DNA of 64,000 bases from positions 6,558 through 70,557 of the forward strand of contig JAIEMM010000010.1 of the NCBI GenBank assembly GCA_019752125.1. Reading direction: 5' to 3'. This document shows, piece after piece, positions 1 to 64,000 of the stretch. Position numbers and translations under genes: made by a program. The notes beneath the pieces were generated by a model. The model saw nothing but the letters and a program-made list of their open reading frames with translations, was not told where the DNA came from and ran no database searches. This DNA is from Patescibacteria group bacterium. GTDB taxonomy: Bacteria > Patescibacteriota > Minisyncoccia > Phycocordibacterales > SBAW01. The first letter of the stretch is position 1; the number at the start of each line of letters is the position of its first letter.

Positions 1-8206: not shown

Positions 8207-9288
8207 AAATCCTAGCCATAGAAACATCCTGCGATGAGACAGGCGTTGCGCTTGTCGAGGGGCAGAAAACTGATTCGCCAGCTGGCGAAGGGTTTGTATT
8301 CAAGCAGCTCGGAAACGCTGCACTTAACTCACAGGCAAAATTGCACGCAGAATACGGCGGAGTCTACCCTAACCTAGCTAAACGTGAGCATGAAAAAAAC
8401 CTTCCAATTATTTTGGAGCAGGCGCTTCGCAATGTAGCTGATGAGAAGATTGATGCAATTGCGGTAACGCAGGGGCCAGGACTAGAGCCTGCGCTCTGGG
8501 CCGGCATTACATTTGCAGAAAACTTGGCGAAAGAGAAAAATCTTCCACTTATCCCAACAAACCATATGGAAGGGCATCTTATCTCTTCCCTTGTACAAGA
8601 TGGAAAAATGGAAAATGTTCAGCTTCCAGTACTTGGCCTTTTGATTTCAGGCGGACACACAGAATATGTTTTGATGAGGAACTGGTTTGAGTATGAAGTC
8701 ATAGGAGAGACGCAGGACGATGCGGTTGGTGAAGCGTTCGACAAAGTGGCACGCATGCTTGGACTTCCCTACCCAGGTGGCCCGCAGATCTCAAAGCTCG
8801 CAGAAGAAGCTCGAATCAAAAACGTAGTCCCATATATGGGACTACCTCGCCCGATGATTCACGACAAAAATTTAAATGTTTCTTTTTCAGGTTTAAAAAC
8901 TGCTGTGCTGTATATGATTCGCGACGCAGGAGGAATTCATACTCTAAGCTCAGATCAAGTATCAGCAATTGCATTGGAATTTGAAAACGCAGTTGGGGAC
9001 ATCTTTATTTCAAAGACTCGCCGCGCACTTGAAGAGTCTGGGGCAAAAACATTTGTAATTGGTGGTGGCGTTGCTGCAAATAAATACCTCCGCGAACGTT
9101 TGGTGAAATTTGTTGAGGACGAGTTCCCCAATGTTGAGATGCGCCTACCAGAGCTCTCTATAACAGGCGACAATGCGGTGATGATAGCGGAAGCGGCACT
9201 CGCTCGTGCCCTCTCTGGTATCGACGATGTGGCTAAGGAGCCTGTCCGCGCCTACAGCAACAGGTTCTCGATTTTACCGCCCAAATAA
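8203..9288 (+). CDS. tsaD: tRNA N6-adenosine threonylcarbamoyltransferase TsaD (Kae1/YgjD)
   Basis: MKILAIETSCDETGVALV N-terminus, HMEGHL metal site, GGGVAANKYLRE. Confidence 0.9.
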   Translation: MKILAIETSCDETGVALVEGQKTDSPAGEGFVFKQLGNAALNSQAKLHAEYGGVYPNLAKREHEKNLPIILEQALRNVADEKIDAIAVTQGPGLEPALWAGITFAENLAKEKNLPLIPTNHMEGHLISSLVQDGKMENVQLPVLGLLISGGHTEYVLMRNWFEYEVIGETQDDAVGEAFDKVARMLGLPYPGGPQISKLAEEARIKNVVPYMGLPRPMIHDKNLNVSFSGLKTAVLYMIRDAGGIHTLSSDQVSAIALEFENAVGDIFISKTRRALEESGAKTFVIGGGVAANKYLRERLVKFVEDEFPNVEMRLPELSITGDNAVMIAEAALARALSGIDDVAKEPVRAYSNRFSILPPK

Positions 9289-9302
9289 ACTACAATTGGC
9301 AA

Positions 9303-11444
9303 ATGCCAGACAAGGTCCCGGAAAAGTTTAATACGCCCTACCAACCGCAAGATACCGAAACCGCTATATATAAAAAGTGGGAGGAAAGCGGCTTTTTTAA
9401 CCCTGACAACCTCCCAGGAGAACGTACGGAAACATTTACTATTGTACTTCCACCTCCAAACGTTACTGGGACGCTGCACTTAGGCCATGCCTACGAAGAC
9501 ACCTTGCAAGACATTGTTACGCGTTTTCAACGAATGAGCGGTAAAAAGGCGTTATGGATTCCTGGCAGCGACTCGGCAGCAATTGCCACCCAAGCGCGCG
9601 TTGAAAAAAATCTCCAAAAAGATGAAGGCAAAACGCGTCACGATATTGGCCGCGAGGAACTCGTAAAACGAGTTAAAGAATTTGCGAAACAAAGCGAAAG
9701 CACTATTTTGAATCAAATTCGTCGTATGGGTGCGTCGCTTGATTGGTCGCGTTACGCATACACACTCGACGACAAGCGCAACTTGGCAGTGATGACCGCC
9801 TTTAAAAATATGTATGACGCAGGTCTTATTTATCGCGGCCATCGCATTGTTAACTGGGATCCAAAAGGTCAGACGACTATCTCTGATGACGAAATGGTCT
9901 ACCAGGAAGAAAAAAGTAAATTTTATTATTTGAAATACGGTCCATTTACTATCGCGACGGCACGCCCTGAGACAAAGTTCGGCGACAAATACGTTGTTGT
10001 TCATCCAGACGACGCTCGCTACGCACAATTTACACATGGTCAAAAGATAGAGCTTGAATGGATTAACGGTCCTATTACGGCAACTGTGATTAAAGACACT
10101 GCGTCTGACCCAGAAATTGGAACCGGCGCCATGACTATCACTCCTTGGCATTCTGTTATCGACTTTGAAATTGCGGAGCGTCATGGACTGGATAAAGAAC
10201 AGATTATCGACAAATACGGCAAGCTACTTCCTGTTGCGGGAGAATTTGCTGGTCTCAAGATTGCTGATGCCCGTGAGAAGATAGTTGAAAAGTTACAAGC
10301 AAAAGGGCTCGTAGAAAAAATTGACGAAGACTATGTACACAACATTGCAGTCTCCGAACGCACAGGCGCCGTTGTTGAACCACAGATTATGGAGCAGTGG
10401 TTTATCGGCGTAGATAAACCTTTCGTAATCCCTCATTCTGAAATTCCAGGGATTGCCAGTGGCAGTGAGACAACGTTGAAAGAACTTATGCGCGCTTCGG
10501 TTGAGAGCGGCGCAGTTGATATGCCGCAGGATGGTTTCCGTAATACATACTTCCATTGGATAGGTAACTTGCACGACTGGTGCATTAGCCGACAAATTTG
10601 GTTTGGGCACCGTATTCCCGTTTGGTACAAGGATTCAGAAATATATTGCGGAGTAGAAGCACCAGAAGGCGAAGGTTGGGAGCAAGATCCTGACGTACTC
10701 GACACATGGTTCTCCTCTGCCCTTTGGACGTTTTCAACACTTGGCTGGCCAGAAAAAACTTCTGATCTTACGACATTTCATCCAACCTCATTCATGTCCC
10801 CTGCCTACGAGATTCTCCAGCTTTGGGTATCACGCATGATCCTTATGAGCACCTTCCATTTGGGTCAGGTGCCATTTAAAAAAGTGATGATTCACGGCCT
10901 TGTACGCGCAAAAGATGGACGCAAATTCAGCAAATCCCTTAACAACGGTGTCGACCCTCTTGAGATGATCGAAAAATATGGCGCAGACGCTCTTCGTATG
11001 GGGCTTATTGTTGGTGCGGCTATTGGTAGTGATATTCGTTTCGACGAACAAAAAATTAAAGCCTATAAACTCTTTGCAAACAAACTCTGGAACGTTACAC
11101 GCTTCGTACTTTCTCAAGAAAATACTGGTGAAGTAAAAGCGGAGTTGAAAGAAGAGTTTGAGGCAATGGCGGCAGATGTCACAAAGGACATGCAGGAATA
11201 TCGCATCTATATGGCAGCAGAAAAACTCTACCACTATGTATGGGACCGCTTTGCTGCTGAAATTTTGGAAGAAAGCAAAGGCATCCGCCAGCCGGCGGAC
11301 GAATACGGAGCAACTCTTTATTACATCTTAGAAAATGTACTCAAGCTCCTCCATCCCTTTATGCCATTTATTACAGAAGAAATTTGGTCTAGCATGCCGG
11401 AGAAGAACTCCCTGTTGATGGTCGAGGAGTGGCCTTCAAAGTAG
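9303..11444 (+). CDS. valS: valine--tRNA ligase (compact, no C-terminal coiled coil)
   Basis: PPPNVTGTLHLGHAYEDTLQD (HIGH), KFSKSLNNGVDP (KMSKS), CP1 editing-like region; 713 aa. Confidence 0.85.
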   Translation: MPDKVPEKFNTPYQPQDTETAIYKKWEESGFFNPDNLPGERTETFTIVLPPPNVTGTLHLGHAYEDTLQDIVTRFQRMSGKKALWIPGSDSAAIATQARVEKNLQKDEGKTRHDIGREELVKRVKEFAKQSESTILNQIRRMGASLDWSRYAYTLDDKRNLAVMTAFKNMYDAGLIYRGHRIVNWDPKGQTTISDDEMVYQEEKSKFYYLKYGPFTIATARPETKFGDKYVVVHPDDARYAQFTHGQKIELEWINGPITATVIKDTASDPEIGTGAMTITPWHSVIDFEIAERHGLDKEQIIDKYGKLLPVAGEFAGLKIADAREKIVEKLQAKGLVEKIDEDYVHNIAVSERTGAVVEPQIMEQWFIGVDKPFVIPHSEIPGIASGSETTLKELMRASVESGAVDMPQDGFRNTYFHWIGNLHDWCISRQIWFGHRIPVWYKDSEIYCGVEAPEGEGWEQDPDVLDTWFSSALWTFSTLGWPEKTSDLTTFHPTSFMSPAYEILQLWVSRMILMSTFHLGQVPFKKVMIHGLVRAKDGRKFSKSLNNGVDPLEMIEKYGADALRMGLIVGAAIGSDIRFDEQKIKAYKLFANKLWNVTRFVLSQENTGEVKAELKEEFEAMAADVTKDMQEYRIYMAAEKLYHYVWDRFAAEILEESKGIRQPADEYGATLYYILENVLKLLHPFMPFITEEIWSSMPEKNSLLMVEEWPSK

Positions 11445-11460
11445 GCCTTATACTGTACGC

Positions 11461-12153
11461 ATGAGCCCAGCAGTTCTTTTGACTGCGTTTTTAGGCGGTG
11501 TTGTACCAGCATTCATCTGGCTTTTCTTTTGGCTACTTGAAGACCGCGTTCATCCCGAACCTAAGCGCTTTATTTTCTATTCGTTCATTGCTGGCATGGG
11601 TGTTGTACTTTTAGCACTCCCACTTGAACGTCTCGCCGCAGGATACTTCTCTATGAACAGTTTTGGGCTCTTTCTGTCGTGGGCCACGATAGAAGAGCTT
11701 CTCAAATTTGGCGCAGCCTACTTTGTTGCGCTACGTTTTGCTGTGTATGACGAACCTCTCGATGCGGTCATCTACCTTGTAACAGCGGCGCTTGGTTTTT
11801 CAGCCCTGGAAAACGCACTGTTCTTGTGGAGCCCTCTCCAACAAGGAGACATGTTACGCGCACTAGTTACTGAAGACTTGCGTTTTATGGGCGCGACACT
11901 ACTACACACACTCGCATCAGTTACCGTTGGTATTTCACTCGCACTTTCGTTTTATATGCCGTCCGAATTACGAAAACGATACGTCATTGTCGGAGTTGTC
12001 CTTGCAATATTGTTGCATACCACTTTTAATTTTTTTATACTGAAATTAGGAAACTCGGCAACATTTTGGATTTTCCTGTGCATTTGGATCGGCGTCGTTG
12101 CAGCGTTGCTTATGACTGAACGAATTAAACAGCCGATTAAAGAATATTGTTAA
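11461..12153 (+). CDS. PrsW-family intramembrane metalloprotease-like protein
   Basis: Polytopic membrane protein with EELLK (EExxK), FMGATLLH (FxxxH) and LLHTTFNFF (HxxxN) motifs. Confidence 0.6.
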   Translation: MSPAVLLTAFLGGVVPAFIWLFFWLLEDRVHPEPKRFIFYSFIAGMGVVLLALPLERLAAGYFSMNSFGLFLSWATIEELLKFGAAYFVALRFAVYDEPLDAVIYLVTAALGFSALENALFLWSPLQQGDMLRALVTEDLRFMGATLLHTLASVTVGISLALSFYMPSELRKRYVIVGVVLAILLHTTFNFFILKLGNSATFWIFLCIWIGVVAALLMTERIKQPIKEYC

Positions 12154-12159
12154 ACTTAC

Positions 12160-12675
12160 ATGGCAAAAGAAAAACGATCATTATTTGAATGGCTCACAGG
12201 CGGCACCGCTGCTGACGGCGATTATTCTTTTGAAGACTTGGAAAGCGGTGGTTCTTCATACACACCAAAAACCCCGGCAAAAGGGGCAAAACATTTAAAT
12301 ATCGAGGTTGAAGATTCTCCAAGCGATATTACTGAAGAAGAACCAGATGGCGAACTTGCTGTAGACGTATATCAAACCCCAACCCACATCATCATCAAGG
12401 CTATGATCGCAGGCGTACGCCCAGAAGATCTCGACGTTTCAATAACTCGCGACATGGTTACGCTGCGCGGCAAGCGCGAACGCCACACAGAAGGCACCGC
12501 AGGCGACTTTTTCTTCCAGGAACTCTACTGGGGCTCATTCTCTCGAACTATAGTCCTCCCGCAGGAGGTTGAAATTGAAGAAGCAGAAGCTACAGAAAAA
12601 CACGGCCTACTCACCATCAAGCTTCCAAAACTCGACAAAGGCCGCCAGGCTAAATTGAAGATTAAGTCTAACTAG
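12160..12675 (+). CDS. Hsp20/alpha-crystallin small heat-shock protein
   Basis: ACD core LAVDVYQTPTHIIIKAMIAGVRPEDLDVSITRDMVTLRGKRE...GLLTIKLPK. Confidence 0.8.
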   Translation: MAKEKRSLFEWLTGGTAADGDYSFEDLESGGSSYTPKTPAKGAKHLNIEVEDSPSDITEEEPDGELAVDVYQTPTHIIIKAMIAGVRPEDLDVSITRDMVTLRGKRERHTEGTAGDFFFQELYWGSFSRTIVLPQEVEIEEAEATEKHGLLTIKLPKLDKGRQAKLKIKSN

Positions 12676-12689
12676 CTACACAAAAAATC

Positions 12690-12745
12690 TCCGTTCCGGG
12701 GAGATATACCTCGCCCCTTCACGGAGATTTTTTATTTCGCCTACC
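12690..12745. terminator. long bidirectional hairpin terminator
   Basis: aaaaaatctccgttccggggagat...cggagatttttta is an extended inverted repeat with flanking A/T runs. Confidence 0.55.
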
Positions 12746-12786
12746 CTACTCAGGTTTACACTGAGCGAGCGAAGCGAGTCGAAGTG

Positions 12787-12859
12787 TGCCTGGGGCCAGG
12801 ATCGAACTGGCGACCCCTTCCTCTTCAGGGAAATGCTCTACCAACTGAGCTACCCAGGC
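12787..12859 (-). tRNA. tRNA-Phe (anticodon GAA)
   Basis: Reverse complement GCCTGGGTAGCTCAGTTGGTAGAGCATTTCCCTGAAGAGGAAGGGGTCGCCAGTTCGATCCTGGCCCCAGGCA with anticodon loop CTGAAGA. Confidence 0.9.
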
Positions 12860-12880
12860 GTCTTTGAGATACTACCAAAA

Positions 12881-13183
12881 TTAGGGCTGTTTTCCAAACT
12901 TCTTTAGGAACTCTGCAAACTGGGCTCCGTAATTCTCTGCTTGCTGGCCGCTCTGTCCTATCTGATTGTAGAGCTGTTCTGCTTTTTGCACATACGGCTC
13001 AAGATAGTAATAATATGCTGCACCAGAGACTGCGATTATGATAATCCACCACACTATCGAGAAAAATCTTCCCCATCGTGCTGAAGAGCGCATTCCTTTT
13101 AATATCCGGTTATTTTCTTCCGTAAGCGCGAGGGTTCTTTTGGCCAAATCGCGTATTTCTTCGTCGTTCACATCAACTTGCAT
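12881..13183 (-). CDS. small membrane protein (hypothetical)
   Basis: 100 aa with one TM helix (FFSIVWWIIIIAVSGAAYYYYL) and no recognisable domain. Confidence 0.4.
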   Translation of the reverse strand: MQVDVNDEEIRDLAKRTLALTEENNRILKGMRSSARWGRFFSIVWWIIIIAVSGAAYYYYLEPYVQKAEQLYNQIGQSGQQAENYGAQFAEFLKKFGKQP

Positions 13184-13208
13184 ATCTTCATGATATCAGT
13201 TTTTTCTG

Positions 13209-13280
13209 TGCCCTCGGTAGGAATCGAACCTACATCTACTCCTTAGGACGGAGCTGTTCTATCCATTGAACTACAAGGGC
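13209..13280 (-). tRNA. tRNA-Arg (anticodon CCU)
   Basis: Reverse complement GCCCTTGTAGTTCAATGGATAGAACAGCTCCGTCCTAAGGAGTAGATGTAGGTTCGATTCCTACCGAGGGCA with anticodon loop GTCCTAA. Confidence 0.85.
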
Positions 13281-13286
13281 CGCTTA

Positions 13287-13526
13287 CTATGCCTCGATAC
13301 CGAGTTTAGCAGCAACTTTCTCGCGGTCAAAGCCGACCATAAGGTCGTCGCCGATCTGGATTACCGGCACGCCGAGCTGGCCTGTCATCTGGATCATCTC
13401 CTCGCGCTTTTGAGCATCGGTTGAGACATCGTAGGCTGTAAATGGGACGTTTTTTTCAGCAAAAAACTCTTTTGCGAGTTTGCAGAAATGGCAGGTCGGC
13501 GTGGTGTAGATGGTGACGGGTTTCAT
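13287..13526 (-). CDS. glutaredoxin/NrdH-like thiol-disulfide oxidoreductase
   Basis: 79 aa, CxxC active site TCHFCK, thioredoxin-fold spacing. Confidence 0.75.
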   Translation of the reverse strand: MKPVTIYTTPTCHFCKLAKEFFAEKNVPFTAYDVSTDAQKREEMIQMTGQLGVPVIQIGDDLMVGFDREKVAAKLGIEA

Positions 13527-13561
13527 ACGGTTTTATTAACGTTATAAGGCTAATTATAGCA

Positions 13562-14179
13562 CTAGAAGCCCAGAGTTTCCTTGACCAAAAGTACCGTTAT
13601 AGTGCGACCTGTATAGGTTGGTTCAGCGTGGAATATAAACTCTTTGTTGAGTGCGGTGCCACCCATACCAACCGACTTCATGCGCTCGTCCTCGAGTGGT
13701 ACGACATGTTCCCGAAGACGCGCACGAGCATCCTCGAGAGTTGGGACAATCTTATTTGTACCTACAATAAAGATAACGTTTGGAGAGCTGTATACAATGT
13801 GTGGTAGCTGGCTGCCTGAATTAGATGCGATAACCAACTCACCTGTCTCTGCCATCGCATGCACGCTGCCGAGATAGAAATCGGACAAGAGCGCTTGGCG
13901 TCTTAACTCATTTTGTTTTACAGGATCTTTCTCGTTCACAATACCTTCGTGCACATTATTCCAACCATGTTGTCCGCCCTTTAGATAGTCTATGTATCCA
14001 AGCTGCTCGAGCGTTCTAGAAGCACCGTTCATCACTGAGGCACCCGCGGGTATACGTTCTTTTATCTTCGCAAACGCCTCTTCCTTAGTGCTGACAATAA
14101 TAGGTTTAAAATTGCGTGCCTCAAGCGCCGCTACTGTACTTGTAAGTGCTTCATCGGAAGCAAGATTGTTATATTCCAT
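13562..14179 (-). CDS. LUD-domain (DUF162, LutC/YkgG-like) protein
   Basis: Internal Met (MEYNNLASDEAL...) of ORF 13562..14392; ELVIASNSGSQLPHIVYSSPNVIFIVGTNKIVPTLEDA matches the LUD family. Confidence 0.55.
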   Translation of the reverse strand: MEYNNLASDEALTSTVAALEARNFKPIIVSTKEEAFAKIKERIPAGASVMNGASRTLEQLGYIDYLKGGQHGWNNVHEGIVNEKDPVKQNELRRQALLSDFYLGSVHAMAETGELVIASNSGSQLPHIVYSSPNVIFIVGTNKIVPTLEDARARLREHVVPLEDERMKSVGMGGTALNKEFIFHAEPTYTGRTITVLLVKETLGF

Positions 14180-14234
14180 ACGTGTAGTATAGTCCGATAC
14201 TTTACTTTGTAAAGTACTTAAAAATTGATATACT

Positions 14235-14528
14235 GTGGGTATGCCAGTTTCAGGCTCCTGCCCCACCCAAAAAACAGCCGTTCTCCTCTCAGACACATGG
14301 ACCATGCTTATTATCCGCGACTTGCTTGGAGGAGAGCAGCGCTTCTGTGACCTTGAGCGTTCACTTGAAGGTATTTCCACACGCACCCTCACAAATAAGT
14401 TGAAGAAGCTTGAGGAGGAAAAACTGATACGTAAAACAAAGAGCGGTTGCTACGAAGCTACCGCTAAAGGCAAAGGTCTGCGCACCATAGAAACCGCTAT
14501 GCGCCGCTATGGAGAGAAATATCTTTAA
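14235..14528 (+). CDS. HxlR-family winged-helix transcriptional regulator
   Basis: CP...LLSDTWTMLIIRDLLGGEQRFCDLERSLEGISTRTLTNKLKKLEEEKLIRK; divergent from the LUD gene. Confidence 0.75.
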   Translation: MGMPVSGSCPTQKTAVLLSDTWTMLIIRDLLGGEQRFCDLERSLEGISTRTLTNKLKKLEEEKLIRKTKSGCYEATAKGKGLRTIETAMRRYGEKYL

Positions 14529-14549
14529 ATGCTAAAATCCGCTTGAAAA

Positions 14550-14620
14550 GCGAGTGTAGTTTAGTGGCAGAACTGGTGCTTCCCAAGCATCGGGCGGGAG
14601 TTCGATTCTCCCCACTCGCA
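14550..14620 (+). tRNA. tRNA-Gly (anticodon CCC)
   Basis: GCGAGTGTAGTTTAGTGGCAGAACTGGTGCTTCCCAAGCATCGGGCGGGAGTTCGATTCTCCCCACTCGCA with anticodon loop TTCCCAA. Confidence 0.9.
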
Positions 14621-14628
14621 CAATTGAA

Positions 14629-15042
14629 TTACCAAGAAAAGAGGGTGCGGAACAACCCCTTGAGCCACCCCTTTGAGGACGTGTCGGCAGAGTCTGTTGT
14701 TGAAGCCTGAGTGACTATTTGTATTACCCCTTCTCCAGGCTTAACAACGCCATAATGTTCGCGCAGGAGGGCCTCCTGGCCTCGTTCTGAGGACAGTTGG
14801 TCTACCGAGGCCGATATAGCCTTTTTTTGAGCCTCCAGGCTTGCGAGCCGAGCCTCAGCGTCCTGCTGGCCAGCAGTAGCAGTGGCGAGGCGTCCGTACA
14901 TATCCCAGGCTGCCCGCACCATGCCAATAGTAAAAACAAGTAAAAGAGTGGCTCCGGCCAAACGAAGTCCGAAGTTGAGCAATTCTGCCCTGCGGCTCCG
15001 ATGCTTTTTGAACTCTCTCATATATGCTATTGTATCAGGCAT
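14629..15042 (-). CDS. FtsB/DivIC-like septum formation initiator
   Basis: N-terminal TM helix, coiled-coil ARLASLEAQKKAISASVDQLSSE, then YGVVKPGEGVIQIV, typical of FtsB/DivIC. Confidence 0.55.
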   Translation of the reverse strand: MPDTIAYMREFKKHRSRRAELLNFGLRLAGATLLLVFTIGMVRAAWDMYGRLATATAGQQDAEARLASLEAQKKAISASVDQLSSERGQEALLREHYGVVKPGEGVIQIVTQASTTDSADTSSKGWLKGLFRTLFSW

Positions 15043-15155
15043 GTACGGAAAAAATCACAAGCGCAATCAGCGCACTCTGAAGGTTCTCACCGCTATGCTT
15101 GGCATCGCAGTTATTGCATCCATGGTTCTCTCCTATTTCTCGCTGCTGGTATAAG

Positions 15156-17018
15156 CTAGTCGCTCTTGATCATCTTTAAAAAGACGTCCTCGGGGATGTT
15201 AACTTTTGCATTTTCGAGTGCCTTCTTCTTTCCTTTTTTCTGCTTCTCACGGAGTTTCATTTTGCGTGTAATGTCGCCGCCGTACATGTGTTGGGTCACA
15301 TCTTTAGAGAGTGCTGAAAGCGTGCGCGATGAAATGATGCGGCCAAGTGCCCGTCCTTGGATCTTCGTACTGAACTGCTGTCGTGGCAAAATTTTATATA
15401 ACTTTTCAACTGCAGCTATAGCTTCTTCATCGGCACGGTGTTTTGCAATAATACGAGAGAATGCTGGAACAATGTCGTCAGCAACATAGATATCGAGGCG
15501 GGCCACATCTGCCAAACGAAGTTCGCGCAGTTCATACGAAATAGATGCATACCCTGAAGAAACGCTCTTGAGCTTGTCGAAAAAGTTTCGCATAAGCTCG
15601 CGGAGCGGCATCACTACTTTTACAATGACGCGGGCTTCAGAAAACGTTTCGGTAGATTCGACGTTTGCCTCGTGCTCATAGAGCAGCGGCATCACACCCC
15701 CAACATATTGAGCCGGTAGGATAATTTCTGCAGATACAAATGGTTCCCACACCTGAGCAATATCACCATATTCAGGAAACTGAGGTGGAGAATAAATCGT
15801 GTGACGCTTACCATCCCGTGTTTCAACCTCATACGTAATGGTTGGTGTAGTTACTACGAGCGAAAGATTTGCCTCGCGGCGCAAACGTTCAGTAACAATT
15901 TCCAAGTGGAGCATGCCGAGCAAGCCGCAACGGAATCCGCGTCCGAGAATTCCCGAGGATTCTTCTTCAAAAGAAAGGGATGAGTCGGAAAGGCGTAGAC
16001 GTGAGAGCGCCTGGCGAAGCGCAACAAAGTCATCCTGACTTTCAGGATATACAGAGGCCCAGACAACAGCCTTAGGTTCGCCATAGCCAGAAAGTGGTGT
16101 AGCTTTTGAACCAAACTGTCGAACAGTATCACCAACACGCGCCAAGCCCGGCTCTTTAATGCCCGTTACTACATAGCCGATGGAACCAGCACTGAGGCCT
16201 TCTGCAAGCACGACTGGTTTAGGAGAAAAAGTGCCGACTTCAAGTGCAGTAAATTTTCGCCCAGTTGCAGCAAATTCGAGAACGTCGCCTTTTTTCATCT
16301 GCCCATCAAACATACGCAGATACACGATCACGCCCTGGTGGTCAGAATACTGAAAGTCGAACACAAGACCTCGTGGCGGTGTCACCCCCGACTTTGCGGA
16401 TGTCGGAGCGAAACTTTCTCCCGGTTCCCCGGAACCGCTGGAAAAGTTTTGCGCAGATTCGGTTGCAAATTTAGGCGGCGGAACACGTTCAACAATTGCC
16501 TCCAGAAGTTCTGGAACCCCCTCACCTGTTTTACCTGAACAGGTGAGCACTGACTCAGGATCTATATCGAGCAAAAGCGCAACTTGTTCACGAACGTTTT
16601 CAACGTCCGCAAGTGGCGAATCAATTTTTGAAAGAGCTGGAATAATCACCAACCCTAACTCTCGTGCCGTTCGCAGAGTTGTGAGCGTTTGGGCCTGCAC
16701 ACCTTGAGTAGCGTCAACGAGAAGTATTGCGCCTTCCACGGCAGTAAGCGCTCTTGAGACTTCATATGAGAAGTCTATGTGGCCAGGAGTATCGATGAGG
16801 TGGAGTAGGTATTCTTTGCCGTCCTTACTGTAGCGCATACGCACCGGTTGCATTTTGATAGTAATACCGCGCTCACGCTCGAGGTCCATAGAGTCCAGTA
16901 CCTGGTCGCGCATTTTACGCTTCTCAATAGTGCCTGTTACCTCAAGAAAACGGTCAGCAAGAGTCGACTTGCCGTGGTCTATATGGGCGATAATAGAAAA
17001 ATTGCGAATCTGGTTCAC
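15156..17018 (-). CDS. lepA: elongation factor 4 (LepA)
   Basis: IRNFSIIAHIDHGKSTLADR G1 motif, DTPGHIDF, and the LepA C-terminal domain; 620 aa with a Ser/Gly-rich insertion. Confidence 0.9.
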   Translation of the reverse strand: MNQIRNFSIIAHIDHGKSTLADRFLEVTGTIEKRKMRDQVLDSMDLERERGITIKMQPVRMRYSKDGKEYLLHLIDTPGHIDFSYEVSRALTAVEGAILLVDATQGVQAQTLTTLRTARELGLVIIPALSKIDSPLADVENVREQVALLLDIDPESVLTCSGKTGEGVPELLEAIVERVPPPKFATESAQNFSSGSGEPGESFAPTSAKSGVTPPRGLVFDFQYSDHQGVIVYLRMFDGQMKKGDVLEFAATGRKFTALEVGTFSPKPVVLAEGLSAGSIGYVVTGIKEPGLARVGDTVRQFGSKATPLSGYGEPKAVVWASVYPESQDDFVALRQALSRLRLSDSSLSFEEESSGILGRGFRCGLLGMLHLEIVTERLRREANLSLVVTTPTITYEVETRDGKRHTIYSPPQFPEYGDIAQVWEPFVSAEIILPAQYVGGVMPLLYEHEANVESTETFSEARVIVKVVMPLRELMRNFFDKLKSVSSGYASISYELRELRLADVARLDIYVADDIVPAFSRIIAKHRADEEAIAAVEKLYKILPRQQFSTKIQGRALGRIISSRTLSALSKDVTQHMYGGDITRKMKLREKQKKGKKKALENAKVNIPEDVFLKMIKSD

Positions 17019-17045
17019 AAAAAGGAGTCTAGCATGTTCGGCGTA

Positions 17046-18719
17046 CTAGGACGAGATGTCCGTCGTTTCAATCGCAACGCCACGAACATCCTGGAAACGG
17101 CGGCGGAACGCTGCTACCGCTTCAAACAATTCTTGGTTTTTAAGGAGCGCAAGCACCCCCGCAGTTACCAAAAGACCAAGAATACCCGCGCACGCTCCCT
17201 GCACTATCAAAAGTCCAGTCGTGTTGATAGTGCCCGCAATACCTGTCTCTGCAAGAAATAGGTACGACACACCACCTCCAATAACCGATGCAGAGAAACT
17301 TTGAAATATAAGACGTGATACGCGCATCTGAGGAATTTTAAAGTCGCGCATAAACACAATGAGTCCTATGAGGAACTCCGCCACGGAGCCTACGCAGTAG
17401 CCGAAAGCCAACACCAGCACGAGCGTACCTGGCACATCACCTACACGGAGCAAAGACTCCACAAAGTGACGAACAAACTCATTGTGCTGAAATACCCACA
17501 TACAACCCACTGCGGACAGAACTGAGACGAGGATGTCACTGAGACCAAAATAAAGAGGCTTTTTGCTATTACCTGCCGCATAGTATGCACGTGCAATAAG
17601 CATGGTTACCGACTGCGCTGCAAGTGAAATAATAAATAACGCGAGGGCTGCGGCAGTAAGACGTGTCGCACTCCAGTCAAACGCACCGGCTCCCAAAATA
17701 ACACGTACCAGCTGCGCGCGCAGGACAATGAAGAAGACTGTTGCAGGAATACACCAGAAGAAAATATGGCGCAGCGCAGTCTCTACATATTTAATAAACT
17801 CACCATGGTCTCCTGTCGCATGCAGCCGTGCTAATGTCGGGAACGCGGCGACAGAATACGAAACGCCAATAATAGTTAGAGGCACTGCCTGCAGATTGTA
17901 CGCAAACATAAAAACGGAGATGGAGCCCGCAGAGAAGAACGACGCAAGTGCTACTAAAATAAGAAGCGAGATCTGTGTTGCCGCTAATGCTAGCGTTCGA
18001 GGAACAGAGAGGGAGAGGACGGTCAGTATTTCACGCATAGCTGTCTTAAATGGCAATCTGTGGGACACTTTCTCCATACTGAAGAATGGGATCTGGAGCG
18101 CACAATGCATTGCTGCACCCAGCACAACACCCCAGCCGAGCCCCGCGAGCCCCATACGTGGGTAGAGCGCAATCACGCCAAAGATAATGCCGAAGTTGTA
18201 GAGCAGTGGAGAAATAGAGTAGAGAAAGAATCTGTGTCGCAGCTGTGTAAGACTTCCTAGAATATTTGATGCACCAAGAAGAATTGGCTGCAACAATAAA
18301 ATACGCACAAGCACTATGAGTTGCGGGTCTTGAATACCAGGAACAACGAGCGGAACAAGCCACGGCGTAAGTAGAAACACAACAAGTGACACCGCGCCCA
18401 TACCTACGAAGAACAGGAGCAGACATTGCTCTAAGAACGAGATCATATACCCCTCCCTTTCGCGCTCCAGTCGCGTCAGCACTGGCAACAGCGCATATAG
18501 TGAAAGTAGTGAGGCGATTGTGGCGAAGAGAAAATCTGGAATGCGGAACGCTGCGTAGTAGAGGTCGAGTGTGTGTGACGCGCCAAAGTCAGCAGCAAGC
18601 AAGCGGTCGCGCACGAGCGCCAGCAGTTGGGAGCAAAGCGCGAAGAAAGCAAGAAGATACGCGGCTTCATGCATGCCGCGTATTTCCTTTCCAAACATCG
18701 TCAGTAGGGACCGTACCAT
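17046..18719 (-). CDS. murJ: lipid II flippase MurJ (MviN)
   Basis: 14-TM protein whose N-terminus LLAFFALCSQLLALVRDRLLAADFGASHTLDLYYAAFRIPDFLF is typical of MurJ. Confidence 0.8.
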   Translation of the reverse strand: MVRSLLTMFGKEIRGMHEAAYLLAFFALCSQLLALVRDRLLAADFGASHTLDLYYAAFRIPDFLFATIASLLSLYALLPVLTRLEREREGYMISFLEQCLLLFFVGMGAVSLVVFLLTPWLVPLVVPGIQDPQLIVLVRILLLQPILLGASNILGSLTQLRHRFFLYSISPLLYNFGIIFGVIALYPRMGLAGLGWGVVLGAAMHCALQIPFFSMEKVSHRLPFKTAMREILTVLSLSVPRTLALAATQISLLILVALASFFSAGSISVFMFAYNLQAVPLTIIGVSYSVAAFPTLARLHATGDHGEFIKYVETALRHIFFWCIPATVFFIVLRAQLVRVILGAGAFDWSATRLTAAALALFIISLAAQSVTMLIARAYYAAGNSKKPLYFGLSDILVSVLSAVGCMWVFQHNEFVRHFVESLLRVGDVPGTLVLVLAFGYCVGSVAEFLIGLIVFMRDFKIPQMRVSRLIFQSFSASVIGGGVSYLFLAETGIAGTINTTGLLIVQGACAGILGLLVTAGVLALLKNQELFEAVAAFRRRFQDVRGVAIETTDISS

Positions 18720-18728
18720 GAAGCTATC

Positions 18729-21038
18729 TTACTGTGAAATCGGTGCTGTTTCTCTATTTTGAGGTTTTGAGGTCACTGGAGGTTTTGCCCCATCAAATGG
18801 AGCTTTCCCCGCTTCCAAGTTAGTCAAGACAAGTTTAACCTCCGCATTGTCCGGGTTTGTAGCAGAGAGGTCCTTAAACTGCTGTATTGCCTCAGGTGTT
18901 TTCTTGAGCGCAGCATACGTAAGACCGAGGAAGTATTTTGCATTTGCGTAGTCTGCCTGCAACGATACCGCTTTCTCAAGTGCAATTACTGCATTTTGCA
19001 TGTCGTTGTTCGAGTAGTACAAGAGGCCAAGTTCAAACCATATAGAGGCAACTCCGGGGGCACTGTTTACAGCAGCTTTTGCAGCAATAATTGCATTTGG
19101 GATGTCTTTTTCTGCCACATACATCTGGACTGCAAACAATATTGCGTCGGTGTAATCCTGTTTAAGTGTGAGCGCCTGTTTAAGAGCATCGGTTGTTGCC
19201 CCGGTCTTCTTTTGGCCATATTCAAGACGAGCAACTGCCAGTGGAATTTCTGGATTCAGAGGATTGTGTGTCTGGGCAGACGTATAGAATTGCTTTGCTT
19301 GAGCGTATGCCCCCTCTACCCCAACACTTGCGAGTAAGTCATAGATTTTTGCAAGAACGAAGTGTGCACGGAAGTCACGCGGGTTCATCTGCACCGCCTG
19401 CTGAGCAAGCGCGATAGTAGTTTGTGCAAGTGTGGTGAACTGTTGCTGCACTTCTGCACTTGGCGTCGGGTTTGACTGTGCTAACTGCTGCATCGCCACA
19501 AAACCTGCCTGAGCGGCAAACTGTAGAGAGTCCCCTGTTTTCTCAATCGCAAGAGCAGCGTTCGCTTTATTGAGAGCCCCTTGAACATCGCTATTCCCCA
19601 GTGCGATGGCTCCCTGGTTTATATTCTTTTCTGTTATAAAGCGGCGAGCAACGGCTGCACCAGCAATCGCAAGCACCAGCAATACAAGGATGAGTGCCCC
19701 GAGCGCCACGCGCTGCATCAACACAGACACTGTAGAATTTTCTGGTTGTGCGTCGCTCTTCATCGACAGCGCGAATGACGCGCCTGACAAAACGAAGGCA
19801 AGAAGAAGAATATTCTGGTTCGGAGTATATACGAACGCCGCTATCCAAAGGTAGACACTGGAACATGCGCACATAAGTATTGCCGTTTGTTCATACCAAT
19901 TGAAGGACTCGCGACGACGTATAACTTGTATAAGCCCAAGAAGGACAAGGACGAGCGGTAGACACCACGCGAGCATACCTACAACACCAACTGTTCCCAG
20001 AGTAGTTGTAAACGTGCTATACCCCGCACTGAAACTAAGATTCCAGTATTGTGATTGATTGATAGCTTCTGGTTTGTACAAAGGCCACTCATTGCTGAAG
20101 GTGCCTGGCCCGCTACCCACCAAGAATTCTTTTACAGATGTTCCATGCGACAAGCGGACGACATCGAGTGTCGTGCTAAATGAAGGTCGTATTTCGAATG
20201 ATGAAACTGGGAACACCTTTACCAACCCTGATTGTATGCCAGCTCCCCACACCAAGAAGAAAACACAGACGACTCCTGCAATAATGGAGACCTTTGGCAA
20301 TTTCTTAGTTGTTACAAAAGACCATGTGCCAACAAGCAGCATCATTCCAAGCAAGAGTGCCCAAATAACTGAATACTGCACCACTGCTAAAAACAAAGTC
20401 ACGACGAGTGCGAGGCACAGCAGGCCTATGCGACGACCCATAGACAAAGGTACGCACTCAATGACTATGAGAAGGACAAGAAGGCATATGCCGGCTAACA
20501 ACCCGAGGTCATTCCACTTACCAACCAAGTTTACGGAAGGATCAGAGAATATTGCTGGCAGGATTTTTGCCCCAAAAAATATACTGATGAACTGGAATAG
20601 GATTGCAAAACATGCCGCCAACGAAACACTTGCAAGCAATAGGCGCACTGAACCAAGTCTGCGGAACAGGAAAAAAGATATAAGAAATGTACATGCGGCA
20701 ATGACTGTAAAACAGATAGTATCTGTTTCAATGGAGTATCCAAGCAAGCCAACAGAACGGTCAGAGGACACGGCATAGGAGAGTATGTAAGCAAAAGGTA
20801 GAAGCGCGATGAGCCACGCTGCACGATACCCTTTCTTTCCAACCACGCCACCCAGACCCCCGCCAAGCACAAATAAAATGCCCGCAACGAGGATACAAAA
20901 CGCTGCGACTGTTAATTTGCCTAGCTGCAGAGGAAACCACGGTGTCGGAATAATACTAACGAGAGCGAGAACGACGCCTGCCATATAGACGTAGCGTGCC
21001 CACACAAGGAGGGGCAACTTTTGCAAATACATTTTCAT
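18729..21038 (-). CDS. O-antigen ligase/polymerase (Wzy_C)-like membrane protein with C-terminal TPR repeats
   Basis: More than 10 TM helices in the N-terminal 450 aa; the C-terminal 300 aa carry TPR-like repeats (AKIYDLLA, LGLLYYSNNDMQNA, FLGLTYAALKKTPEAIQQF). Confidence 0.6.
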   Translation of the reverse strand: MKMYLQKLPLLVWARYVYMAGVVLALVSIIPTPWFPLQLGKLTVAAFCILVAGILFVLGGGLGGVVGKKGYRAAWLIALLPFAYILSYAVSSDRSVGLLGYSIETDTICFTVIAACTFLISFFLFRRLGSVRLLLASVSLAACFAILFQFISIFFGAKILPAIFSDPSVNLVGKWNDLGLLAGICLLVLLIVIECVPLSMGRRIGLLCLALVVTLFLAVVQYSVIWALLLGMMLLVGTWSFVTTKKLPKVSIIAGVVCVFFLVWGAGIQSGLVKVFPVSSFEIRPSFSTTLDVVRLSHGTSVKEFLVGSGPGTFSNEWPLYKPEAINQSQYWNLSFSAGYSTFTTTLGTVGVVGMLAWCLPLVLVLLGLIQVIRRRESFNWYEQTAILMCACSSVYLWIAAFVYTPNQNILLLAFVLSGASFALSMKSDAQPENSTVSVLMQRVALGALILVLLVLAIAGAAVARRFITEKNINQGAIALGNSDVQGALNKANAALAIEKTGDSLQFAAQAGFVAMQQLAQSNPTPSAEVQQQFTTLAQTTIALAQQAVQMNPRDFRAHFVLAKIYDLLASVGVEGAYAQAKQFYTSAQTHNPLNPEIPLAVARLEYGQKKTGATTDALKQALTLKQDYTDAILFAVQMYVAEKDIPNAIIAAKAAVNSAPGVASIWFELGLLYYSNNDMQNAVIALEKAVSLQADYANAKYFLGLTYAALKKTPEAIQQFKDLSATNPDNAEVKLVLTNLEAGKAPFDGAKPPVTSKPQNRETAPISQ

Positions 21039-21059
21039 ACGAACAGTATAGCGCGCAAA

Positions 21060-21482
21060 CGCCCCGCGTTAAGCGGGGCGTCCACATCTCTGCGCGCGCG
21101 TATGTAAGCCGAATTCTGTATTCCACCAACTGGCGGAAGAATGTAATTTATCTGGGCCCCTCCTCACGGAGGGGCTCGAGCGGCTCCCAATCCCAACTAA
21201 TGCTGGGAAGTACGGCCTTGCACCCGGACAGGAATTTAGCCGTTTCAGCCGGACTTAACCGGGTCGTTTCTGTTCGCATCCCTTTCGCCCGCAAAAAGCG
21301 AATGACAGGAATTACCCACGCAAAGCAAAGTCGCCTTTGCCGCGTGGCCTCGAGATAAAATCGAAGATTTTATTTTTCGAGGCTGCTGTCTTTTGTATCT
21401 CAATGAGATATGGTGTTCGGACTTTCCTCCCCGAGATAAAATCAGAGATTTTATCTCGGGGCTACATTCCAACGCGCTGGCA
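21060..21482 (-). ncRNA. rnpB: RNase P RNA
   Basis: Minus strand reads P3 hairpin, GGGAGGAAAGUCCGAACACC (P4 5' strand), ...ACAGAAUUCGGCUUACAU (P4 3' strand), P1 closure GCGCG/CGCGC, then terminator hairpin GACGCCCCGCUUAACGCGGGGCGUUUG. Confidence 0.85.
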
Positions 21483-21956
21483 CTATTGTACCACAATTTT
21501 TTGCCCTATGGCAATACCTTCAGCCTCCACATACCCCGCAGGGACTTCCAGCACATATCTCACCGAGGCGTCTGAAGGGAATATCTGCGGAGGCTGATGC
21601 TGTGAATAACTTTCAGGAGAAGCGTTTCTGACTATCTTTACGATCGAACCCTTGTCGTCGGCAAAAATCATATCAATAGAGAAATACATATCTTTCATCC
21701 AGAACCAGACCTTGCGTGCCGGATCAAAAATGAACAGCATGCCACGGCCTGTCGCAAGAGATGTGCGGTCAGACAAACCTTGCTGGCGCTGCGCGTCGTT
21801 TGAGGCAATCTCAACTTGAATACTTTTTTCACCAATCGTAATAATTTTCATAGGTAGTCCTGGGTTAGGTTGCAGCTGTGTAGTATGAGCATTGTATAGA
21901 TACACGCACACACCAAGAGAAAACACTATGATGAGAGCCGCGACTATATATTTCAT
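21483..21956 (-). CDS. DUF192 family protein
   Basis: GRGMLFIFDPARKVWFWMKDMYFSIDMIFADDKGSIVKI matches the DUF192 (COG1430) core; N-terminal signal/TM. Confidence 0.65.
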   Translation of the reverse strand: MKYIVAALIIVFSLGVCVYLYNAHTTQLQPNPGLPMKIITIGEKSIQVEIASNDAQRQQGLSDRTSLATGRGMLFIFDPARKVWFWMKDMYFSIDMIFADDKGSIVKIVRNASPESYSQHQPPQIFPSDASVRYVLEVPAGYVEAEGIAIGQKIVVQ

Positions 21957-22963
21957 AAAGTAAGTGTAGCCCAGTCCTTTATAATTGGGTCAATAAAACG
22001 CCACTGCTCACGAATTTCATCCATAGATGGGAACAAGTCTTGATTGCCGCGCATTGCGGCAGAAATAAGCATCTCATATTCCGGTATTTTGTTTGGAGTC
22101 TCAGATACTTTTATTTCACTTCCATCCTTCAATGACACAACTACTTCTTTGGAAGAATGCAGCATAGCCTTTCCTCCTTCAAGTGTCAAAAAAGGAGTAA
22201 TGATTTTGAAATACGTTTCTGTGTGAGAATGTGCAGCGACGCCTGGAATATCTGTATAGCCTTCATATTGAGAGCGGATGTTTTCTGAAGGTGTTGGTGG
22301 CGGTAATTTCCCCAAAATATGTGCGACTATCTGCAGCGCGTGGTTCTGTCCCACATCTCGGAGTGCCCCAAGCTGGTCGTATGACACTCCTCTTTTTTCA
22401 ACTCCAAGCGTTTCAAAAAGTCGAACATGGATATGAGAAATATGTTCTCGCGCGACCGGAAGATTCTTCAACCCTCTCACCCAATCTTTTGCGAGATAAT
22501 GGTCGACAAAAAATATATTGTGCTCGGGCACGATCGTCAGCAGCTGCGAGTACAATTCTTCAGCAACAGCTCCGCTTGTGCCAAATGGCTTTTCTATCAG
22601 TACTTTGCTGTCGACAGGCAGACGGGCACGACTCATGTTTTCAAACACTATTTTATACAATACAGGAGAGAGTGCTAGATATATAAGCAAATCGCCATCC
22701 GACGATTGCATCAACTTGGAAAAAATTGCGGCGTCTTCCGCGTCTCCCTGTAAAAAAATACATCGAGATAAAAAAGATTCTTCCGCATGCGGAAGCACTT
22801 CCTTTATATATGCACGTAGTTGAGCGTCATCCCACGCTTTGCGCGAGATACCAATAATCCTCATATCACTCGGCAATTCTCCCCTGTTATAGAGACCGTG
22901 GAGTGCCGGTAGAATCTTAAGCCGCATTAAATCTCCTGTTATCCCAAATGCGGCGAAGGTCAT
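21953..22963 (-). CDS. glucose-6-phosphate dehydrogenase family protein (shortened C-terminal domain)
   Basis: Rossmann N-terminus AAFGITGDLMRLKILPAL, IEKPFG, DHYLAKD (RIDHYLGKE-like), SQYEGY; 336 aa against about 490 for canonical Zwf. Confidence 0.65.
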   Translation of the reverse strand: MTFAAFGITGDLMRLKILPALHGLYNRGELPSDMRIIGISRKAWDDAQLRAYIKEVLPHAEESFLSRCIFLQGDAEDAAIFSKLMQSSDGDLLIYLALSPVLYKIVFENMSRARLPVDSKVLIEKPFGTSGAVAEELYSQLLTIVPEHNIFFVDHYLAKDWVRGLKNLPVAREHISHIHVRLFETLGVEKRGVSYDQLGALRDVGQNHALQIVAHILGKLPPPTPSENIRSQYEGYTDIPGVAAHSHTETYFKIITPFLTLEGGKAMLHSSKEVVVSLKDGSEIKVSETPNKIPEYEMLISAAMRGNQDLFPSMDEIREQWRFIDPIIKDWATLTL

Positions 22964-22998
22964 ACGGATAGTCTACACGTATTTATCCCGTCTTTTAT

Positions 22999-23370
22999 TT
23001 ATCGCCCAAAGAATACGTTGTACGCAATTATATACACCACCATATAGGTAACAACGAAGGTTGCGCAGAATAAAAGGGTCTTTATAAGAAAATGAGAATT
23101 CTTGAATTTCCGTCTAAGAAGCGCGGTTGCCGTCAGAATCGCAACGATCAATGGAAGAAAATTCTTTGCAAATACTATTACAACACTCCCCGGGTCCGCA
23201 GTGAAACTCACGCCCGTGGCAATTGCTATAATGATCGCAAATGCAACCGCAGCGCCTATCCAGCACAGAAAACCATACAGGAAAGAATAGCCAGTCAATT
23301 GAACTGCTTTAAAAGATTTCTTAGCAATTTCAGTTTTTAGACCACTTGCTGGCTCACTCCCTTTGTCCAT
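22999..23370 (-). CDS. membrane protein (hypothetical)
   Basis: Three predicted TM helices; start trimmed to MDKGSEP because the longer ORF runs into tRNA-Ser. Confidence 0.4.
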   Translation of the reverse strand: MDKGSEPASGLKTEIAKKSFKAVQLTGYSFLYGFLCWIGAAVAFAIIIAIATGVSFTADPGSVVIVFAKNFLPLIVAILTATALLRRKFKNSHFLIKTLLFCATFVVTYMVVYIIAYNVFFGR

Positions 23371-23398
23371 AAGAAAAACTATATCATGTGTAACGGTG

Positions 23399-23483
23399 CG
23401 GAGGCGGAGAGATTCGAACTCTCGGTGGGTTGCCCCACACACGCTTTCCAAGCGTGCGCACTAGACCGCTATGCGACGCCTCC
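23399..23483 (-). tRNA. tRNA-Ser (anticodon GGA), long variable arm
   Basis: Reverse complement GGAGGCGTCGCATAGCGGTCTAGTGCGCACGCTTGGAAAGCGTGTGTGGGGCAACCCACCGAGAGTTCGAATCTCTCCGCCTCCG with anticodon loop TTGGAAA. Confidence 0.9.
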
Positions 23484-23546
23484 GTGCTCGAAGAATATAA
23501 CACAAAGAAAAATGGCGGCCTACATGAGGTCGCCGATGAGGTTGGG

Positions 23547-23744
23547 CTAGTTGTCGTTGCAAGGAAGGAAGGTCTTCGTCTTCGGGCTTTTCCAACGCTC
23601 AATACGCTGAGCTCGGATCGCCTTAACTTCTTCCTCGATTTTTTCCTTCCCAGTGGCGCCCACAAACCGCGGAGCAAGCGCTCTTCGTGCCCTAATAAGA
23701 AACGCTTGTTCTTGTGCCCTGATAGAAGCTTGTTTTTCGTCCAT
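23547..23744 (-). CDS. small basic protein (hypothetical)
   Basis: 65 aa, MDEKQASIRAQEQAFLIRARRAL..., strong AAGGAGAT RBS 7 nt upstream of the ATG at 23744. Confidence 0.45.
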   Translation of the reverse strand: MDEKQASIRAQEQAFLIRARRALAPRFVGATGKEKIEEEVKAIRAQRIERWKSPKTKTFLPCNDN

Positions 23745-23870
23745 TACGAATATCTCCTTGTCCTTGTCTACAGTTATATACGCTACAAACATGTAGAAGG
23801 TTTCAGAAAAAGTTTGAGGCGGCTCCTTTTTGAGAAGCCGCCCCTTGTTAAACAAACTGTTGTACTTCTG

Positions 23871-24110
23871 CTACCCGCGCCAGCGACGGCTGCCCTTGCT
23901 GATGGGCTCCCTGAGGCAGGAGCTCTGCGACGGCATGGTGGTCCCGAAGACCGCCCTGTGCGCACTGGCTGCCGGCGCCACCGCAGACGATCTCTTGATG
24001 TCCGCTACATGGACCACCTTCAGGCGGCCGTACGCGATCTTATTGGCCGCACTGGCCAGCAGCATATCGCTGTTGCTTCCATCCGAGGTCTTGAGAGACA
24101 ACGTCGTCAT
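23871..24110 (-). CDS. small hypothetical protein in a 62% GC patch
   Basis: 79 aa with AGGGGAG RBS 4 nt upstream; local GC far above the flanks; hairpin terminator ggcggctcctttttgagaagccgcc at 23822-23848. Confidence 0.4.
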   Translation of the reverse strand: MTTLSLKTSDGSNSDMLLASAANKIAYGRLKVVHVADIKRSSAVAPAASAHRAVFGTTMPSQSSCLREPISKGSRRWRG

Positions 24111-24292
24111 GAGCTAACTCCCCTATCAAAGTCCTTCATGCGCCATGCATGATTGAATATATTTTATACCACAAATTTGTATATGTCAAGTATGGGTAAA
24201 AAATCTATTGTGGCTGGATTTTAAAGGTATATAGTTATTCGCAGTACGCGTACCTTTTATACGAGCGTGATTCCTTCTACTCAATGAAGTGA

Positions 24293-24865
24293 ATGGGGAT
24301 CAAAATGGAAACTCAGAGGCCTGGAAAAATCGCCCTCGTAGACAACGCATGGCTTAGTGCCGCCGTACAGGGAATGGGCATCGGTAGAATATCTGCAGCT
24401 GGACTATATGGGATTCTCAAACACAAGGTCGGTCACGAAAGAAATTTTTACCAACGGCCAGTGATTACTCTGCATCCCTGCCTGGATGTACCAGGAAACC
24501 CGATCACAGAAAAGTTCAAGAAGACTGGTTTTCATGTAATCCACGCCGACAGCACGAACGAAGAAGACGACATGGCTCTGGTTGACGCTTTAAAAAGCGC
24601 TGACCCAAACTCGATTTCAGAGATTGCCATTGTAGGTGGCGACCACCGCTACGTTCGCCCTGCACTCAGAAAAGTACAGGAGATCGAGGCCATACACGGA
24701 AGAAGAACTGAGAACCGAGTGTGGTGGCTCACTACCGAATTTTACGGCTCCAGAGGTACGAGTTGTATTGGTAAGGAACTCCGCTCGTATTTCGAACGGG
24801 CAAGGTTTGGTCTTGTAGAACTCGCCGATTTCAAAAGACAGCTCGAATTCCGACCTGACGGTTAA
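24293..24865 (+). CDS. NYN/LabA-like PIN-fold domain protein
   Basis: KIALVDNAWLS...IAIVGGDHRYVRPALRKVQE fits the NYN (PF01936) pattern; the true start may be MET at 24305. Confidence 0.5.
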   Translation: MGIKMETQRPGKIALVDNAWLSAAVQGMGIGRISAAGLYGILKHKVGHERNFYQRPVITLHPCLDVPGNPITEKFKKTGFHVIHADSTNEEDDMALVDALKSADPNSISEIAIVGGDHRYVRPALRKVQEIEAIHGRRTENRVWWLTTEFYGSRGTSCIGKELRSYFERARFGLVELADFKRQLEFRPDG

Positions 24866-24928
24866 ATCAGGGTGAATACGAAAAAGCGCGGAGTCTATCT
24901 CCGCGCCCTTTCTTTATCTCCGGAGGTT

Positions 24929-26961
<2,033 letters not shown>

Positions 26962-27004
26962 CTAGCTTATAAATAAGGCCTTCTGGAGCCTCCAAAATCG
27001 CATT

Positions 27005-27032
27005 AAATATAGAAGATACGCGTCTTTGGTCA
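27005..27032 (-). promoter_or_regulatory. sigma70-like promoter for groES-groEL (TTGACC-16-TATATT)
   Basis: Minus strand ttgaccaaagacgcgtatcttctatattt about 45 nt upstream of groES; no CIRCE inverted repeat seen. Confidence 0.5.
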
Positions 27033-27072
27033 AGATTGCGCCCTATGTATGGCTATGTTAGGCTAATTCTTA

Positions 27073-27303
27073 ATGACGCTCGCAGGGATTCTTCCCTACA
27101 TCCAAATAGTGCTTTCAGTCGCGCTTATTGTGTGCATCCTGCTCCAGCAAACTGGGGCATCTCTTGGTGGTGCATTTGGCGGAGACAACTTTAGCGCCGC
27201 ATACCATACACGCCGCGGCATGGAGAAGTACCTCTTTTGGGCGACTACCGTCATCGGCGTCTTGTTTGCCGCATCGGCACTCATCGCTCTTGTCATTCAC
27301 TAA
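27073..27303 (+). CDS. secG: preprotein translocase subunit SecG
   Basis: 76 aa, two TM helices flanking the Gly-rich LLQQTGASLGGAFGGDNF loop. Confidence 0.75.
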   Translation: MTLAGILPYIQIVLSVALIVCILLQQTGASLGGAFGGDNFSAAYHTRRGMEKYLFWATTVIGVLFAASALIALVIH

Positions 27304-27330
27304 CTTCCCCGCTTAGCGGGGTAAACTTAT

Positions 27331-29070
27331 ATGCGTGCATTTTGGCGCAAACACTCTACAAACGCAGAAGCTACATATCGTTCATTCTCAGCGAGCGGTC
27401 GCGCCCTCTTTCTCTTTTTTGCTGCGCTCCTTATTGTAAGTAGTACTGGTCTTGTCTATATACTCAATGCGCGTCTACTTGTTGTTATCCCTACCCACGG
27501 TGGCTCGCTACACGAAGGTGTTATAGGGGCCCCTCGCTTTATTAACCCCATATTGGCAATATCAGACGCAGACCTAGATCTTACGAGCCTTGTGTATTCA
27601 GGCTTGTTGAGAGCAACGTCTGATGGCGGCTATACTCCCGATCTGGCATCCGACTACACCATTTCCCCTGATGGCCTGATATATACGTTCCACATACGTC
27701 CAAATGCCATATTCCAGAATGGCACTCCTGTTACTGCCGATGACGTTGTCTTTACAATACAAAAAACACAAGACCCTGAACTCAAAAGCCCTAAACGTGC
27801 AAATTGGGTTGGCGTAACAGTAACTGGAGTTGATTCGCACACAGTGCAATTTACCCTCAAGGCTCCGTATGCGCCGTTTATCGAAAACTTAACGCTCGGC
27901 ATTCTGCCAAAAAGCCTCTGGCAAAATATCAGCGATGACGAATTCCCATTCAGTAATTTAAATACCTCACCAATAGGTTCGGGACCATTTAAAGTTTCCA
28001 ACATCACTCGCACATCCTCTGGTATCCCCTCTTCATATAGCCTCAATGCATTCTCCCGCTACGTACTAGGCACAGCATATTTGGACAACATTACGTTTAC
28101 GTTTTACCAAAACGATGACGATCTTGTAACCGCTTTGAAGAGCGGGGCTGTCGACTCAGCGAGCGGAATTTCGCCCGCTGCACTTTCGGCCTTGAAAGGC
28201 CTTACAGTAGACACCACCTCACTTAACCGCGTCTTTGCAGTCTTCTTCAATCAAAATCAGTCAGTCGTGCTCCGTGACGTAGCAGTACGCCAGGCGCTTA
28301 ACAATTCGATCGACCGCAGCGCCCTTGTACAGCAAGTCCTCAATGGTTACGGTACCCCACTTGTAGGCCCTGTGCCCCCGAGTGTTATGAAAACTCTAGA
28401 CGTGCTACCCCTTACTGCAAGCTCTACCCTACAAGCGTCACTTATTGAAAAGGCAGGAAAAACACTCGACGCAGCTGGCTGGACCATGGGCGAAGATGGC
28501 GTTCGTCAAAAAATCACGGGTACTGGAAAAACAAAGAAGACTCAGACGCTTGAATTCTCGCTTGCAACCGACAATGTGCCTGAACTCCGCGCCGCCGCTC
28601 AATACATCCAAAACGCGTGGTCACAGCTCGGTGTAAAAGTTACTACCCAGATTTACGATCAAGGCGATCTTTCGGAAAACGTCATTCGCCCACGCAAATA
28701 TGATGCGTTGCTCTTTGGAGAAATTATAGGCCGCGAACTCGATCTCTTCGCATTTTGGGATTCCTCTCAGCGCAACGACCCAGGGCTAAACATTGCCATG
28801 TATGCAAATTCTACGGCAGACAAAGTGCTTGAACAGTTGCGCCAAACAAGCGACGAAGGCAAGCGAGCTTCGCTCTATGAGCAGTTCGACGCACAATTAA
28901 AAAAAGACATCCCCGCAGTATTTCTCTATGCGCCCGATTTCGTGTATATTGTACCCAAGGACTTACACGGGGTTGATCTTGGCTTCATCGAGACCCCCAG
29001 CGACAGGTTTTTGAGCGCCGCATTGTGGCACACGGACACCGACAAGGTATGGCCACCATTTGCACATTAG
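27331..29070 (+). CDS. ABC transporter substrate-binding protein, family 5 (peptide/nickel type), membrane-anchored
   Basis: SBP_bac_5-like: N-terminal anchor, GYTPDLA, ADDVVFTIQK, 579 aa. No permease or ATPase genes are adjacent. Confidence 0.7.
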   Translation: MRAFWRKHSTNAEATYRSFSASGRALFLFFAALLIVSSTGLVYILNARLLVVIPTHGGSLHEGVIGAPRFINPILAISDADLDLTSLVYSGLLRATSDGGYTPDLASDYTISPDGLIYTFHIRPNAIFQNGTPVTADDVVFTIQKTQDPELKSPKRANWVGVTVTGVDSHTVQFTLKAPYAPFIENLTLGILPKSLWQNISDDEFPFSNLNTSPIGSGPFKVSNITRTSSGIPSSYSLNAFSRYVLGTAYLDNITFTFYQNDDDLVTALKSGAVDSASGISPAALSALKGLTVDTTSLNRVFAVFFNQNQSVVLRDVAVRQALNNSIDRSALVQQVLNGYGTPLVGPVPPSVMKTLDVLPLTASSTLQASLIEKAGKTLDAAGWTMGEDGVRQKITGTGKTKKTQTLEFSLATDNVPELRAAAQYIQNAWSQLGVKVTTQIYDQGDLSENVIRPRKYDALLFGEIIGRELDLFAFWDSSQRNDPGLNIAMYANSTADKVLEQLRQTSDEGKRASLYEQFDAQLKKDIPAVFLYAPDFVYIVPKDLHGVDLGFIETPSDRFLSAALWHTDTDKVWPPFAH

Positions 29071-29118
29071 TGCAGTACAAAATTTTAGTATTTATTTATT
29101 CATCAGTAATTAGAACGT

Positions 29119-31008
29119 ATGGAAGAACCGAAAAAGCCGTCCCAGCCGGGACGCACCGGGCGCGGGGCCCGACCAGCAGGATCACGTCCACAGTCCGGCA
29201 AAGGACGCGGACGCCGCAATGATTTCCGTCGTGGTGGACCAAAACCTCACCAGACACATCCGGTGCGCGAGATAAAAGAGCATACTCCGAGCAACTCAAA
29301 CGGAGGTCCGGATGAAAAACCAGTCCCTCCACTTGAGGCTGGGAACATCCGTATTATTCCACTTGGCGGTGTGGAGGAAATCGGCCGCAACATGACAGCA
29401 GTTGAATACGGAGATGACATTGTAATCATCGACTGCGGATTCCAATTCCGTGAAGATGACACTCCGGGCATCGACTACATTTTGCCTAACACCCGTTACC
29501 TTGAAGAGCGTCGCGAAAAAATCCGTGGTCTTTTCATCACACACGGCCACCTCGACCACATAGGTGCTATTCCCTACATCATCGATCGTATCGGCTACCC
29601 TGCCCTGTATACGCGCTTGCTCACTTCTATCATGATCAAGAAGCGTCAGGATGAATTTCCTAACCTCAAACCTCTCACTATTCACGAAGTTGAAAAGAAT
29701 GAGACAGTACGTGCAGGTAAATTGAAAATTCGCTTTTTCTCGGTGACACACACCATCCCAGACTCAATGGGTATCATTATCGAAACTCCCCACGGCAACA
29801 TTGTTGCAACGGGCGACTTGAAGCTCGACCATATAAACGGCGTACCTACTGAAGAAGAAGAAAAAGAGTGGTCAATCTTCAAAGACATGAACGTCTTGAT
29901 GCTTATGGCCGACTCAACCAACTGCGAGGAGCCAGGCTTCTCTCTCCCAGAGCGAACTGTGCGCAAAAATATGGAGGAGATTATTTCGACCACGAAAGGC
30001 CGCCTTATTATCGGCACCTTCTCTTCTCAACTTGAACGTCTCATCCACATCATTGAAACGGCAGCAAACTGTGGCAAGTCTATCTTGATCGAAGGTCGCT
30101 CAATGAAAGTCAACATCGACATAGTGAAGCAGCTCGGCATGCTTAAAGTGCCTGAAAAGACTTTCATTGGTCCACAGGAACTTGAGGCACTTCCCGACAA
30201 CAAGATTCTTATCTTGGCGACAGGTGCACAAGGCGACGAATTTGCTGCGCTTATGCGTATCGCGATGAAGACGCACAAGAACGTCAAAATCAAACCAACC
30301 GACGTGGTACTTCTTTCATCATCTGTTATCCCAGGCAACGAACGTTCAGTTCAAAAACTTAAAGACAACATCTCGCGCCAGGGTGCAAAGATCATTCACC
30401 GCAAGACGATGGATGTCCACGCATCGGGCCACGCAAACCGCGACGAGCTTGTATGGATCCACATGCACGTGAACCCTCGCTTCTTTATGCCGATGCACGG
30501 CTACCACTACATGCTCCGCACGCACGCTGAAATCGCAAAGGCCTGCGGCCGCCGTGAAGAAGAGGTTATCGTCCCCGACAACGGTACGGTTATTGAAATC
30601 CGCGACGAAGGCCAGAGCCTTGTCCGTTTGAAAGAGATGGCACCTAACTCACTTCGTTTGGTGGACGGCTTCTCTATCGGCGACATCCAGGAAGTAGTTA
30701 TCCGCGACAGAAGCGTCTTGGCGCAAGAAGGAATGTTCGTGATTATCGCAACAGTAAATCCAAAGAATGGCCGCTTGCGCAAATCTCCTGACATCATTTC
30801 CCGAGGCTTCGTCTACCTCCGCGAGAACCAGGAACTCCTCCAGCAAACTCGCCTTATCGTTAAGAAAACAATCGAAGACACAACCAAGGGCATGCAGCCG
30901 GTAAACTTCGACTACGTCAAAAACAACGTCACCGACGCCGTCGCCCGCTTCCTCTTCGAGAAAACAAACAAACGCCCTATCGTTATTCCGGTGGTGCTTG
31001 GTGTTTAA
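29119..31008 (+). CDS. rnj: ribonuclease J (metallo-beta-lactamase/beta-CASP) with RG-rich N-terminal extension
   Basis: IIPLGGVEEIGRNMTAVEY, HGHLDHIGAIPY, beta-CASP HASGHA, and an N-terminal 80 aa rich in R/G/P. Confidence 0.85.
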   Translation: MEEPKKPSQPGRTGRGARPAGSRPQSGKGRGRRNDFRRGGPKPHQTHPVREIKEHTPSNSNGGPDEKPVPPLEAGNIRIIPLGGVEEIGRNMTAVEYGDDIVIIDCGFQFREDDTPGIDYILPNTRYLEERREKIRGLFITHGHLDHIGAIPYIIDRIGYPALYTRLLTSIMIKKRQDEFPNLKPLTIHEVEKNETVRAGKLKIRFFSVTHTIPDSMGIIIETPHGNIVATGDLKLDHINGVPTEEEEKEWSIFKDMNVLMLMADSTNCEEPGFSLPERTVRKNMEEIISTTKGRLIIGTFSSQLERLIHIIETAANCGKSILIEGRSMKVNIDIVKQLGMLKVPEKTFIGPQELEALPDNKILILATGAQGDEFAALMRIAMKTHKNVKIKPTDVVLLSSSVIPGNERSVQKLKDNISRQGAKIIHRKTMDVHASGHANRDELVWIHMHVNPRFFMPMHGYHYMLRTHAEIAKACGRREEEVIVPDNGTVIEIRDEGQSLVRLKEMAPNSLRLVDGFSIGDIQEVVIRDRSVLAQEGMFVIIATVNPKNGRLRKSPDIISRGFVYLRENQELLQQTRLIVKKTIEDTTKGMQPVNFDYVKNNVTDAVARFLFEKTNKRPIVIPVVLGV

Positions 31009-31030
31009 ATAGAATTATCTTAGGGCCTAC

Positions 31031-31059
31031 TTGACCTATACTCTTAAATGGGGTATAAT
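31031..31059 (+). promoter_or_regulatory. near-consensus sigma70 promoter (TTGACC-17-TATAAT)
   Basis: ttgacc tatactcttaaatgggg tataat, about 155 nt upstream of the first GC-rich-island gene. The leader contains a 24-codon uORF (MAMNMALPRYDGTIPVRPSKRPAS). Confidence 0.6.
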
Positions 31060-31216
31060 ACGAGTAGGCTCTTTGTAATGTACTACTCAATCCGTCGCAG
31101 CGAAAAATGGCTATGAATATGGCCCTTCCTCGCTACGACGGAACCATTCCGGTGCGTCCTAGCAAGAGACCCGCAAGTAGGTTACCGAACGCGACGTCTG
31201 TATTGGAGGACTAGCT

Positions 31217-31783
31217 ATGAAAAACGAAGCTACCCTTTCTCAAGTTAAGAAAGTTCTCAATCTTCTCGAAGGGCTCGACGCTGAACAAGCGAACCGAGTT
31301 CTCGCGCGAATCGGGAGTGAAGCAGCCGGCGTCCGCAAGGAAGGATCGGTACCTCATTACAGCTACGCCGCCCCTGCGAAAGTAGAGGGTGCGTGGAAAG
31401 TAGTTCTGAAGACGGTTCCGCACAACGAAATCTTCTTCACTATCGCCCACAACGTCTACGGTAACCACATCAGGCACCATCGGTGCCGTTATCAGTTGCG
31501 TTGCTGGAGGGGATCTCCTCTGGGCAACGTCATGAGTTGTGGGCGGTGGGATCCGGGGGATGAAAATCCCAACCTGCTCTTCGAGACACTTATCGAGGAA
31601 CCCCCGCACTGGGAATGCAACTGCTGTTGGCAGCAAACTCTGGAAAAGGCTGGGGTTGAGATTGCCAACGCTGACAAGCCTTTCGCCGCAGGATCGCACT
31701 GGCGTCGGAAAAAGGTCGCTGGAGAATATCGTGCAGAAGCCTTCGGGTTCGATGTTCTCGAACCCACAGCCACCTCAAACTAG
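31217..31783 (+). CDS. hypothetical Cys/His-rich protein (GC-rich island)
   Basis: GGAGGA RBS; 188 aa with a cluster RHHRCRYQLRCW...HWECNCCWQQ; local GC about 60%. Confidence 0.5.
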   Translation: MKNEATLSQVKKVLNLLEGLDAEQANRVLARIGSEAAGVRKEGSVPHYSYAAPAKVEGAWKVVLKTVPHNEIFFTIAHNVYGNHIRHHRCRYQLRCWRGSPLGNVMSCGRWDPGDENPNLLFETLIEEPPHWECNCCWQQTLEKAGVEIANADKPFAAGSHWRRKKVAGEYRAEAFGFDVLEPTATSN

Positions 31784-31944
31784 CTAGTACCATTAAACGC
31801 TCGGGAGAATAGCGTCCAACTCCAGCCCCATACCAACCGGTGTGGGGTTTATTCTTTCCAGTAGTTTTGGGAGTCTAGACAAATCTAAAAAATACTGTAT
31901 TTTAGAGCCATTCAACTGCCGCATTTCGCGGATGGAGGGTTGAA

Positions 31945-32388
31945 ATGGACTTTGATTTCAGAAAGACCTTCGGGCCTTTGTTCAAGAACTATCCCATGAT
32001 GTGGTTTATCGCCGGCCTCGCGGAGATCGTCCTCTTCATCTGGATCTTCATCAGCCCCTTCGACGACGGCTTCGATACGCGTCGCATCCAGGCCATGGTG
32101 TTCATCCCCTTCGTGATGCTGCTGCTGGCTATGACACACAGATACGGCGAAGCCCTCCCTGCTGTAAGGTTCTGTCTTCTCGCCAACAGCGTCACATTGG
32201 CGACCGACAGTGCCCTCTCAATGCCGACGGAGATGACCAGCCTCTTTGGGCCGGTACCCAAGTATCCCCTATATGGATACAGCGTGGCTTCTTGGCCAAC
32301 ACTGGCGACACAGCTAGGCATGGTCCTCCTGATGCTTCTAGTGCTTCACTTCTTCTTGAAGAAGCGGCGCGAAGGCTGCTGGGCATGA
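31945..32388 (+). CDS. hypothetical membrane protein (GC-rich island)
   Basis: GGAGGG RBS, 4 TM helices, hairpin terminator ccgtccggcttcaaaaccggacgg plus T-run at 32400-32430. Confidence 0.5.
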   Translation: MDFDFRKTFGPLFKNYPMMWFIAGLAEIVLFIWIFISPFDDGFDTRRIQAMVFIPFVMLLLAMTHRYGEALPAVRFCLLANSVTLATDSALSMPTEMTSLFGPVPKYPLYGYSVASWPTLATQLGMVLLMLLVLHFFLKKRREGCWA

Positions 32389-32399
32389 ACGCAATACGA

Positions 32400-32432
32400 C
32401 CACCGTCCGGCTTCAAAACCGGACGGCTTTCT
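32400..32432 (+). terminator. intrinsic terminator
   Basis: ccgtccggcttcaaaaccggacggctttctttttt. Confidence 0.65.
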
Positions 32433-32520
32433 TTTTTCCACTTTTACAAAGGACGATCTTTTGTAAAAGAAAAACCTCTGGATGTTGAGTCCAGAGGTTC
32501 TTTGTATGTGTTGAGGATTC

Positions 32521-33369
32521 TTACCGACGAACCGCCAGCTTGAGCCAGCGCACCGCGATGAGCTCGTGGAGCACGAACCCCAGGCCAGCGCCGATGAGAG
32601 TCCCAGCGACGAAGTTGCCGAGGCCGAAGCCCAACAACGCACCGAGTCCAGCCGCCACGAAGCAAATCGCGCGCCGCGAAGAGTGCACGCGGATGAACGT
32701 CGCGGCGATGAACTTCGACGCAGACATCATGGCGACGTCGAGAAAGCTGGAGATTGCGCCGATGATGGTCGGCGAAAGTTTCACCAGCCACCACAGACCT
32801 TTCAGCCCCAGGTAGATGACGTTGACGGGATTACCGTCGCGCGCCATCTCCCAGTACATTGTCTCCGCGCAACGAAGTCTGTCTTCGTATTCGGAGTCGG
32901 TCATCTCCGCGGGGCGCCTGAGAGACTCAAACGATGCCCAGGTTCCGAACGTCAAGCTGGCGGCTGGCCAGAAGCAGAAGACGCCGTAGAAAGCCCCCCA
33001 TACGATACCGTCCATGCTTATCCCCGCTGTCCTGTCGAGAAAGCCGACACTGACCAGCGCGACACCAAGCCCAAGGATGGATGTGGCGCATGCAGCTGAC
33101 ATGCCCACCCAGCACGCCATGTAGGTCCGCCAGTAGGCACGGTTGGGCTGCCAGGTGATGGTTGCACGCCAGGAGTCGGCGACGCCAGCGCAGAACTGTC
33201 GGAAGTCGATCGTCACATAGGCGACGATGCCTCCCGAGAGCATGCCGACGGCGGCACACCACCAGCGCAAGGTCGGTGACCAGTAGGTGCTGAGCTCGAG
33301 GCCACCGAGCGAACCGATGAGGGCGCCAAAGGCGCACACAACGGCAACAAGCCAAGATTCGCGCTTCAT
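32521..33369 (-). CDS. hypothetical polytopic membrane protein (GC-rich island)
   Basis: 282 aa, at least 6 TM helices, about 65% GC; convergent hairpin cctctggatgttgagtccagagg downstream. Confidence 0.5.
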   Translation of the reverse strand: MKRESWLVAVVCAFGALIGSLGGLELSTYWSPTLRWWCAAVGMLSGGIVAYVTIDFRQFCAGVADSWRATITWQPNRAYWRTYMACWVGMSAACATSILGLGVALVSVGFLDRTAGISMDGIVWGAFYGVFCFWPAASLTFGTWASFESLRRPAEMTDSEYEDRLRCAETMYWEMARDGNPVNVIYLGLKGLWWLVKLSPTIIGAISSFLDVAMMSASKFIAATFIRVHSSRRAICFVAAGLGALLGFGLGNFVAGTLIGAGLGFVLHELIAVRWLKLAVRR

Positions 33370-33835
33370 TTCACTTCCTCCATGTAGGGCTCAAACACAG
33401 TGTTAAAGAGCCGGTTTAACTGGAATGTTTATACTAGGCATTATAGACATTGTCAATCATACTTACCAAGGACTGTCCTCAGTAATTGTGCTTGGGGTGT
33501 AATTGTGGCAAAATATCCTCGCTCTAACTAGAGAGGATGATCTTTGCCGCACATGCCGCTCGACGCCTTACACCCCCGCAAATCTGGGGGCAAAGCGAGA
33601 GGACACTTGTACGTTCTTGCTGTACAAGAGAACCAGGTCGACGCGCCCAAGAAACCTCGGAGGGTCTGGGAACGACCGCCTCCGTATAAAATTCGGGACG
33701 TGGGCGCGATGAGCACACAGCCCATCAATTCCCCCACACCGGCCGGAATTCGCTCAGGAATTGATCGATTTCGGGCTCGTTATGGCGACTCGTTCAAGAC
33801 ATAGTAGCGGCACCACGCCGCTATTTTCTTTTATA

Positions 33836-34585
33836 TTAACGCAAGAGTTTCTCTAACTTTTTCTCACTCACTCCCCTCTTTAATGCATCGCGGAGTAACG
33901 CGGCACGCTTTTGACGCGTAGACCCTTCGAACTTAGATTGCTTAACGTAGTGTTTGCTTTTGTTGTTTATACGAACACCACTCGCCTTCAAGTATGAGCC
34001 GTAGTCCATCAACGCCGCGTAGAAATCCCTTGGCTCCATCTTCGACTTTTTCAAATCTCGCTCTATTAAAGGCAAAATCTCGTTATCTGCAATCTTCTTC
34101 TCTTGGGAGGCTGAACCTCCCAAATTTTCCGGCGAGGTCCGACCTCGCCTAAAATAATGATGAAGAAAAACTGTACGAATGTTAGTTTCGATAAAGACTT
34201 CGGGTCTATTGTATGAAAATACTGAGACTGCTCGGGCAGTATAAGGGCCAACGCCTGGCAGGCTCTCGAGAAATTCTGTGGTGAATTTTCCGGCAAGGTC
34301 CGACCTCGCCACAACCACCTTAGCGGCTTGGTGGAGAAACTTTGCGCGGCGGTTGTAGCCTAGTCCCTGCCATTCTTTAAGAACGTCTGAAAGAGATGCT
34401 TTTGCCAACGCAGAAAACGTTGGGAAACGTTTGAGAAACGCCTCGTACTTAGGTATCACCCGCGCAACTTGAGTCTGTTGCAGCATCAATTCAGACACTA
34501 AGATCTTGTATGGGTCGCGTGTTTTGCGCCACGGAAGATGCGTTCGCCCAGATTTTTTATAGAAGCTTTTTAGCTCTCGCAACAT
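33836..34585 (-). CDS. HhH-GPD DNA glycosylase (MutY/Nth-like, no Fe-S cysteine cluster)
   Basis: LPWRKTRDPYKILVSELMLQQTQV, GLGYNRRA, HhH LPGVGPYTARAVSVFSYN. The C-x6-C-x2-C-x5-C [4Fe-4S] ligands are absent. Confidence 0.7.
   Translation of the reverse strand: MLRELKSFYKKSGRTHLPWRKTRDPYKILVSELMLQQTQVARVIPKYEAFLKRFPTFSALAKASLSDVLKEWQGLGYNRRAKFLHQAAKVVVARSDLAGKFTTEFLESLPGVGPYTARAVSVFSYNRPEVFIETNIRTVFLHHYFRRGRTSPENLGGSASQEKKIADNEILPLIERDLKKSKMEPRDFYAALMDYGSYLKASGVRINNKSKHYVKQSKFEGSTRQKRAALLRDALKRGVSEKKLEKLLR
34123..34149. repeat. palindromic mini-repeat copy 1 (aattttccggcgAGGTCCGACCTcgcc) inside the glycosylase CDS
   Basis: 27-nt element, 26/27 identical to copy 2 at 34284-34310, with an internal 9-bp palindrome ggcgaggtc/gacctcgcc. 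Confidence 0.7.
34284..34310. repeat. palindromic mini-repeat copy 2 (aattttccggcaAGGTCCGACCTcgcc) inside the glycosylase CDS, different reading frame
   Basis: Same 27-mer 161 nt downstream; translated in a different frame from copy 1 (VARSDLAGKF versus FRRGRTSPENL). Confidence 0.7.
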
Positions 34586-34599
34586 GCAAAACTATCATA

Positions 34600-34625
34600 A
34601 CAAAAACCCCCTGTTGGGGAGGTTC
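34600..34625 (-). terminator. short intrinsic terminator closing the tRNA-like element 2 unit
   Basis: Minus strand CCUCCCCAACAGGGGGUUUUUG. Confidence 0.45.
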
Positions 34626-34660
34626 TTGTTTCTGCTGGCTCCAGAGGATTTCTCCTCAAC

Positions 34661-34679
34661 TACGACATAGGACTCGGTA
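34661..34679 (-). repeat. 19-nt segment perfectly complementary to the body of tRNA-like element 2 (tacgacataggactcggta / its reverse complement at 34769-34787)
   Basis: Perfect 19-bp inverted repeat read directly; the partner lies within the D/anticodon region of the tRNA-like element. Confidence 0.75.
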
Positions 34680-34732
34680 TGGATAAATGATATTCTGATT
34701 CTGAACTATGTCAAACCCTTTTCCGCTAGTAC

Positions 34733-34801
34733 AGCCAACAGAGGGGGGTCGAACCCTCGACACAGGATTACCGAGTCCTATGTCGTAACCATACTGTTGG
34801 C
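34733..34801 (-). ncRNA. tRNA-like element 2 (irregular tRNA, possible Pro-CGG anticodon in an 8-nt loop)
   Basis: Reverse complement GCCAACAGTATGGTTACGACATAGGACTCGGTAATCCTGTGTCGAGGGTTCGACCCCCCTCTGTTGGCT has a perfect 7-bp acceptor and T-arm GAGGG-TTCGACC(C)-CCCTC. Only 69 nt, with 8-nt anticodon and T loops. Confidence 0.5.
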
Positions 34802-34886
34802 TTATTCCATCGCATCGGTACGTGCGATGGTGAGACAACAATATCAAATACAGTACTGAAATAATTTTAAAATTTACATAACAAAA

Positions 34887-34925
34887 ACCTCCCTGGTCCG
34901 CCAAGCGGCGGAGAGGGAGGTTTTT
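34887..34925. terminator. bidirectional hairpin terminator after the RRM gene
   Basis: aaaaacctccct-ggtccgccaagcggcggag-agggaggttttt. Confidence 0.6.
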
Positions 34926-34938
34926 GAAAGGGACAGAA

Positions 34939-35193
34939 TTACTGTGCCTTTGGGCGTGCGTCAGAAACTGTGAGCATGCGACCACCGAAGTCCTTGCCAT
35001 TCCACATAGAAATAGCGGCGTCGGCGCCAGCATCATCTGCCATTTCAACGAAGCCGAAGCCACGTGAACGACCAGTTTCGCGGTCAGTAACGATAGATGC
35101 CGAAGCAACTTCGCCTGCCTGTGCGAACGCATCGCGGAGCTCGTCACCCGTAGTACGGTATGGGAGTCCGCCGATGAACAATTTGCGTGCCAT
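34939..35193 (-). CDS. RRM-type RNA-binding protein
   Basis: Start at MARKLFIGGLPY (RNP2); RNP1 RGFGFVEM; 84 aa, typical bacterial Rbp. Confidence 0.8.
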   Translation of the reverse strand: MARKLFIGGLPYRTTGDELRDAFAQAGEVASASIVTDRETGRSRGFGFVEMADDAGADAAISMWNGKDFGGRMLTVSDARPKAQ

Positions 35194-35351
35194 AATGCGC
35201 GAATTCAAAACAACTAAATAAGATGTTCTGGTAAGGCGACCCTCCGAACTTCTTCCGCGCAAACGGACCTCGTGGAGATACTTACTTGAACATTAGTAGC
35301 ATAGCACATCTATATGAAATTGCAAGTAAATCTTGATCAAGAAAAAATGAT

Positions 35352-36041
35352 TTATTTGTTCGTCAGCTTTGCGTATACGACGAGACGTTTGTTGTATGAA
35401 TGAGCGGCTGCATCCCACGCACCGTCACAGGTAATAAGCACAAGCTGTGAAGGCCCTGCCTGAGAAAAAATGACGGACACTGGCGCAGAGTCGAGATTGT
35501 ACTGCGCAGTCTGCGTAACGATGTAAATAAGAGTTTTTCCTGCGCTGTCCGCGACAGTTATGTAGTCCCCCACTTTTACATCAGAGAGATGTTCGAACAC
35601 ACCTGACGTAGTGAGTGCGTTGTTTACATGGCCAGCCATAACTGCGTTACCTACAGCGCCTGGTTTTGAACCTAGTGTGTACCAACCAATGTTTTGGAAG
35701 GACTTAGGGGTTTCCATCGAGCCGTCATCTTTTTTACCAACCTGTTCAATGTTCGCATCGACTCCAATGCTTGGAATTTTTACATGCGTTGGAGTGATAG
35801 GAGTTGTTGTGGCCACCAACGAAACATTAGGAAAGGCCGAAGCAAAACCTTGAGAAGAACCGAGGGTCCCTAACGGTTGAAAGGCAGTCTGCAGAGCATC
35901 TGTTCCACCAACATAATTAAATGCTCGCGAAAAAAGATTCACTGCTCCTATAAGGATCACTAGGCTTCCGATTGCAATCAGGACCCAGCGCGCCAAAGTA
36001 GAATGCTTAGCCAAGTGTGACACTGATAGCTCTTTTGACAT
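35352..36041 (-). CDS. sortase (transpeptidase, TLxTC active site)
   Basis: N-terminal TM anchor, catalytic His region MAGHV, and LVLITCDG (TLxTC Cys). Confidence 0.8.
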   Translation of the reverse strand: MSKELSVSHLAKHSTLARWVLIAIGSLVILIGAVNLFSRAFNYVGGTDALQTAFQPLGTLGSSQGFASAFPNVSLVATTTPITPTHVKIPSIGVDANIEQVGKKDDGSMETPKSFQNIGWYTLGSKPGAVGNAVMAGHVNNALTTSGVFEHLSDVKVGDYITVADSAGKTLIYIVTQTAQYNLDSAPVSVIFSQAGPSQLVLITCDGAWDAAAHSYNKRLVVYAKLTNK

Positions 36042-36909
36042 AAGGTGCGACGTAAATTCCTGCGCCGATCAAGAGTGCGAGAGCGAACGCGAGCACTGCG
36101 CTATCCTGCGGACCAAAACCAGTGTTAGGTAAGAATGCTGGAATGAAGTTAGAGGTGAGTGTTGGCGTGCCTGGGTATGTGATAGCAGTTGCACCGTTTG
36201 CCACAACGTTGATGGTGCAGTGTGCAGTTTGAACACCATTGTTAACCATGACGGTCTGGACACCTGTGCTTTGGAATACAGTTGTGTAGGAAGGACCGAT
36301 GTTTAATGTAGTGCGGTCAAGTGTGGTCCATGTGTACGCGTTGGAATTGCCGCCGGCAGCCGTGAAAGTTGCTGGCTGTCCTGCCGCAACAGTCTGGTAC
36401 GACGGGCTGCATGTAAGCAGATACTGTCCGTACGGACCTTGGTACGGAACAACTGGCGCAGGACAACCTGGGTTGCCGTACACTCCTGAGATGCATGTGT
36501 TTGTCGGCGCTGGAGGAGTGTTTGAAAGTGTGATTACGCAAGAAACAATTTCGCCGCTCAAACGAGTAAAACCTGAGCAGGTGTTTGAATAGTAAAAGTA
36601 GTAGCCCGAGCTATTCGTACTTGCAGTTACCGAGTAGCTGCCGGGGATAAATGTAACTCCGCGAGTCTCGCCAGTAAAACCAGAAGCGTAGCTCAAGTTG
36701 GCCCCACTTGTGTTATTGATGTATCCCGCCATATAAGGCGAAGTAGCTGTCACAGTCACGATCGGCGCATTGGAAGGCTGGGAGACGCCGGGGGCAAGCA
36801 CGGTTGTAATGACAACCTGCGAATTGGGGCTAGTCTGCGCCAATGCAATAACTGGAAGTGCGACTATAGATATAGAAATGGCTGCTGCAGCAAAACGGCG
36901 GAATGTCAT
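36007..36909 (-). CDS. LPXTG-anchored surface protein (sortase substrate)
   Basis: Signal peptide; Thr/Ser/Gly-rich body; C-terminal FLPNTGFGP, a hydrophobic stretch and KR tail. Directly upstream of the sortase gene. Confidence 0.75.
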   Translation of the reverse strand: MTFRRFAAAAISISIVALPVIALAQTSPNSQVVITTVLAPGVSQPSNAPIVTVTATSPYMAGYINNTSGANLSYASGFTGETRGVTFIPGSYSVTASTNSSGYYFYYSNTCSGFTRLSGEIVSCVITLSNTPPAPTNTCISGVYGNPGCPAPVVPYQGPYGQYLLTCSPSYQTVAAGQPATFTAAGGNSNAYTWTTLDRTTLNIGPSYTTVFQSTGVQTVMVNNGVQTAHCTINVVANGATAITYPGTPTLTSNFIPAFLPNTGFGPQDSAVLAFALALLIGAGIYVAPYVKRAISVTLG

Positions 36910-37057
36910 AGGGAATAAGGGTTGTTATTAAGAATATGTAAGTAATTAGTGCACACGGCACATGGAGCTAGAATGAACCCGCCGCGGTGGGTGAACCTAG
37001 CCGAAAGATTACCACTTTATTTTGAAAATGCAAGACCAGCCTGCTGGTCGGCAAGGC

Positions 37058-37258
37058 TTAAAATCCAGGGATTCCACTGACCCCTTGAGACGCCAAAAAC
37101 GCAGGGAGGACGAAAGGTATTACTACCAACGGAAGGATAAGAAACGACAAGGTAATGATGCTGCTCCACAAGAAATACTTGCGCATTTTTTCTGCTGATT
37201 TGTAGGTAGCGTCGAGCTTCTGTTCGATTCGGTCAAGTTGTTCATTCATATTCTGCAA
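37058..37258 (-). CDS. small membrane protein (hypothetical)
   Basis: 66 aa, one TM helix, immediately downstream of the ZIP gene. Confidence 0.35.
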   Translation of the reverse strand: MQNMNEQLDRIEQKLDATYKSAEKMRKYFLWSSIITLSFLILPLVVIPFVLPAFLASQGVSGIPGF

Positions 37259-37265
37259 TTATAAC

Positions 37266-37988
37266 CTACCCTGCGATAGAAATTGCGACAAAAAGTACTG
37301 CCGCGCCCACAAGAGTCATGAAGGTAGTCCAGAAGGTTGGATGGACATGATGGCTTTCAGGAATAAGATCCGAAGCTCCTATGTAGAGGAAGAAGCCGGC
37401 AAAAAGTGCCAGCAGTAGTCCGAGCCACGCAGCTGAAACCGTAAAGAAAAGTGTGAGTATGATACCAGCGACTGGCGCAATAGCGTCCACAAAAAGCCAG
37501 CGTATTGCTTGGTTCTTCTGTCCTCCATGACGGACCACGACGTTTACCGTGTTGATACCGTCTGAAAAATCGTGAGCCAATACTGCCGCTGCAACAATAA
37601 ATCCAACCACTGGGGAGACCTGGAAGGCCAAGCCGATACCTACACCGTCAAGAAAACTGTGTACAGAGAGAGACCCTGCGCGCGCGTGGCCTCGGGAATG
37701 ACCATGTTCTGCATCGTCTGCGTGGCCATGGCTATGAAGCACTAAAAGACGGTCGAGTAATAGATAAAGCAAAAAGCCCAATGCGATAAAACTAGTTACG
37801 GTAGAAATGTCGTGCGACTCTCCTGCAAGTTCAATGGCCTCAGGTATAAGATCAAAAAACGCAACTGCTATAACAGCGCCGGCGCTAAAGCCGAGGATAA
37901 GATGCAGTCTGTCGCGGAGCTTAAGTGCGAGCATACCGCCAATTATCGTGGCACAAAATGCTGCAATGGAAATTAAAATCAGTGTCAT
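37266..37988 (-). CDS. ZIP-family divalent metal (zinc) transporter
   Basis: 8 TM helices, His-rich loop HSHGHADDAEHGHSRGHARAG, LAHDFSDGI metal-binding motif. Confidence 0.8.
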   Translation of the reverse strand: MTLILISIAAFCATIIGGMLALKLRDRLHLILGFSAGAVIAVAFFDLIPEAIELAGESHDISTVTSFIALGFLLYLLLDRLLVLHSHGHADDAEHGHSRGHARAGSLSVHSFLDGVGIGLAFQVSPVVGFIVAAAVLAHDFSDGINTVNVVVRHGGQKNQAIRWLFVDAIAPVAGIILTLFFTVSAAWLGLLLALFAGFFLYIGASDLIPESHHVHPTFWTTFMTLVGAAVLFVAISIAG

Positions 37989-38004
37989 AAAAAATAATTA
38001 ATTA

Positions 38005-38421
38005 CTAAGAGCATCGAGCACACAGACCGAATAATTCTAGCGAGTGACTATTGATGCTTTTGAATGAAGATGCGTTTTTAGCTGCTTTCGTAAGGGCTGT
38101 TTCGAGTGATGGGTCAGAAAAATCTTCTACCTTCTCACAGTTTGTACACACAAGGTGGTGGTGGTGCTTCTTCCCTATCGAAAGTTCATAGTGTGCGTGC
38201 CCATGACCAAGCTCTGAGCGCATAAGAATATTTGCTTCTGTAAGCGCTTCAAGGGAGCGGTACAAGGTGACCGTATCTTGCTTTCGCTTCAACTTCTTTT
38301 GAATTTCTGCAACGGTAAGAGGCTTGTCCTCTTTCTGAAGCAGCTCAAGTAAGGCAATCTTGCCCGGCGTTGCGCGGAACCCAGCCTTTTGAAGTAGAGT
38401 TTTGTACTCGCCTTTTTGCAT
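38005..38421 (-). CDS. Fur-family metalloregulator (probable Zur)
   Basis: DNA-binding helix KIALLELLQKEDKPLTVAEIQKKL, C-terminal HHHHLVCTNCEKVEDF...CARC zinc sites; adjacent ZIP transporter. Confidence 0.75.
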   Translation of the reverse strand: MQKGEYKTLLQKAGFRATPGKIALLELLQKEDKPLTVAEIQKKLKRKQDTVTLYRSLEALTEANILMRSELGHGHAHYELSIGKKHHHHLVCTNCEKVEDFSDPSLETALTKAAKNASSFKSINSHSLELFGLCARCS

Positions 38422-38441
38422 ACCAGAGAGTATATATTAAA

Positions 38442-38456
38442 TGCAATTTATTTGCA
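38442..38456. promoter_or_regulatory. candidate Fur/Zur box (7-1-7 imperfect palindrome TGCAATT-T-ATTTGCA)
   Basis: Lies in the divergent promoter region between the fur-like gene and the 38499 secreted-protein gene; 13 of 14 positions symmetric. Confidence 0.4.
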
Positions 38457-38498
38457 AATACTTGACGAGTATATGTATGTGGATATATATTCGCTTGT

Positions 38499-38957
38499 AT
38501 GAATAAAAGCAAATTATTTGCAATAATTATTAGTAGTGTCGTATTAGGTACTGCAGGTATTGTATACGCGCAGACCTACTCTGCCCACGGCGCTGGTTCG
38601 CCTGTACTTGAGATAACAAAGCCTGCTCAACCAGTGTCGAGCATAGCACCTATAGGCGCCCAGCGTGTACCGTTTACAAAAGTCGACCTAACAGCGCGAG
38701 GAACAGATATACAGGTCGACGAGATCACAGTTATTCAAACCGGCTTTGCAAATGACGACGCGCTTGAAGATATTCTATTTCTTGATTCGGACGGAGAAGA
38801 GATTACTGTGCCAATCGTTATTCCTGTAGGCACTACCTTACACCTTACAGTGGCAGCAAATATAGCAGATGACGCTGAAGAATTTGCCGGTCAAGCTCCT
38901 TCCCTAACAATCACAAACATCTCTGCTTCTGGAATTATCTATCTGAAACAAGACTAA
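38499..38957 (+). CDS. secreted hypothetical protein
   Basis: Signal peptide MNKSKLFAIIISSVVLGTAGIVYA; 152 aa; transcribed divergently from the candidate Zur box. Confidence 0.45.
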   Translation: MNKSKLFAIIISSVVLGTAGIVYAQTYSAHGAGSPVLEITKPAQPVSSIAPIGAQRVPFTKVDLTARGTDIQVDEITVIQTGFANDDALEDILFLDSDGEEITVPIVIPVGTTLHLTVAANIADDAEEFAGQAPSLTITNISASGIIYLKQD

Positions 38958-40102
38958 TGGTGGTGGCTATGGCTCTGATGAGTTGCGAGCGCATCTCGAT
39001 GTTTTTCAAGGATAAAAGAAGCGACGAAAGTAGTTATTGGAACGGCAAGAATAAGACCAATACTGCCCATGAGTATCCGCACGATCTCGCTCGCAAACAG
39101 CTCGCTATTGAGCATCGAGATAAGGCTCGCGCTGGATGAATAGGTTTGTTTAAGAAGCAACAGCAGAGGCAACGCCACACCCACATACGCTATCGCGAGT
39201 GTATTTACCAACGCCCCAATATGTTCTCGTCCAATGCGTATTGCGCGCTTATATACTTCAGCTCGACTCATATGCGTTCCTGCTCTGAATAACTCTTCCA
39301 CGGCTATCGCCTGACCGATGGCAATGTCGTACAGCACTCCCAAAAGGCCTATCATAATGCCGCCGAACAACAGACCGACCATGTCTATATTTCCTTTAGT
39401 GTTGAAATTAAGATATACGTTTTCTTCAGTCGCAAATCCACTGAAATTGCCTGTGTGTATTACCCAATACGTCGCGAGCCCTGTACTAGCAACCGTTATA
39501 AGCATACCTATGACAGCAGAGCTGGTTGTTCTATTGAAACCATGGGTTATGTACGAACCAAGAATAATTATCAAAGAAGCTACTCCGACACTCACAAATA
39601 TTGGAGAGTGCCCTCCTAATATTCCCGGCAAGAGAACGTAGAAAATAAGGACGAGACTGCCCAGCAAACTAGACAGACCCCTGACACCCTGCAAGCCACC
39701 AAACACAAAGAGGAGCACGAGGAACGCGAGCGTAAGACTAATGAGCAAGTCGAACCTATACGCATCTGAAACCGTCCAATATTCAGTGCCGTCAGATGTG
39801 ATCATGTGACGTACAAAGAACATATCGCCTGTTTCTAATTGAGTAAAATCATTTTGAAACGTAGTAACCTGGCCCTTATCCGGACCATCCAGAACTTCTA
39901 CCGTAAGCATTTGGATTTTTGAAGGCGTGTCAGTTCCAGGGATGATAGCGTTTTGCGTCTGTGTTGCCTCAAGCACCCGTGCTCGTTCAATACGAACAGT
40001 GTCAGGTACAAGCTCTGCTTGAGCATATACGCACAAAGGCATCGCCCCCAACAAGAGTACGATGCCTATAAAAATGTGTGTTACGCGCTTCATGCGAAGC
40101 AA
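38954..40102 (-). CDS. YibE/F-family membrane protein with His-rich C-terminus
   Basis: Signal/TM, periplasmic domain, then 6 TM helices; ends HQSHSHHH. Confidence 0.5.
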   Translation of the reverse strand: MLRMKRVTHIFIGIVLLLGAMPLCVYAQAELVPDTVRIERARVLEATQTQNAIIPGTDTPSKIQMLTVEVLDGPDKGQVTTFQNDFTQLETGDMFFVRHMITSDGTEYWTVSDAYRFDLLISLTLAFLVLLFVFGGLQGVRGLSSLLGSLVLIFYVLLPGILGGHSPIFVSVGVASLIIILGSYITHGFNRTTSSAVIGMLITVASTGLATYWVIHTGNFSGFATEENVYLNFNTKGNIDMVGLLFGGIMIGLLGVLYDIAIGQAIAVEELFRAGTHMSRAEVYKRAIRIGREHIGALVNTLAIAYVGVALPLLLLLKQTYSSSASLISMLNSELFASEIVRILMGSIGLILAVPITTFVASFILEKHRDALATHQSHSHHH

Positions 40103-40108
40103 GAGGGA

Positions 40109-40927
40109 TTATTGAACTGAGGTTGTACTGCTTGCCGCTGCGTTTGTCTTGACTGGCTCTATTTTTGCTAAGCCCTTAATTATTACGTTTATGTCTGCGC
40201 GAGCCGCTTTGAGATCTGTCTCAACTGTTTTCAAGTTAGTGCGAGCTGCCTTAAGCGCCGCTGTATTTGCCGCCATCTGTGTGCTGTCGCCAGTATCAGG
40301 CGCGAGTGAGGCTGTCGAGGAGACGCTTGCTTGTGCCTGCGTGTTTGCGTTGGTTATCTTTGTGGCCAAATCATTAAGTGCCGTTTGGAGAGCTTTTGTA
40401 TCAGCGCCCGCATCTGTCGCAGCCTGGACACGAGCAGCCAGTTTGTTACCAAGTGTTTGCATCATGGTTGAGATGGCAACTGCACGGTCTGCGGCAGCTG
40501 CAATGCGGATCTGTGGCAACACAAGCGCGTACACACGATACGACTGAGTGATGGACTGTATGTCGGCCTTCAAAGTTGCCTCGTCGGTATCTGCTTGGAT
40601 CTTGCTATCTAATGCCTGGAATGCGCTTGTCTGTGTCTGAACAGCATTTGCCAAACTCTGCTTGAATGATGGAGTTACTTGCTGCATTGCTTGAACGCGC
40701 GCATTTATTGAAGTAAGTGCATCAACGCGGCGCTGTAATTCTTGGTGCGCCTTGTCTTTTTTCTTAGTCATTGCGGCGGTTGCAGCGGCACTTACTGTCG
40801 CATTTACAACTGGAGTCTTAACTGTTGTGCTTGCAGTAGCATTTACACCAGTCTGTGCAAACGCGAGTGCTGGAGTAAGAGTTGCGAGACCGAGCAATAG
40901 TGAGAGTGTGTAGAGTAGTTTTTTCAT
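40109..40927 (-). CDS. secreted Ala/Thr/Gln-rich coiled-coil protein (hypothetical)
   Basis: Signal peptide MKKLLYTLSLLLGLATLTPALAFA; low-complexity ATQ-rich helices. Confidence 0.45.
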   Translation of the reverse strand: MKKLLYTLSLLLGLATLTPALAFAQTGVNATASTTVKTPVVNATVSAAATAAMTKKKDKAHQELQRRVDALTSINARVQAMQQVTPSFKQSLANAVQTQTSAFQALDSKIQADTDEATLKADIQSITQSYRVYALVLPQIRIAAAADRAVAISTMMQTLGNKLAARVQAATDAGADTKALQTALNDLATKITNANTQAQASVSSTASLAPDTGDSTQMAANTAALKAARTNLKTVETDLKAARADINVIIKGLAKIEPVKTNAAASSTTSVQ

Positions 40928-40928
40928 A

Positions 40929-41219
40929 TTACTGGCTTATCTGCTTATCATTCATGCTTGAATCGACATCCGATGCGTCGGTTGTATATGCACTCAACTG
41001 TGCATCGATAGCTGCGCTGTCTTGTGCAATGGCCGCATCAGAAGCGTCGCTTGATGCGCTCATACCGTTAATAGGGGCTACCTCCTGGGTTGAGGTAGCG
41101 TTCTGATTTCCAGTCATAGGATTATTTTGTTTGTGTGTGAGCCAGCCGCTCCACCACAAAAGCCATGCGAGGGCGGCGACAACTATTACTGCAATACCCC
41201 ATTTAATTGCCATAGACAT
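40929..41219 (-). CDS. small membrane-anchored acidic protein (hypothetical)
   Basis: TM helix IAVIVVAALAWLLWW followed by an S/D/A-rich tail; 96 aa. Confidence 0.35.
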   Translation of the reverse strand: MSMAIKWGIAVIVVAALAWLLWWSGWLTHKQNNPMTGNQNATSTQEVAPINGMSASSDASDAAIAQDSAAIDAQLSAYTTDASDVDSSMNDKQISQ

Positions 41220-41278
41220 AGTATTTCTTTAGTGCTTAGTCGTAATTTCGAATAATACCGTCAAAGTATACTACAATT

Positions 41279-41962
41279 TCATTGCTTGAAATATATCATT
41301 TGGGTTTCTCCCCCAAGCCACGTGGTAGCGCTACTTCCAGAGACAGGAAATTGTTCTCCTAAATATTTAGGAGTGCGGCCAATAGCCAGGTCAAATGCCG
41401 CTTTTAAAGACGCGGGAATTTCTCGCAAAGAATTGTAAAAATATTTTTCTCCTTGCGAAGCATCGACGCCGTAGGCATCAAGGCCAAGCGTCCGAGCAAT
41501 AAACAAAGCTCTCGGCAAGTGATAGTGCTGCGTTATAACCAACACGCGTGTGACTCCAAATACATCGTGCGCTCGATACATACTGCTGTATGTATCGAAG
41601 CCTGCATAATCAAGAAAGATATCTTCTTGCGGGATACCAAGCGCGAGGAAGTATTTGCCCACTGGATACACTTCGTCATACTGAAGCGTACTGTTGTCGC
41701 CAGTTACTAAAATTTTTGAAACAATGCCGGATTGGTAGAGCACTGCGGCGCGGTCGGCGCGCTCTTTCATGACAGCGGACAAGGTGCCGTTGGACATAAC
41801 AGAGGCACCAAGCACAAGGGCTACCTGAGCCTTAGGCGGAGTGTCTTTGCCGCTGTATATAAAGCGGGCGGTTGAGATATCAACGTACGCAACAACAAGC
41901 ACGCACCCAAAAACGAACAGGAGGAGTGCGAAAAATGTCCATTTCAGTAGTCTCTTTACCAC
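41279..41962 (-). CDS. DUF218 (SanA/YdcF-like) protein
   Basis: N-terminal TM helix; QVALVLGASV...ILVTGDNSTLQYDEV matches the DUF218 family. Confidence 0.65.
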   Translation of the reverse strand: MVKRLLKWTFFALLLFVFGCVLVVAYVDISTARFIYSGKDTPPKAQVALVLGASVMSNGTLSAVMKERADRAAVLYQSGIVSKILVTGDNSTLQYDEVYPVGKYFLALGIPQEDIFLDYAGFDTYSSMYRAHDVFGVTRVLVITQHYHLPRALFIARTLGLDAYGVDASQGEKYFYNSLREIPASLKAAFDLAIGRTPKYLGEQFPVSGSSATTWLGGETQMIYFKQ

Positions 41963-41987
41963 AGCAGTAAGTATACTTTGGCTTCGC

Positions 41988-42665
41988 CTACATTAGTTCT
42001 TCGTCTAACGGGACCACTTCTGTCATTTGCATCTGAGGTGCTGGAATAATGCAGAGCACTTTGCCTGCGATTTTAAAATCTTCTTTCAGAATGATGGGCT
42101 TAAATTTAGGATCTTTTGATTCTGGCCAAAGAATGACCATCCCCTCGCGCTTTTCCAAACGTTTAACTGTGACCATGTCATTTACTATTGCGGCAACTCT
42201 GTCACCGTTTTGCACATCCTCAGTAAAACGAATAAGGACATAGTCGCCGGTGTTAATACCTGCGTCGTTCATACTGTCGCCGATAGCGCGCACCGCAACG
42301 ATGTCACCGTCCTCTTCATCAACAATGCGTTTGTCGACTTCTAGAAATTCATCAGCGCCTTGAGTGTTCTGTGCAAAAACGCTGAGGTCGTCGCAGCCAA
42401 CGTTGGCGATAACGGGTATACTTACTGTCCCCCACGCACCATCCACGTTACGCAGCTCTATATTACGAGAAGCGTTTTTGCGTCGGACTATGTAGCCTTT
42501 GCGCTCCAAAATGTCTAAATACTGTGTAACCGTGCGGAGCGAATTGAAACCGAGTGCGGAGCGAAGCTGTTCGAGTGTTGGAGACTGATTTTGCGTGTAC
42601 ATGTAATCCCGAAGGGTGCTAAGTACTCGCTGCTGCTTAAACGTGAGGAGGTTTTGTATTTGCAT
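41988..42665 (-). CDS. lexA: LexA repressor
   Basis: N-terminal wHTH LTFKQQRVLSTLRDYMYTQNQSPTLEQLRSALGFNSLRTVTQYLDILERKGYI; C-terminal S24 peptidase with AVRAIGDSMNDAGI (Ser) and VTVKRL (Lys). Start taken at MQIQ. Confidence 0.85.
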   Translation of the reverse strand: MQIQNLLTFKQQRVLSTLRDYMYTQNQSPTLEQLRSALGFNSLRTVTQYLDILERKGYIVRRKNASRNIELRNVDGAWGTVSIPVIANVGCDDLSVFAQNTQGADEFLEVDKRIVDEEDGDIVAVRAIGDSMNDAGINTGDYVLIRFTEDVQNGDRVAAIVNDMVTVKRLEKREGMVILWPESKDPKFKPIILKEDFKIAGKVLCIIPAPQMQMTEVVPLDEELM

Positions 42666-42678
42666 ACACTTAGAATAA

Positions 42679-42692
42679 CACAAGTTTGTGTA
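42679..42692. promoter_or_regulatory. candidate LexA operator: perfect palindrome ACACAA-GT-TTGTGT
   Basis: 14-bp perfect inverted repeat 14 nt upstream of the lexA start; a second half-site ACACAAGACACAC follows at about 42700. Confidence 0.4.
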
Positions 42693-42732
42693 TGCAATAC
42701 ACAAGACACACTAGTATGTGGATATCCCTACT

Positions 42733-43023
42733 CTAGTGTTCGTGATGTGTGTGTTTGTGATGTGGGCCTTTGGTAAAAAGCTGGTCGAAGCGTAGCTTTG
42801 CAAAACCAAACAAATAGACAATTTCCAAAATACCGAAGGTGTTGATAAGAAGTATGGCAACAAACCACCATGGCTGGGCGTTGCGTGCTGAGTGCCACAG
42901 CGCCAGACCCTTCCATACGAGTGACCAAAGAGCTGCTAACGCCATCAATCCTAGTAAGGGACCAGCCCAGAACGGAACATTGGTAAACCACCCCTCGTTC
43001 ATCCCATAGTAATGCATATACAT
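42733..43023 (-). CDS. small membrane protein with His-rich tail (hypothetical)
   Basis: 96 aa, 2 TM helices, C-terminal GPHHKHTHHEH; upstream of lexA on the same strand. Confidence 0.4.
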   Translation of the reverse strand: MYMHYYGMNEGWFTNVPFWAGPLLGLMALAALWSLVWKGLALWHSARNAQPWWFVAILLINTFGILEIVYLFGFAKLRFDQLFTKGPHHKHTHHEH

Positions 43024-43059
43024 ATGCCGTAAGTATACAGCACAGAAGCTTGAGAAGGT

Positions 43060-43971
43060 CTAGCGGCCCAAGATAAGGGTGCGGCGGATCTGGTCGAACT
43101 GAGCAACAAGTGCTGCGTGGTCAAACGCGGTGCGCGTTCCAGCTGGATAGTTTGCGAGCTGAGTTGAATGGATCATGTAACGGATTGCTGTGCATGGCAT
43201 AGTGCCTGGAATTGCATAGACGATCTCTTCATAGAGATTGCCTGCCCCTGCACCACCACCAGTGGCTACTGAATACTCAACACTGTTCTCTGTAACTGTG
43301 CCTGGGTTCTTTGCGTCATCGAGGAAAAGAGATGCGGAACACGCAGTTGCGTCTGACAGCTGTTCAACTGAAACATAGGTGTCTGAACTTAGGTTCGTGC
43401 CTGTGGCCATTGTTGTCGGAATAGTAAATTTTACGCCATTGATTTCTAAGCCAGGGCCCATAGCCTGATATTGATACGAAGCATCCGCTGTGTAATCCAT
43501 TGGGTAAAGAATCGAAAAACCAAATTTAGATGAAGCATAGGCCTTCCAGCTTTCTTGTTCGGAAGTTCGAGCGCTTACTTCAATGCAACCCGTATATGTT
43601 TGTTTCCCTTTTTCTTCTACAAAAGCTGTGTTGCCCTTATTCCAAAATACAAACGATTCGTCTTTGTTTGCATATCGTGCGCCACTTGCAGACATTGCGT
43701 GCGGCACTGTCATAGCGCTGCCGTCAGTGAGTTTAAGAGTTACTACGTCTTCAAAATACGAAGCTGTAATTGTTTTTCCTCCATCACACAAATAATTAGC
43801 AGTTGCTATTGGGGTACCAAGCGAAGCCTGGCCTGACCCAAGCAAATTAGAAAGCGGCGGAGTATTACGATACACCCATGCCACAAGACACAGTGCAATA
43901 AGTACAACAACAACAATGACAGTAGTAATAGTCGCGCGTCCGCGCAGAGATGGAACATGTTCAGGAGCCAT
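43060..43971 (-). CDS. membrane-anchored protein with MliC-like (lysozyme-inhibitor fold) domain
   Basis: TM anchor; ANYLCDGGKTITASYFEDVVTLKLTDGSAMTVPHAMSASGARYANKDESFVFWNKGNTAFVEE fits the MliC YxC...SGxxY pattern. Confidence 0.45.
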   Translation of the reverse strand: MAPEHVPSLRGRATITTVIVVVVLIALCLVAWVYRNTPPLSNLLGSGQASLGTPIATANYLCDGGKTITASYFEDVVTLKLTDGSAMTVPHAMSASGARYANKDESFVFWNKGNTAFVEEKGKQTYTGCIEVSARTSEQESWKAYASSKFGFSILYPMDYTADASYQYQAMGPGLEINGVKFTIPTTMATGTNLSSDTYVSVEQLSDATACSASLFLDDAKNPGTVTENSVEYSVATGGGAGAGNLYEEIVYAIPGTMPCTAIRYMIHSTQLANYPAGTRTAFDHAALVAQFDQIRRTLILGR

Positions 43972-43991
43972 GTTCCTAAGTATACCAGGGA

Positions 43992-44270
43992 CTAACGTGG
44001 TTTATACGTGAAGGCTGCAGAAACGCAGCGAAGGCACTTTTCCTGTTTGGGGCGAGTCTTGAGGTAGCGGTTACCGCAGAGGCAGATAAAAATCTGAGTC
44101 TTGTTTGGCTTTTCTATCCAATGGCCGTCCTGCTGGAAGGTTTTATGTGGACCTTGGAGCTGTGCATTAGCGCGTGGCTTAACAACCTCCAGTGTCGCAA
44201 GAGGTTTCTGTGCCAACTTCTTGGCAACTACTTTTGTTGATGAGGTTATTTTCTTAGTTTGCTTCTGCAT
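43992..44270 (-). CDS. small basic C4 zinc-ribbon protein (hypothetical)
   Basis: 92 aa with CLCGNRY-x17-CLRC. Confidence 0.35.
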   Translation of the reverse strand: MQKQTKKITSSTKVVAKKLAQKPLATLEVVKPRANAQLQGPHKTFQQDGHWIEKPNKTQIFICLCGNRYLKTRPKQEKCLRCVSAAFTYKPR

Positions 44271-44276
44271 AGTTGT

Positions 44277-45530
44277 TTAGCCTTCGATGAAGGTAAGGGC
44301 CTTGCCGCGCTTCCCTGCTCGGCCTGTACGGCCAATGCGGTGGATGTAGTCTTCGTGTGTCGAAGGAAGGTCGTAGTTGATGACGTGTGAGACGCCGCTG
44401 ATATCCAAGCCGCGTGCTGCAACGTCTGTCGCAACGAGGACGTTTACATGGTCTTTCTTGAAGAGGTCGAGTGCGCGCTGGCGACCGTTCTGTGTTTTGT
44501 TGCCGTGGATAGACTCAGACTTAAAGCCTTTCTGAGTAAGAGTCTTCGAAAGTTTCTCAACACCGTGCTTGGTGCGGCCGAAGATAAGGACCTTGTCAAA
44601 GCCAGGCTGGATGAGAAGGTCGTGGAGAACAGTGAGCTTGTCAGTGCCACGAGGTACACGGACGACATCCTGTTCAATAGACGCGGAAGACTCGCGAGTC
44701 TTTACAGAGATGCGTACTGGGTTGTGCAAAAATGCACCGATGAGTTTTTCAATTTCAGGAGAAAGTGTTGCTGAGAAGAAGAGCGTGTGGCGAGGTGTCG
44801 GCATAAGCGAAAGAATCGCGCGCATGTCGTTAATGAAGCCCATGTCGAGCATGCGGTCAGCTTCATCGAGCACTACTGTTTTAAAAGTTGAAAGGTTAAG
44901 GGCTTTGCGTTCAAGCAAATCTTTAAGGCGTCCTGGTGTACCAATAACAAAGTTTGGTTTGCGGCGGAGCTGTGAGATCTGTGGACCAATGCTTGCACCT
45001 CCTACGCAGATAGCGTGGTAGATACCGAGGCCTGGAGCAAAACCGCGGAGCTCGTCACCGATCTGGACAGCGAGTTCACGTGTCGGCACCATAACGAGAA
45101 CTTTCTCGTCGCGATTCTTTAAGATTTTATCGATAAGAGGAAGGAGGAAGGTTGCAGTCTTTCCGGTACCTGTGTTGGCAATACCAACAACGTCAGCGCC
45201 AGTAAGTACTTCTGGAATTGCGCGGTCTTGGATAGGAGTTGGGTGCGTATATCCCTTCGCTGCAATGTTTGCCTTAATGCGTTCATCAAAAGCAAAATCT
45301 GCAAAGGTGTGTGTTGGGATAAACTCAACAACCTTCTCTTCAACAATAGTCTTGTTTATAAAACGAGATGGGTCAAAAGAGGAAGCTTTAAAGCCACCCC
45401 TGCCGCGCTGAGGTCCGCGATTACCTCCCCCTCTGTATGGAGGACGTGATGAAGAAAAAGGCCTGTTTCCAGGCTTATTTCCAAAGCGTTGCCCGCCTGT
45501 GGGGCGGGTTTTATTGCCCATATATGCCAT
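44277..45530 (-). CDS. DEAD-box ATP-dependent RNA helicase with RG-rich N-terminus
   Basis: Q-motif, GTGKTATF (motif I), VLDEADRML (DEAD), SAT, ARGLD, HRIGRTGRAG; N-terminal RGGGNRGPQRGRGG. Confidence 0.9.
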   Translation of the reverse strand: MAYMGNKTRPTGGQRFGNKPGNRPFSSSRPPYRGGGNRGPQRGRGGFKASSFDPSRFINKTIVEEKVVEFIPTHTFADFAFDERIKANIAAKGYTHPTPIQDRAIPEVLTGADVVGIANTGTGKTATFLLPLIDKILKNRDEKVLVMVPTRELAVQIGDELRGFAPGLGIYHAICVGGASIGPQISQLRRKPNFVIGTPGRLKDLLERKALNLSTFKTVVLDEADRMLDMGFINDMRAILSLMPTPRHTLFFSATLSPEIEKLIGAFLHNPVRISVKTRESSASIEQDVVRVPRGTDKLTVLHDLLIQPGFDKVLIFGRTKHGVEKLSKTLTQKGFKSESIHGNKTQNGRQRALDLFKKDHVNVLVATDVAARGLDISGVSHVINYDLPSTHEDYIHRIGRTGRAGKRGKALTFIEG

Positions 45531-45580
45531 TACCTATAATAGTAATATATTAGGCCATTTTTGTCAAATCCCCCTCGTTT

Positions 45581-46699
45581 CTACTGATACTGGATAAATG
45601 ATGGAGCTGGCGTGAGCTTGAGAACCTCTGCAGGAGTGAGCATTGCCTTGCTTGGAGGCAGGAGATCGTTCTTGTAGAAAAGCTTAAAGCCTGTGAACTG
45701 TACTGGTTCAGACGCAACAACCGAGTTGTAGGTATTTATTTTCTTCGCGCCAAATCCCCACCCATCCATGTCCATAATAAATTGCACTTCGGGTAATGGC
45801 TCAATCAATTCAGTATTTTTAATCATGCCTTCGGTAAAGCGATGGAGAACTATAATTTTTGGAGGTAGATTATTAAGCTTCACCAAATGTGCGAGATAGT
45901 CCGCGGCCCAGTTAATGTCTGCAGCAGACATTGTGCCGATCACATCCCCTGGCGGTATATTGCCCGGCATGTCGAACTCTGGGTCGAGCGCGAGGTGTAC
46001 GTTTGGCATTGAGAAATATTTTTCATACTGCGGCACTTCTTTTTGTACTGAACTCAAACCTACTTGAATATCCAAAATAACGATGCCGTTTACTTTTTGG
46101 GCAAGTTCAATGGCCTTGTCTACCTGAGTGTCAGGCATACGCAGACGATACATTCCATCCTTACCAGCACTTCCCTGCGCAGTGATCACGATATAGTCGA
46201 TAGCAGGGACCACGGGGGTGCTAGGGTCAGCCGCTTCCCACTCTGCAACCGCCGCTTTCAACATTGCCAACATCTGCTCTTCTGGATACTGGCCAAGCAC
46301 GCCCATTCCTTTTGAATAGAAGTTACCGTAGTACGCGACAATGCGGTTGTGTGGCAACAATGCACCTGGGTTTGGGTACACTGCCTTCACTGGCCACAGT
46401 TGTTTTTTAACTGTTGTCGTCCCAGGAGCAGTTCCTGTTAAGAAATATTGGTACCACGGCGAAGAGGTTGCGACATGCGCCAAGTCGAGCAACTTTATAT
46501 CGTACGCCTGTTTGTCGAATATGGGCGCAGTATTAGTATTGGTTTTAACTGTTGAAGTTGCTTCCGCATCTGCTACGCCAGCGTATTGCAAAGAGACAAG
46601 GCTACTGTAGCCGGCAAGATATACGAGACCAAAGACGAGCGCGCAGCCCACTGCCAAGAGAATGAGGATATGTTTTGCAGCGGAGTATTTCTCTTTTGC
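45581..46699 (-). CDS. membrane-anchored protein with putative glycoside-hydrolase-like TIM-barrel domain (hypothetical)
   Basis: Start placed at MAKEKYS (GTGGAG RBS) rather than the ORF-track 46855. TM anchor, then a 330-aa domain with alternating beta/alpha character and conserved D/E. Confidence 0.4.
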   Translation of the reverse strand, partial: AKEKYSAAKHILILLAVGCALVFGLVYLAGYSSLVSLQYAGVADAEATSTVKTNTNTAPIFDKQAYDIKLLDLAHVATSSPWYQYFLTGTAPGTTTVKKQLWPVKAVYPNPGALLPHNRIVAYYGNFYSKGMGVLGQYPEEQMLAMLKAAVAEWEAADPSTPVVPAIDYIVITAQGSAGKDGMYRLRMPDTQVDKAIELAQKVNGIVILDIQVGLSSVQKEVPQYEKYFSMPNVHLALDPEFDMPGNIPPGDVIGTMSAADINWAADYLAHLVKLNNLPPKIIVLHRFTEGMIKNTELIEPLPEVQFIMDMDGWGFGAKKINTYNSVVASEPVQFTGFKLFYKNDLLPPSKAMLTPAEVLKLTPAPSFIQYQ

Positions 46700-46750
46700 C
46701 ATAAAAACTCCACACACTATAACAACAAACACCTCACCTGTCTTGTTAAG

Positions 46751-46772
46751 GCGCCAAGGTCCGACCTTGCCA
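46751..46772. repeat. palindromic mini-repeat copy 3 (gcgccaAGGTCCGACCTtgcc) in a 5' UTR
   Basis: Shares the AGGTCCGACCT core and GC-clamped arms with copies 1 and 2 in the glycosylase gene. Confidence 0.6.
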
Positions 46773-46869
46773 TATCTTTTCATTTTTATTTTATCTGTTT
46801 CTGAACTTTCCCAATGAGCTTGTTTTGCTATTGTTGACGTGGATTGTTCAAACAAAAGGAGAGGTGATC

Positions 46870-47490
46870 ATGATTGAGGTTGGCGTTGCATATCCAGGAG
46901 AAGCTTCGTACAGAAACATCTCTGAGTTTGCAAAAGAAGTGTATTTGCGGGAGTTTGATGTACGTATCGATCCAATGCCTGACCTGTTTGCATACGCAAG
47001 TATGGAGACTCAGTTAGTAGGATGCTTGGGTCTTTATCGCGCACAAGAAGACAAAGAGCTTTTGTTCGAAAGCTACATTTCAAATGCTTATCAAAAAATA
47101 TCTGGAACCTTAAAACCTGACAGGAGTGCGCTCGCAGAACTAGGAACACGGGTTGTGCATATACCATCTGCACCCTCTCGTAGCGGCGACATCTCAGTTG
47201 CATTAACAGCCGTTCTAATTTTAACCGCCCACCCTCTTGGCATCAGATACGTTGGCTTTACGACGACCAGATTCGTCAAACGCGTTACCGACACGCTGAA
47301 GTTCGACCTTATAAATCTTGGGAGGCCGAATCTATCCAGCAAAGACGCAGCGTTTCAAGCGACTTGGCAAAAATTCTTCCGACTACCTCAGATCTGTGCA
47401 GGATTCCACATCTCATCTTTAGATGGATGCGAAACCGTACTGTTAGGGCTAAGAGATCGCGACATTTTCGTACGTAATCGCAGTTCATGA
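46870..47490 (+). CDS. GNAT-fold acyltransferase-like protein (thermostable-hemolysin-like family), hypothetical
   Basis: Strong RBS AAAGGAGAGGTGA; MIEVGVAYPGEASYRNISEFAKEVYLREFDV...LVGCLGLYRA pattern; 206 aa. Confidence 0.4.
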   Translation: MIEVGVAYPGEASYRNISEFAKEVYLREFDVRIDPMPDLFAYASMETQLVGCLGLYRAQEDKELLFESYISNAYQKISGTLKPDRSALAELGTRVVHIPSAPSRSGDISVALTAVLILTAHPLGIRYVGFTTTRFVKRVTDTLKFDLINLGRPNLSSKDAAFQATWQKFFRLPQICAGFHISSLDGCETVLLGLRDRDIFVRNRSS

Positions 47491-47546
47491 TACGATCGAT
47501 GAGGATTACTGCACCCGCGGTAATCCTCGTTTTTATATAGAGTGGT

Positions 47547-49097
47547 ATGGATATACTAACGCTCACAAAATTTATTCTCGGGTGCACACTTATAGGAGAA
47601 GCTCTTCTTCTTTACTTTGTATTAAAGGAGGAGCGTTCTACGAAAACGCTGCTCTTTGCGATTTTTGTTGCAGGGATTATTGGATGGACCGCTGCAATTT
47701 TTATTAATCTCTGGGCCCACAGCGCAACTGTAGAGAAATTTGTCTTTGGTTCCGCGGCACTATTTTTAACTGCCCAAGTGTTGTTTGTTCAATCGTTTCC
47801 TACTGGCCGTATACGCTTCTTTCATTACTGGAGTGTCTGCGTGGGCACATTCTTCTTTATATGTAGTTTTTGGAACGGCGCCATGTTTTCGGTATTAGAC
47901 TTTAGCCCGCAAGGTTACACCGTGGTCGAAAATGGATTCTTCTCTGAATATTATTCGATCTTTGCGCTCACCTTTGTCGCTGCACCGATTTTTATTCTGG
48001 CCTGGAAGTGGATATTCGCAAGGGATCATTCACTACGCGCGCAACTAAAATATTTGGTAATCGGATTCTCTATATTTCTTGGAGTAAATATCCTCACCAA
48101 CTCCATACTCCCCGTTTTCTTCCATTTATTTTTCTTTGACGCCATTGGGCCCGTATTTTCTCTGGTTCTTGCTGGTTTTGTGTTCTATATACTATGGCGC
48201 TACGAATTTCTTGATATCCGCACCCTTAAAGACCTTCTCGATAAAGAGCGTATCTATGCGCGAGAGCTGGAAGAACGTGTCAAAGAACGCACAGAACATA
48301 TAGAGGAAATGCGCGTGCGCGAACGGCAGCTGATGCAAGACATCGCACACGCCCAACAGACATCTCTCACCATTCTGAAGACAGACCTAGAGAGGCTCAA
48401 ACAAAACCATTCAACCAGCGACAATAAACCTATCTTAGATGCAATGGGGCACGGCATAGATCGCTCTTCCTCGCTTATATATGAATTGCTCCGTGCCGGA
48501 CATCTTGAACTACAAACAAAGCGCGACTACGAGTTAGTAGACTTAAGCGCGCTTGCAGGAAAAGTTGTTGAATACGTCGATATTATTTGCAATGCAAACA
48601 ACATATCCCTCACCCACCATATCGACCCCAATATATCTTTGACGGGAGATGAGAAACAGCTCGAAGAACTATTCCTCATTTTGCTTTCAAACGCCGTGAA
48701 ATATCGGAAACCAGATGTTCCCGGAACGGTAACTCTCACCCTTGCCCGCAAGGCTAACGATATTACTCTTTCTGTCGCGGACACCGGCATAGGTATTGGG
48801 CAAAGACATCTTCCTCATGTGTTTGAACGCTTCTATAGAGCCTGCCTGCCGGGGCAAGTGAGCGCGGGAGAAGATGGAAATGGTCTTGGACTAGCTATAG
48901 CCAAGACCATTACCGAAGCACACGGCGGCACTATCGCCGTTCAAAGCACTGAAGGAAAAGGTTCCGAGTTTAAGATTTCCTTTATCGAGACTCGCCCTCG
49001 AAGTCAGGCTCGACGATGCCCCACTGCATTGTGCCGGGGTCGAGTTTCAAATATGCACTCTTACCTATTGAAGGCTTGGCAGTCATTGGGTCTGTAA
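47547..49097 (+). CDS. sensor histidine kinase (polytopic sensor, no adjacent response regulator)
   Basis: 6-7 N-terminal TM helices, coiled coil, HisKA H-box LMQDIAHAQQTSL, HATPase_c N/G1/G2 boxes (LLSNAVKY, DTGIGIG, GNGLGLAIAK). Confidence 0.8.
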   Translation: MDILTLTKFILGCTLIGEALLLYFVLKEERSTKTLLFAIFVAGIIGWTAAIFINLWAHSATVEKFVFGSAALFLTAQVLFVQSFPTGRIRFFHYWSVCVGTFFFICSFWNGAMFSVLDFSPQGYTVVENGFFSEYYSIFALTFVAAPIFILAWKWIFARDHSLRAQLKYLVIGFSIFLGVNILTNSILPVFFHLFFFDAIGPVFSLVLAGFVFYILWRYEFLDIRTLKDLLDKERIYARELEERVKERTEHIEEMRVRERQLMQDIAHAQQTSLTILKTDLERLKQNHSTSDNKPILDAMGHGIDRSSSLIYELLRAGHLELQTKRDYELVDLSALAGKVVEYVDIICNANNISLTHHIDPNISLTGDEKQLEELFLILLSNAVKYRKPDVPGTVTLTLARKANDITLSVADTGIGIGQRHLPHVFERFYRACLPGQVSAGEDGNGLGLAIAKTITEAHGGTIAVQSTEGKGSEFKISFIETRPRSQARRCPTALCRGRVSNMHSYLLKAWQSLGL

Positions 49098-49518
49098 GCG
49101 CTCGGTCTGCGTAGTTAAAGACAACAACATATTTTTGTTTAGGGTTTGTGCTCAAGTTCGTACTCTGTGGTGCAATTCTGTCACCCAAAAGATATCCGTC
49201 TGAACCGACATACCCCTTCTTGGTATTAAGAGCGGCGACAGCGTAAAAGAATGTTCCAGAACCACCAGGGTTTTGGGTAATAATAAACGCGACGTCTTCG
49301 CGGCCATCGCCATCAAGGTCGGTCTTGATTTCATTTCCAAAATATTTTGTACCGCCTTCTCCAAGCTTCACCTTCTGGCCGTCTATGACATATTCTGCGT
49401 TTTTATAATCGCTCACGCCCACCGCCTGCTTCTCGTTATAGATGTATGAGTTAAATATATAGAATCCACCCACCAGCACCGCAACAATTCCAACAACCCA
49501 AAATAGTATTTTTTTCAT
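48982..49518 (-). CDS. secreted hypothetical protein
   Basis: Start at MKKILFWVVGIVAVLVGGFYIF (signal/anchor); convergent with and overlapping the kinase 3' end. Confidence 0.45.
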   Translation of the reverse strand: MKKILFWVVGIVAVLVGGFYIFNSYIYNEKQAVGVSDYKNAEYVIDGQKVKLGEGGTKYFGNEIKTDLDGDGREDVAFIITQNPGGSGTFFYAVAALNTKKGYVGSDGYLLGDRIAPQSTNLSTNPKQKYVVVFNYADRALTDPMTAKPSIGKSAYLKLDPGTMQWGIVEPDFEGESR

Positions 49519-49574
49519 ACCGTAAGTATAGCGCGCATTGTCTGCCAAAAGAAAAAGCCGGATTTCTCCGACTA

Positions 49575-49823
49575 TCATGGCGCAGCTGCATCAATCATGG
49601 TCTTGAGCCACCTTCTGATGCGACCCTTTTGGGTGTTAGTGAAATGCGGCTGCTGCATGTCTTGGCTGAAGATTTCTCTCTTACCGTCCTTGCCAGGCGG
49701 CATAACATGCACCCACGCCGCAAGCTCCCCTGTGGAAGCAATGTGCAGGCACAGACGGAGTTCGTCTTTCCTTGCCGCTATACCTGAGCGCAATTCAAAA
49801 TCGAGTCCTTCGACATTTATCAT
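49575..49823 (-). CDS. hypothetical protein
   Basis: 82 aa, AGGAGAG RBS, no recognisable domain. Confidence 0.35.
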   Translation of the reverse strand: MINVEGLDFELRSGIAARKDELRLCLHIASTGELAAWVHVMPPGKDGKREIFSQDMQQPHFTNTQKGRIRRWLKTMIDAAAP

Positions 49824-49934
49824 GCAGGCTCTCCTGGAACTGTTCTCCCAAAAACTACCGTAGAATCTGCATCGCGTCGAGCATGCAATAGAAAAGCCCC
49901 CTCAGAAGAGGGAGCTTTTCTAAACGAGCCGCGA

Positions 49935-50132
49935 TTACGCGCGTACTACGTTGACTGCGCTTGGGCCTTTTTCACCTTGCTGAACCTCGAATGAGACTGT
50001 GTCTCCTTCGCGAAGTTCATCAAACGTGACGCCATTCAAGTCCTTAGAGTGGAAGAAAAGGTCCTTTGCTTCGCCTTCGCGAGCAATGAATCCAAATCCG
50101 CGGTCTGTTTTGGTTTTGATTGTTCCTGTCAT
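49935..50132 (-). CDS. cspA: cold-shock protein (CspA family)
   Basis: MTGTIKTKTDRGFGFIAREGEAKDLFFHSKDL with RNP1/RNP2 motifs; 65 aa. Confidence 0.9.
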   Translation of the reverse strand: MTGTIKTKTDRGFGFIAREGEAKDLFFHSKDLNGVTFDELREGDTVSFEVQQGEKGPSAVNVVRA

Positions 50133-50228
50133 ATTTTTTGCTTGTTTTTCTCTTGAGAAATCCGACCTTGTTTCTTTAGTCTCTTAGACCCCCCTATTAT
50201 GACAGGTTTTGGATTTTTAGATAGGGGG

Positions 50229-50468
50229 TTACTTTTTGAAGAGGCAAAGCTTCTTTTCCCTACGCCAACTCTTAATCTCCGCTTCACGTTTTGAAGCGGA
50301 TGACCTGTCGGGCTGTTCCTCTATATACACCATCTTTTTTGCCCCCTTGGCTCTTGTATAGTGCCCACCTACCCCAGTTTTATGTTCGTTAAACCTGCGT
50401 GTAACATCAGTCGTTATACCTGTGTACAACGAGCCGTTTTTACATTCGAGTATATACACGTAATACAT
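50229..50468 (-). CDS. GIY-YIG nuclease-domain protein (UPF0213-like)
   Basis: Start at MYYVYILECKNGSLYTGITTDVTRRFNEHK (GIY...YIG...R...E). Confidence 0.65.
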   Translation of the reverse strand: MYYVYILECKNGSLYTGITTDVTRRFNEHKTGVGGHYTRAKGAKKMVYIEEQPDRSSASKREAEIKSWRREKKLCLFKK

Positions 50469-50484
50469 GTGTATATCATACGAC

Positions 50485-51000
50485 TTACATCTTCCGACTG
50501 TCGTATGCCCAATGTAGGACAGCTTGCCGCTGCTTGGCATGACACTTAAAGTCTCCGACACGGCAGCTGTTCTTAATCTGTGCAGTGTGGCGGCGCATCG
50601 CTACCCATCGTTTGATCTGTCGCTCGTCGTCAGGGCCTCGACGGCCCATGTAGTACCTGCAGTACCACTGAAACCAGCCGCGCGGGTCATCTTTATATAT
50701 CCACCCCTTCTTACGCCACACGGAAAGTGGTTGGCTTGCATTCACACCAAAGAAGTTAAGATTCGCGTCGGGCGTATACACGCCCTTCTTTTGAAATTTT
50801 GCTTTAGTAAACCAATCCTTAGGAAATTCTTTTACACAGTCGCGCATATACACGCCACCAAAAACACCGAGTGCGAGCATTTGCTTGGGCGTAAGCTCCG
50901 GCTTGAACCGAGGGTCAAAATTTTTTCCTGCAGGTTCGGTTAGCGTGTATACATACACCTTCTGCACCTTGTCATGTACCCGAACAGTTTTGGTTCTCAT
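50485..51000 (-). CDS. hypothetical protein (conserved-looking, unknown function)
   Basis: 171 aa, W/Y/R-rich: FGGVYMRDCVKEFPKDWF, PRGWFQWYCRYYMGRRGPDDERQIKRW. Confidence 0.4.
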   Translation of the reverse strand: MRTKTVRVHDKVQKVYVYTLTEPAGKNFDPRFKPELTPKQMLALGVFGGVYMRDCVKEFPKDWFTKAKFQKKGVYTPDANLNFFGVNASQPLSVWRKKGWIYKDDPRGWFQWYCRYYMGRRGPDDERQIKRWVAMRRHTAQIKNSCRVGDFKCHAKQRQAVLHWAYDSRKM

Positions 51001-51003
51001 TTT

Positions 51004-51225
51004 TTATTCCTTAATCTCAATAATTTTCGAAGGTGTCTTATGTCCGCGGACAATGCGCACGCGGGACTTCGGCACGCCAAAGTGCGCAGCAACAAGCATC
51101 ACAACTCGTGCATTCGCAGCGCCTTGCTCGGGCTTTTCTTTGACGGAGATCTTGAGGCGCTTGGCTGAAATTTCTTCAACCCCATCCTTCCTCGCCCCCG
51201 CCGTTACTCGTACACTTAGTTGCAT
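51004..51225 (-). CDS. DUF167 (YggU-like) protein
   Basis: LSVRVTAGARKDGVEEI...ISVKEKPEQGAANARVVMLVAAHFGVPKSRVRIVRGHKTPSKII fits the YggU family. Confidence 0.65.
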   Translation of the reverse strand: MQLSVRVTAGARKDGVEEISAKRLKISVKEKPEQGAANARVVMLVAAHFGVPKSRVRIVRGHKTPSKIIEIKE

Positions 51226-51302
51226 AGAAACTCCTTTTTTAGAAATGGTAAGATTGATGAGAGGCGTTCGTCTTATTATACAAGTTAACCAGTAATTAAT
51301 TT

Positions 51303-51989
51303 ATGGATAAAAAATCAACTCTAGCTCAGGGGCTCGTAGGCGCACTTGTACTAGCTACTACACTTCTACCAGCAGCGGCTCTTGCCCGCGACGGAGAAGA
51401 CTCGAGGACGACTCTGCCGGTCAATGTTTCTACGCATATAGAATCTGAAGGCAGTGACGACAGTATATCTGCCGACTCCGCAACAACAGCCACAGTGCGA
51501 GGCGATAATGAGGATAAATCTAATGATTCTTCTGGACGCAAGTTAGAGGAGAACGATAATGAAATAGAGAGTGAGATAGAGATCGACCAAGAGTCTGCTC
51601 ATAATGCATCAACAACTATCGACGCACCGGAACACGTTTCCAATCGTGGAGAACTGCGCAGTTTCCTAAACCACGTCATCAAAGCCGATGACCGAATTTC
51701 TGACGTACGCGTATCTTCGAGCACGATTGAAACCCACTACCAAATGCCTGCAAAATTCTTGTGGACAATTCCGATGAACCTTACCGCAAAGGTATCGGTT
51801 GATAGCAACGGCTCAGTAAATATTACGTATCCGTGGTATGCGTTTCTCTTTGCGAAGCACGACAGTGATCTTGCTGCACAATTAGAACAATCAGCAGCTT
51901 CTACGGGCACCACTACCCTATCTGCAAGCGCCCAAGCACACTTGCTTAACCTCCTGTTCTCAAACCTCAAAACTTCAACGGGGCAGTAA
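51303..51989 (+). CDS. secreted acidic hypothetical protein
   Basis: Signal peptide ...LLPAAALA, then a D/E/S-rich low-complexity region. Confidence 0.45.
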   Translation: MDKKSTLAQGLVGALVLATTLLPAAALARDGEDSRTTLPVNVSTHIESEGSDDSISADSATTATVRGDNEDKSNDSSGRKLEENDNEIESEIEIDQESAHNASTTIDAPEHVSNRGELRSFLNHVIKADDRISDVRVSSSTIETHYQMPAKFLWTIPMNLTAKVSVDSNGSVNITYPWYAFLFAKHDSDLAAQLEQSAASTGTTTLSASAQAHLLNLLFSNLKTSTGQ

Positions 51990-52106
51990 ACTACTGGTGC
52001 GTTTGTAAAAACCCAAGGCCCTCAAATATCCCTTGAGCCCCTTCATATTGGGGCTTATTGGCATGATGTCGCGGAGGAGGGCAACGTATTGCATATTACA
52101 AAACAG

Positions 52107-52132
52107 TTTTTCTTATTTTGAGGTGTCTGACC
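52107..52132. repeat. direct repeat copy A (tttttcttattttgaggtgtctgacc)
   Basis: 24/26 identical to 54851-54875. On the minus strand the similarity extends to about 40 nt (GTCAGACnCCnCAAAATAAGAAAAAnTnTTnTGTAAT). Confidence 0.6.
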
Positions 52133-52550
52133 CCAACTCTCCAAGGTATTTCTTCATTAGCTCAACCTTTTCTCTAACTTCTTCAAGTAACTTGTCAGAG
52201 ATGGGAGAATTTGTGGCATGTTCCAAAATAGGCCTTACTGACTGAATCTTTCTTCCAAATTGATCCATCCACTCATACCTTGGCAACATCCAAAGATGGA
52301 AACCGTGCGCAGAATCCTCATTCTGAAAAATATATACATCTTTACAACCAAGAACTTCTTCCATTCCTTTCCTTATTTTTTTTACTAATGGAGTAAATTC
52401 CGAAGCTTCCTCGTCTGTAAAATCTCCGATTGAACGAATGTTTCTAATCGTTGAAACAATAAAAAATGCGGGAATTGGAACTTCCCAATCTTGAGCAACT
52501 TTAAAATTTTTGGTCTCAATGACCACCTCATTTGGGAAAAGCACTTTCAT
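52113..52550 (-). CDS. HIT-like hydrolase-fold protein (degenerate histidine triad)
   Basis: FKVAQDWEVPIPAFFIVSTIRNIRSIGDFTDEE and VYIFQNEDSAHGFHLWMLPRY match the HIT fold pattern, but the triad reads H-x2-H-x-W instead of HxHxH. Confidence 0.5.
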   Translation of the reverse strand: MKVLFPNEVVIETKNFKVAQDWEVPIPAFFIVSTIRNIRSIGDFTDEEASEFTPLVKKIRKGMEEVLGCKDVYIFQNEDSAHGFHLWMLPRYEWMDQFGRKIQSVRPILEHATNSPISDKLLEEVREKVELMKKYLGELGSDTSK

Positions 52551-52610
52551 GTCTTTATTATAGCAAAAAGAAAAAGCCTTAAAATATTTCTATATTAAGG
52601 CTTAAAACCA

Positions 52611-53576
52611 TCAGATTTTCCTTAACCTACCCCCTACCCACTTCTCGAAATGGTGCGGGAGATTGTAGTTATTACAGTTCCAGGCTGTCGCAATTGGTTG
52701 TTCTAGCAGAGAGCCAAAGGTGATTTTTGTCCCCAAAGATACATCTTCGGTCGCTATCTGACCATCCGGGAGGATCAAGCAGTAGAATCGATTGAAGTCC
52801 GATTCTCTGTATGAATACCGTATGGACATCGAAGGGTAGGCACGCCTAGCTTTTTGGACCCCTTCATTTATTACATCTTGTTCGGGTCGAAGCTGCTGGT
52901 ATATGGATCGTGCACGGCCAGCAGGAATAGTCCACGACAAAGCCCAGTCTCTGACCCCCAGATCGTTGAGAACTGCGGACATCTCCACTATCTGAGACTG
53001 ATTCCAAACATTAAGCGCCGTGAGAACCCTTAGGTTTATATTGTGCTTCACGTAAAGCTTAATAGCTTGGAGGGTTTCCTGCCAAGCATTACCTCGCCTC
53101 TGCCTACTTGGGCGAATCCTATTGTTCAACTCACTTGTAGCTGCGTCTAGACTTATTTCGACGCGAGTACAAACACGGAGGCTCTCCACGTTCTCCTGCT
53201 CAATGAATGAGCCGTTTGTCCCAAGAACAACGCTTACGCCACCATCAACTAACTTTTGAACAATGGAGAAGATGTCGTCTCTCAAGAGCGGCTCACCGCC
53301 AGAAATGACGACTCTCATCACACGAGCTTCAATAATTCTTTCCGCAATCGTAAGACACTCATTTGTAGAAAGTACTACACTAGGCAACTCTTCAACATTT
53401 CCGTAACAATGAATGCATTTCAAATTACAGCCCCCTACAATGACCCAACCTATTCCGATTGGGGATGATGGTAGCGGCTGATCTCCATTCATAACCTCAG
53501 CTGAGAATTCATCATTCTGGCGGTTGTAGATGACTCTTCCCCAAATCTCATCACGTATAAGATCTTTGTTTGTCAC
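52611..53576 (-). CDS. radical SAM enzyme (single CxxxCxxC cluster, no SPASM/twitch cysteines)
   Basis: GGCNLKCIHCYG, VISGGEPLLRDD, LGTNGSFI, EISLDAATSELNN. 321 aa, in a region of about 40-44% GC. Confidence 0.8.
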   Translation of the reverse strand: MTNKDLIRDEIWGRVIYNRQNDEFSAEVMNGDQPLPSSPIGIGWVIVGGCNLKCIHCYGNVEELPSVVLSTNECLTIAERIIEARVMRVVISGGEPLLRDDIFSIVQKLVDGGVSVVLGTNGSFIEQENVESLRVCTRVEISLDAATSELNNRIRPSRQRRGNAWQETLQAIKLYVKHNINLRVLTALNVWNQSQIVEMSAVLNDLGVRDWALSWTIPAGRARSIYQQLRPEQDVINEGVQKARRAYPSMSIRYSYRESDFNRFYCLILPDGQIATEDVSLGTKITFGSLLEQPIATAWNCNNYNLPHHFEKWVGGRLRKI

Positions 53577-53699
53577 GACCTTTCTCCTTTCGAGGAACCG
53601 TTGGTATTCTATGCACAGTCAATACCAAAAGTTATACATGGTCAATGTTGCCAAAAAAGTTAGTTTTTGCCGCCTGACCCCAAGCTCAATCCTATTTGA

Positions 53700-54035
53700 T
53701 TACATCGGACGGACTTCCATTATTTCAATGGTTGCTCCAGGAATACCTAGATGGGGATGATCCTTAAAAAGTTCTGCCACCGCTTCTGCAGATTCTCCCT
53801 GCGCATACGACGAGATCATCATGTCATTTTTTACATCTTCTACACCAGATGCGCTTACGCGCTTTGTTTTTCCAAGGGCGATCGTGTTGAGGACTAAATC
53901 CTTATGAACAAGCATCCACGCGTCCCAATCCGCTTTCATCTTTGCCTCAACCTCTTTACGTTCCTCTTCCGGCTTCTTCATCCACTCCTCCATACCTGCT
54001 ACTGGGGCCATGTATATAACGGTAAAATTTTTCAT
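53700..54035 (-). CDS. hypothetical small protein
   Basis: Internal Met (MKNFTVIYMAPVAG...) of ORF 53700..54344; 111 aa. Confidence 0.35.
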   Translation of the reverse strand: MKNFTVIYMAPVAGMEEWMKKPEEERKEVEAKMKADWDAWMLVHKDLVLNTIALGKTKRVSASGVEDVKNDMMISSYAQGESAEAVAELFKDHPHLGIPGATIEIMEVRPM

Positions 54036-54122
54036 ATAGTTCAGTTTAGCATTAACCAATACTTTTCTTATGAAGAATGAGTGTAGGAATAAACTCAGCT
54101 TACTGATATACATACAGAATAC

Positions 54123-54815
54123 ATGACAGATTTCCCTATGCGGATCAACAAATATTTGGCGTTTAAGAAGCACTCGACCAGGCGCGAGGCGGATACGCTT
54201 ATTGAGCGAAAACTTGTAACCATCAACGGAGTACACGCAAAGCTTGGTGACAAAGTGTTGGAGACCGATGTCGTAAAGGTAGATGCGCCAGAGCGAGTAT
54301 ATGAATACTACGCCTACAACAAACCGCGCGGGGTTATTACCCACTCACCCCAAGGTGATGAAGTATCTATTGCAGGCAGCATCCATATGCCTTGGATATT
54401 CCCCCTCGGCAGGCTCGATAAAGATTCAGACGGTCTTATACTCCTGACCAATGATGGCCGCGCGACTAATGCCCTGCTTAACCCAAAGCATGAACATGAA
54501 AAAGAATATGTCGTCACAACGCTAGACAAGCTGCCAAAAGATTTTAAACGAAATATGGAACGCGGCGTCGACATCGGCGACTACATTACAAAAAAATGTT
54601 CAGTGAAGATATTGAGTGATAATAGTTTCTCAATTGTTTTGACTGAGGGCAAAAAACATCAGATCCGCCGCATGTGCGGAGCGTTTGGCCAAAGTGTCGT
54701 TCAACTTACACGTGTACGAATTATGGACATACTTCTTGGGAAGCTAAAGGGAGGTATGTACCGAGCAATTCAAAAAACAGAACTCAGCACTTTTTTACAG
54801 GCAATTGGGTTATAA
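54123..54815 (+). CDS. rsuA: RsuA-family pseudouridine synthase (S4 domain + catalytic GRLD)
   Basis: S4-like N-terminus RINKYLAFKKHSTRREADTLIERKLVTINGV; catalytic LGRLDKDSDGLILLTNDG; HQIRRM. Confidence 0.8.
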   Translation: MTDFPMRINKYLAFKKHSTRREADTLIERKLVTINGVHAKLGDKVLETDVVKVDAPERVYEYYAYNKPRGVITHSPQGDEVSIAGSIHMPWIFPLGRLDKDSDGLILLTNDGRATNALLNPKHEHEKEYVVTTLDKLPKDFKRNMERGVDIGDYITKKCSVKILSDNSFSIVLTEGKKHQIRRMCGAFGQSVVQLTRVRIMDILLGKLKGGMYRAIQKTELSTFLQAIGL

Positions 54816-54850
54816 AAGGCTACTCCCTTTACTTCCGCATTACACAATAC

Positions 54851-54875
54851 TTTTTCTTATTTTGTGGGGTCTGAC
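54851..54875. repeat. direct repeat copy B (tttttcttattttgtggggtctgac)
   Basis: Partner of 52107-52132; sits just 3' of the stop of the minus-strand gene ending at 54885. Confidence 0.6.
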
Positions 54876-54884
54876 GCTGACTCT

Positions 54885-64000: not shown

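Follow-up and report, generated by a model that had tools for sequence, protein, structure and literature searches.

tRNA mimics are known within larger RNAs, for instance in tmRNA, at viral 3′ ends and in mRNA operators, and antisense small RNAs are known as regulators of mRNAs or of toxins. Sponges derived from tRNA precursors act in enterobacteria. In phages P1 and P7, the C4 antisense RNA (immI) is a structured antisense RNA which is co-oriented with its target within one transcription unit and undergoes RNase P maturation. To our knowledge, almost no regulatory RNAs have hitherto been described in Patescibacteria. Here we analyze a locus from a tiny uncultured bacterium of this group, included in a 64,000-nt stretch of DNA (the window), in which a tRNA-like RNA and a segment complementary to it are located on the same strand. 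No Rfam 15 family matched it at gathering thresholds, either in the window or in related viral loci, and no meaningful sub-threshold match was obtained in the regions searched. The full-text literature searched contained nothing relevant on a free-standing tRNA mimic with an antisense partner. A promoter-driven, co-evolving antisense for such a mimic, present at multiple loci and with distinct specificities, is undescribed in Rfam 15 or in that literature.

Anatomy of the cassette and its occurrence in relatives

The features of the locus (unit 2) and of a paralogous cassette of the same window (unit 1) are collected in Table 1. Along the minus strand, positions 34600-34875 include, in this order, the terminator of the RRM gene, an AT-rich block, TGATATTGT, an 8-bp hairpin, the 69-nt tRNA-like RNA, a 53-nt spacer, a 19-nt complement, a small GNRA hairpin, UGGAGCCAGCAG and an intrinsic terminator, which is followed by the ATG of the HhH-GPD glycosylase gene (34585, about 15 nt past the terminator). 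A previous description of the locus, made from the sequence alone (the sequence-only reading), had listed the 8-bp hairpin, the 69-nt RNA with a perfect 7-bp acceptor stem, the complement starting 53 nt past the 3′ end of that RNA, and the terminator; all of them are found on the minus strand where it had placed them, and its view of a stand-alone unit lying between two terminators also holds. The arms of the 19-nt inverted repeat (34787-34769 and 34679-34661) are 100% complementary and lie 89 nt apart. By simple arithmetic, the chance expectation for a perfect 19-nt inverted repeat within about 800 nt is about 1e-6. The sequence targeted by the complement comprises the end of the linker, the 5′ strand of the long stem and seven of the eight loop bases. 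The neighbouring genes are those for RRM, sortase and glycosylase proteins, and no recombinase, transposase or reverse transcriptase gene was found near unit 2. Inspection of the ortholog sequences revealed no ORF conserved among them. Two small ORFs of unit 2, one of 15 codons ending at the loop UAA and a CUG-initiated frame after GAGGAG, were considered and discarded; neither is kept in the orthologs.

Table 1. Positions of the features of unit 2 and of its paralog, unit 1, counted from the first letter of the window.
Feature	Positions	Strand	Remarks
AT-rich block AAATTTTAAAATTATTTCAGTAC, upstream of P1	34853..34875	-	conserved; common to unit 1 and orthologs (alignment)
P1, extended -10-like motif TGATATTGT (family consensus TGnTAYYGT)	34838..34846	-	conserved alignment columns; putative promoter
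5′ hairpin, 8-bp stem CCATCGCA/TGCGATGG	34807..34830	-	loop carries UACCGA
tRNA-like RNA, 69 nt	34733..34801	-	covariance model R1, 87.8 bits
Acceptor stem, perfect 7 bp, GCCAACA/TGTTGGC	34801-34795 with 34740-34734	-	
Unpaired D-loop-like linker GUAUGGUUAC	34794-34785	-	
Long stem of tRNA-like RNA	34784-34776 with 34767-34759	-	
8-nt loop CUCGGUAA of tRNA-like RNA	34775-34768	-	
T arm stem of tRNA-like RNA	34758-34754 with 34745-34741	-	
Discriminator U (U73) of tRNA-like RNA	34733	-	no CCA encoded
P2, sigma-70 promoter TTGACA-16-TATCAT	34687..34714	-	11/12 consensus positions (promoter scanner)
Antisense seed, predicted small-RNA 5′ end	34661..34679	-	perfect 19-nt complement of 34787-34769
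GNRA-capped hairpin GAGGA-GAAA-UCCUC within small RNA	34644..34657	-	in 7/11 orthologs
UGGA, then GCCAGCAG	34632..34643	-	12-nt complement of acceptor 3′ strand, U73 and predicted CCA tail
Shared intrinsic terminator	34600..34631	-	stem 34621-34607, longer in predicted fold; T-run 34606-34602
Extended -10 element TGTTATGAT of glycosylase gene	34594..34602	-	right border of cassette; outside the function of the RNA cassette
Unit 1, paralogous cassette	2410..2569	+	family member by R1/R2
Unit 1 P1-like TGCTACTGT	2410-2418	+	
Unit 1 tRNA-like RNA	2425-2493	+	
Unit 1 P2 TTGACT-16-TATAAT	2495-2522	+	
Unit 1 antisense GCTTATCAAGGC	2530-2541	+	complementary to 2448-2459
Unit 1 terminator	2542-2571	+	

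Judged by its flanking glycosylase, the window belongs to Candidatus Adlerbacteria (Paceibacterota, CPR), with 77% identity in the best genome matches. An exact-sequence look-up of the window glycosylase and RRM proteins gave no match; homologs were used instead, and RRM-glycosylase intergenic regions were taken from genome loci and contigs encoding glycosylase homologs. Ten other Adlerbacteria genomes carry the element at this locus (L001, L002, L004, L012, L201, L202, L204, L206, L208 and L210). It is missing, among others, from contig P0004 (81% identity), L209 (76%) and L003 (74%), and also from L005, L007, L008, L010, L014-L017, L024 and L071. At the empty sites, the RRM terminator is directly followed by TGTTATNAT and, 6-9 nt further on, by the glycosylase start codon. 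This TGTTATNAT is an extended -10 element overlapping the terminator T-tract, and the mRNA is predicted to be leaderless or nearly so. Taking into account that equally close relatives have empty sites, unit 2 appears to be an insert of about 290 nt with its own terminator, and it is not a glycosylase leader. That the whole unit is an insertion, patchily distributed among close relatives, had been missed by the sequence-only reading.

Unit 1 is flanked by a HisRS-like gene with an HGTP_anticodon domain and by rpsU. As relatives at 88% and 73% identity contain just 22-48 nt at this site, unit 1 is also an insertion. A third locus, L216 (8299-8366, L004 genome), has its copy between an S1-domain gene and a DUF4440 gene; the terminator faces a convergent gene, and hence this copy cannot be a leader. 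The family accordingly occupies no fewer than three intergenic sites that are unrelated to one another; its distribution among close relatives is patchy, and its members have diverged into cognate pairs that differ from each other. Searching about 530 kb of CPR loci with the covariance model R2 (see below) yielded no members beyond the 13 described here (11 orthologs, unit 1 and the L216 copy). A metagenome pattern scan with TCGGTAAN{10,16}GGGTTCGA returned chance matches only, none of them above 22 bits with model R1. A scan of viral contigs came upon three different D-stem-less tRNA-like sequences; as they have G3·U70 and no antisense partner, they were excluded from the family.

Structure and identity of the tRNA-like RNA

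ARAGORN was run at default settings and Rfam at gathering thresholds (29 bits for the tRNA family, RF00005). Nine ordinary tRNAs were identified in the window by both; unit 2 is not among them. The Rfam tRNA scores of units 2 and 1 are 19.6 and 18.2 bits, respectively. With default settings ARAGORN made no call on unit 2, either in the window or at ten of the eleven ortholog loci, and it miscalled the remaining copy (L001) as an 85-nt tRNA-Leu. At 80% of the thresholds, unit 2 is reported as 'tRNA-?? (cggt)', with an 8-nt loop and the 4-base anticodon CGGU; the same setting adds 29 window calls beyond the nine default ones. As already suspected by the sequence-only reading, which had set the RNA apart from ordinary tRNAs, the 69-nt RNA of unit 2 is not a tRNA.

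Two covariance models were built, R1 from four orthologs and R2 from all 13 members. With R1, the orthologs score 56-91 bits, unit 1 scores 44 bits and the L216 copy 51 bits, genuine tRNAs giving 23.5 bits or less. With R2, family members reach 61 bits or more (unit 1, 61 bits) and true tRNAs 22 bits or less. Units 1 and 2 are hence members of one family and have the same architecture, as had been proposed.

Pairs were counted on alignments which we had in part fitted or anchored ourselves, and the 13 members come from one Adlerbacteria subclade; with this scope, 96.8% of the cells are paired in the model-based alignment of 12 sequences, and both sides have changed in 18 of the 21 pairs. A three-helix covariation as good as this one (12 sequences) was reproduced by no slid-register control and in none of 500 shuffles. 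In the same set, the acceptor stem is 96.4% paired and all seven pairs co-vary, while the 5-bp T stem is 100% paired; pair 3-70 is C-G in 11 of the 12 members and U-A in the other. The third helix is continuous, spans 9 bp (10 bp in some members), begins directly after the unpaired linker and shows changes on both sides in eight of nine pairs. The D stem and the 5-bp anticodon stem of a tRNA cloverleaf are both absent, and there is no variable region. The sequence-only reading had drawn a D arm here, preceded by a 1-nt 8/9 spacer; covariation favours instead the continuous 9-10-bp stem and the unpaired linker. It had also drawn attention to irregular loops. The 8-nt 'anticodon' loop, one nucleotide longer than that of a tRNA, is indeed found in 13 of 13 family members, with the pattern NUYRRUAM, but the 8-nt T loop is particular to the window copy, the other members having a normal loop of 7 nt. 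The 7-bp acceptor stem and the 5-bp T stem with its UUCRA T loop are, for their part, tRNA-like. When the 5′ part of the cassette is folded alone, a hairpin and a tRNA-like three-way junction are obtained (-45.6 kcal/mol, z -4.85).

Regarding identity, a tRNA-Pro(CGG) had been considered. The acceptor sequence GCCAACA with U73 is identical at six of seven positions to that of the window tRNA-Thr(CGU), GCCAACG, which also has U73. The other eight window tRNAs have at most three of seven acceptor positions in common with it, and none has U73. The loops of all eleven orthologs contain an invariant GGU with an A after it; the corresponding bases of the paralogs differ (UGAU in unit 1, UAGU in L216). 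As acceptor stem and U73 match tRNA-Thr(CGU) and GGU is invariant in the ortholog loops, the tRNA-like RNA is Thr-like and not Pro-like.

The antisense segment and its predicted promoter

For the 12 units compared (11 orthologs and unit 1), the gapless run between each tRNA-like RNA and its own complement is 8-23 nt long (mean 16), cross-pairs averaging 9.2 (permutation p below 5e-5). Own pairs have a duplex energy of -32 kcal/mol and cross-pairs one of -20 kcal/mol. In a loop-anchored alignment, 16 of 23 pairs of the antisense helix change on both sides, which was equalled by none of 500 shuffles. For instance, the L204 loop AGUGGUGU pairs with ACACCACU, the window counterparts being CUCGGUAA and UACCGAG. 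The arms of the paralogs are unrelated, and each is matched by its own small RNA over 13 nt (unit 1) or 18 nt (L216). Pairing is thus kept in the 11 orthologs and the two paralogs despite very different arm sequences, being weak in L001 (8 nt) and interrupted in L002. The 19-nt complement is not a unique occurrence: as the earlier description anticipated, a downstream complement is conserved in relatives and co-varies. This specificity of adjacent RNA genes for their cognate partner, paralogs included, is that of RNA-antitoxin modules.

In the antisense helix there are 19 G·U pairs to 6 A·C oppositions, and in the tRNA-like helices 20 to 2. Such an excess indicates that pairing takes place in RNA of the minus strand and excludes strand-symmetric explanations at the DNA level; a DNA-level inverted repeat or MITE was ruled out on account of this asymmetry.

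Between mimic and complement, the spacer of all 13 members (the 12 units and L216) contains TTGAC(A/T/G), then 15-18 unconserved nucleotides and TAnnnT. The -10 element of this promoter, P2, ends 6-11 nt before the complement (7 nt in the window copy). A promoter scanner identified 34714-34687 (-) and 2495-2522 (+) as the only sigma-70-like sites in their respective regions, each with 11 of 12 consensus positions. The conserved sigma-70 promoter at this place suggests that the antisense serves as the 5′ seed of a small RNA in its own right, which would be transcribed from P2 and end at the shared terminator. The predicted small RNA is about 80 nt long in unit 2 and about 40 nt in unit 1, and its seed is unstructured when the small RNA is folded alone.

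Upstream, the motif TGnTAYYGT is located 6-8 nt before G1 in the members without a 5′ hairpin (L012, unit 1 and L216) and just upstream of the hairpin in those that have one. We infer that it is a promoter, P1; as neither a convincing -35 element nor a convincing sigma-54 match was found for it, P1 is treated here as a putative extended -10 promoter. There is no terminator between the tRNA-like gene and the small-RNA gene, and transcripts from P1 should therefore also hold the complement in cis. The minimum-energy fold of this 234-nt read-through RNA (-95 kcal/mol, z -6.7) contains the 19-bp long-range helix, and the tRNA-like fold is destroyed; the earlier suggestion that a downstream antisense can unfold the mimic is accordingly borne out by prediction. 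The associated notion of a self-antisense holds in part: the complement does lie in cis in read-through RNA, but its action need not be only cis, as a sigma-70 promoter separates the two parts in 13 of 13 members.

In seven of the eleven orthologs, a GNRA hairpin is present in the small RNA, and after it come UGGA and a sequence nearly identical to the acceptor 5′ strand. This second complement is directed to the acceptor 3′ strand, U73 and CCA, over 12 nt in the window, L002, L204 and L206 and over 6-9 nt in L012, L201 and L210; in L201, the base opposite the discriminator is mismatched. Four of the eleven orthologs and both paralogs have no second complement. The CCA is not encoded in the mimic, nor in seven of the nine genuine window tRNA genes (the tRNA-Thr gene does encode it), so the cell must add CCA post-transcriptionally. 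The complement to CCA may be an indirect sign that the mimic undergoes tRNA-like maturation and that its mature form is what the small RNA acts on.

The loop of the 5′ hairpin, UACCGA, is the core of the small-RNA seed and is complementary to UCGGUA of the mimic loop. Hairpin-loop and mimic-loop complementarity extends over 7 nt and is 83.8% paired; L001 and L201 have UACCAA together with UUGGUA, and L204 and L206 keep pairing by means of G·U. Covariation between the loops is no better than in shuffles and is indistinguishable from plain conservation, and hence we treat a kissing interaction as hypothetical. A protective intramolecular loop-loop contact in the precursor is possible.

Interpretation and comparison with known systems

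The reading that we favour, with a probability of about 0.6, is that the cassette encodes a tRNA-Thr-like mimic together with a dedicated 'anti-tRNA' small RNA which would antagonise the mimic by unfolding it. There is good support for the anatomy of the cassette and for the fact that it is conserved, for covariation in both structures, and for the motifs of promoters and terminator. The protein-less cassette of about 290 nt would consist of two tandem small-RNA genes on the minus strand. The first, driven by the extended -10-like motif P1, would give rise to the mimic, with acceptor stem, U73 and T arm, a linker in place of the D arm, and a continuous helix with the 8-nt GGU loop in place of D and anticodon stems; processing by RNase P and RNase Z and addition of CCA would yield its mature form. 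The second, transcribed from P2 within the spacer, would produce the small RNA, about 80 nt in length. The 5′ end of this RNA complements both the loop and the 5′ strand of the continuous helix. Pairing would begin at the exposed loop, and at the CCA tail as well in copies that have the second segment; the small RNA would then strand-invade the helices, leaving a mimic that is unfolded, sequestered and perhaps exposed to double-strand-specific RNases. Read-through transcripts running from P1 to the shared terminator would carry the complement in cis and inactivate themselves. As to the mimic, ThrRS, EF-Tu, the ribosome and the CCA-adding enzyme are candidate partners: it might titrate out ThrRS, become aminoacylated, occupy ribosomes or serve as an amino-acid donor. 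The small RNA would then be the dedicated antagonist of a tRNA mimic, with a logic similar to that of an RNA antitoxin, and by analogy a toxin-antitoxin-like role of the cassette is possible.

More tentatively, and with the odds against it, these cassettes might represent a new class of selfish or regulatory CPR element, an RNA-only module of tRNA mimic and anti-tRNA. A processed, CCA-tailed and possibly Thr-charged D-stem-less mimic would interfere with translation or with ThrRS, its cognate small RNA would unzip it from the loop and the CCA end, and cassettes would move into further intergenic sites, giving rise to pairs that are orthogonal to one another.

Other explanations have to be weighed against the mimic and its antagonist. 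The small RNA might regulate mRNAs by means of its UACCGA-type seed, the stable tRNA-like RNA being its sponge or decoy. The observed pairing fits this equally well, the promoter of the small RNA is strong and its 5′ seed unstructured, and paralogs partly keep both the seed core UAYYRA and the core of the loop. Outside that 6-nt core, however, the seed varies freely and tracks only its own tRNA-like arm, which argues for the mimic partner, and not a conserved mRNA, as the selected target; the Thr-like acceptor, U73, T loop and GG linker moreover exceed what a sponge needs, and we consider this explanation unlikely. The tRNA-like traits (G1-C72, C2-G71 and U73 as in tRNA-Thr, a canonical T loop, GG in the linker and the invariant GGU-A of the ortholog loops) would suit a functional, non-canonical Thr-accepting tRNA without D stem, either a quadruplet or +1-frameshift decoder or a non-ribosomal amino-acid donor, which the small RNA would switch off. 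Complementarity to a CCA-tailed 3′ end implies a mature tRNA-like end, and ARAGORN at lowered threshold does read a CGGU 4-base anticodon. Such a tRNA is nonetheless quite unlikely: bacteria are not known to have an elongator tRNA without D stem, the loops of unit 1 and L216 differ, no frameshift-dependent gene was identified, and the many close relatives without the element show that it is dispensable.

It could further be argued, along the lines of the sequence-only reading, that P2 does not work and that a single self-regulating transcript uses the complement only as a cis folding switch, as no terminator separates the parts and the read-through minimum-energy fold has the long-range helix. 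A -35 and a -10 element at 15-18 nt, with unconserved spacers, in 13 of 13 members and with the start placed at the seed are hard to explain otherwise than as a promoter, which makes the switch improbable. That the terminator abuts the start codon would be consistent with the cassette being a tRNA-mimic attenuator that regulates the HhH-GPD glycosylase gene in cis, as its leader. Relatives free of the insert, however, keep terminator, TGTTATNAT and start codon straight after the RRM gene, from which it follows that the glycosylase gene possesses an extended -10 promoter of its own and that its mRNA is leaderless; rpsU, which unit 1 precedes, retains its promoter, and the L216 copy faces a convergent gene, so that a leader is very improbable. 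Hardly credible, lastly, is the view that the unit is a tRNA-Thr pseudogene undergoing decay, its inverted repeat having arisen by chance, or that the repeat acts at the DNA level, as a recombination site or the end of a mobile element would. Both the resemblance to tRNA-Thr and the patchy, insertion-like distribution would be accounted for in this way, but compensatory changes keep the three helices and the antisense helix across 13 members, the preference for G·U over A·C denotes selection on the RNA of one strand, and neither a recombinase nor a transposase gene lies nearby.

If the reading as a mimic with its antagonist is right, the cassette offers a testable RNA-RNA system in Patescibacteria and a case from nature in which a tRNA fold is opened in toehold style. 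The role of a D-stem-less, Thr-like mimic in a cell with a minimal translation apparatus then becomes a question of interest. Such elements can also be mistaken for tRNAs, as occurs with the L001 copy and ARAGORN.

With canonical bacterial tRNA-Thr the mimic has in common six of seven acceptor positions, U73, the 5-bp T stem, the UUCGA T loop, GG at the D-loop position and the GGU-A loop. In contrast to it, the mimic has neither D stem nor variable region, a continuous 9-10-bp helix, an 8-nt loop and no encoded CCA; it scores below Rfam and ARAGORN thresholds, is dispensable in close relatives and is accompanied by an antisense partner of its own. In topology, the mimic equals the tRNA-like domain of tmRNA (acceptor, an unpaired GG-bearing D-loop analogue, a long helix for the anticodon arm, and T arm). 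The mimic differs from tmRNA in having C3-G70 instead of G3·U70, no tag region and no pseudoknots, and in its length of 69 nt; no tmRNA was called in the window by ARAGORN or Rfam.

As in the P1/P7 C4 system, a small structured RNA and its complement lie in the same orientation. There, the structured RNA is the regulator and an mRNA the target; in the cassette, it is the structured, tRNA-like RNA that is targeted, and a protein-coding target is absent. Neither C4 nor Y RNA (YrlA) had an Rfam match in the window at gathering thresholds, or at E-values up to 10 in a 601-nt region, and no rsr (Ro) gene is adjacent to unit 2, whose neighbours are RRM, sortase and glycosylase genes. Two complements, one to the anticodon-loop region and one to the 3′ NCCA (UGGA opposite UCCA), also recall the T-box riboswitch and the retroviral primer-binding site. 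Unlike those of a T-box, the complements of the cassette reach far into helices, would unfold instead of dock, and are aimed at the adjacent mimic. Neither a regulated downstream gene nor, as in retroviral systems, a reverse transcriptase is found nearby: downstream of the cassettes are a glycosylase gene and rpsU, each with its own promoter, and a convergent gene. No T-box sequence, Stem I motif or Rfam match to T-box was found.

RNA-antitoxin modules (type I, type III, and type VIII such as CreTA and SdsR/RyeA) differ from the cassette in that the latter has no toxin ORF or protein, and its two RNAs are encoded on the same strand without overlapping. Like those modules, the cassette, as known from its sequence, is a tiny two-gene unit with co-evolving, paralog-specific pairing, a stronger promoter for the antisense and a patchy, insertion-like distribution.

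Flanks and labelling of the cassettes

The left flank of unit 1, the paralogous plus-strand cassette upstream of rpsU, was compared with the region upstream of unit 2, the minus-strand cassette carrying the tRNA-like RNA (mimic). The unit 1 flank, CTTTCAAAAAGGTTTAACAAGATTTTACGAAAATTTGAAGG (2356-2420), resembles the stretch ahead of unit 2 (34853-34935) that comprises the AT-rich block and the surroundings of the RRM terminator, except that the terminator stem is deleted in the unit 1 flank. This likeness hints that whole cassettes may have been copied between loci together with their upstream flank. The 381-aa protein encoded directly upstream of unit 1 is broadly conserved across Paceibacterota; a C-terminal HGTP_anticodon domain is its sole Pfam match, and its homologs are named histidyl-tRNA synthetase by JGI. 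Because relatives lack the insert, its adjacency to unit 1 is probably coincidental.

With default settings, ARAGORN called the mimic ortholog in L001 (3795-3879) an 85-nt tRNA-Leu(CAG), which is a miscall. Members of the tRNA-mimic family are therefore open to wrong labels in automated annotation. As for the genuine tRNA genes of the window, only tRNA-Thr(CGU) and tRNA-Val(GAC) encode the CCA end, which is absent in the remaining seven of nine.

Features considered in the window and in other loci
Feature	Location	Strand
381-aa protein gene	window 1210-2355	+
282-aa ORF	window 32521-33369	-
Non-coding gap (~400 nt), downstream of glycosylase gene	window 33440-33835	+
Terminator closing the gap	window 33803-33825	+
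Terminator-TGTTATNAT-start codon	window 34594-34602; loci L003-L024, about 3970-4000	
tRNA genes compared for CCA	window 62983-63058 and other eight tRNA genes	
D-stem-less tRNA-like sequence	L227 10320-10389	+
D-stem-less tRNA-like sequence	L222 1365-1434	-
D-stem-less tRNA-like sequence	L253 4780-4847	-

The region around the glycosylase gene

The predicted fold of the terminator-closed gap is more stable than that of shuffled controls (z -4.0), and Rfam gives no match. In relatives its place is taken by a convergent gene for RNase J. The gap may encode a structured RNA that annotation has missed. The product of the 282-aa ORF, for which no Pfam match was found, was judged membrane-like from its sequence alone, and the GC content of the ORF is 0.60-0.65 vs 0.47 for the whole window. 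As this ORF replaces the RNase J synteny of relatives, it may be acquired DNA.

One arrangement recurs in the clade: the T-tract of an intrinsic terminator leads straight into TGTTATNAT, and the start codon follows 6-9 nt on. It implies that the genes concerned have extended -10 promoters and that their mRNAs are leaderless or almost so.

Viral or proviral tRNA-like sequences lacking a D stem

Three GC-rich viral or proviral IMG/VR contigs (L227, L222 and L253) each contain a D-stem-less tRNA-like sequence preceded by a hairpin. All three share the linker GUAUGGYUAC; they begin with GGGG, pair G3 with U70 and have a canonical T arm. Neither ARAGORN nor Rfam called them; R2, the covariance model built from all 13 family members, scored them at 34-43 bits. 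No antisense partner was seen downstream of the L227 sequence. The three may represent a separate class of tRNA-like RNA, one that resembles the tRNA-like domain of tmRNA.

Follow-up and report, generated by a model that had tools for sequence, protein, structure and literature searches.

Two 46-nt direct repeats in the window (the whole 64,000-nucleotide stretch of DNA that was analyzed) are best explained, with about even confidence, as paralogous copies of one discrete, non-coding, lineage-specific unit found where exchangeable gene modules of a recombination hot spot have their 3′ edge, and not as the att sites of a 2.7-kb element. If this reading holds, the locus adds one more variable cargo hot spot, in a symbiotic CPR genome of ~1 Mb, and gives a base-resolution view of small, partly defence-like modules patched in without visible mobile-element machinery. 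The region was compared with about five related genomes (L-numbers below), and its features are as follows.

51237..53695, both strands: window-specific mosaic segment, absent from L003 and L094, where DUF2200 (with or without a PG_binding gene) occupies the position
51303..51989, plus strand: gene for a 228-aa secreted-looking protein, its module (51233-51996) also present in L091, L092 and L093, with other surroundings
51974..52093, minus strand: DUF1697 pseudogene stub of 39 codons, MQYVALLRDIMPISPNMKG...
52095..52140, minus strand: copy 1 of the 46-nt unit, minus-strand sequence AGAGTTGGGGTCAGACACCTCAAAATAAGAAAAACTGTTTTGTAAT
52113..52550, minus strand: HIT-like (Ap4A-hydrolase-like) gene, its 3′ end read from copy 1
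52611..53576, minus strand: radical SAM gene, forming a module with the HIT gene
53659..53688, minus strand: possible degenerate core-motif copy c3, TTGGGGTCAGGCGGCAAAAACTAA, 18/24 to copy 1, in window-specific DNA upstream of the radical SAM gene
53700..54815, both strands: backbone of a small ORF (53700..54038, minus) and rsuA (54123..54815, plus), syntenic in L003 and L094
54839..54884, minus strand: copy 2 of the unit, the resident copy by alignment, between the stops of rsuA and the membrane-protein gene
54884..56572, minus strand: variable cargo segment from copy 2 to tRNA-Gln, with genes for a membrane protein (54885..55628) and for a 302-aa protein of weak SIR2 likeness (55663..56571)
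55636..55664, minus strand: possible degenerate core-motif copy c4, GGGATTCGGATCAGACCCTTCAAC, 17/24 to copy 1
56575..56646, minus strand: tRNA-Gln(CUG), conserved limit of the cargo gap on its far side, with the first ORF of the cargo beginning 4 nt past it

The repeat that had been predicted at 52107 and 54851 was recovered. The degenerate 25-mer TTTTTCTTATTTTGWGGKGTCTGAC had exactly two matches in the window, both on one strand (52107-52131 and 54851-54875), and none in 100 dinucleotide-preserving shuffles. Ungapped extension enlarged it to a 46-nt direct repeat (52095-52140 and 54839-54884) with a spacing of 2,744 nt and a sharp similarity edge at each side, the copies being identical at 38 of 46 positions by our own count and 83% identical according to the repeat finder. 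The 46-nt repeat is real and far above chance. Both copies lie on the 3′ side of minus-strand genes, again as predicted (the HIT-like ORF and the membrane-protein ORF, respectively), in convergent spacers facing the plus-strand genes 51303..51989 and rsuA. The HIT-like ORF has its last nine codons and its TAA stop inside copy 1, which ends 1 nt before the ATG of the DUF1697 stub, and copy 2 starts 1 nt past the stop of the membrane-protein ORF.

In the sequence searched, only local copies of the unit were seen. The window holds two full and two weak copies, all inside 3.6 kb, and no others; an 18.1-kb stretch of L003 has one copy at the orthologous site, and the contig of that organism was the sole match in a scan of JGI metagenomes. 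A scan of viral contigs gave no match, nor did a scan of a genome contig collection with GTCAGACNCCNCAAAATAAGAAAAA, a pattern that proved too strict (L003 reads GTCAGGC). The motif GGKGTCTGAC, with one mismatch allowed, was seen 6 times against 4.6 expected, that is, without general enrichment. The many dispersed copies and palindromic units or terminal inverted repeats typical of REP or MITE families were not found in the 64-kb window, and reading of the flanking sequence revealed no terminal inverted repeats or target-site duplications at the ends of the unit. A coding remnant was rejected, as the substitutions, counted by hand, lack third-position bias; both frames through the unit reach TAA in all three copies.

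Alignment showed copy 2 to be the resident copy, since the sister genome L003 carries it in the same spacer (8117-8162) beside different cargo, a DitA-like defence gene. The orthologs are identical at 40 of 46 positions, compared to an identity of 0.69 at four-fold sites (P=0.005). Within the unit, the A/T-rich 26-nt tail is identical at 26 of 26 positions, which has a chance of ~1e-3 or less at the local neutral identity of 0.69-0.77, and the core part at 14 of 20, about the neutral rate. Copies 1 and 2 have diverged from each other about as much as each has from the sister-species ortholog; being 83% identical and diverged like orthologs, they are therefore no fresh duplication. The left end of the unit (after ATTAC) coincides with the edge of similarity between the copies and with the end of L094/L003 homology at L003 8121, and the right end with the edge between the copies and with the limits of window homology to L003 (54883) and to L001 (52142). 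In these alignments, both ends of the 46-nt unit are evidently recurrent breakpoints.

At copy 1, DNA homology to L001 spans 52142-53608, covering the radical SAM and HIT module (78.6% identical to L001/L002), and breaks off at the repeat edge. The HIT protein of relatives ends in ...KKYLEAVE*; here the C terminus is ...KKYLGELGSDTSK*, read from copy 1, and GTTG at the join is a possible microhomology. Copy 1 is a genuine junction at which horizontally acquired DNA was recombined: the edge of the repeat is where homology to the closest relative of the HIT gene ends, and the four terminal sense codons of the gene have been replaced. The radical-SAM/HIT module of L001 has no motif of the 46-nt type. 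The two genes were rejected as a recurrent mobile pair, as the more distant homologs of HIT stand alone, in housekeeping contexts. The radical SAM protein is weakly viperin-like (PADLOC pVip model, 5.7e-25), but its NCBIfam viperin score of 70 lies under the cutoff of 180 and its PDB neighbors are generic radical SAM enzymes, and we do not claim it as a prokaryotic viperin. For the HIT, rsuA, radical SAM and 228-aa proteins, no exact-protein record with these start codons was found.

The DNA between the two copies proved to be two unlike halves. The backbone DUF167 ... small ORF - rsuA - [cargo] - tRNA-Gln is common to three related Adlerbacteria-like genomes, and the more distant L095 shares at least rsuA - [cargo] - tRNA-Gln (rsuA 83% identical). 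The closest relatives, L003 and L094, retain the half comprising the small ORF, rsuA and copy 2 in synteny (86-88% DNA identity), its neighbors on the DUF167 and tRNA-Gln sides being unchanged, except that L094 lacks copy 2; by alignment, the rsuA/small-ORF half is evidently syntenic core. Against L003, 51001-51236 and 53696-54883 align at 81-88%, and 51237-53695 and 54884-56572 have no counterpart. The integrated-element reading of the original prediction fails the tests set for it: one half of the block is syntenic in the relatives, and the segment absent there, 51237-53695, is offset from the block and contains copy 1 instead of having the copies at its borders. An empty site with a single repeat copy was likewise sought in the related genomes, but L003 and L094 keep the small ORF and rsuA, and the single copy in L003 adjoins them. 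The direction of the event, probably insertion here and not loss in the relatives, is taken from parsimony over the three backbones.

The 2.46-kb segment 51237-53695 was shown to be a patchwork drawn from at least four unrelated sources: the 228-aa gene module, the DUF1697 stub, copy 1 and the radical-SAM/HIT pair. The stub is homologous to the 5′ end of an intact gene in L094 (1270..1743) and to a second relic in L091. The gap between rsuA and tRNA-Gln is variable in its own right, holding the membrane protein and the 302-aa protein in the window, a DitA-like and a 133-aa protein in L003, a YgjP-like protein in L094 and a NUDIX protein in L095. Four genomes thus have the same flanks and differing content, as in a tRNA-adjacent variable cargo hot spot, and the cargo is partly defence-like (DitA model, 7.6e-85; the pVip match above; weak SIR2 similarity). 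The locus resembles tRNA-adjacent islands and core defence hot spots in this fixed gap with different cargo, in the low GC of the cargo and in its syntenic flanks. It differs from them in having no integrase at the locus and no tRNA-derived direct repeat in the window, in its cargo of only 0.4-2 kb with a first ORF that begins 4-38 nt past the tRNA across genomes, and in the 46-nt non-tRNA unit at the far edge in two genomes.

To explain this pattern, we propose that the Paceibacteria/Adlerbacteria-like CPR host exchanges cargo by recombining taken-up DNA, through homologous or homology-facilitated illegitimate recombination, with the 46-nt unit at the edge of the cargo serving as a short junction or homology anchor that can be used repeatedly. 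Most probably a related genome supplied a piece of such a cargo array, which either brought copy 1 along or received it by duplication. The imported radical-SAM/HIT pair was joined to copy 1 when a crossover within the 3′ end of HIT replaced the four terminal sense codons. The conserved A/T-rich tail may, in addition, keep the converging transcripts of rsuA and the cargo apart. Competence, proficiency in recombination and an abundance of genomic islands have been reported for CPR bacteria (PMC12455944). Homology-facilitated illegitimate recombination after natural transformation, a process that we infer here, likewise leaves one end at a conserved stretch and the other at an arbitrary microhomology point, in keeping with the shortened HIT gene, the possible GTTG join and the mosaic with its pseudogene stubs; unlike the 46 nt here, however, known anchors are usually at least 150 bp. 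For a RecA anchor, 46 nt is short. The unit is not needed for exchange in L094 and L095, because cargo there swaps in the same gap without it.

Shorter relatives of the core were found beyond the two full copies. In the 128 kb that the two strands together make up, 24-mers with at least 17 of 24 identities to copy 1 occur only at 52113, 53660, 54857 and 55636, the second and fourth corresponding to c3 and c4. Copy c4 lies in the 34 nt that separate the 302-aa gene from the membrane-protein gene, and c3 may instead be partly a relic of the DUF2200 start. L092 has AATTGGGGTCAGTCTCCCAATATT and a second motif copy, one behind each of two genes inserted at tRNA-Gln, and L094 has a weak copy behind its extra PG_binding gene. 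All of these extra copies are weak (nhmmer E values of 0.004-0.08, from profiles that include them, so that the test is partly circular), and the 9-mer TTGGGRTCA is not enriched (20 observed versus 20.4 expected in 1.37 Mb). Placed as they are behind cargo genes only, and only in the window and two relatives, they fit the fallback raised in the original prediction, a motif at the 3′ side of several genes; in the sequence searched, the motif is local.

Such positions would also suit a cis-acting RNA or transcription element at the 3′ ends of cargo operons (a 3′-UTR stabilizer, a processing site or a terminator/insulator), kept by selection and carried along in rearrangements, an alternative that we consider unlikely. 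The unit always lies just past a minus-strand stop codon, it is more conserved as a whole than four-fold sites and invariant between species in its tail, and the short distance from tRNA-Gln to the cargo ORFs suggests read-through transcripts that need a defined 3′ end. Copy 1, the L003 copy and the two L092 copies can each form a small stem-loop, but its register differs, copy 2 and c3 have no stem, and folding z-scores of -0.15 to +1.1 gave no conserved hairpin or common fold of the unit. An Rfam search over 51200-56700 returned only tRNA-Gln as significant, even at E<=5, and promoter and terminator scans found nothing over shuffle expectation. On its gene (minus) strand, copy 1 has a weak stem followed by an A-rich run and no U-tract; copy 2 has no stem on that strand, and its sole terminator scan match is on the opposite strand. 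A canonical intrinsic terminator was rejected, as neither strand has one and the transcribed strand lacks a stem with a U-tract. The same spacer in L094 and L095 is without the unit, and the copies are confined to one part of the 64 kb, which also speaks against such an element. REP sequences and intrinsic terminators share with the unit a site just behind stop codons, often between convergent genes, and a small hairpin in some copies; they differ in that the copies here are only local and have no conserved palindrome, no gene-strand U-tract and no RAYT.

A further alternative, which we regard as improbable, makes the unit the site-specific recombination site of a cassette system whose recombinase is encoded elsewhere, comparable to integron attC, Xer/dif IMEX or pdif sites, a cassette being one or more genes plus the motif. 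Reuse of both unit ends as breakpoints would fit, as would modules flanked by the motif on both sides (c4, the membrane-protein gene and copy 2; c3, radical SAM/HIT and copy 1; and, in L092, motif, 192-aa gene and motif). The core GGGTCAGACCC is a near-perfect 11-nt palindrome, and the tail contains a dif-like imperfect dyad, ACAAAAYA-N8-TATTTTGW, with 7/11 arm symmetry by eye in A/T-rich sequence. No recombinase was seen in the window, yet the lack of an integrase in cis is expected in Xer-exploiting systems. A search for the 57-141-nt imperfect palindrome of attC type, with RYYYAAC ... GTTRRRY, found no such inverted repeat, core or significant fold; copy 1 has GTTGGGG, and copy 2 and L003 lack GTT at that position. 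The imprecise HIT junction, inside an ORF, is unlike conservative site-specific exchange, and the motif-free module of L001 and the statistical weakness of the extra copies count against the cassette system as well. Like integron cassette arrays (ORF plus attC), the locus has short modules in one orientation, each followed by a related motif, with content that varies among relatives; unlike them, it has a motif of 25-46 nt without the attC R''/L''-L'/R' palindrome or GTTRRRY core and one junction inside an ORF, and the 64-kb window yielded no IntI, attI or Pc.

Xer/dif sites are ~28-31 bp long, with two 11-bp arms and a 6-8-bp spacer, and chromosomal dif lies at the terminus. Modules of this kind (IMEX, Acinetobacter pdif) are comparable in being integrase-less and lying between ~30-45-nt sites with an imperfect dyad, whereas the copies here are direct, 83% identical over 46 nt and without a convincing match to the dif consensus. 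A terminus dif was rejected: GC skew is monotonic through the region, with no cumulative turn or switch at 52-55 kb. Carried furthest, the 46-nt unit and its shorter relatives (core RRKTTGGGGTCAGRCNCC...) would be the recombination sites of an undescribed integrase-in-trans cassette system in Adlerbacteria-like CPR bacteria, a system that loads small defence modules behind tRNA-Gln, where read-through from the promoter of the tRNA would express them, and that can move array chunks elsewhere. We offer this as speculation, with a low chance of being right; it would account for the radical-SAM/HIT module flanked by c3 and copy 1. Were the unit a dedicated recombination site, it would reveal a new cassette system in a phylum with almost unknown mobile-element biology.

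It is similarly improbable that the unit has no function and is 46 nt left over from an old segmental duplication, a relic whose coincident edges and conservation are accidents of small numbers. The region is a patchwork with pseudogene stubs, the core of copy 2 has changed relative to L003 at about the neutral rate and the unit is dispensable in L094 and L095, all of which a relic would explain. The identity of the tail would then be a rare accident, however, the breakpoints coincide at both ends in independent comparisons, and the more distant L092 also has a related core motif, again beside tRNA-Gln cargo.

The original interpretation, which reads the copies as attL/attR or as the target duplication of a 2.7-kb element carrying the HIT, radical SAM, small ORF and rsuA genes, can be set aside as very improbable, since half of that block is backbone in the relatives (beside tRNA-Gln even in L095), the indel relative to L003 and L094 is 51237-53695 and not 52107-54875, the ~40 window ORFs tested include no recombinase and the repeats lack a near-identical core and any tRNA-Gln likeness. 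Direct repeats 2,744 nt apart, each at a gene 3′ end, and the genuine junction at copy 1 had favored it. Deletion of the interval would leave cargo - copy - DUF1697 stub / 228-aa gene, loosely like L091, where tRNA-Gln - HD gene - DUF1697 stub precedes the 228-aa gene; the HIT 3′ end, though, was replaced and not restored, and the copies are as diverged as orthologs. An att site derived from tRNA-Gln was rejected, as the tRNA 3′ end has no convincing similarity to the repeat. Pfam matches to Phage_integrase, Resolvase/Recombinase or transposase families were absent from these ORFs, which included every called gene from 44 to 62.5 kb, and blastn gave no match indicating phage or plasmid origin. 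For island annotation in metagenome-assembled genomes, direct repeats together with low GC marked no element here. The atypical GC that had been ascribed to the block stood in part, at 43.1% versus 47.5% for the window, and by gene only HIT is clearly low (37%), with radical SAM, the small ORF and rsuA at 45-46.5%. With low GC confined to HIT within the block and the lowest-GC DNA (38.8%, 54884-56572) outside it, GC is therefore no delimiter of the block.

The direct repeat is real. A search of the window with the 25-mer of the original prediction, degenerate at two positions, gave exactly two matches (52107-52131 and 54851-54875), which share a strand; 100 dinucleotide-preserving shuffles gave none. 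Ungapped extension gave a 46-nt direct repeat (the unit), with copy 1 at 52095-52140 and copy 2 at 54839-54884. The copies are 83% identical by repeat search (38/46 by our own count), and in a gapped alignment similarity is lost abruptly at both edges. On the minus strand the unit reads AGAGT[TGGG/CAGC]GTCAGAC[A/C]CC[T/A]CAAAATAAGAAAAA[CTG/GTA]TT[T/G]TGTAAT. As predicted, both copies lie on the 3' side of minus-strand genes: copy 1 supplies the final nine codons and stop of a HIT-like ORF (52113..52550(-)), and copy 2 begins 1 nt beyond the stop of a membrane-protein ORF (54885..55628(-)). Both are housed in convergent spacers, copy 1 facing a plus-strand 228-aa gene (51303..51989) and copy 2 facing plus-strand rsuA (54123..54815). 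The low GC ascribed to the 2.7-kb block between them held in part: the block averages 43.1% against 47.5% for the window, but only the HIT gene (37%) is clearly low, and the lowest GC (38.8%) falls at 54884-56572, beyond the block. The GC argument for an element is weak. Elsewhere, a local GC peak at 32001-34000 (54-57.5% versus the 47.5% mean) had no rRNA or other Rfam match, and its ORF 32521..33369(-) had no Pfam match.

Protein searches assigned the window to the Paceibacteria/Adlerbacteria group of CPR bacteria and supplied the loci used for comparison, and synteny with the sister genome was established by BLASTN.

Related loci used for comparison
L003 (= L083): Ca. Adlerbacteria RIFOXYC1_FULL_48_26, sister genome, rsuA 94% (amino acid)
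L094: GCA_019749995.1, rsuA 93%
L095: GCA_026397405.1, rsuA 81%
L091, L092, L093: homologs of the 228-aa gene
L001, L002: HIT 91%, closest radical-SAM/HIT pair

Window intervals and their counterparts in L003
50485-50994: aligned to 4845-5354
51001-51236: aligned to 6371-6606, DUF167
51237-53695: no counterpart; a 124-aa DUF2200 gene at that position in L003
53696-54883: aligned to 6987-8161 (88%); small ORF, rsuA, copy 2
54884-56572: no counterpart; 519-aa and 133-aa genes there in L003
56573-56710: aligned to 10201-10338, tRNA-Gln
57253-62579: aligned to 10914-16201

L094 shares the L003 backbone, its first gap filled by DUF2200 and PG_binding genes and its second by a YgjP-like gene, and L095 has the order rsuA-NUDIX-tRNA-Gln. 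By this synteny rsuA and the small ORF, together half of the putative element, belong to the core backbone. Variable DNA falls into two separate segments, neither coinciding with the repeat-bounded block, and judged by gene order the interval between the copies is not a unit. An integrated element predicts relatives with an empty site carrying a single repeat; the synteny gave the opposite outcome.

The L003 stretch compared holds a single unit copy, at 8117-8162 (ATTACACAATACTTTTTCTTATTTTGAGGTGCCTGACCCTGATTCC), at the site orthologous to copy 2 and after the stop of a gene quite unlike the window's membrane-protein gene; none was found in L094 or L095. Copy 2 is the resident, orthologous copy. 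It matches the L003 unit at 40/46 positions and copy 1 does so at 38/46 (own counts), with GAGGTG and GACCC common to copy 1 and L003, and ACACAATAC common to copy 2 and L003. Because the three pairwise identities are similar and the pattern is mosaic, the duplication is about as old as the species split and not a fresh target duplication. Set against the four-fold-site identity between window and L003 (0.69; rsuA 0.77), 40/46 has P=0.005. The differences concentrate in the GTCAGAC-containing core (14/20 identical), and the A/T-rich tail CAAAATAAGAAAAAGTATTGTGTAAT is identical at 26/26 positions. Since identity exceeds the four-fold-site expectation and the tail is unchanged, part of the unit appears to be under constraint.

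Copy 1 lies within 51237-53695, which comparison with the relatives marks as a patchwork, a mosaic acquired segment.

Composition of the segment carrying copy 1
51233-51996: 228-aa gene and upstream region, 75-79% identical to L091, L092 and L093
51974-52093 (-): 39-codon DUF1697 stub (MQYVALLRDIMPISPNMKG...), unannotated pseudogene
52095-52140 (-): copy 1
52142-53608: radical SAM and HIT, 78.6% identical to L001/L002 and to no other fetched sequence
53609-53695: no homolog found

The 228-aa module has neighbors in L091, L092 and L093 that differ from the window's. The DUF1697 stub, whose ATG is 1 nt from the end of copy 1, matches the N-terminus of an intact L094 gene (1270..1743) and a second relic (L091 5195-5272). 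In alignment, the HIT proteins of relatives end in ...KKYLEAVE* or similar at 138-141 aa, and the window protein ends in ...KKYLGELGSDTSK*; DNA homology stops at ...ACCTTG, followed by a possible GTTG microhomology and then the repeat. Because HIT homology and the C-terminus break off at the repeat, copy 1 is a true recombination junction, formed by imprecise crossover within an ORF, and the HIT gene now joined to it is truncated.

Outside the window, the radical SAM and HIT-like pair (52113-53576(-)) is kept together in L001/L002 alone; elsewhere the HIT-like family, common to CPR bacteria and DPANN archaea, is a solitary gene. The radical SAM protein matched PADLOC pVip models at 5.7e-25; a viperin assignment was rejected (70 bits against the NCBIfam cutoff of 180), and the nearest solved structures are generic rSAM enzymes. 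In L001 a different direct repeat of ~170 nt (3617-3785 and 5381-5548; 71-81% identical, containing GGTTCGAA, no Rfam match) brackets the pair. The same Paceibacterota contig carries a LOOT RNA (Rfam RF03000, 75.9 bits) at 1203-1317, upstream of a UvrD-like helicase gene.

The second variable segment occupies the gap between rsuA and tRNA-Gln, which on gene content is a cargo hot spot, filled differently in all four genomes.

Cargo in the rsuA-tRNA-Gln gap
Window 54884-56646: membrane protein and SIR2-like
L003 8162-10274: DitA-like and 133 aa
L094 8577-9042: YgjP-like
L095 10799-11276: NUDIX

The L003 519-aa protein matches the PADLOC DitA model (7.6e-85); SIR2 similarity in the 302-aa protein of the window is weak (0.003). 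Only 4-38 nt separate the tRNA-Gln 3' end from the start of the first cargo ORF, a spacing that suggests expression through read-through from the tRNA promoter.

Several boundaries meet at the unit. At its left end, after ATTAC, copy 1/copy 2 similarity stops, and so does the L094/L003 match (L003 8121). At its right end lie the limits of copy 1/copy 2 similarity (52140/54884) and window/L003 homology (54883/8161) and, to within a few bases, that of window/L001 homology (52142). The same unit end is abutted by three unrelated genes, for HIT, the membrane protein and the DitA-like protein.

These boundaries fit a package that we hold at even confidence, in which cargo in the hot spot would be exchanged by recombination of taken-up DNA and the unit would serve, where the cargo ends, as a junction or homology anchor that can be used repeatedly, possibly doubling as an insulator between convergent transcripts. 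CPR bacteria have been reported to be competent, recombination-proficient and island-rich (PMC12455944).

Weaker copies of the core also occur, a pattern that a cis-acting RNA or 3'-end motif would suit as well. Searching both strands of the 64-kb window for 24-mers matching copy 1 (52113-52136) at ≥17/24 gave only 53660 (18/24), 54857 (19/24) and 55636 (17/24), all sharing one strand, each immediately 3' of a gene on the minus strand. A profile built from the window copies found two further loci, in L092 and L094. At L092 11319-12651 a 1.26-kb insert of two genes (168 and 192 aa) lies between an entire tRNA-Gln and a partial one of 68 nt (100% identical, lacking the 5' four bases), and each gene is followed by AATTGGGGTCAGTCTCCCAATATT or AATTGGGATCAATCTCCCACTATT, a ~24-nt motif related to the repeat core; in L094, GAATCGGGATCAGGCATCAGAAATACGG follows the PG_binding gene, which L003 lacks. 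These matches are weak and in part included in the profiles themselves, and overall the 9-mer TTGGGRTCA shows no enrichment; the weak copies are nevertheless all local and all beside lineage-specific genes. An Rfam search of 51200-56700 returned tRNA-Gln alone, even at E<=5, with no family matching the unit. A conserved fold was rejected (z-scores -0.15 to +1.1): stems in copy 1, L003 and L092 do not share a register, and copy 2 and the degenerate copy at 53659..53688 have lost them. The unit fails as a canonical terminator on either strand, and we consider the RNA reading unlikely.

A true site-specific cassette site served by a recombinase in trans could account for the shared edges; such a site seems improbable. 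No recombinase lies beside the unit among ~40 ORFs scanned, and the unit, not at a GC-skew switch, is no terminus dif. The L092 tRNA-Gln insert has no integrase. No phage or plasmid similarity was found. As improbable as the cassette site is a functionless relic, against which the invariant tail speaks. A coding remnant under selection (substitutions show no codon-position bias) and a tRNA-Gln derivative (no convincing similarity) were rejected. Much more secure than the exchange-and-anchor package is the negative conclusion, that the two copies do not serve the 2.7-kb block as att sites: despite the paired repeats, the att model is very improbable, rsuA and the small ORF being backbone and the variable segments offset from the repeats. 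As a variable island hot spot the locus is of an ordinary kind; its one puzzling feature is the discrete, partly constrained 46-nt boundary unit. The significance of the locus is modest unless the unit proves a recombination site.

A PemK/MazF-like toxin gene (56801-57187(-)) sits just past tRNA-Gln within 56711-57252, a stretch without an L003 match. Further indels among close relatives lie nearby (L003 1146-4844 and 5355-6370; L094 1-1743); a P-type ATPase, a DUF1428-like gene and others are present in L003 and absent in the window, and the order of GIY-YIG, DUF1697 and ATPase genes differs between L003 and L094. In L095 (3083-10726, against window 54123-62511) the orientation of the prfB-ftsE-ftsX-pyrG block with respect to rsuA is reversed, and the rsuA/tRNA-Gln pair therefore lies at a rearrangement boundary.

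Follow-up and report, generated by a model that had tools for sequence, protein, structure and literature searches.

Among radical SAM (rSAM) enzymes with a nucleotide or nucleoside as substrate are the GTP 3',8-cyclase MoaA and the cytosylglucuronate decarboxylase BlsE (7VOB), and comparison is also called for here with the viperins, the prokaryotic members of which (pVips) are said, in the account of Bernheim et al. 2021, often to have kinase neighbours. In viperin, K319 is a base-recognition residue, and both K319 and C314 have been confirmed as nucleotide contacts (bioRxiv 10.1101/2023.09.13.557418). A precedent for the combined logic of a radical SAM and a Nudix enzyme is provided by the pathway leading to tubercidin, a nucleoside antibiotic (PMC6112128). 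Among the papers searched, none connects a radical SAM enzyme with HIT, Nudix, ImmA or viperin as in the arrangement reported below.

The window, a stretch of 64,000 nucleotides from a Patescibacteria group bacterium (GCA_019752125.1, contig JAIEMM010000010.1), contains an rSAM gene together with the gene for a HIT-fold protein. With a confidence slightly above an even balance, the pair is best explained as a conserved accessory cassette in which the rSAM would modify a nucleotide and the partner hydrolase would act on either the product or the substrate.

The gene pair and its surroundings

Both genes of the pair are real, and their coordinates are given in Table 1 with those of the associated signals and relevant neighbouring features.

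Table 1. Features of the rSAM locus, numbered from the first letter of the window
Feature	Position	Strand	Basis or remark
HIT-fold gene, 145 aa, Fhit / Ap4A-phosphorylase branch	52113-52550	-	ORF, AF2, Foldseek
TATAAT box, 6 nt ahead of the HIT-like start codon (ATG)	52557-52562	-	consensus match only
Stem-loop between rSAM and HIT-like genes	52574-52603	-	followed by T-run 52565-52573
rSAM gene, 321 aa	52611-53576	-	ORF and Pfam match
rSAM leader, Shine-Dalgarno-like AAAGGAGA 7-8 nt before GTG start	53577-53600	-	read from sequence
rsuA	54123-54815	+	~550 bp from rSAM
PemK-like ORF	56801-57187		Pfam, 37 bits
46-nt direct repeat, two copies	52095-52140; 54839-54884		83% identical
24-nt core of the repeat, weaker copies	53660; 55636		

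The rSAM protein scored 76.8 bits against the Pfam Radical_SAM model (PF04055) relative to a cutoff of 29.5, and carries the single [4Fe-4S] motif C50-x3-C54-x2-C57 (CNLKCIHCY), so that ORF, motif and Pfam score together bear out the single-cluster enzyme proposed in the preliminary description. Equally borne out was the claimed absence of auxiliary-cluster cysteines: an alignment of 38 family members confirmed that C50, C54 and C57 are the only invariant residues among the seven cysteines present. G93-G94-E95, part of a GGEP motif at 93-96, was invariant in 38 of the 38 sequences, and an invariant Y58-G59-N60-x-E62 directly follows the cluster motif. In the AF2 model (pLDDT 92.4), residues 5-28 fold into a three-stranded sheet at the N-terminus, in which R8, E10, G13, Y17, D22 and F24 are invariant, while the C-terminal hairpin (LILPDG..K284..FGSLL..W) resembles that of SPASM/twitch enzymes, minus the cysteines. 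Its overall architecture, in which a (beta-alpha)6 core is joined to a C-terminal hairpin free of cysteines, converges on that of viperin and MoaA.

The HIT fold previously attributed to the neighbouring protein was upheld by an AF2 model (pLDDT 92.0) for which the best Foldseek matches were Ap4A phosphorylase and Fhit (E 6e-7, TM 0.67) and the top 40 PDB matches were all HIT proteins (Ap4A phosphorylase, Fhit, Hint-like); the Pfam HIT model (PF01230) returned 18.9 bits, below its gathering cutoff of 21.5. The altered triad H-x2-H-x-W noted earlier is present as H82-G-F-H85-L-W87, which against the canonical HxHxH aligns as G-x-H-x-W (G83, H85, W87). The full histidine triad is accordingly absent, the first and third positions being occupied by G83 and W87, with only the central, nucleophile-position H85 kept and H82 an extra conserved histidine. 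Across the HIT-like family alignment, W87 was found in 112 of 112 sequences, H85 in 111 and H82 in 103, and the motifs QDWE (20-23) and FQNED (75-79) were invariant. Retention of the nucleophile-position histidine within a confident HIT fold favours a nucleotide-directed role for the pair. In size the HIT-like family far exceeds the rSAM family; it also occurs alone in housekeeping contexts in DPANN and CPR genomes (L023, L025), and may therefore represent a generic hydrolase that was opportunistically recruited.

The stem-loop between the two genes (-12.8 kcal/mol, z -2.1) has counterparts at the same position in the relatives L033, L007 and L032, the combined alignment of only four sequences giving 10 predicted pairs, two of them with compensatory changes; it resembles a terminator or attenuator. 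The box that follows, with counterparts in L033, L007 and L032 at the equivalent position in the form of TATACT, TACAAT and TATAAT, could be a promoter for the HIT-like gene itself, which would yield a near-leaderless transcript. With a hairpin resembling a terminator and a -10 box lying between the genes in the window and in three relatives, the pair is not necessarily co-transcribed. The same hairpin, along with the difference in GC content between the HIT-like gene (37.2%) and the rSAM gene (46.5%), counts against treating the two genes of the window as one nucleotide-modifying unit.

The preliminary description placed the pair in a low-GC block bounded by direct repeats, close to a SIR2-like and a PemK-like ORF. 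Relative to the window mean of 47.5%, the GC content of the HIT-like, SIR2-like (37.2%), transmembrane (40.2%) and PemK (41.1%) ORFs is indeed low, but that of the rSAM gene is close to the mean. The repeat likewise exists, but its copies all lie immediately next to stop codons of minus-strand ORFs, a placement that makes a recurrent gene-end element likelier than island borders; an assignment as island borders or att sites was rejected, no significant fold having been found in the 46-nt repeat and weaker copies being present at other gene ends. The PemK-like ORF was confirmed by its Pfam score, while the sole support for the SIR2-like ORF was one PADLOC match (14 bits, E 0.003), searches of Pfam, NCBIfam, PHROG and PDB sequences being silent. 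A Pfam scan of the ORFs around the pair (50485-58219) detected no M78 peptidase, and no M78 regulator, kinase or transporter adjoins the pair.

Distribution of the family and its gene neighbourhoods

Searches recovered 93 homologues of the rSAM, approximately 80 of them matching over the full length, below which the scores fell into a continuum of generic rSAMs. A survey of 185,579 species genomes yielded just 16 loci of the family, and among 1.8 billion representatives it accounted for about 20 clusters at 50% identity. Its members were found only in Patescibacteria, Myxococcota and Bdellovibrio. As judged from sequence comparisons, the family is rare, real and without a name, and appears to branch among SPASM/twitch-type enzymes, the clade to which its overall sequence affinity is highest, with loss of the auxiliary-cluster cysteines. 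Most SPASM/twitch relatives act on peptides or cofactors, which speaks against a nucleotide substrate. A phage origin for the rSAM was discounted, since the best IMG/VR match was only 29% identical and the PHROG and BFVD matches were to generic rSAMs.

Among close relatives of the window pair, synteny is limited to the pair itself and the flanking genes differ. Among the close-family loci with flanks that were typed, a nucleotide-phosphate enzyme was found beside the rSAM gene in 27 of 27, a result that supports the general idea, advanced in the preliminary description, of an accessory nucleotide-directed rSAM accompanied by a nucleotide hydrolase. These partners belong to unrelated folds: seven are HIT-like, 11 are YfcD-like Nudix enzymes (usually with an EamA transporter) and nine are MutT-like Nudix enzymes (mostly with a guanylate-kinase-like gene). 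The HIT-like partner lies downstream of the rSAM gene in the window, L004, L007, L028, L032 and L033, and upstream, with gene order swapped, in L114. In Corallococcus, Myxococcus, L005 and L030, a YfcD/IDI-like Nudix gene overlaps the rSAM stop codon and is followed by an EamA transporter gene; in L013 the Nudix gene is followed by those for an HD phosphohydrolase and a DUF5680 protein, and in L021 (Bdellovibrio) the contig ends directly after the Nudix gene. The MutT-like Nudix gene is directly upstream of the rSAM gene in L010-L012, L019 and L116-L118, and divergently placed in L008 and L009. A guanylate-kinase-like gene precedes it in L010-L012, L019, L117 and L118, the contig of L116 starting at the Nudix gene, and this additional partner hints at a guanine nucleotide as substrate or product in some lineages.

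Other relatives are associated with regulatory or mobile elements. An M78 peptidase is fused N-terminally to the rSAM in P0030, P0032, P0038 and P0205, the last of which also bears an N-terminal stretch read as an Xre-like HTH, and an M78 gene is located just upstream of the rSAM gene both in L027 and L120-L122, a subgroup of approximately 34% identity, and in L125, a partial locus. The best PADLOC match of these peptidases was capP (72-81 bits), followed by RmrA, models which we take to represent CapH/CapP and RosmerTA-type components. A further relative, P0211, is an rSAM fused to WD40 repeats, while L004 is set among T4SS, relaxase and ParE genes, and L028 adjoins an integrase and a Tle1-like lipase. 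With the exception of the non-specific pVip models, no PADLOC defence model was matched by any family member.

A proposed reaction scheme

The constant pairing of the rSAM with some nucleotide hydrolase suggests that the rSAM probably makes a modified nucleotide. In a first step, it would cleave SAM reductively, and the resultant 5'-deoxyadenosyl radical would abstract a hydrogen from the substrate, either a nucleotide or a compound linked to one; the radical chemistry is that expected from superfamily membership, and a nucleotide substrate is suggested by the gene context and by basic residues at the positions of viperin K120, K220 and K319. In a second step, the HIT partner might cleave a phosphoanhydride or phosphoramidate of the product or substrate by way of a covalent nucleotidyl-His85 intermediate, a Nudix or HD hydrolase presumably taking its place in other lineages. 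The partner reaction could serve to trim or activate the modified nucleotide, or to detoxify it for the producer. We infer that the module has an accessory conflict or antimetabolite function rather than a housekeeping one, from its sporadic distribution, the fusion or adjacency of M78 CapP/ImmA-type proteins, the integrase and plasmid neighbours, and the coupling to EamA in predators.

Alternative explanations

It is also conceivable, if unlikely, that the cassette produces a secreted nucleoside-analogue antimetabolite which predatory or epibiotic bacteria direct at prey or competitors, rather than an intracellular anti-phage defence. The rSAM would then modify a nucleotide, the HIT, Nudix or HD enzyme would strip its phosphates, and EamA would export the nucleoside. 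Such a scheme accords with the tight coupling, overlapping stop and start codons included, that links the rSAM, Nudix and EamA genes in two metagenomic lineages as well as in Corallococcus and Myxococcus, with the addition of the HD phosphohydrolase in L013, and with the confinement of the family to Myxococcota, Bdellovibrio and Patescibacteria, although this last pattern could be due to sampling. Biosynthetic precedents are tubercidin (PMC6112128) and, as a second example of a nucleoside-antimetabolite pathway, oxetanocin (OxsB/OxsA). However, the HIT-type cassettes of Patescibacteria, including that of the window, have no transporter, and the M78/CapP-type regulators and mobile-element contexts are a better fit to inducible defence.

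We consider it improbable that the rSAM is a pVip, or a functional equivalent, that would block phage transcription by dehydrating CTP, UTP or GTP to a chain-terminating 3'-deoxy-3',4'-didehydro nucleotide, the viperin-type identity raised in the preliminary description. The enzyme does resemble viperins in having a single cluster, some 300 residues and no auxiliary cysteines; the viperin model and 7n7h were, respectively, the sole NCBIfam model and the sole PDB chain to align along the whole protein, including its C-terminal part; and its structural model gave Foldseek TM values of 0.69-0.80 to viperins in the PDB. The nucleotide-kinase neighbour of some relatives is a further point of similarity to many pVips. 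Nevertheless, the score against the viperin model (NF038283) was 70.1 bits, as opposed to a curated cutoff of 180, and SkfB and SuiB ranked above viperin in Foldseek. In a specificity control, NF038283 and the PADLOC pVip models matched 70 of 70 generic SPASM-like neighbours, SPASM proteins included, the best E-values being 7e-49 and 1e-50; with the pVip models, these 70 gave comparable E-values, and the one member tabulated scored above the window protein. Profile-profile comparison with hhalign gave the family a score of 110 (E 1e-14) against viperins and 504 (E 2e-73) against the generic SPASM/twitch-like neighbours, and viperins lack the highly conserved N-terminal sheet.

Active-site residues were mapped onto mouse viperin by hhalign, using a set of 10 animal viperins in all of which the listed contact residues are invariant; the search for viperin homologues returned animal viperins only. 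Several positions are kept or similar (K120 to R88, S124 to S92, K220 to R183, K319 to K284, Y302 to F264), and R88, S92, R183 and K284 are invariant in the rSAM family, K284 thus occupying the base-reading position. About half of the NTP-contact positions are unconserved in the family, however, the losses being N77 to G43, H79 to V45, N222 to L185, R245 to D210, K247 to A212 and C314 to V279. The first five of these six are viperin residues reported to contact CTP. A viperin identity was therefore abandoned on the combined grounds of HMM cutoff, specificity control, profile-profile scores and active-site residues.

A slightly poorer candidate still is a RiPP-type maturase of the SPASM/twitch clade that modifies a peptide or protein, its HIT or Nudix neighbours being incidental. 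The nearest relatives of the rSAM in sequence and fold are indeed SkfB, SuiB, PqqE, MftC and NirJ-like enzymes, with SkfB (80 bits; Foldseek E 2.8e-15) and NirJ2 (108 bits) the best matches, and the N-terminal beta-sheet might conceivably be a leftover peptide-recognition element. Against this, the C-terminal part contains no invariant cysteine, there was no match to the SPASM Pfam domain (PF13186), and nucleotide enzymes neighbour the gene in every close-family locus typed. Furthermore, an all-against-all BLAST of 791 small ORFs from 20 loci found no conserved small ORF that might encode a RiPP precursor, the cross-locus matches all being inside rSAM or neighbouring coding genes, mostly those of the partners. 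The maturase reading was consequently set aside.

A housekeeping role, whether in MoaA-like cofactor synthesis, QueE-type 7-deazaguanine formation or RlmN/Cfr-type RNA methylation in concert with rsuA, is highly improbable: the proximity of rsuA, a CTP synthase gene near the pair in both the window and L032, and weak matches to the MoaA models (TIGR02666, TIGR02668 and NF001199; 61-71 bits) are outweighed by cutoffs of 231-325 bits for those models, a score of only 21 bits to a QueE PDB chain, the absence of other such models from the matches listed, the missing C-terminal cluster cysteines of MoaA, the rarity of the family, and the position of rsuA on the opposite strand with another ORF in between and its absence beside the pair in L032, L033 and L007, where flanking genes vary. 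The suggested link to rRNA or tRNA modification was thus not sustained, and no housekeeping family stood out as the best match, with conserved synteny to go with it.

Wider significance and relation to known systems

Carried further, the cassette reading leads to a tentative proposal, more doubtful than not as a whole: that the window enzyme is the founding example of a new family of nucleotide-modifying rSAM effectors, which would have arisen from the SPASM/twitch clade by a path separate from that of viperin. The family would generate an undescribed, non-ddh nucleotide or nucleoside antimetabolite that a dedicated HIT, Nudix or HD hydrolase processes or neutralises. CPR epibionts and predators would use it against phages or rival bacteria, and certain lineages would have placed it under a CapP-type control that senses damage. 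If the nucleotide-modifying reading of the cassette is correct, it would be a second, independently evolved rSAM route to modified nucleotides beside that of viperin, and, as the active site differs from that of viperin, the product would probably differ too; new antiviral or antibacterial nucleotide analogues would be of direct pharmacological interest. A conflict module in Patescibacteria would be informative in its own right, as little is known of the defence systems in this group. The rSAM family is small and well delimited, its changing partners constrain the chemistry, and with cultivable carriers available in Myxococcus and Corallococcus the question is directly testable.

Compared with Fhit (1FIT) and Ap4A phosphorylase (Rv2613c, 3ANO), the partner shares the fold, the nucleophile-position histidine and a hydrophobic-P-R motif after it, but differs in having G-x-H-x-W with an extra upstream histidine instead of HxHxH, a Pfam HIT score below cutoff, the acidic motifs QDWE and FQNED, and a long C-terminal helix. 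With CapH/CapP-regulated and RosmerTA-type (RmrA) modules, relatives of the pair have in common an IrrE/ImmA-type M78 protein fused or immediately upstream, but a CBASS or Rosmer effector is absent, the rSAM occupying the effector position; the window pair has no M78 regulator beside it.

Profile scores of the rSAM against MoaA and BlsE were comparable (58-63 bits), and the strand that precedes GGEP carries a basic residue in all of them, whereas the matches cover the core only (~45-218), the C-terminal cluster and GTP-binding arginines of MoaA are absent, and there is no MoaC or blasticidin-pathway context. In common with SPASM/twitch enzymes (SkfB, 6EFN; SuiB, 5V1Q; PqqE, 6C8V; NirJ/AhbD/MftC), the family has a PxGRA motif and the C-terminal 'PDG...G(N/S)L...W' hairpin pattern, and an N-terminal R-x-E-x-[WF]-G..Y-D motif is common to the rSAM and its nearest SPASM/twitch-like neighbours without names. 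It differs from them in having neither auxiliary Fe-S cysteines, SPASM Pfam match, RRE helices nor precursor peptide, in scoring 4-8 fold below the cutoffs of all named models, and in its nucleotide-centred neighbourhood. With viperin (RSAD2, pVip; 6Q2P, 7N7H, 9DFN) it shares a single [4Fe-4S] cluster in about 300 residues, a partial TIM barrel with a cysteine-free C-terminal extension, basic residues at the K120, K220 and K319 positions, a sporadic accessory distribution and, in some relatives, nucleotide-kinase neighbours, but it is set apart from viperin by an extra conserved N-terminal three-stranded sheet and by an obligatory partner that is a hydrolase (HIT, Nudix or HD) and not only a kinase.

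The gene pair and its products

The rSAM-HIT gene pair is real and previously undescribed. The radical SAM (rSAM) protein was matched by Pfam PF04055 with 76.8 bits (cutoff 29.5) and carries the cluster motif C50-N-L-K-C54-I-H-C57-Y among 7 cysteines in total; because these three cysteines alone were invariant when 38 family members were aligned, the enzyme is without an auxiliary cluster, and the preliminary description of it as a single-cluster enzyme was correct. The database entry of an identical protein reads 'radical SAM protein [Patescibacteria group bacterium]'.

The HIT-like product scored slightly under the Pfam HIT cutoff (18.9 vs 21.5 bits), and its confident AlphaFold2 model, built from 40 homologues (pLDDT 92.0), gave top PDB matches that were all HIT proteins, with mycobacterial Ap4A phosphorylase and Fhit first (E 6e-7, TM 0.67). 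Alignment of S-A-H82-G-F-H85-L-W87-M-L-P-R-Y with S-V-F-H-Y-H-M-H-I-I-P-R-Y of B. subtilis Hit indicated that the canonical H-x-H-x-H has become G-x-H-x-W. The preliminary description of this protein, too, was correct. Among homologues, H85 and W87 were essentially invariant, with H82 present in 103/112.

Coordinates of the gene pair and nearby features (window positions unless a related locus is named)
Feature	Position	Strand	Remarks
Direct repeat, ~46 nt	52095-52140 and 54839-54884		copies 83% identical
HIT-like ORF	52113-52550	minus	145 aa
Hairpin/T-run/TATAAT-like interval	52551-52610	minus	
Equivalent intervals in relatives	L033 4854-4915; L007 6841-6905; L032 8967-9030		
rSAM ORF	52611-53576	minus	321 aa
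Weaker copies of repeat core	53660-53683 and 55636-55659		
ORF, 214 aa as listed	53700-54344	minus	overlaps rsuA-like gene; true product probably the C-terminal ~110 aa (53700-54032, start MKNFTV...)
rsuA-like gene	54123-54815	plus	
302-aa ORF	55663-56571	minus	one 14-bit PADLOC match
tRNA-Gln(CTG) gene	56575-56646	minus	
PemK/MazF-like toxin ORF	56801-57187	minus	

Local surroundings

In the window and three relatives (loci L033, L007 and L032), the interval between the two genes contained a conserved set of elements, namely hairpin, T-run and TATAAT-like box, the last only ~6 nt ahead of the HIT-like start codon. These elements suggest termination or attenuation behind the rSAM gene and a near-leaderless HIT-like transcript, so that the HIT-like gene may have its own promoter.

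The low-GC block initially drawn around the pair held for the HIT-like gene (37.2%) and the genes past rsuA, the only others with low values, but not for the rSAM gene (46.5% vs a window mean of 47.5%). The direct repeat said to bound it exists, but that contextual claim is weakened by the further copies of its core (TTATTTTG.GG.GTCTGAC). Each copy directly adjoins the stop codon of a minus-strand ORF, the final codons of the HIT-like gene (..LGSDTSK*) come from the repeat and are missing in homologues, and no significant RNA fold was found in the repeat copies.

A lone PADLOC match lies behind the SIR2-like label given to the 302-aa ORF, which had no Pfam, PDB or PHROG match and ends 4 nt from the tRNA gene. 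No obvious antitoxin was present among the called ORFs beside the PemK/MazF-like ORF. Since the stretch 55663-57187 has a low GC content (37-41%) and is missing between pyrG and the pair in L032, it may be an inserted island. The 214-aa ORF had no match in Pfam or PHROG.

Family size and distribution

Around 80 full-length homologues (33-84% identity) were recovered, from Paceibacterota and Kaiser-, Nomura- and Saccharibacteria within the Patescibacteria, and elsewhere from Myxococcota (Corallococcus, Myxococcus, Haliangiales) and Bdellovibrio. Such proteins are rare: when one genome for each of 185,579 species was scanned by pattern, 16 loci were recovered, and among 1.8 billion cluster representatives, searched exhaustively with an HMM, ~20 clusters scored above 270 bits, with a continuum of generic radical SAM proteins at 210 bits and below. 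The family was not found in viral collections.

No curated NCBIfam model claimed the family; the best matches of the window protein (NirJ2, 108 bits; AhbD, 99; mycofactocin maturase, 94) covered the core only, 3-5 fold below cutoffs. We conclude that the rSAM protein, which belongs to no named family, is an offshoot of the SPASM/twitch clade without the auxiliary-cluster cysteines. Many of its nearest non-family neighbours, set A2 (P0216, P0218, P0222, P0237, P0250, P0258 and others), are likewise ~290-340-aa rSAM proteins without C-terminal cysteines and may form a larger uncharacterised 'SPASM-less' clade; the N-terminal R-x-E-x-F-G..Y-D motif of the family recurs at least in P0216 and in the consensus of A2.

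Relationship to viperin

Viperin was the sole NCBIfam model to align across the full rSAM length, with 70 bits vs a cutoff of 180. As a specificity control, 70 of the nearest non-family proteins were used, many being SPASM proteins that carry 8-10 cysteines in the C-terminal part; the viperin model and both PADLOC prokaryotic viperin (pVip) models matched 70/70, with E down to 7e-49 and 1e-50. The single control protein tabulated, P0216, reached 82.6 bits with the viperin model and 92-96 with the pVip models, above the window protein in both cases (70 and 75-86 bits). A 70-86-bit match is therefore background for the superfamily. In profile-profile comparison, the family scored 110 (E 1e-14) against ten animal viperins vs 504 (E 2e-73) against generic neighbours, the latter alignment taking in an N-terminal R-x-E-x-[WF]-G...Y-D...D-x-F motif that viperins are without.

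The AlphaFold2 model (pLDDT 92.4) covered almost all of viperin (target-normalised TM 0.75-0.80), with SkfB and SuiB slightly ahead (E 2.8e-15 vs 3e-13). Positions were mapped from mouse viperin, including those that we take to be the phosphate contacts of the 6Q2P structure, all invariant among the ten animal viperins. Kept or similar were K120 (R88), S124 (S92), K220 (R183) and K319 (K284), whose counterparts are invariant across the rSAM family, and Y302 (F264); lost were N77 (G43), H79 (V45), N222 (L185), R245 (D210), K247 (A212) and C314 (V279). A role in base reading is documented for K319 and C314 (bioRxiv 10.1101/2023.09.13.557418).

The overall layout is thus viperin-like but the pocket differs, and the viperin-type possibility raised at the outset was rejected on the sub-cutoff score, the non-specific models, the profile scores and the lost pocket residues. 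MoaA, QueE and RNA methyltransferases failed more clearly still.

Partner genes

The gene neighbourhood was the informative line of evidence. In each of the 27 different close-family loci typed, all with flanking sequence that could be used, a nucleotide-phosphate enzyme lay beside the rSAM gene (27/27), its fold differing by lineage. A HIT-like gene was directly downstream in the window, L004 (3-bp gap), L007, L028 (8-bp overlap), L032 and L033, and directly upstream, in swapped order, in L114. Corallococcus, two unassigned lineages and several strains of Myxococcus had a YfcD/IDI-like Nudix gene overlapping the rSAM stop codon, with an EamA transporter next in line; this Nudix type also occurred in L021 (Bdellovibrio) and in L013, where an HD phosphohydrolase and a DUF5680 protein come after it. 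Nomurabacteria- and Saccharibacteria-type loci had a MutT-like Nudix gene immediately upstream (divergent in L008 and L009, frameshifted in L019), usually with a guanylate-kinase-like P-loop kinase ahead that retained the TTR...R...EY-x-F...YGT signature. Such a swap of phosphohydrolase fold, with an added kinase, is a classic signature of a nucleotide-intermediate pathway. Around 20 loci, no conserved small ORF turned up that might encode a precursor peptide.

In the two closest relatives (L032 and L033), the pair was the only shared part: that of L032 lies near ftsX-pyrG, as in the window, with different intervening genes, and that of L033 adjoins uvrD. The HIT-like family is far bigger than the rSAM family and also occurs on its own in DPANN and CPR genomes, surrounded by housekeeping genes. 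The window pair had neither a regulator nor a kinase or transporter next to it.

The rSAM-Nudix-EamA order was recorded in L001, L014-L018, L020, L005 and L030, the L021 contig ending right behind its Nudix gene. Named carriers outside the Patescibacteria were Myxococcota and Bdellovibrio, both predatory bacteria; the contigs of L005 and L030 are metagenomic and unassigned. A link between the EamA-coupled loci of predators and secreted antimetabolites is possible, and the pattern may also be a sampling effect.

Conflict-associated signals in relatives

In four family members an IrrE/ImmA-type M78 peptidase formed the N-terminal part; one of the four (P0205) in our reading may additionally have an N-terminal Xre-like HTH stretch. 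A further member was fused to WD40 repeats. A separate M78 gene lay immediately upstream in a ~34%-identical subgroup (L027, L120-L122) and in partial locus L125. The best PADLOC match of these peptidases was capP (72-81 bits), with RmrA second; CapP is a protease activated by damage, which lifts the repression of CBASS and further defence operons, and RmrA is the antitoxin-regulator of Rosmer. L004 was surrounded by T4SS coupling-protein, relaxase and ParE genes, and L028 adjoins an integrase and a Tle1-like lipase.

In the distant M78-rSAM locus L027 (1398-4235), a class II ribonucleotide reductase gene was located directly upstream of the cassette and two Uma2-family endonuclease genes downstream.

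Proposed role

A putative link of the pair to nucleotides is quite probable. The substrate of the novel single-cluster rSAM enzyme would be a nucleotide or a nucleotide-linked compound, and the HIT, Nudix or HD hydrolase would process or neutralise the product of the enzyme; the role of the cassette is likely one of conflict, either defence or antagonism. The complete reading, an accessory cassette for putative nucleotide modification with a hydrolase acting on the product and a role in conflict, is held with slightly better than even confidence. Such a cassette would work somewhat like viperin, and somewhat like nucleoside-antibiotic pathways such as that of tubercidin (PMC6112128).
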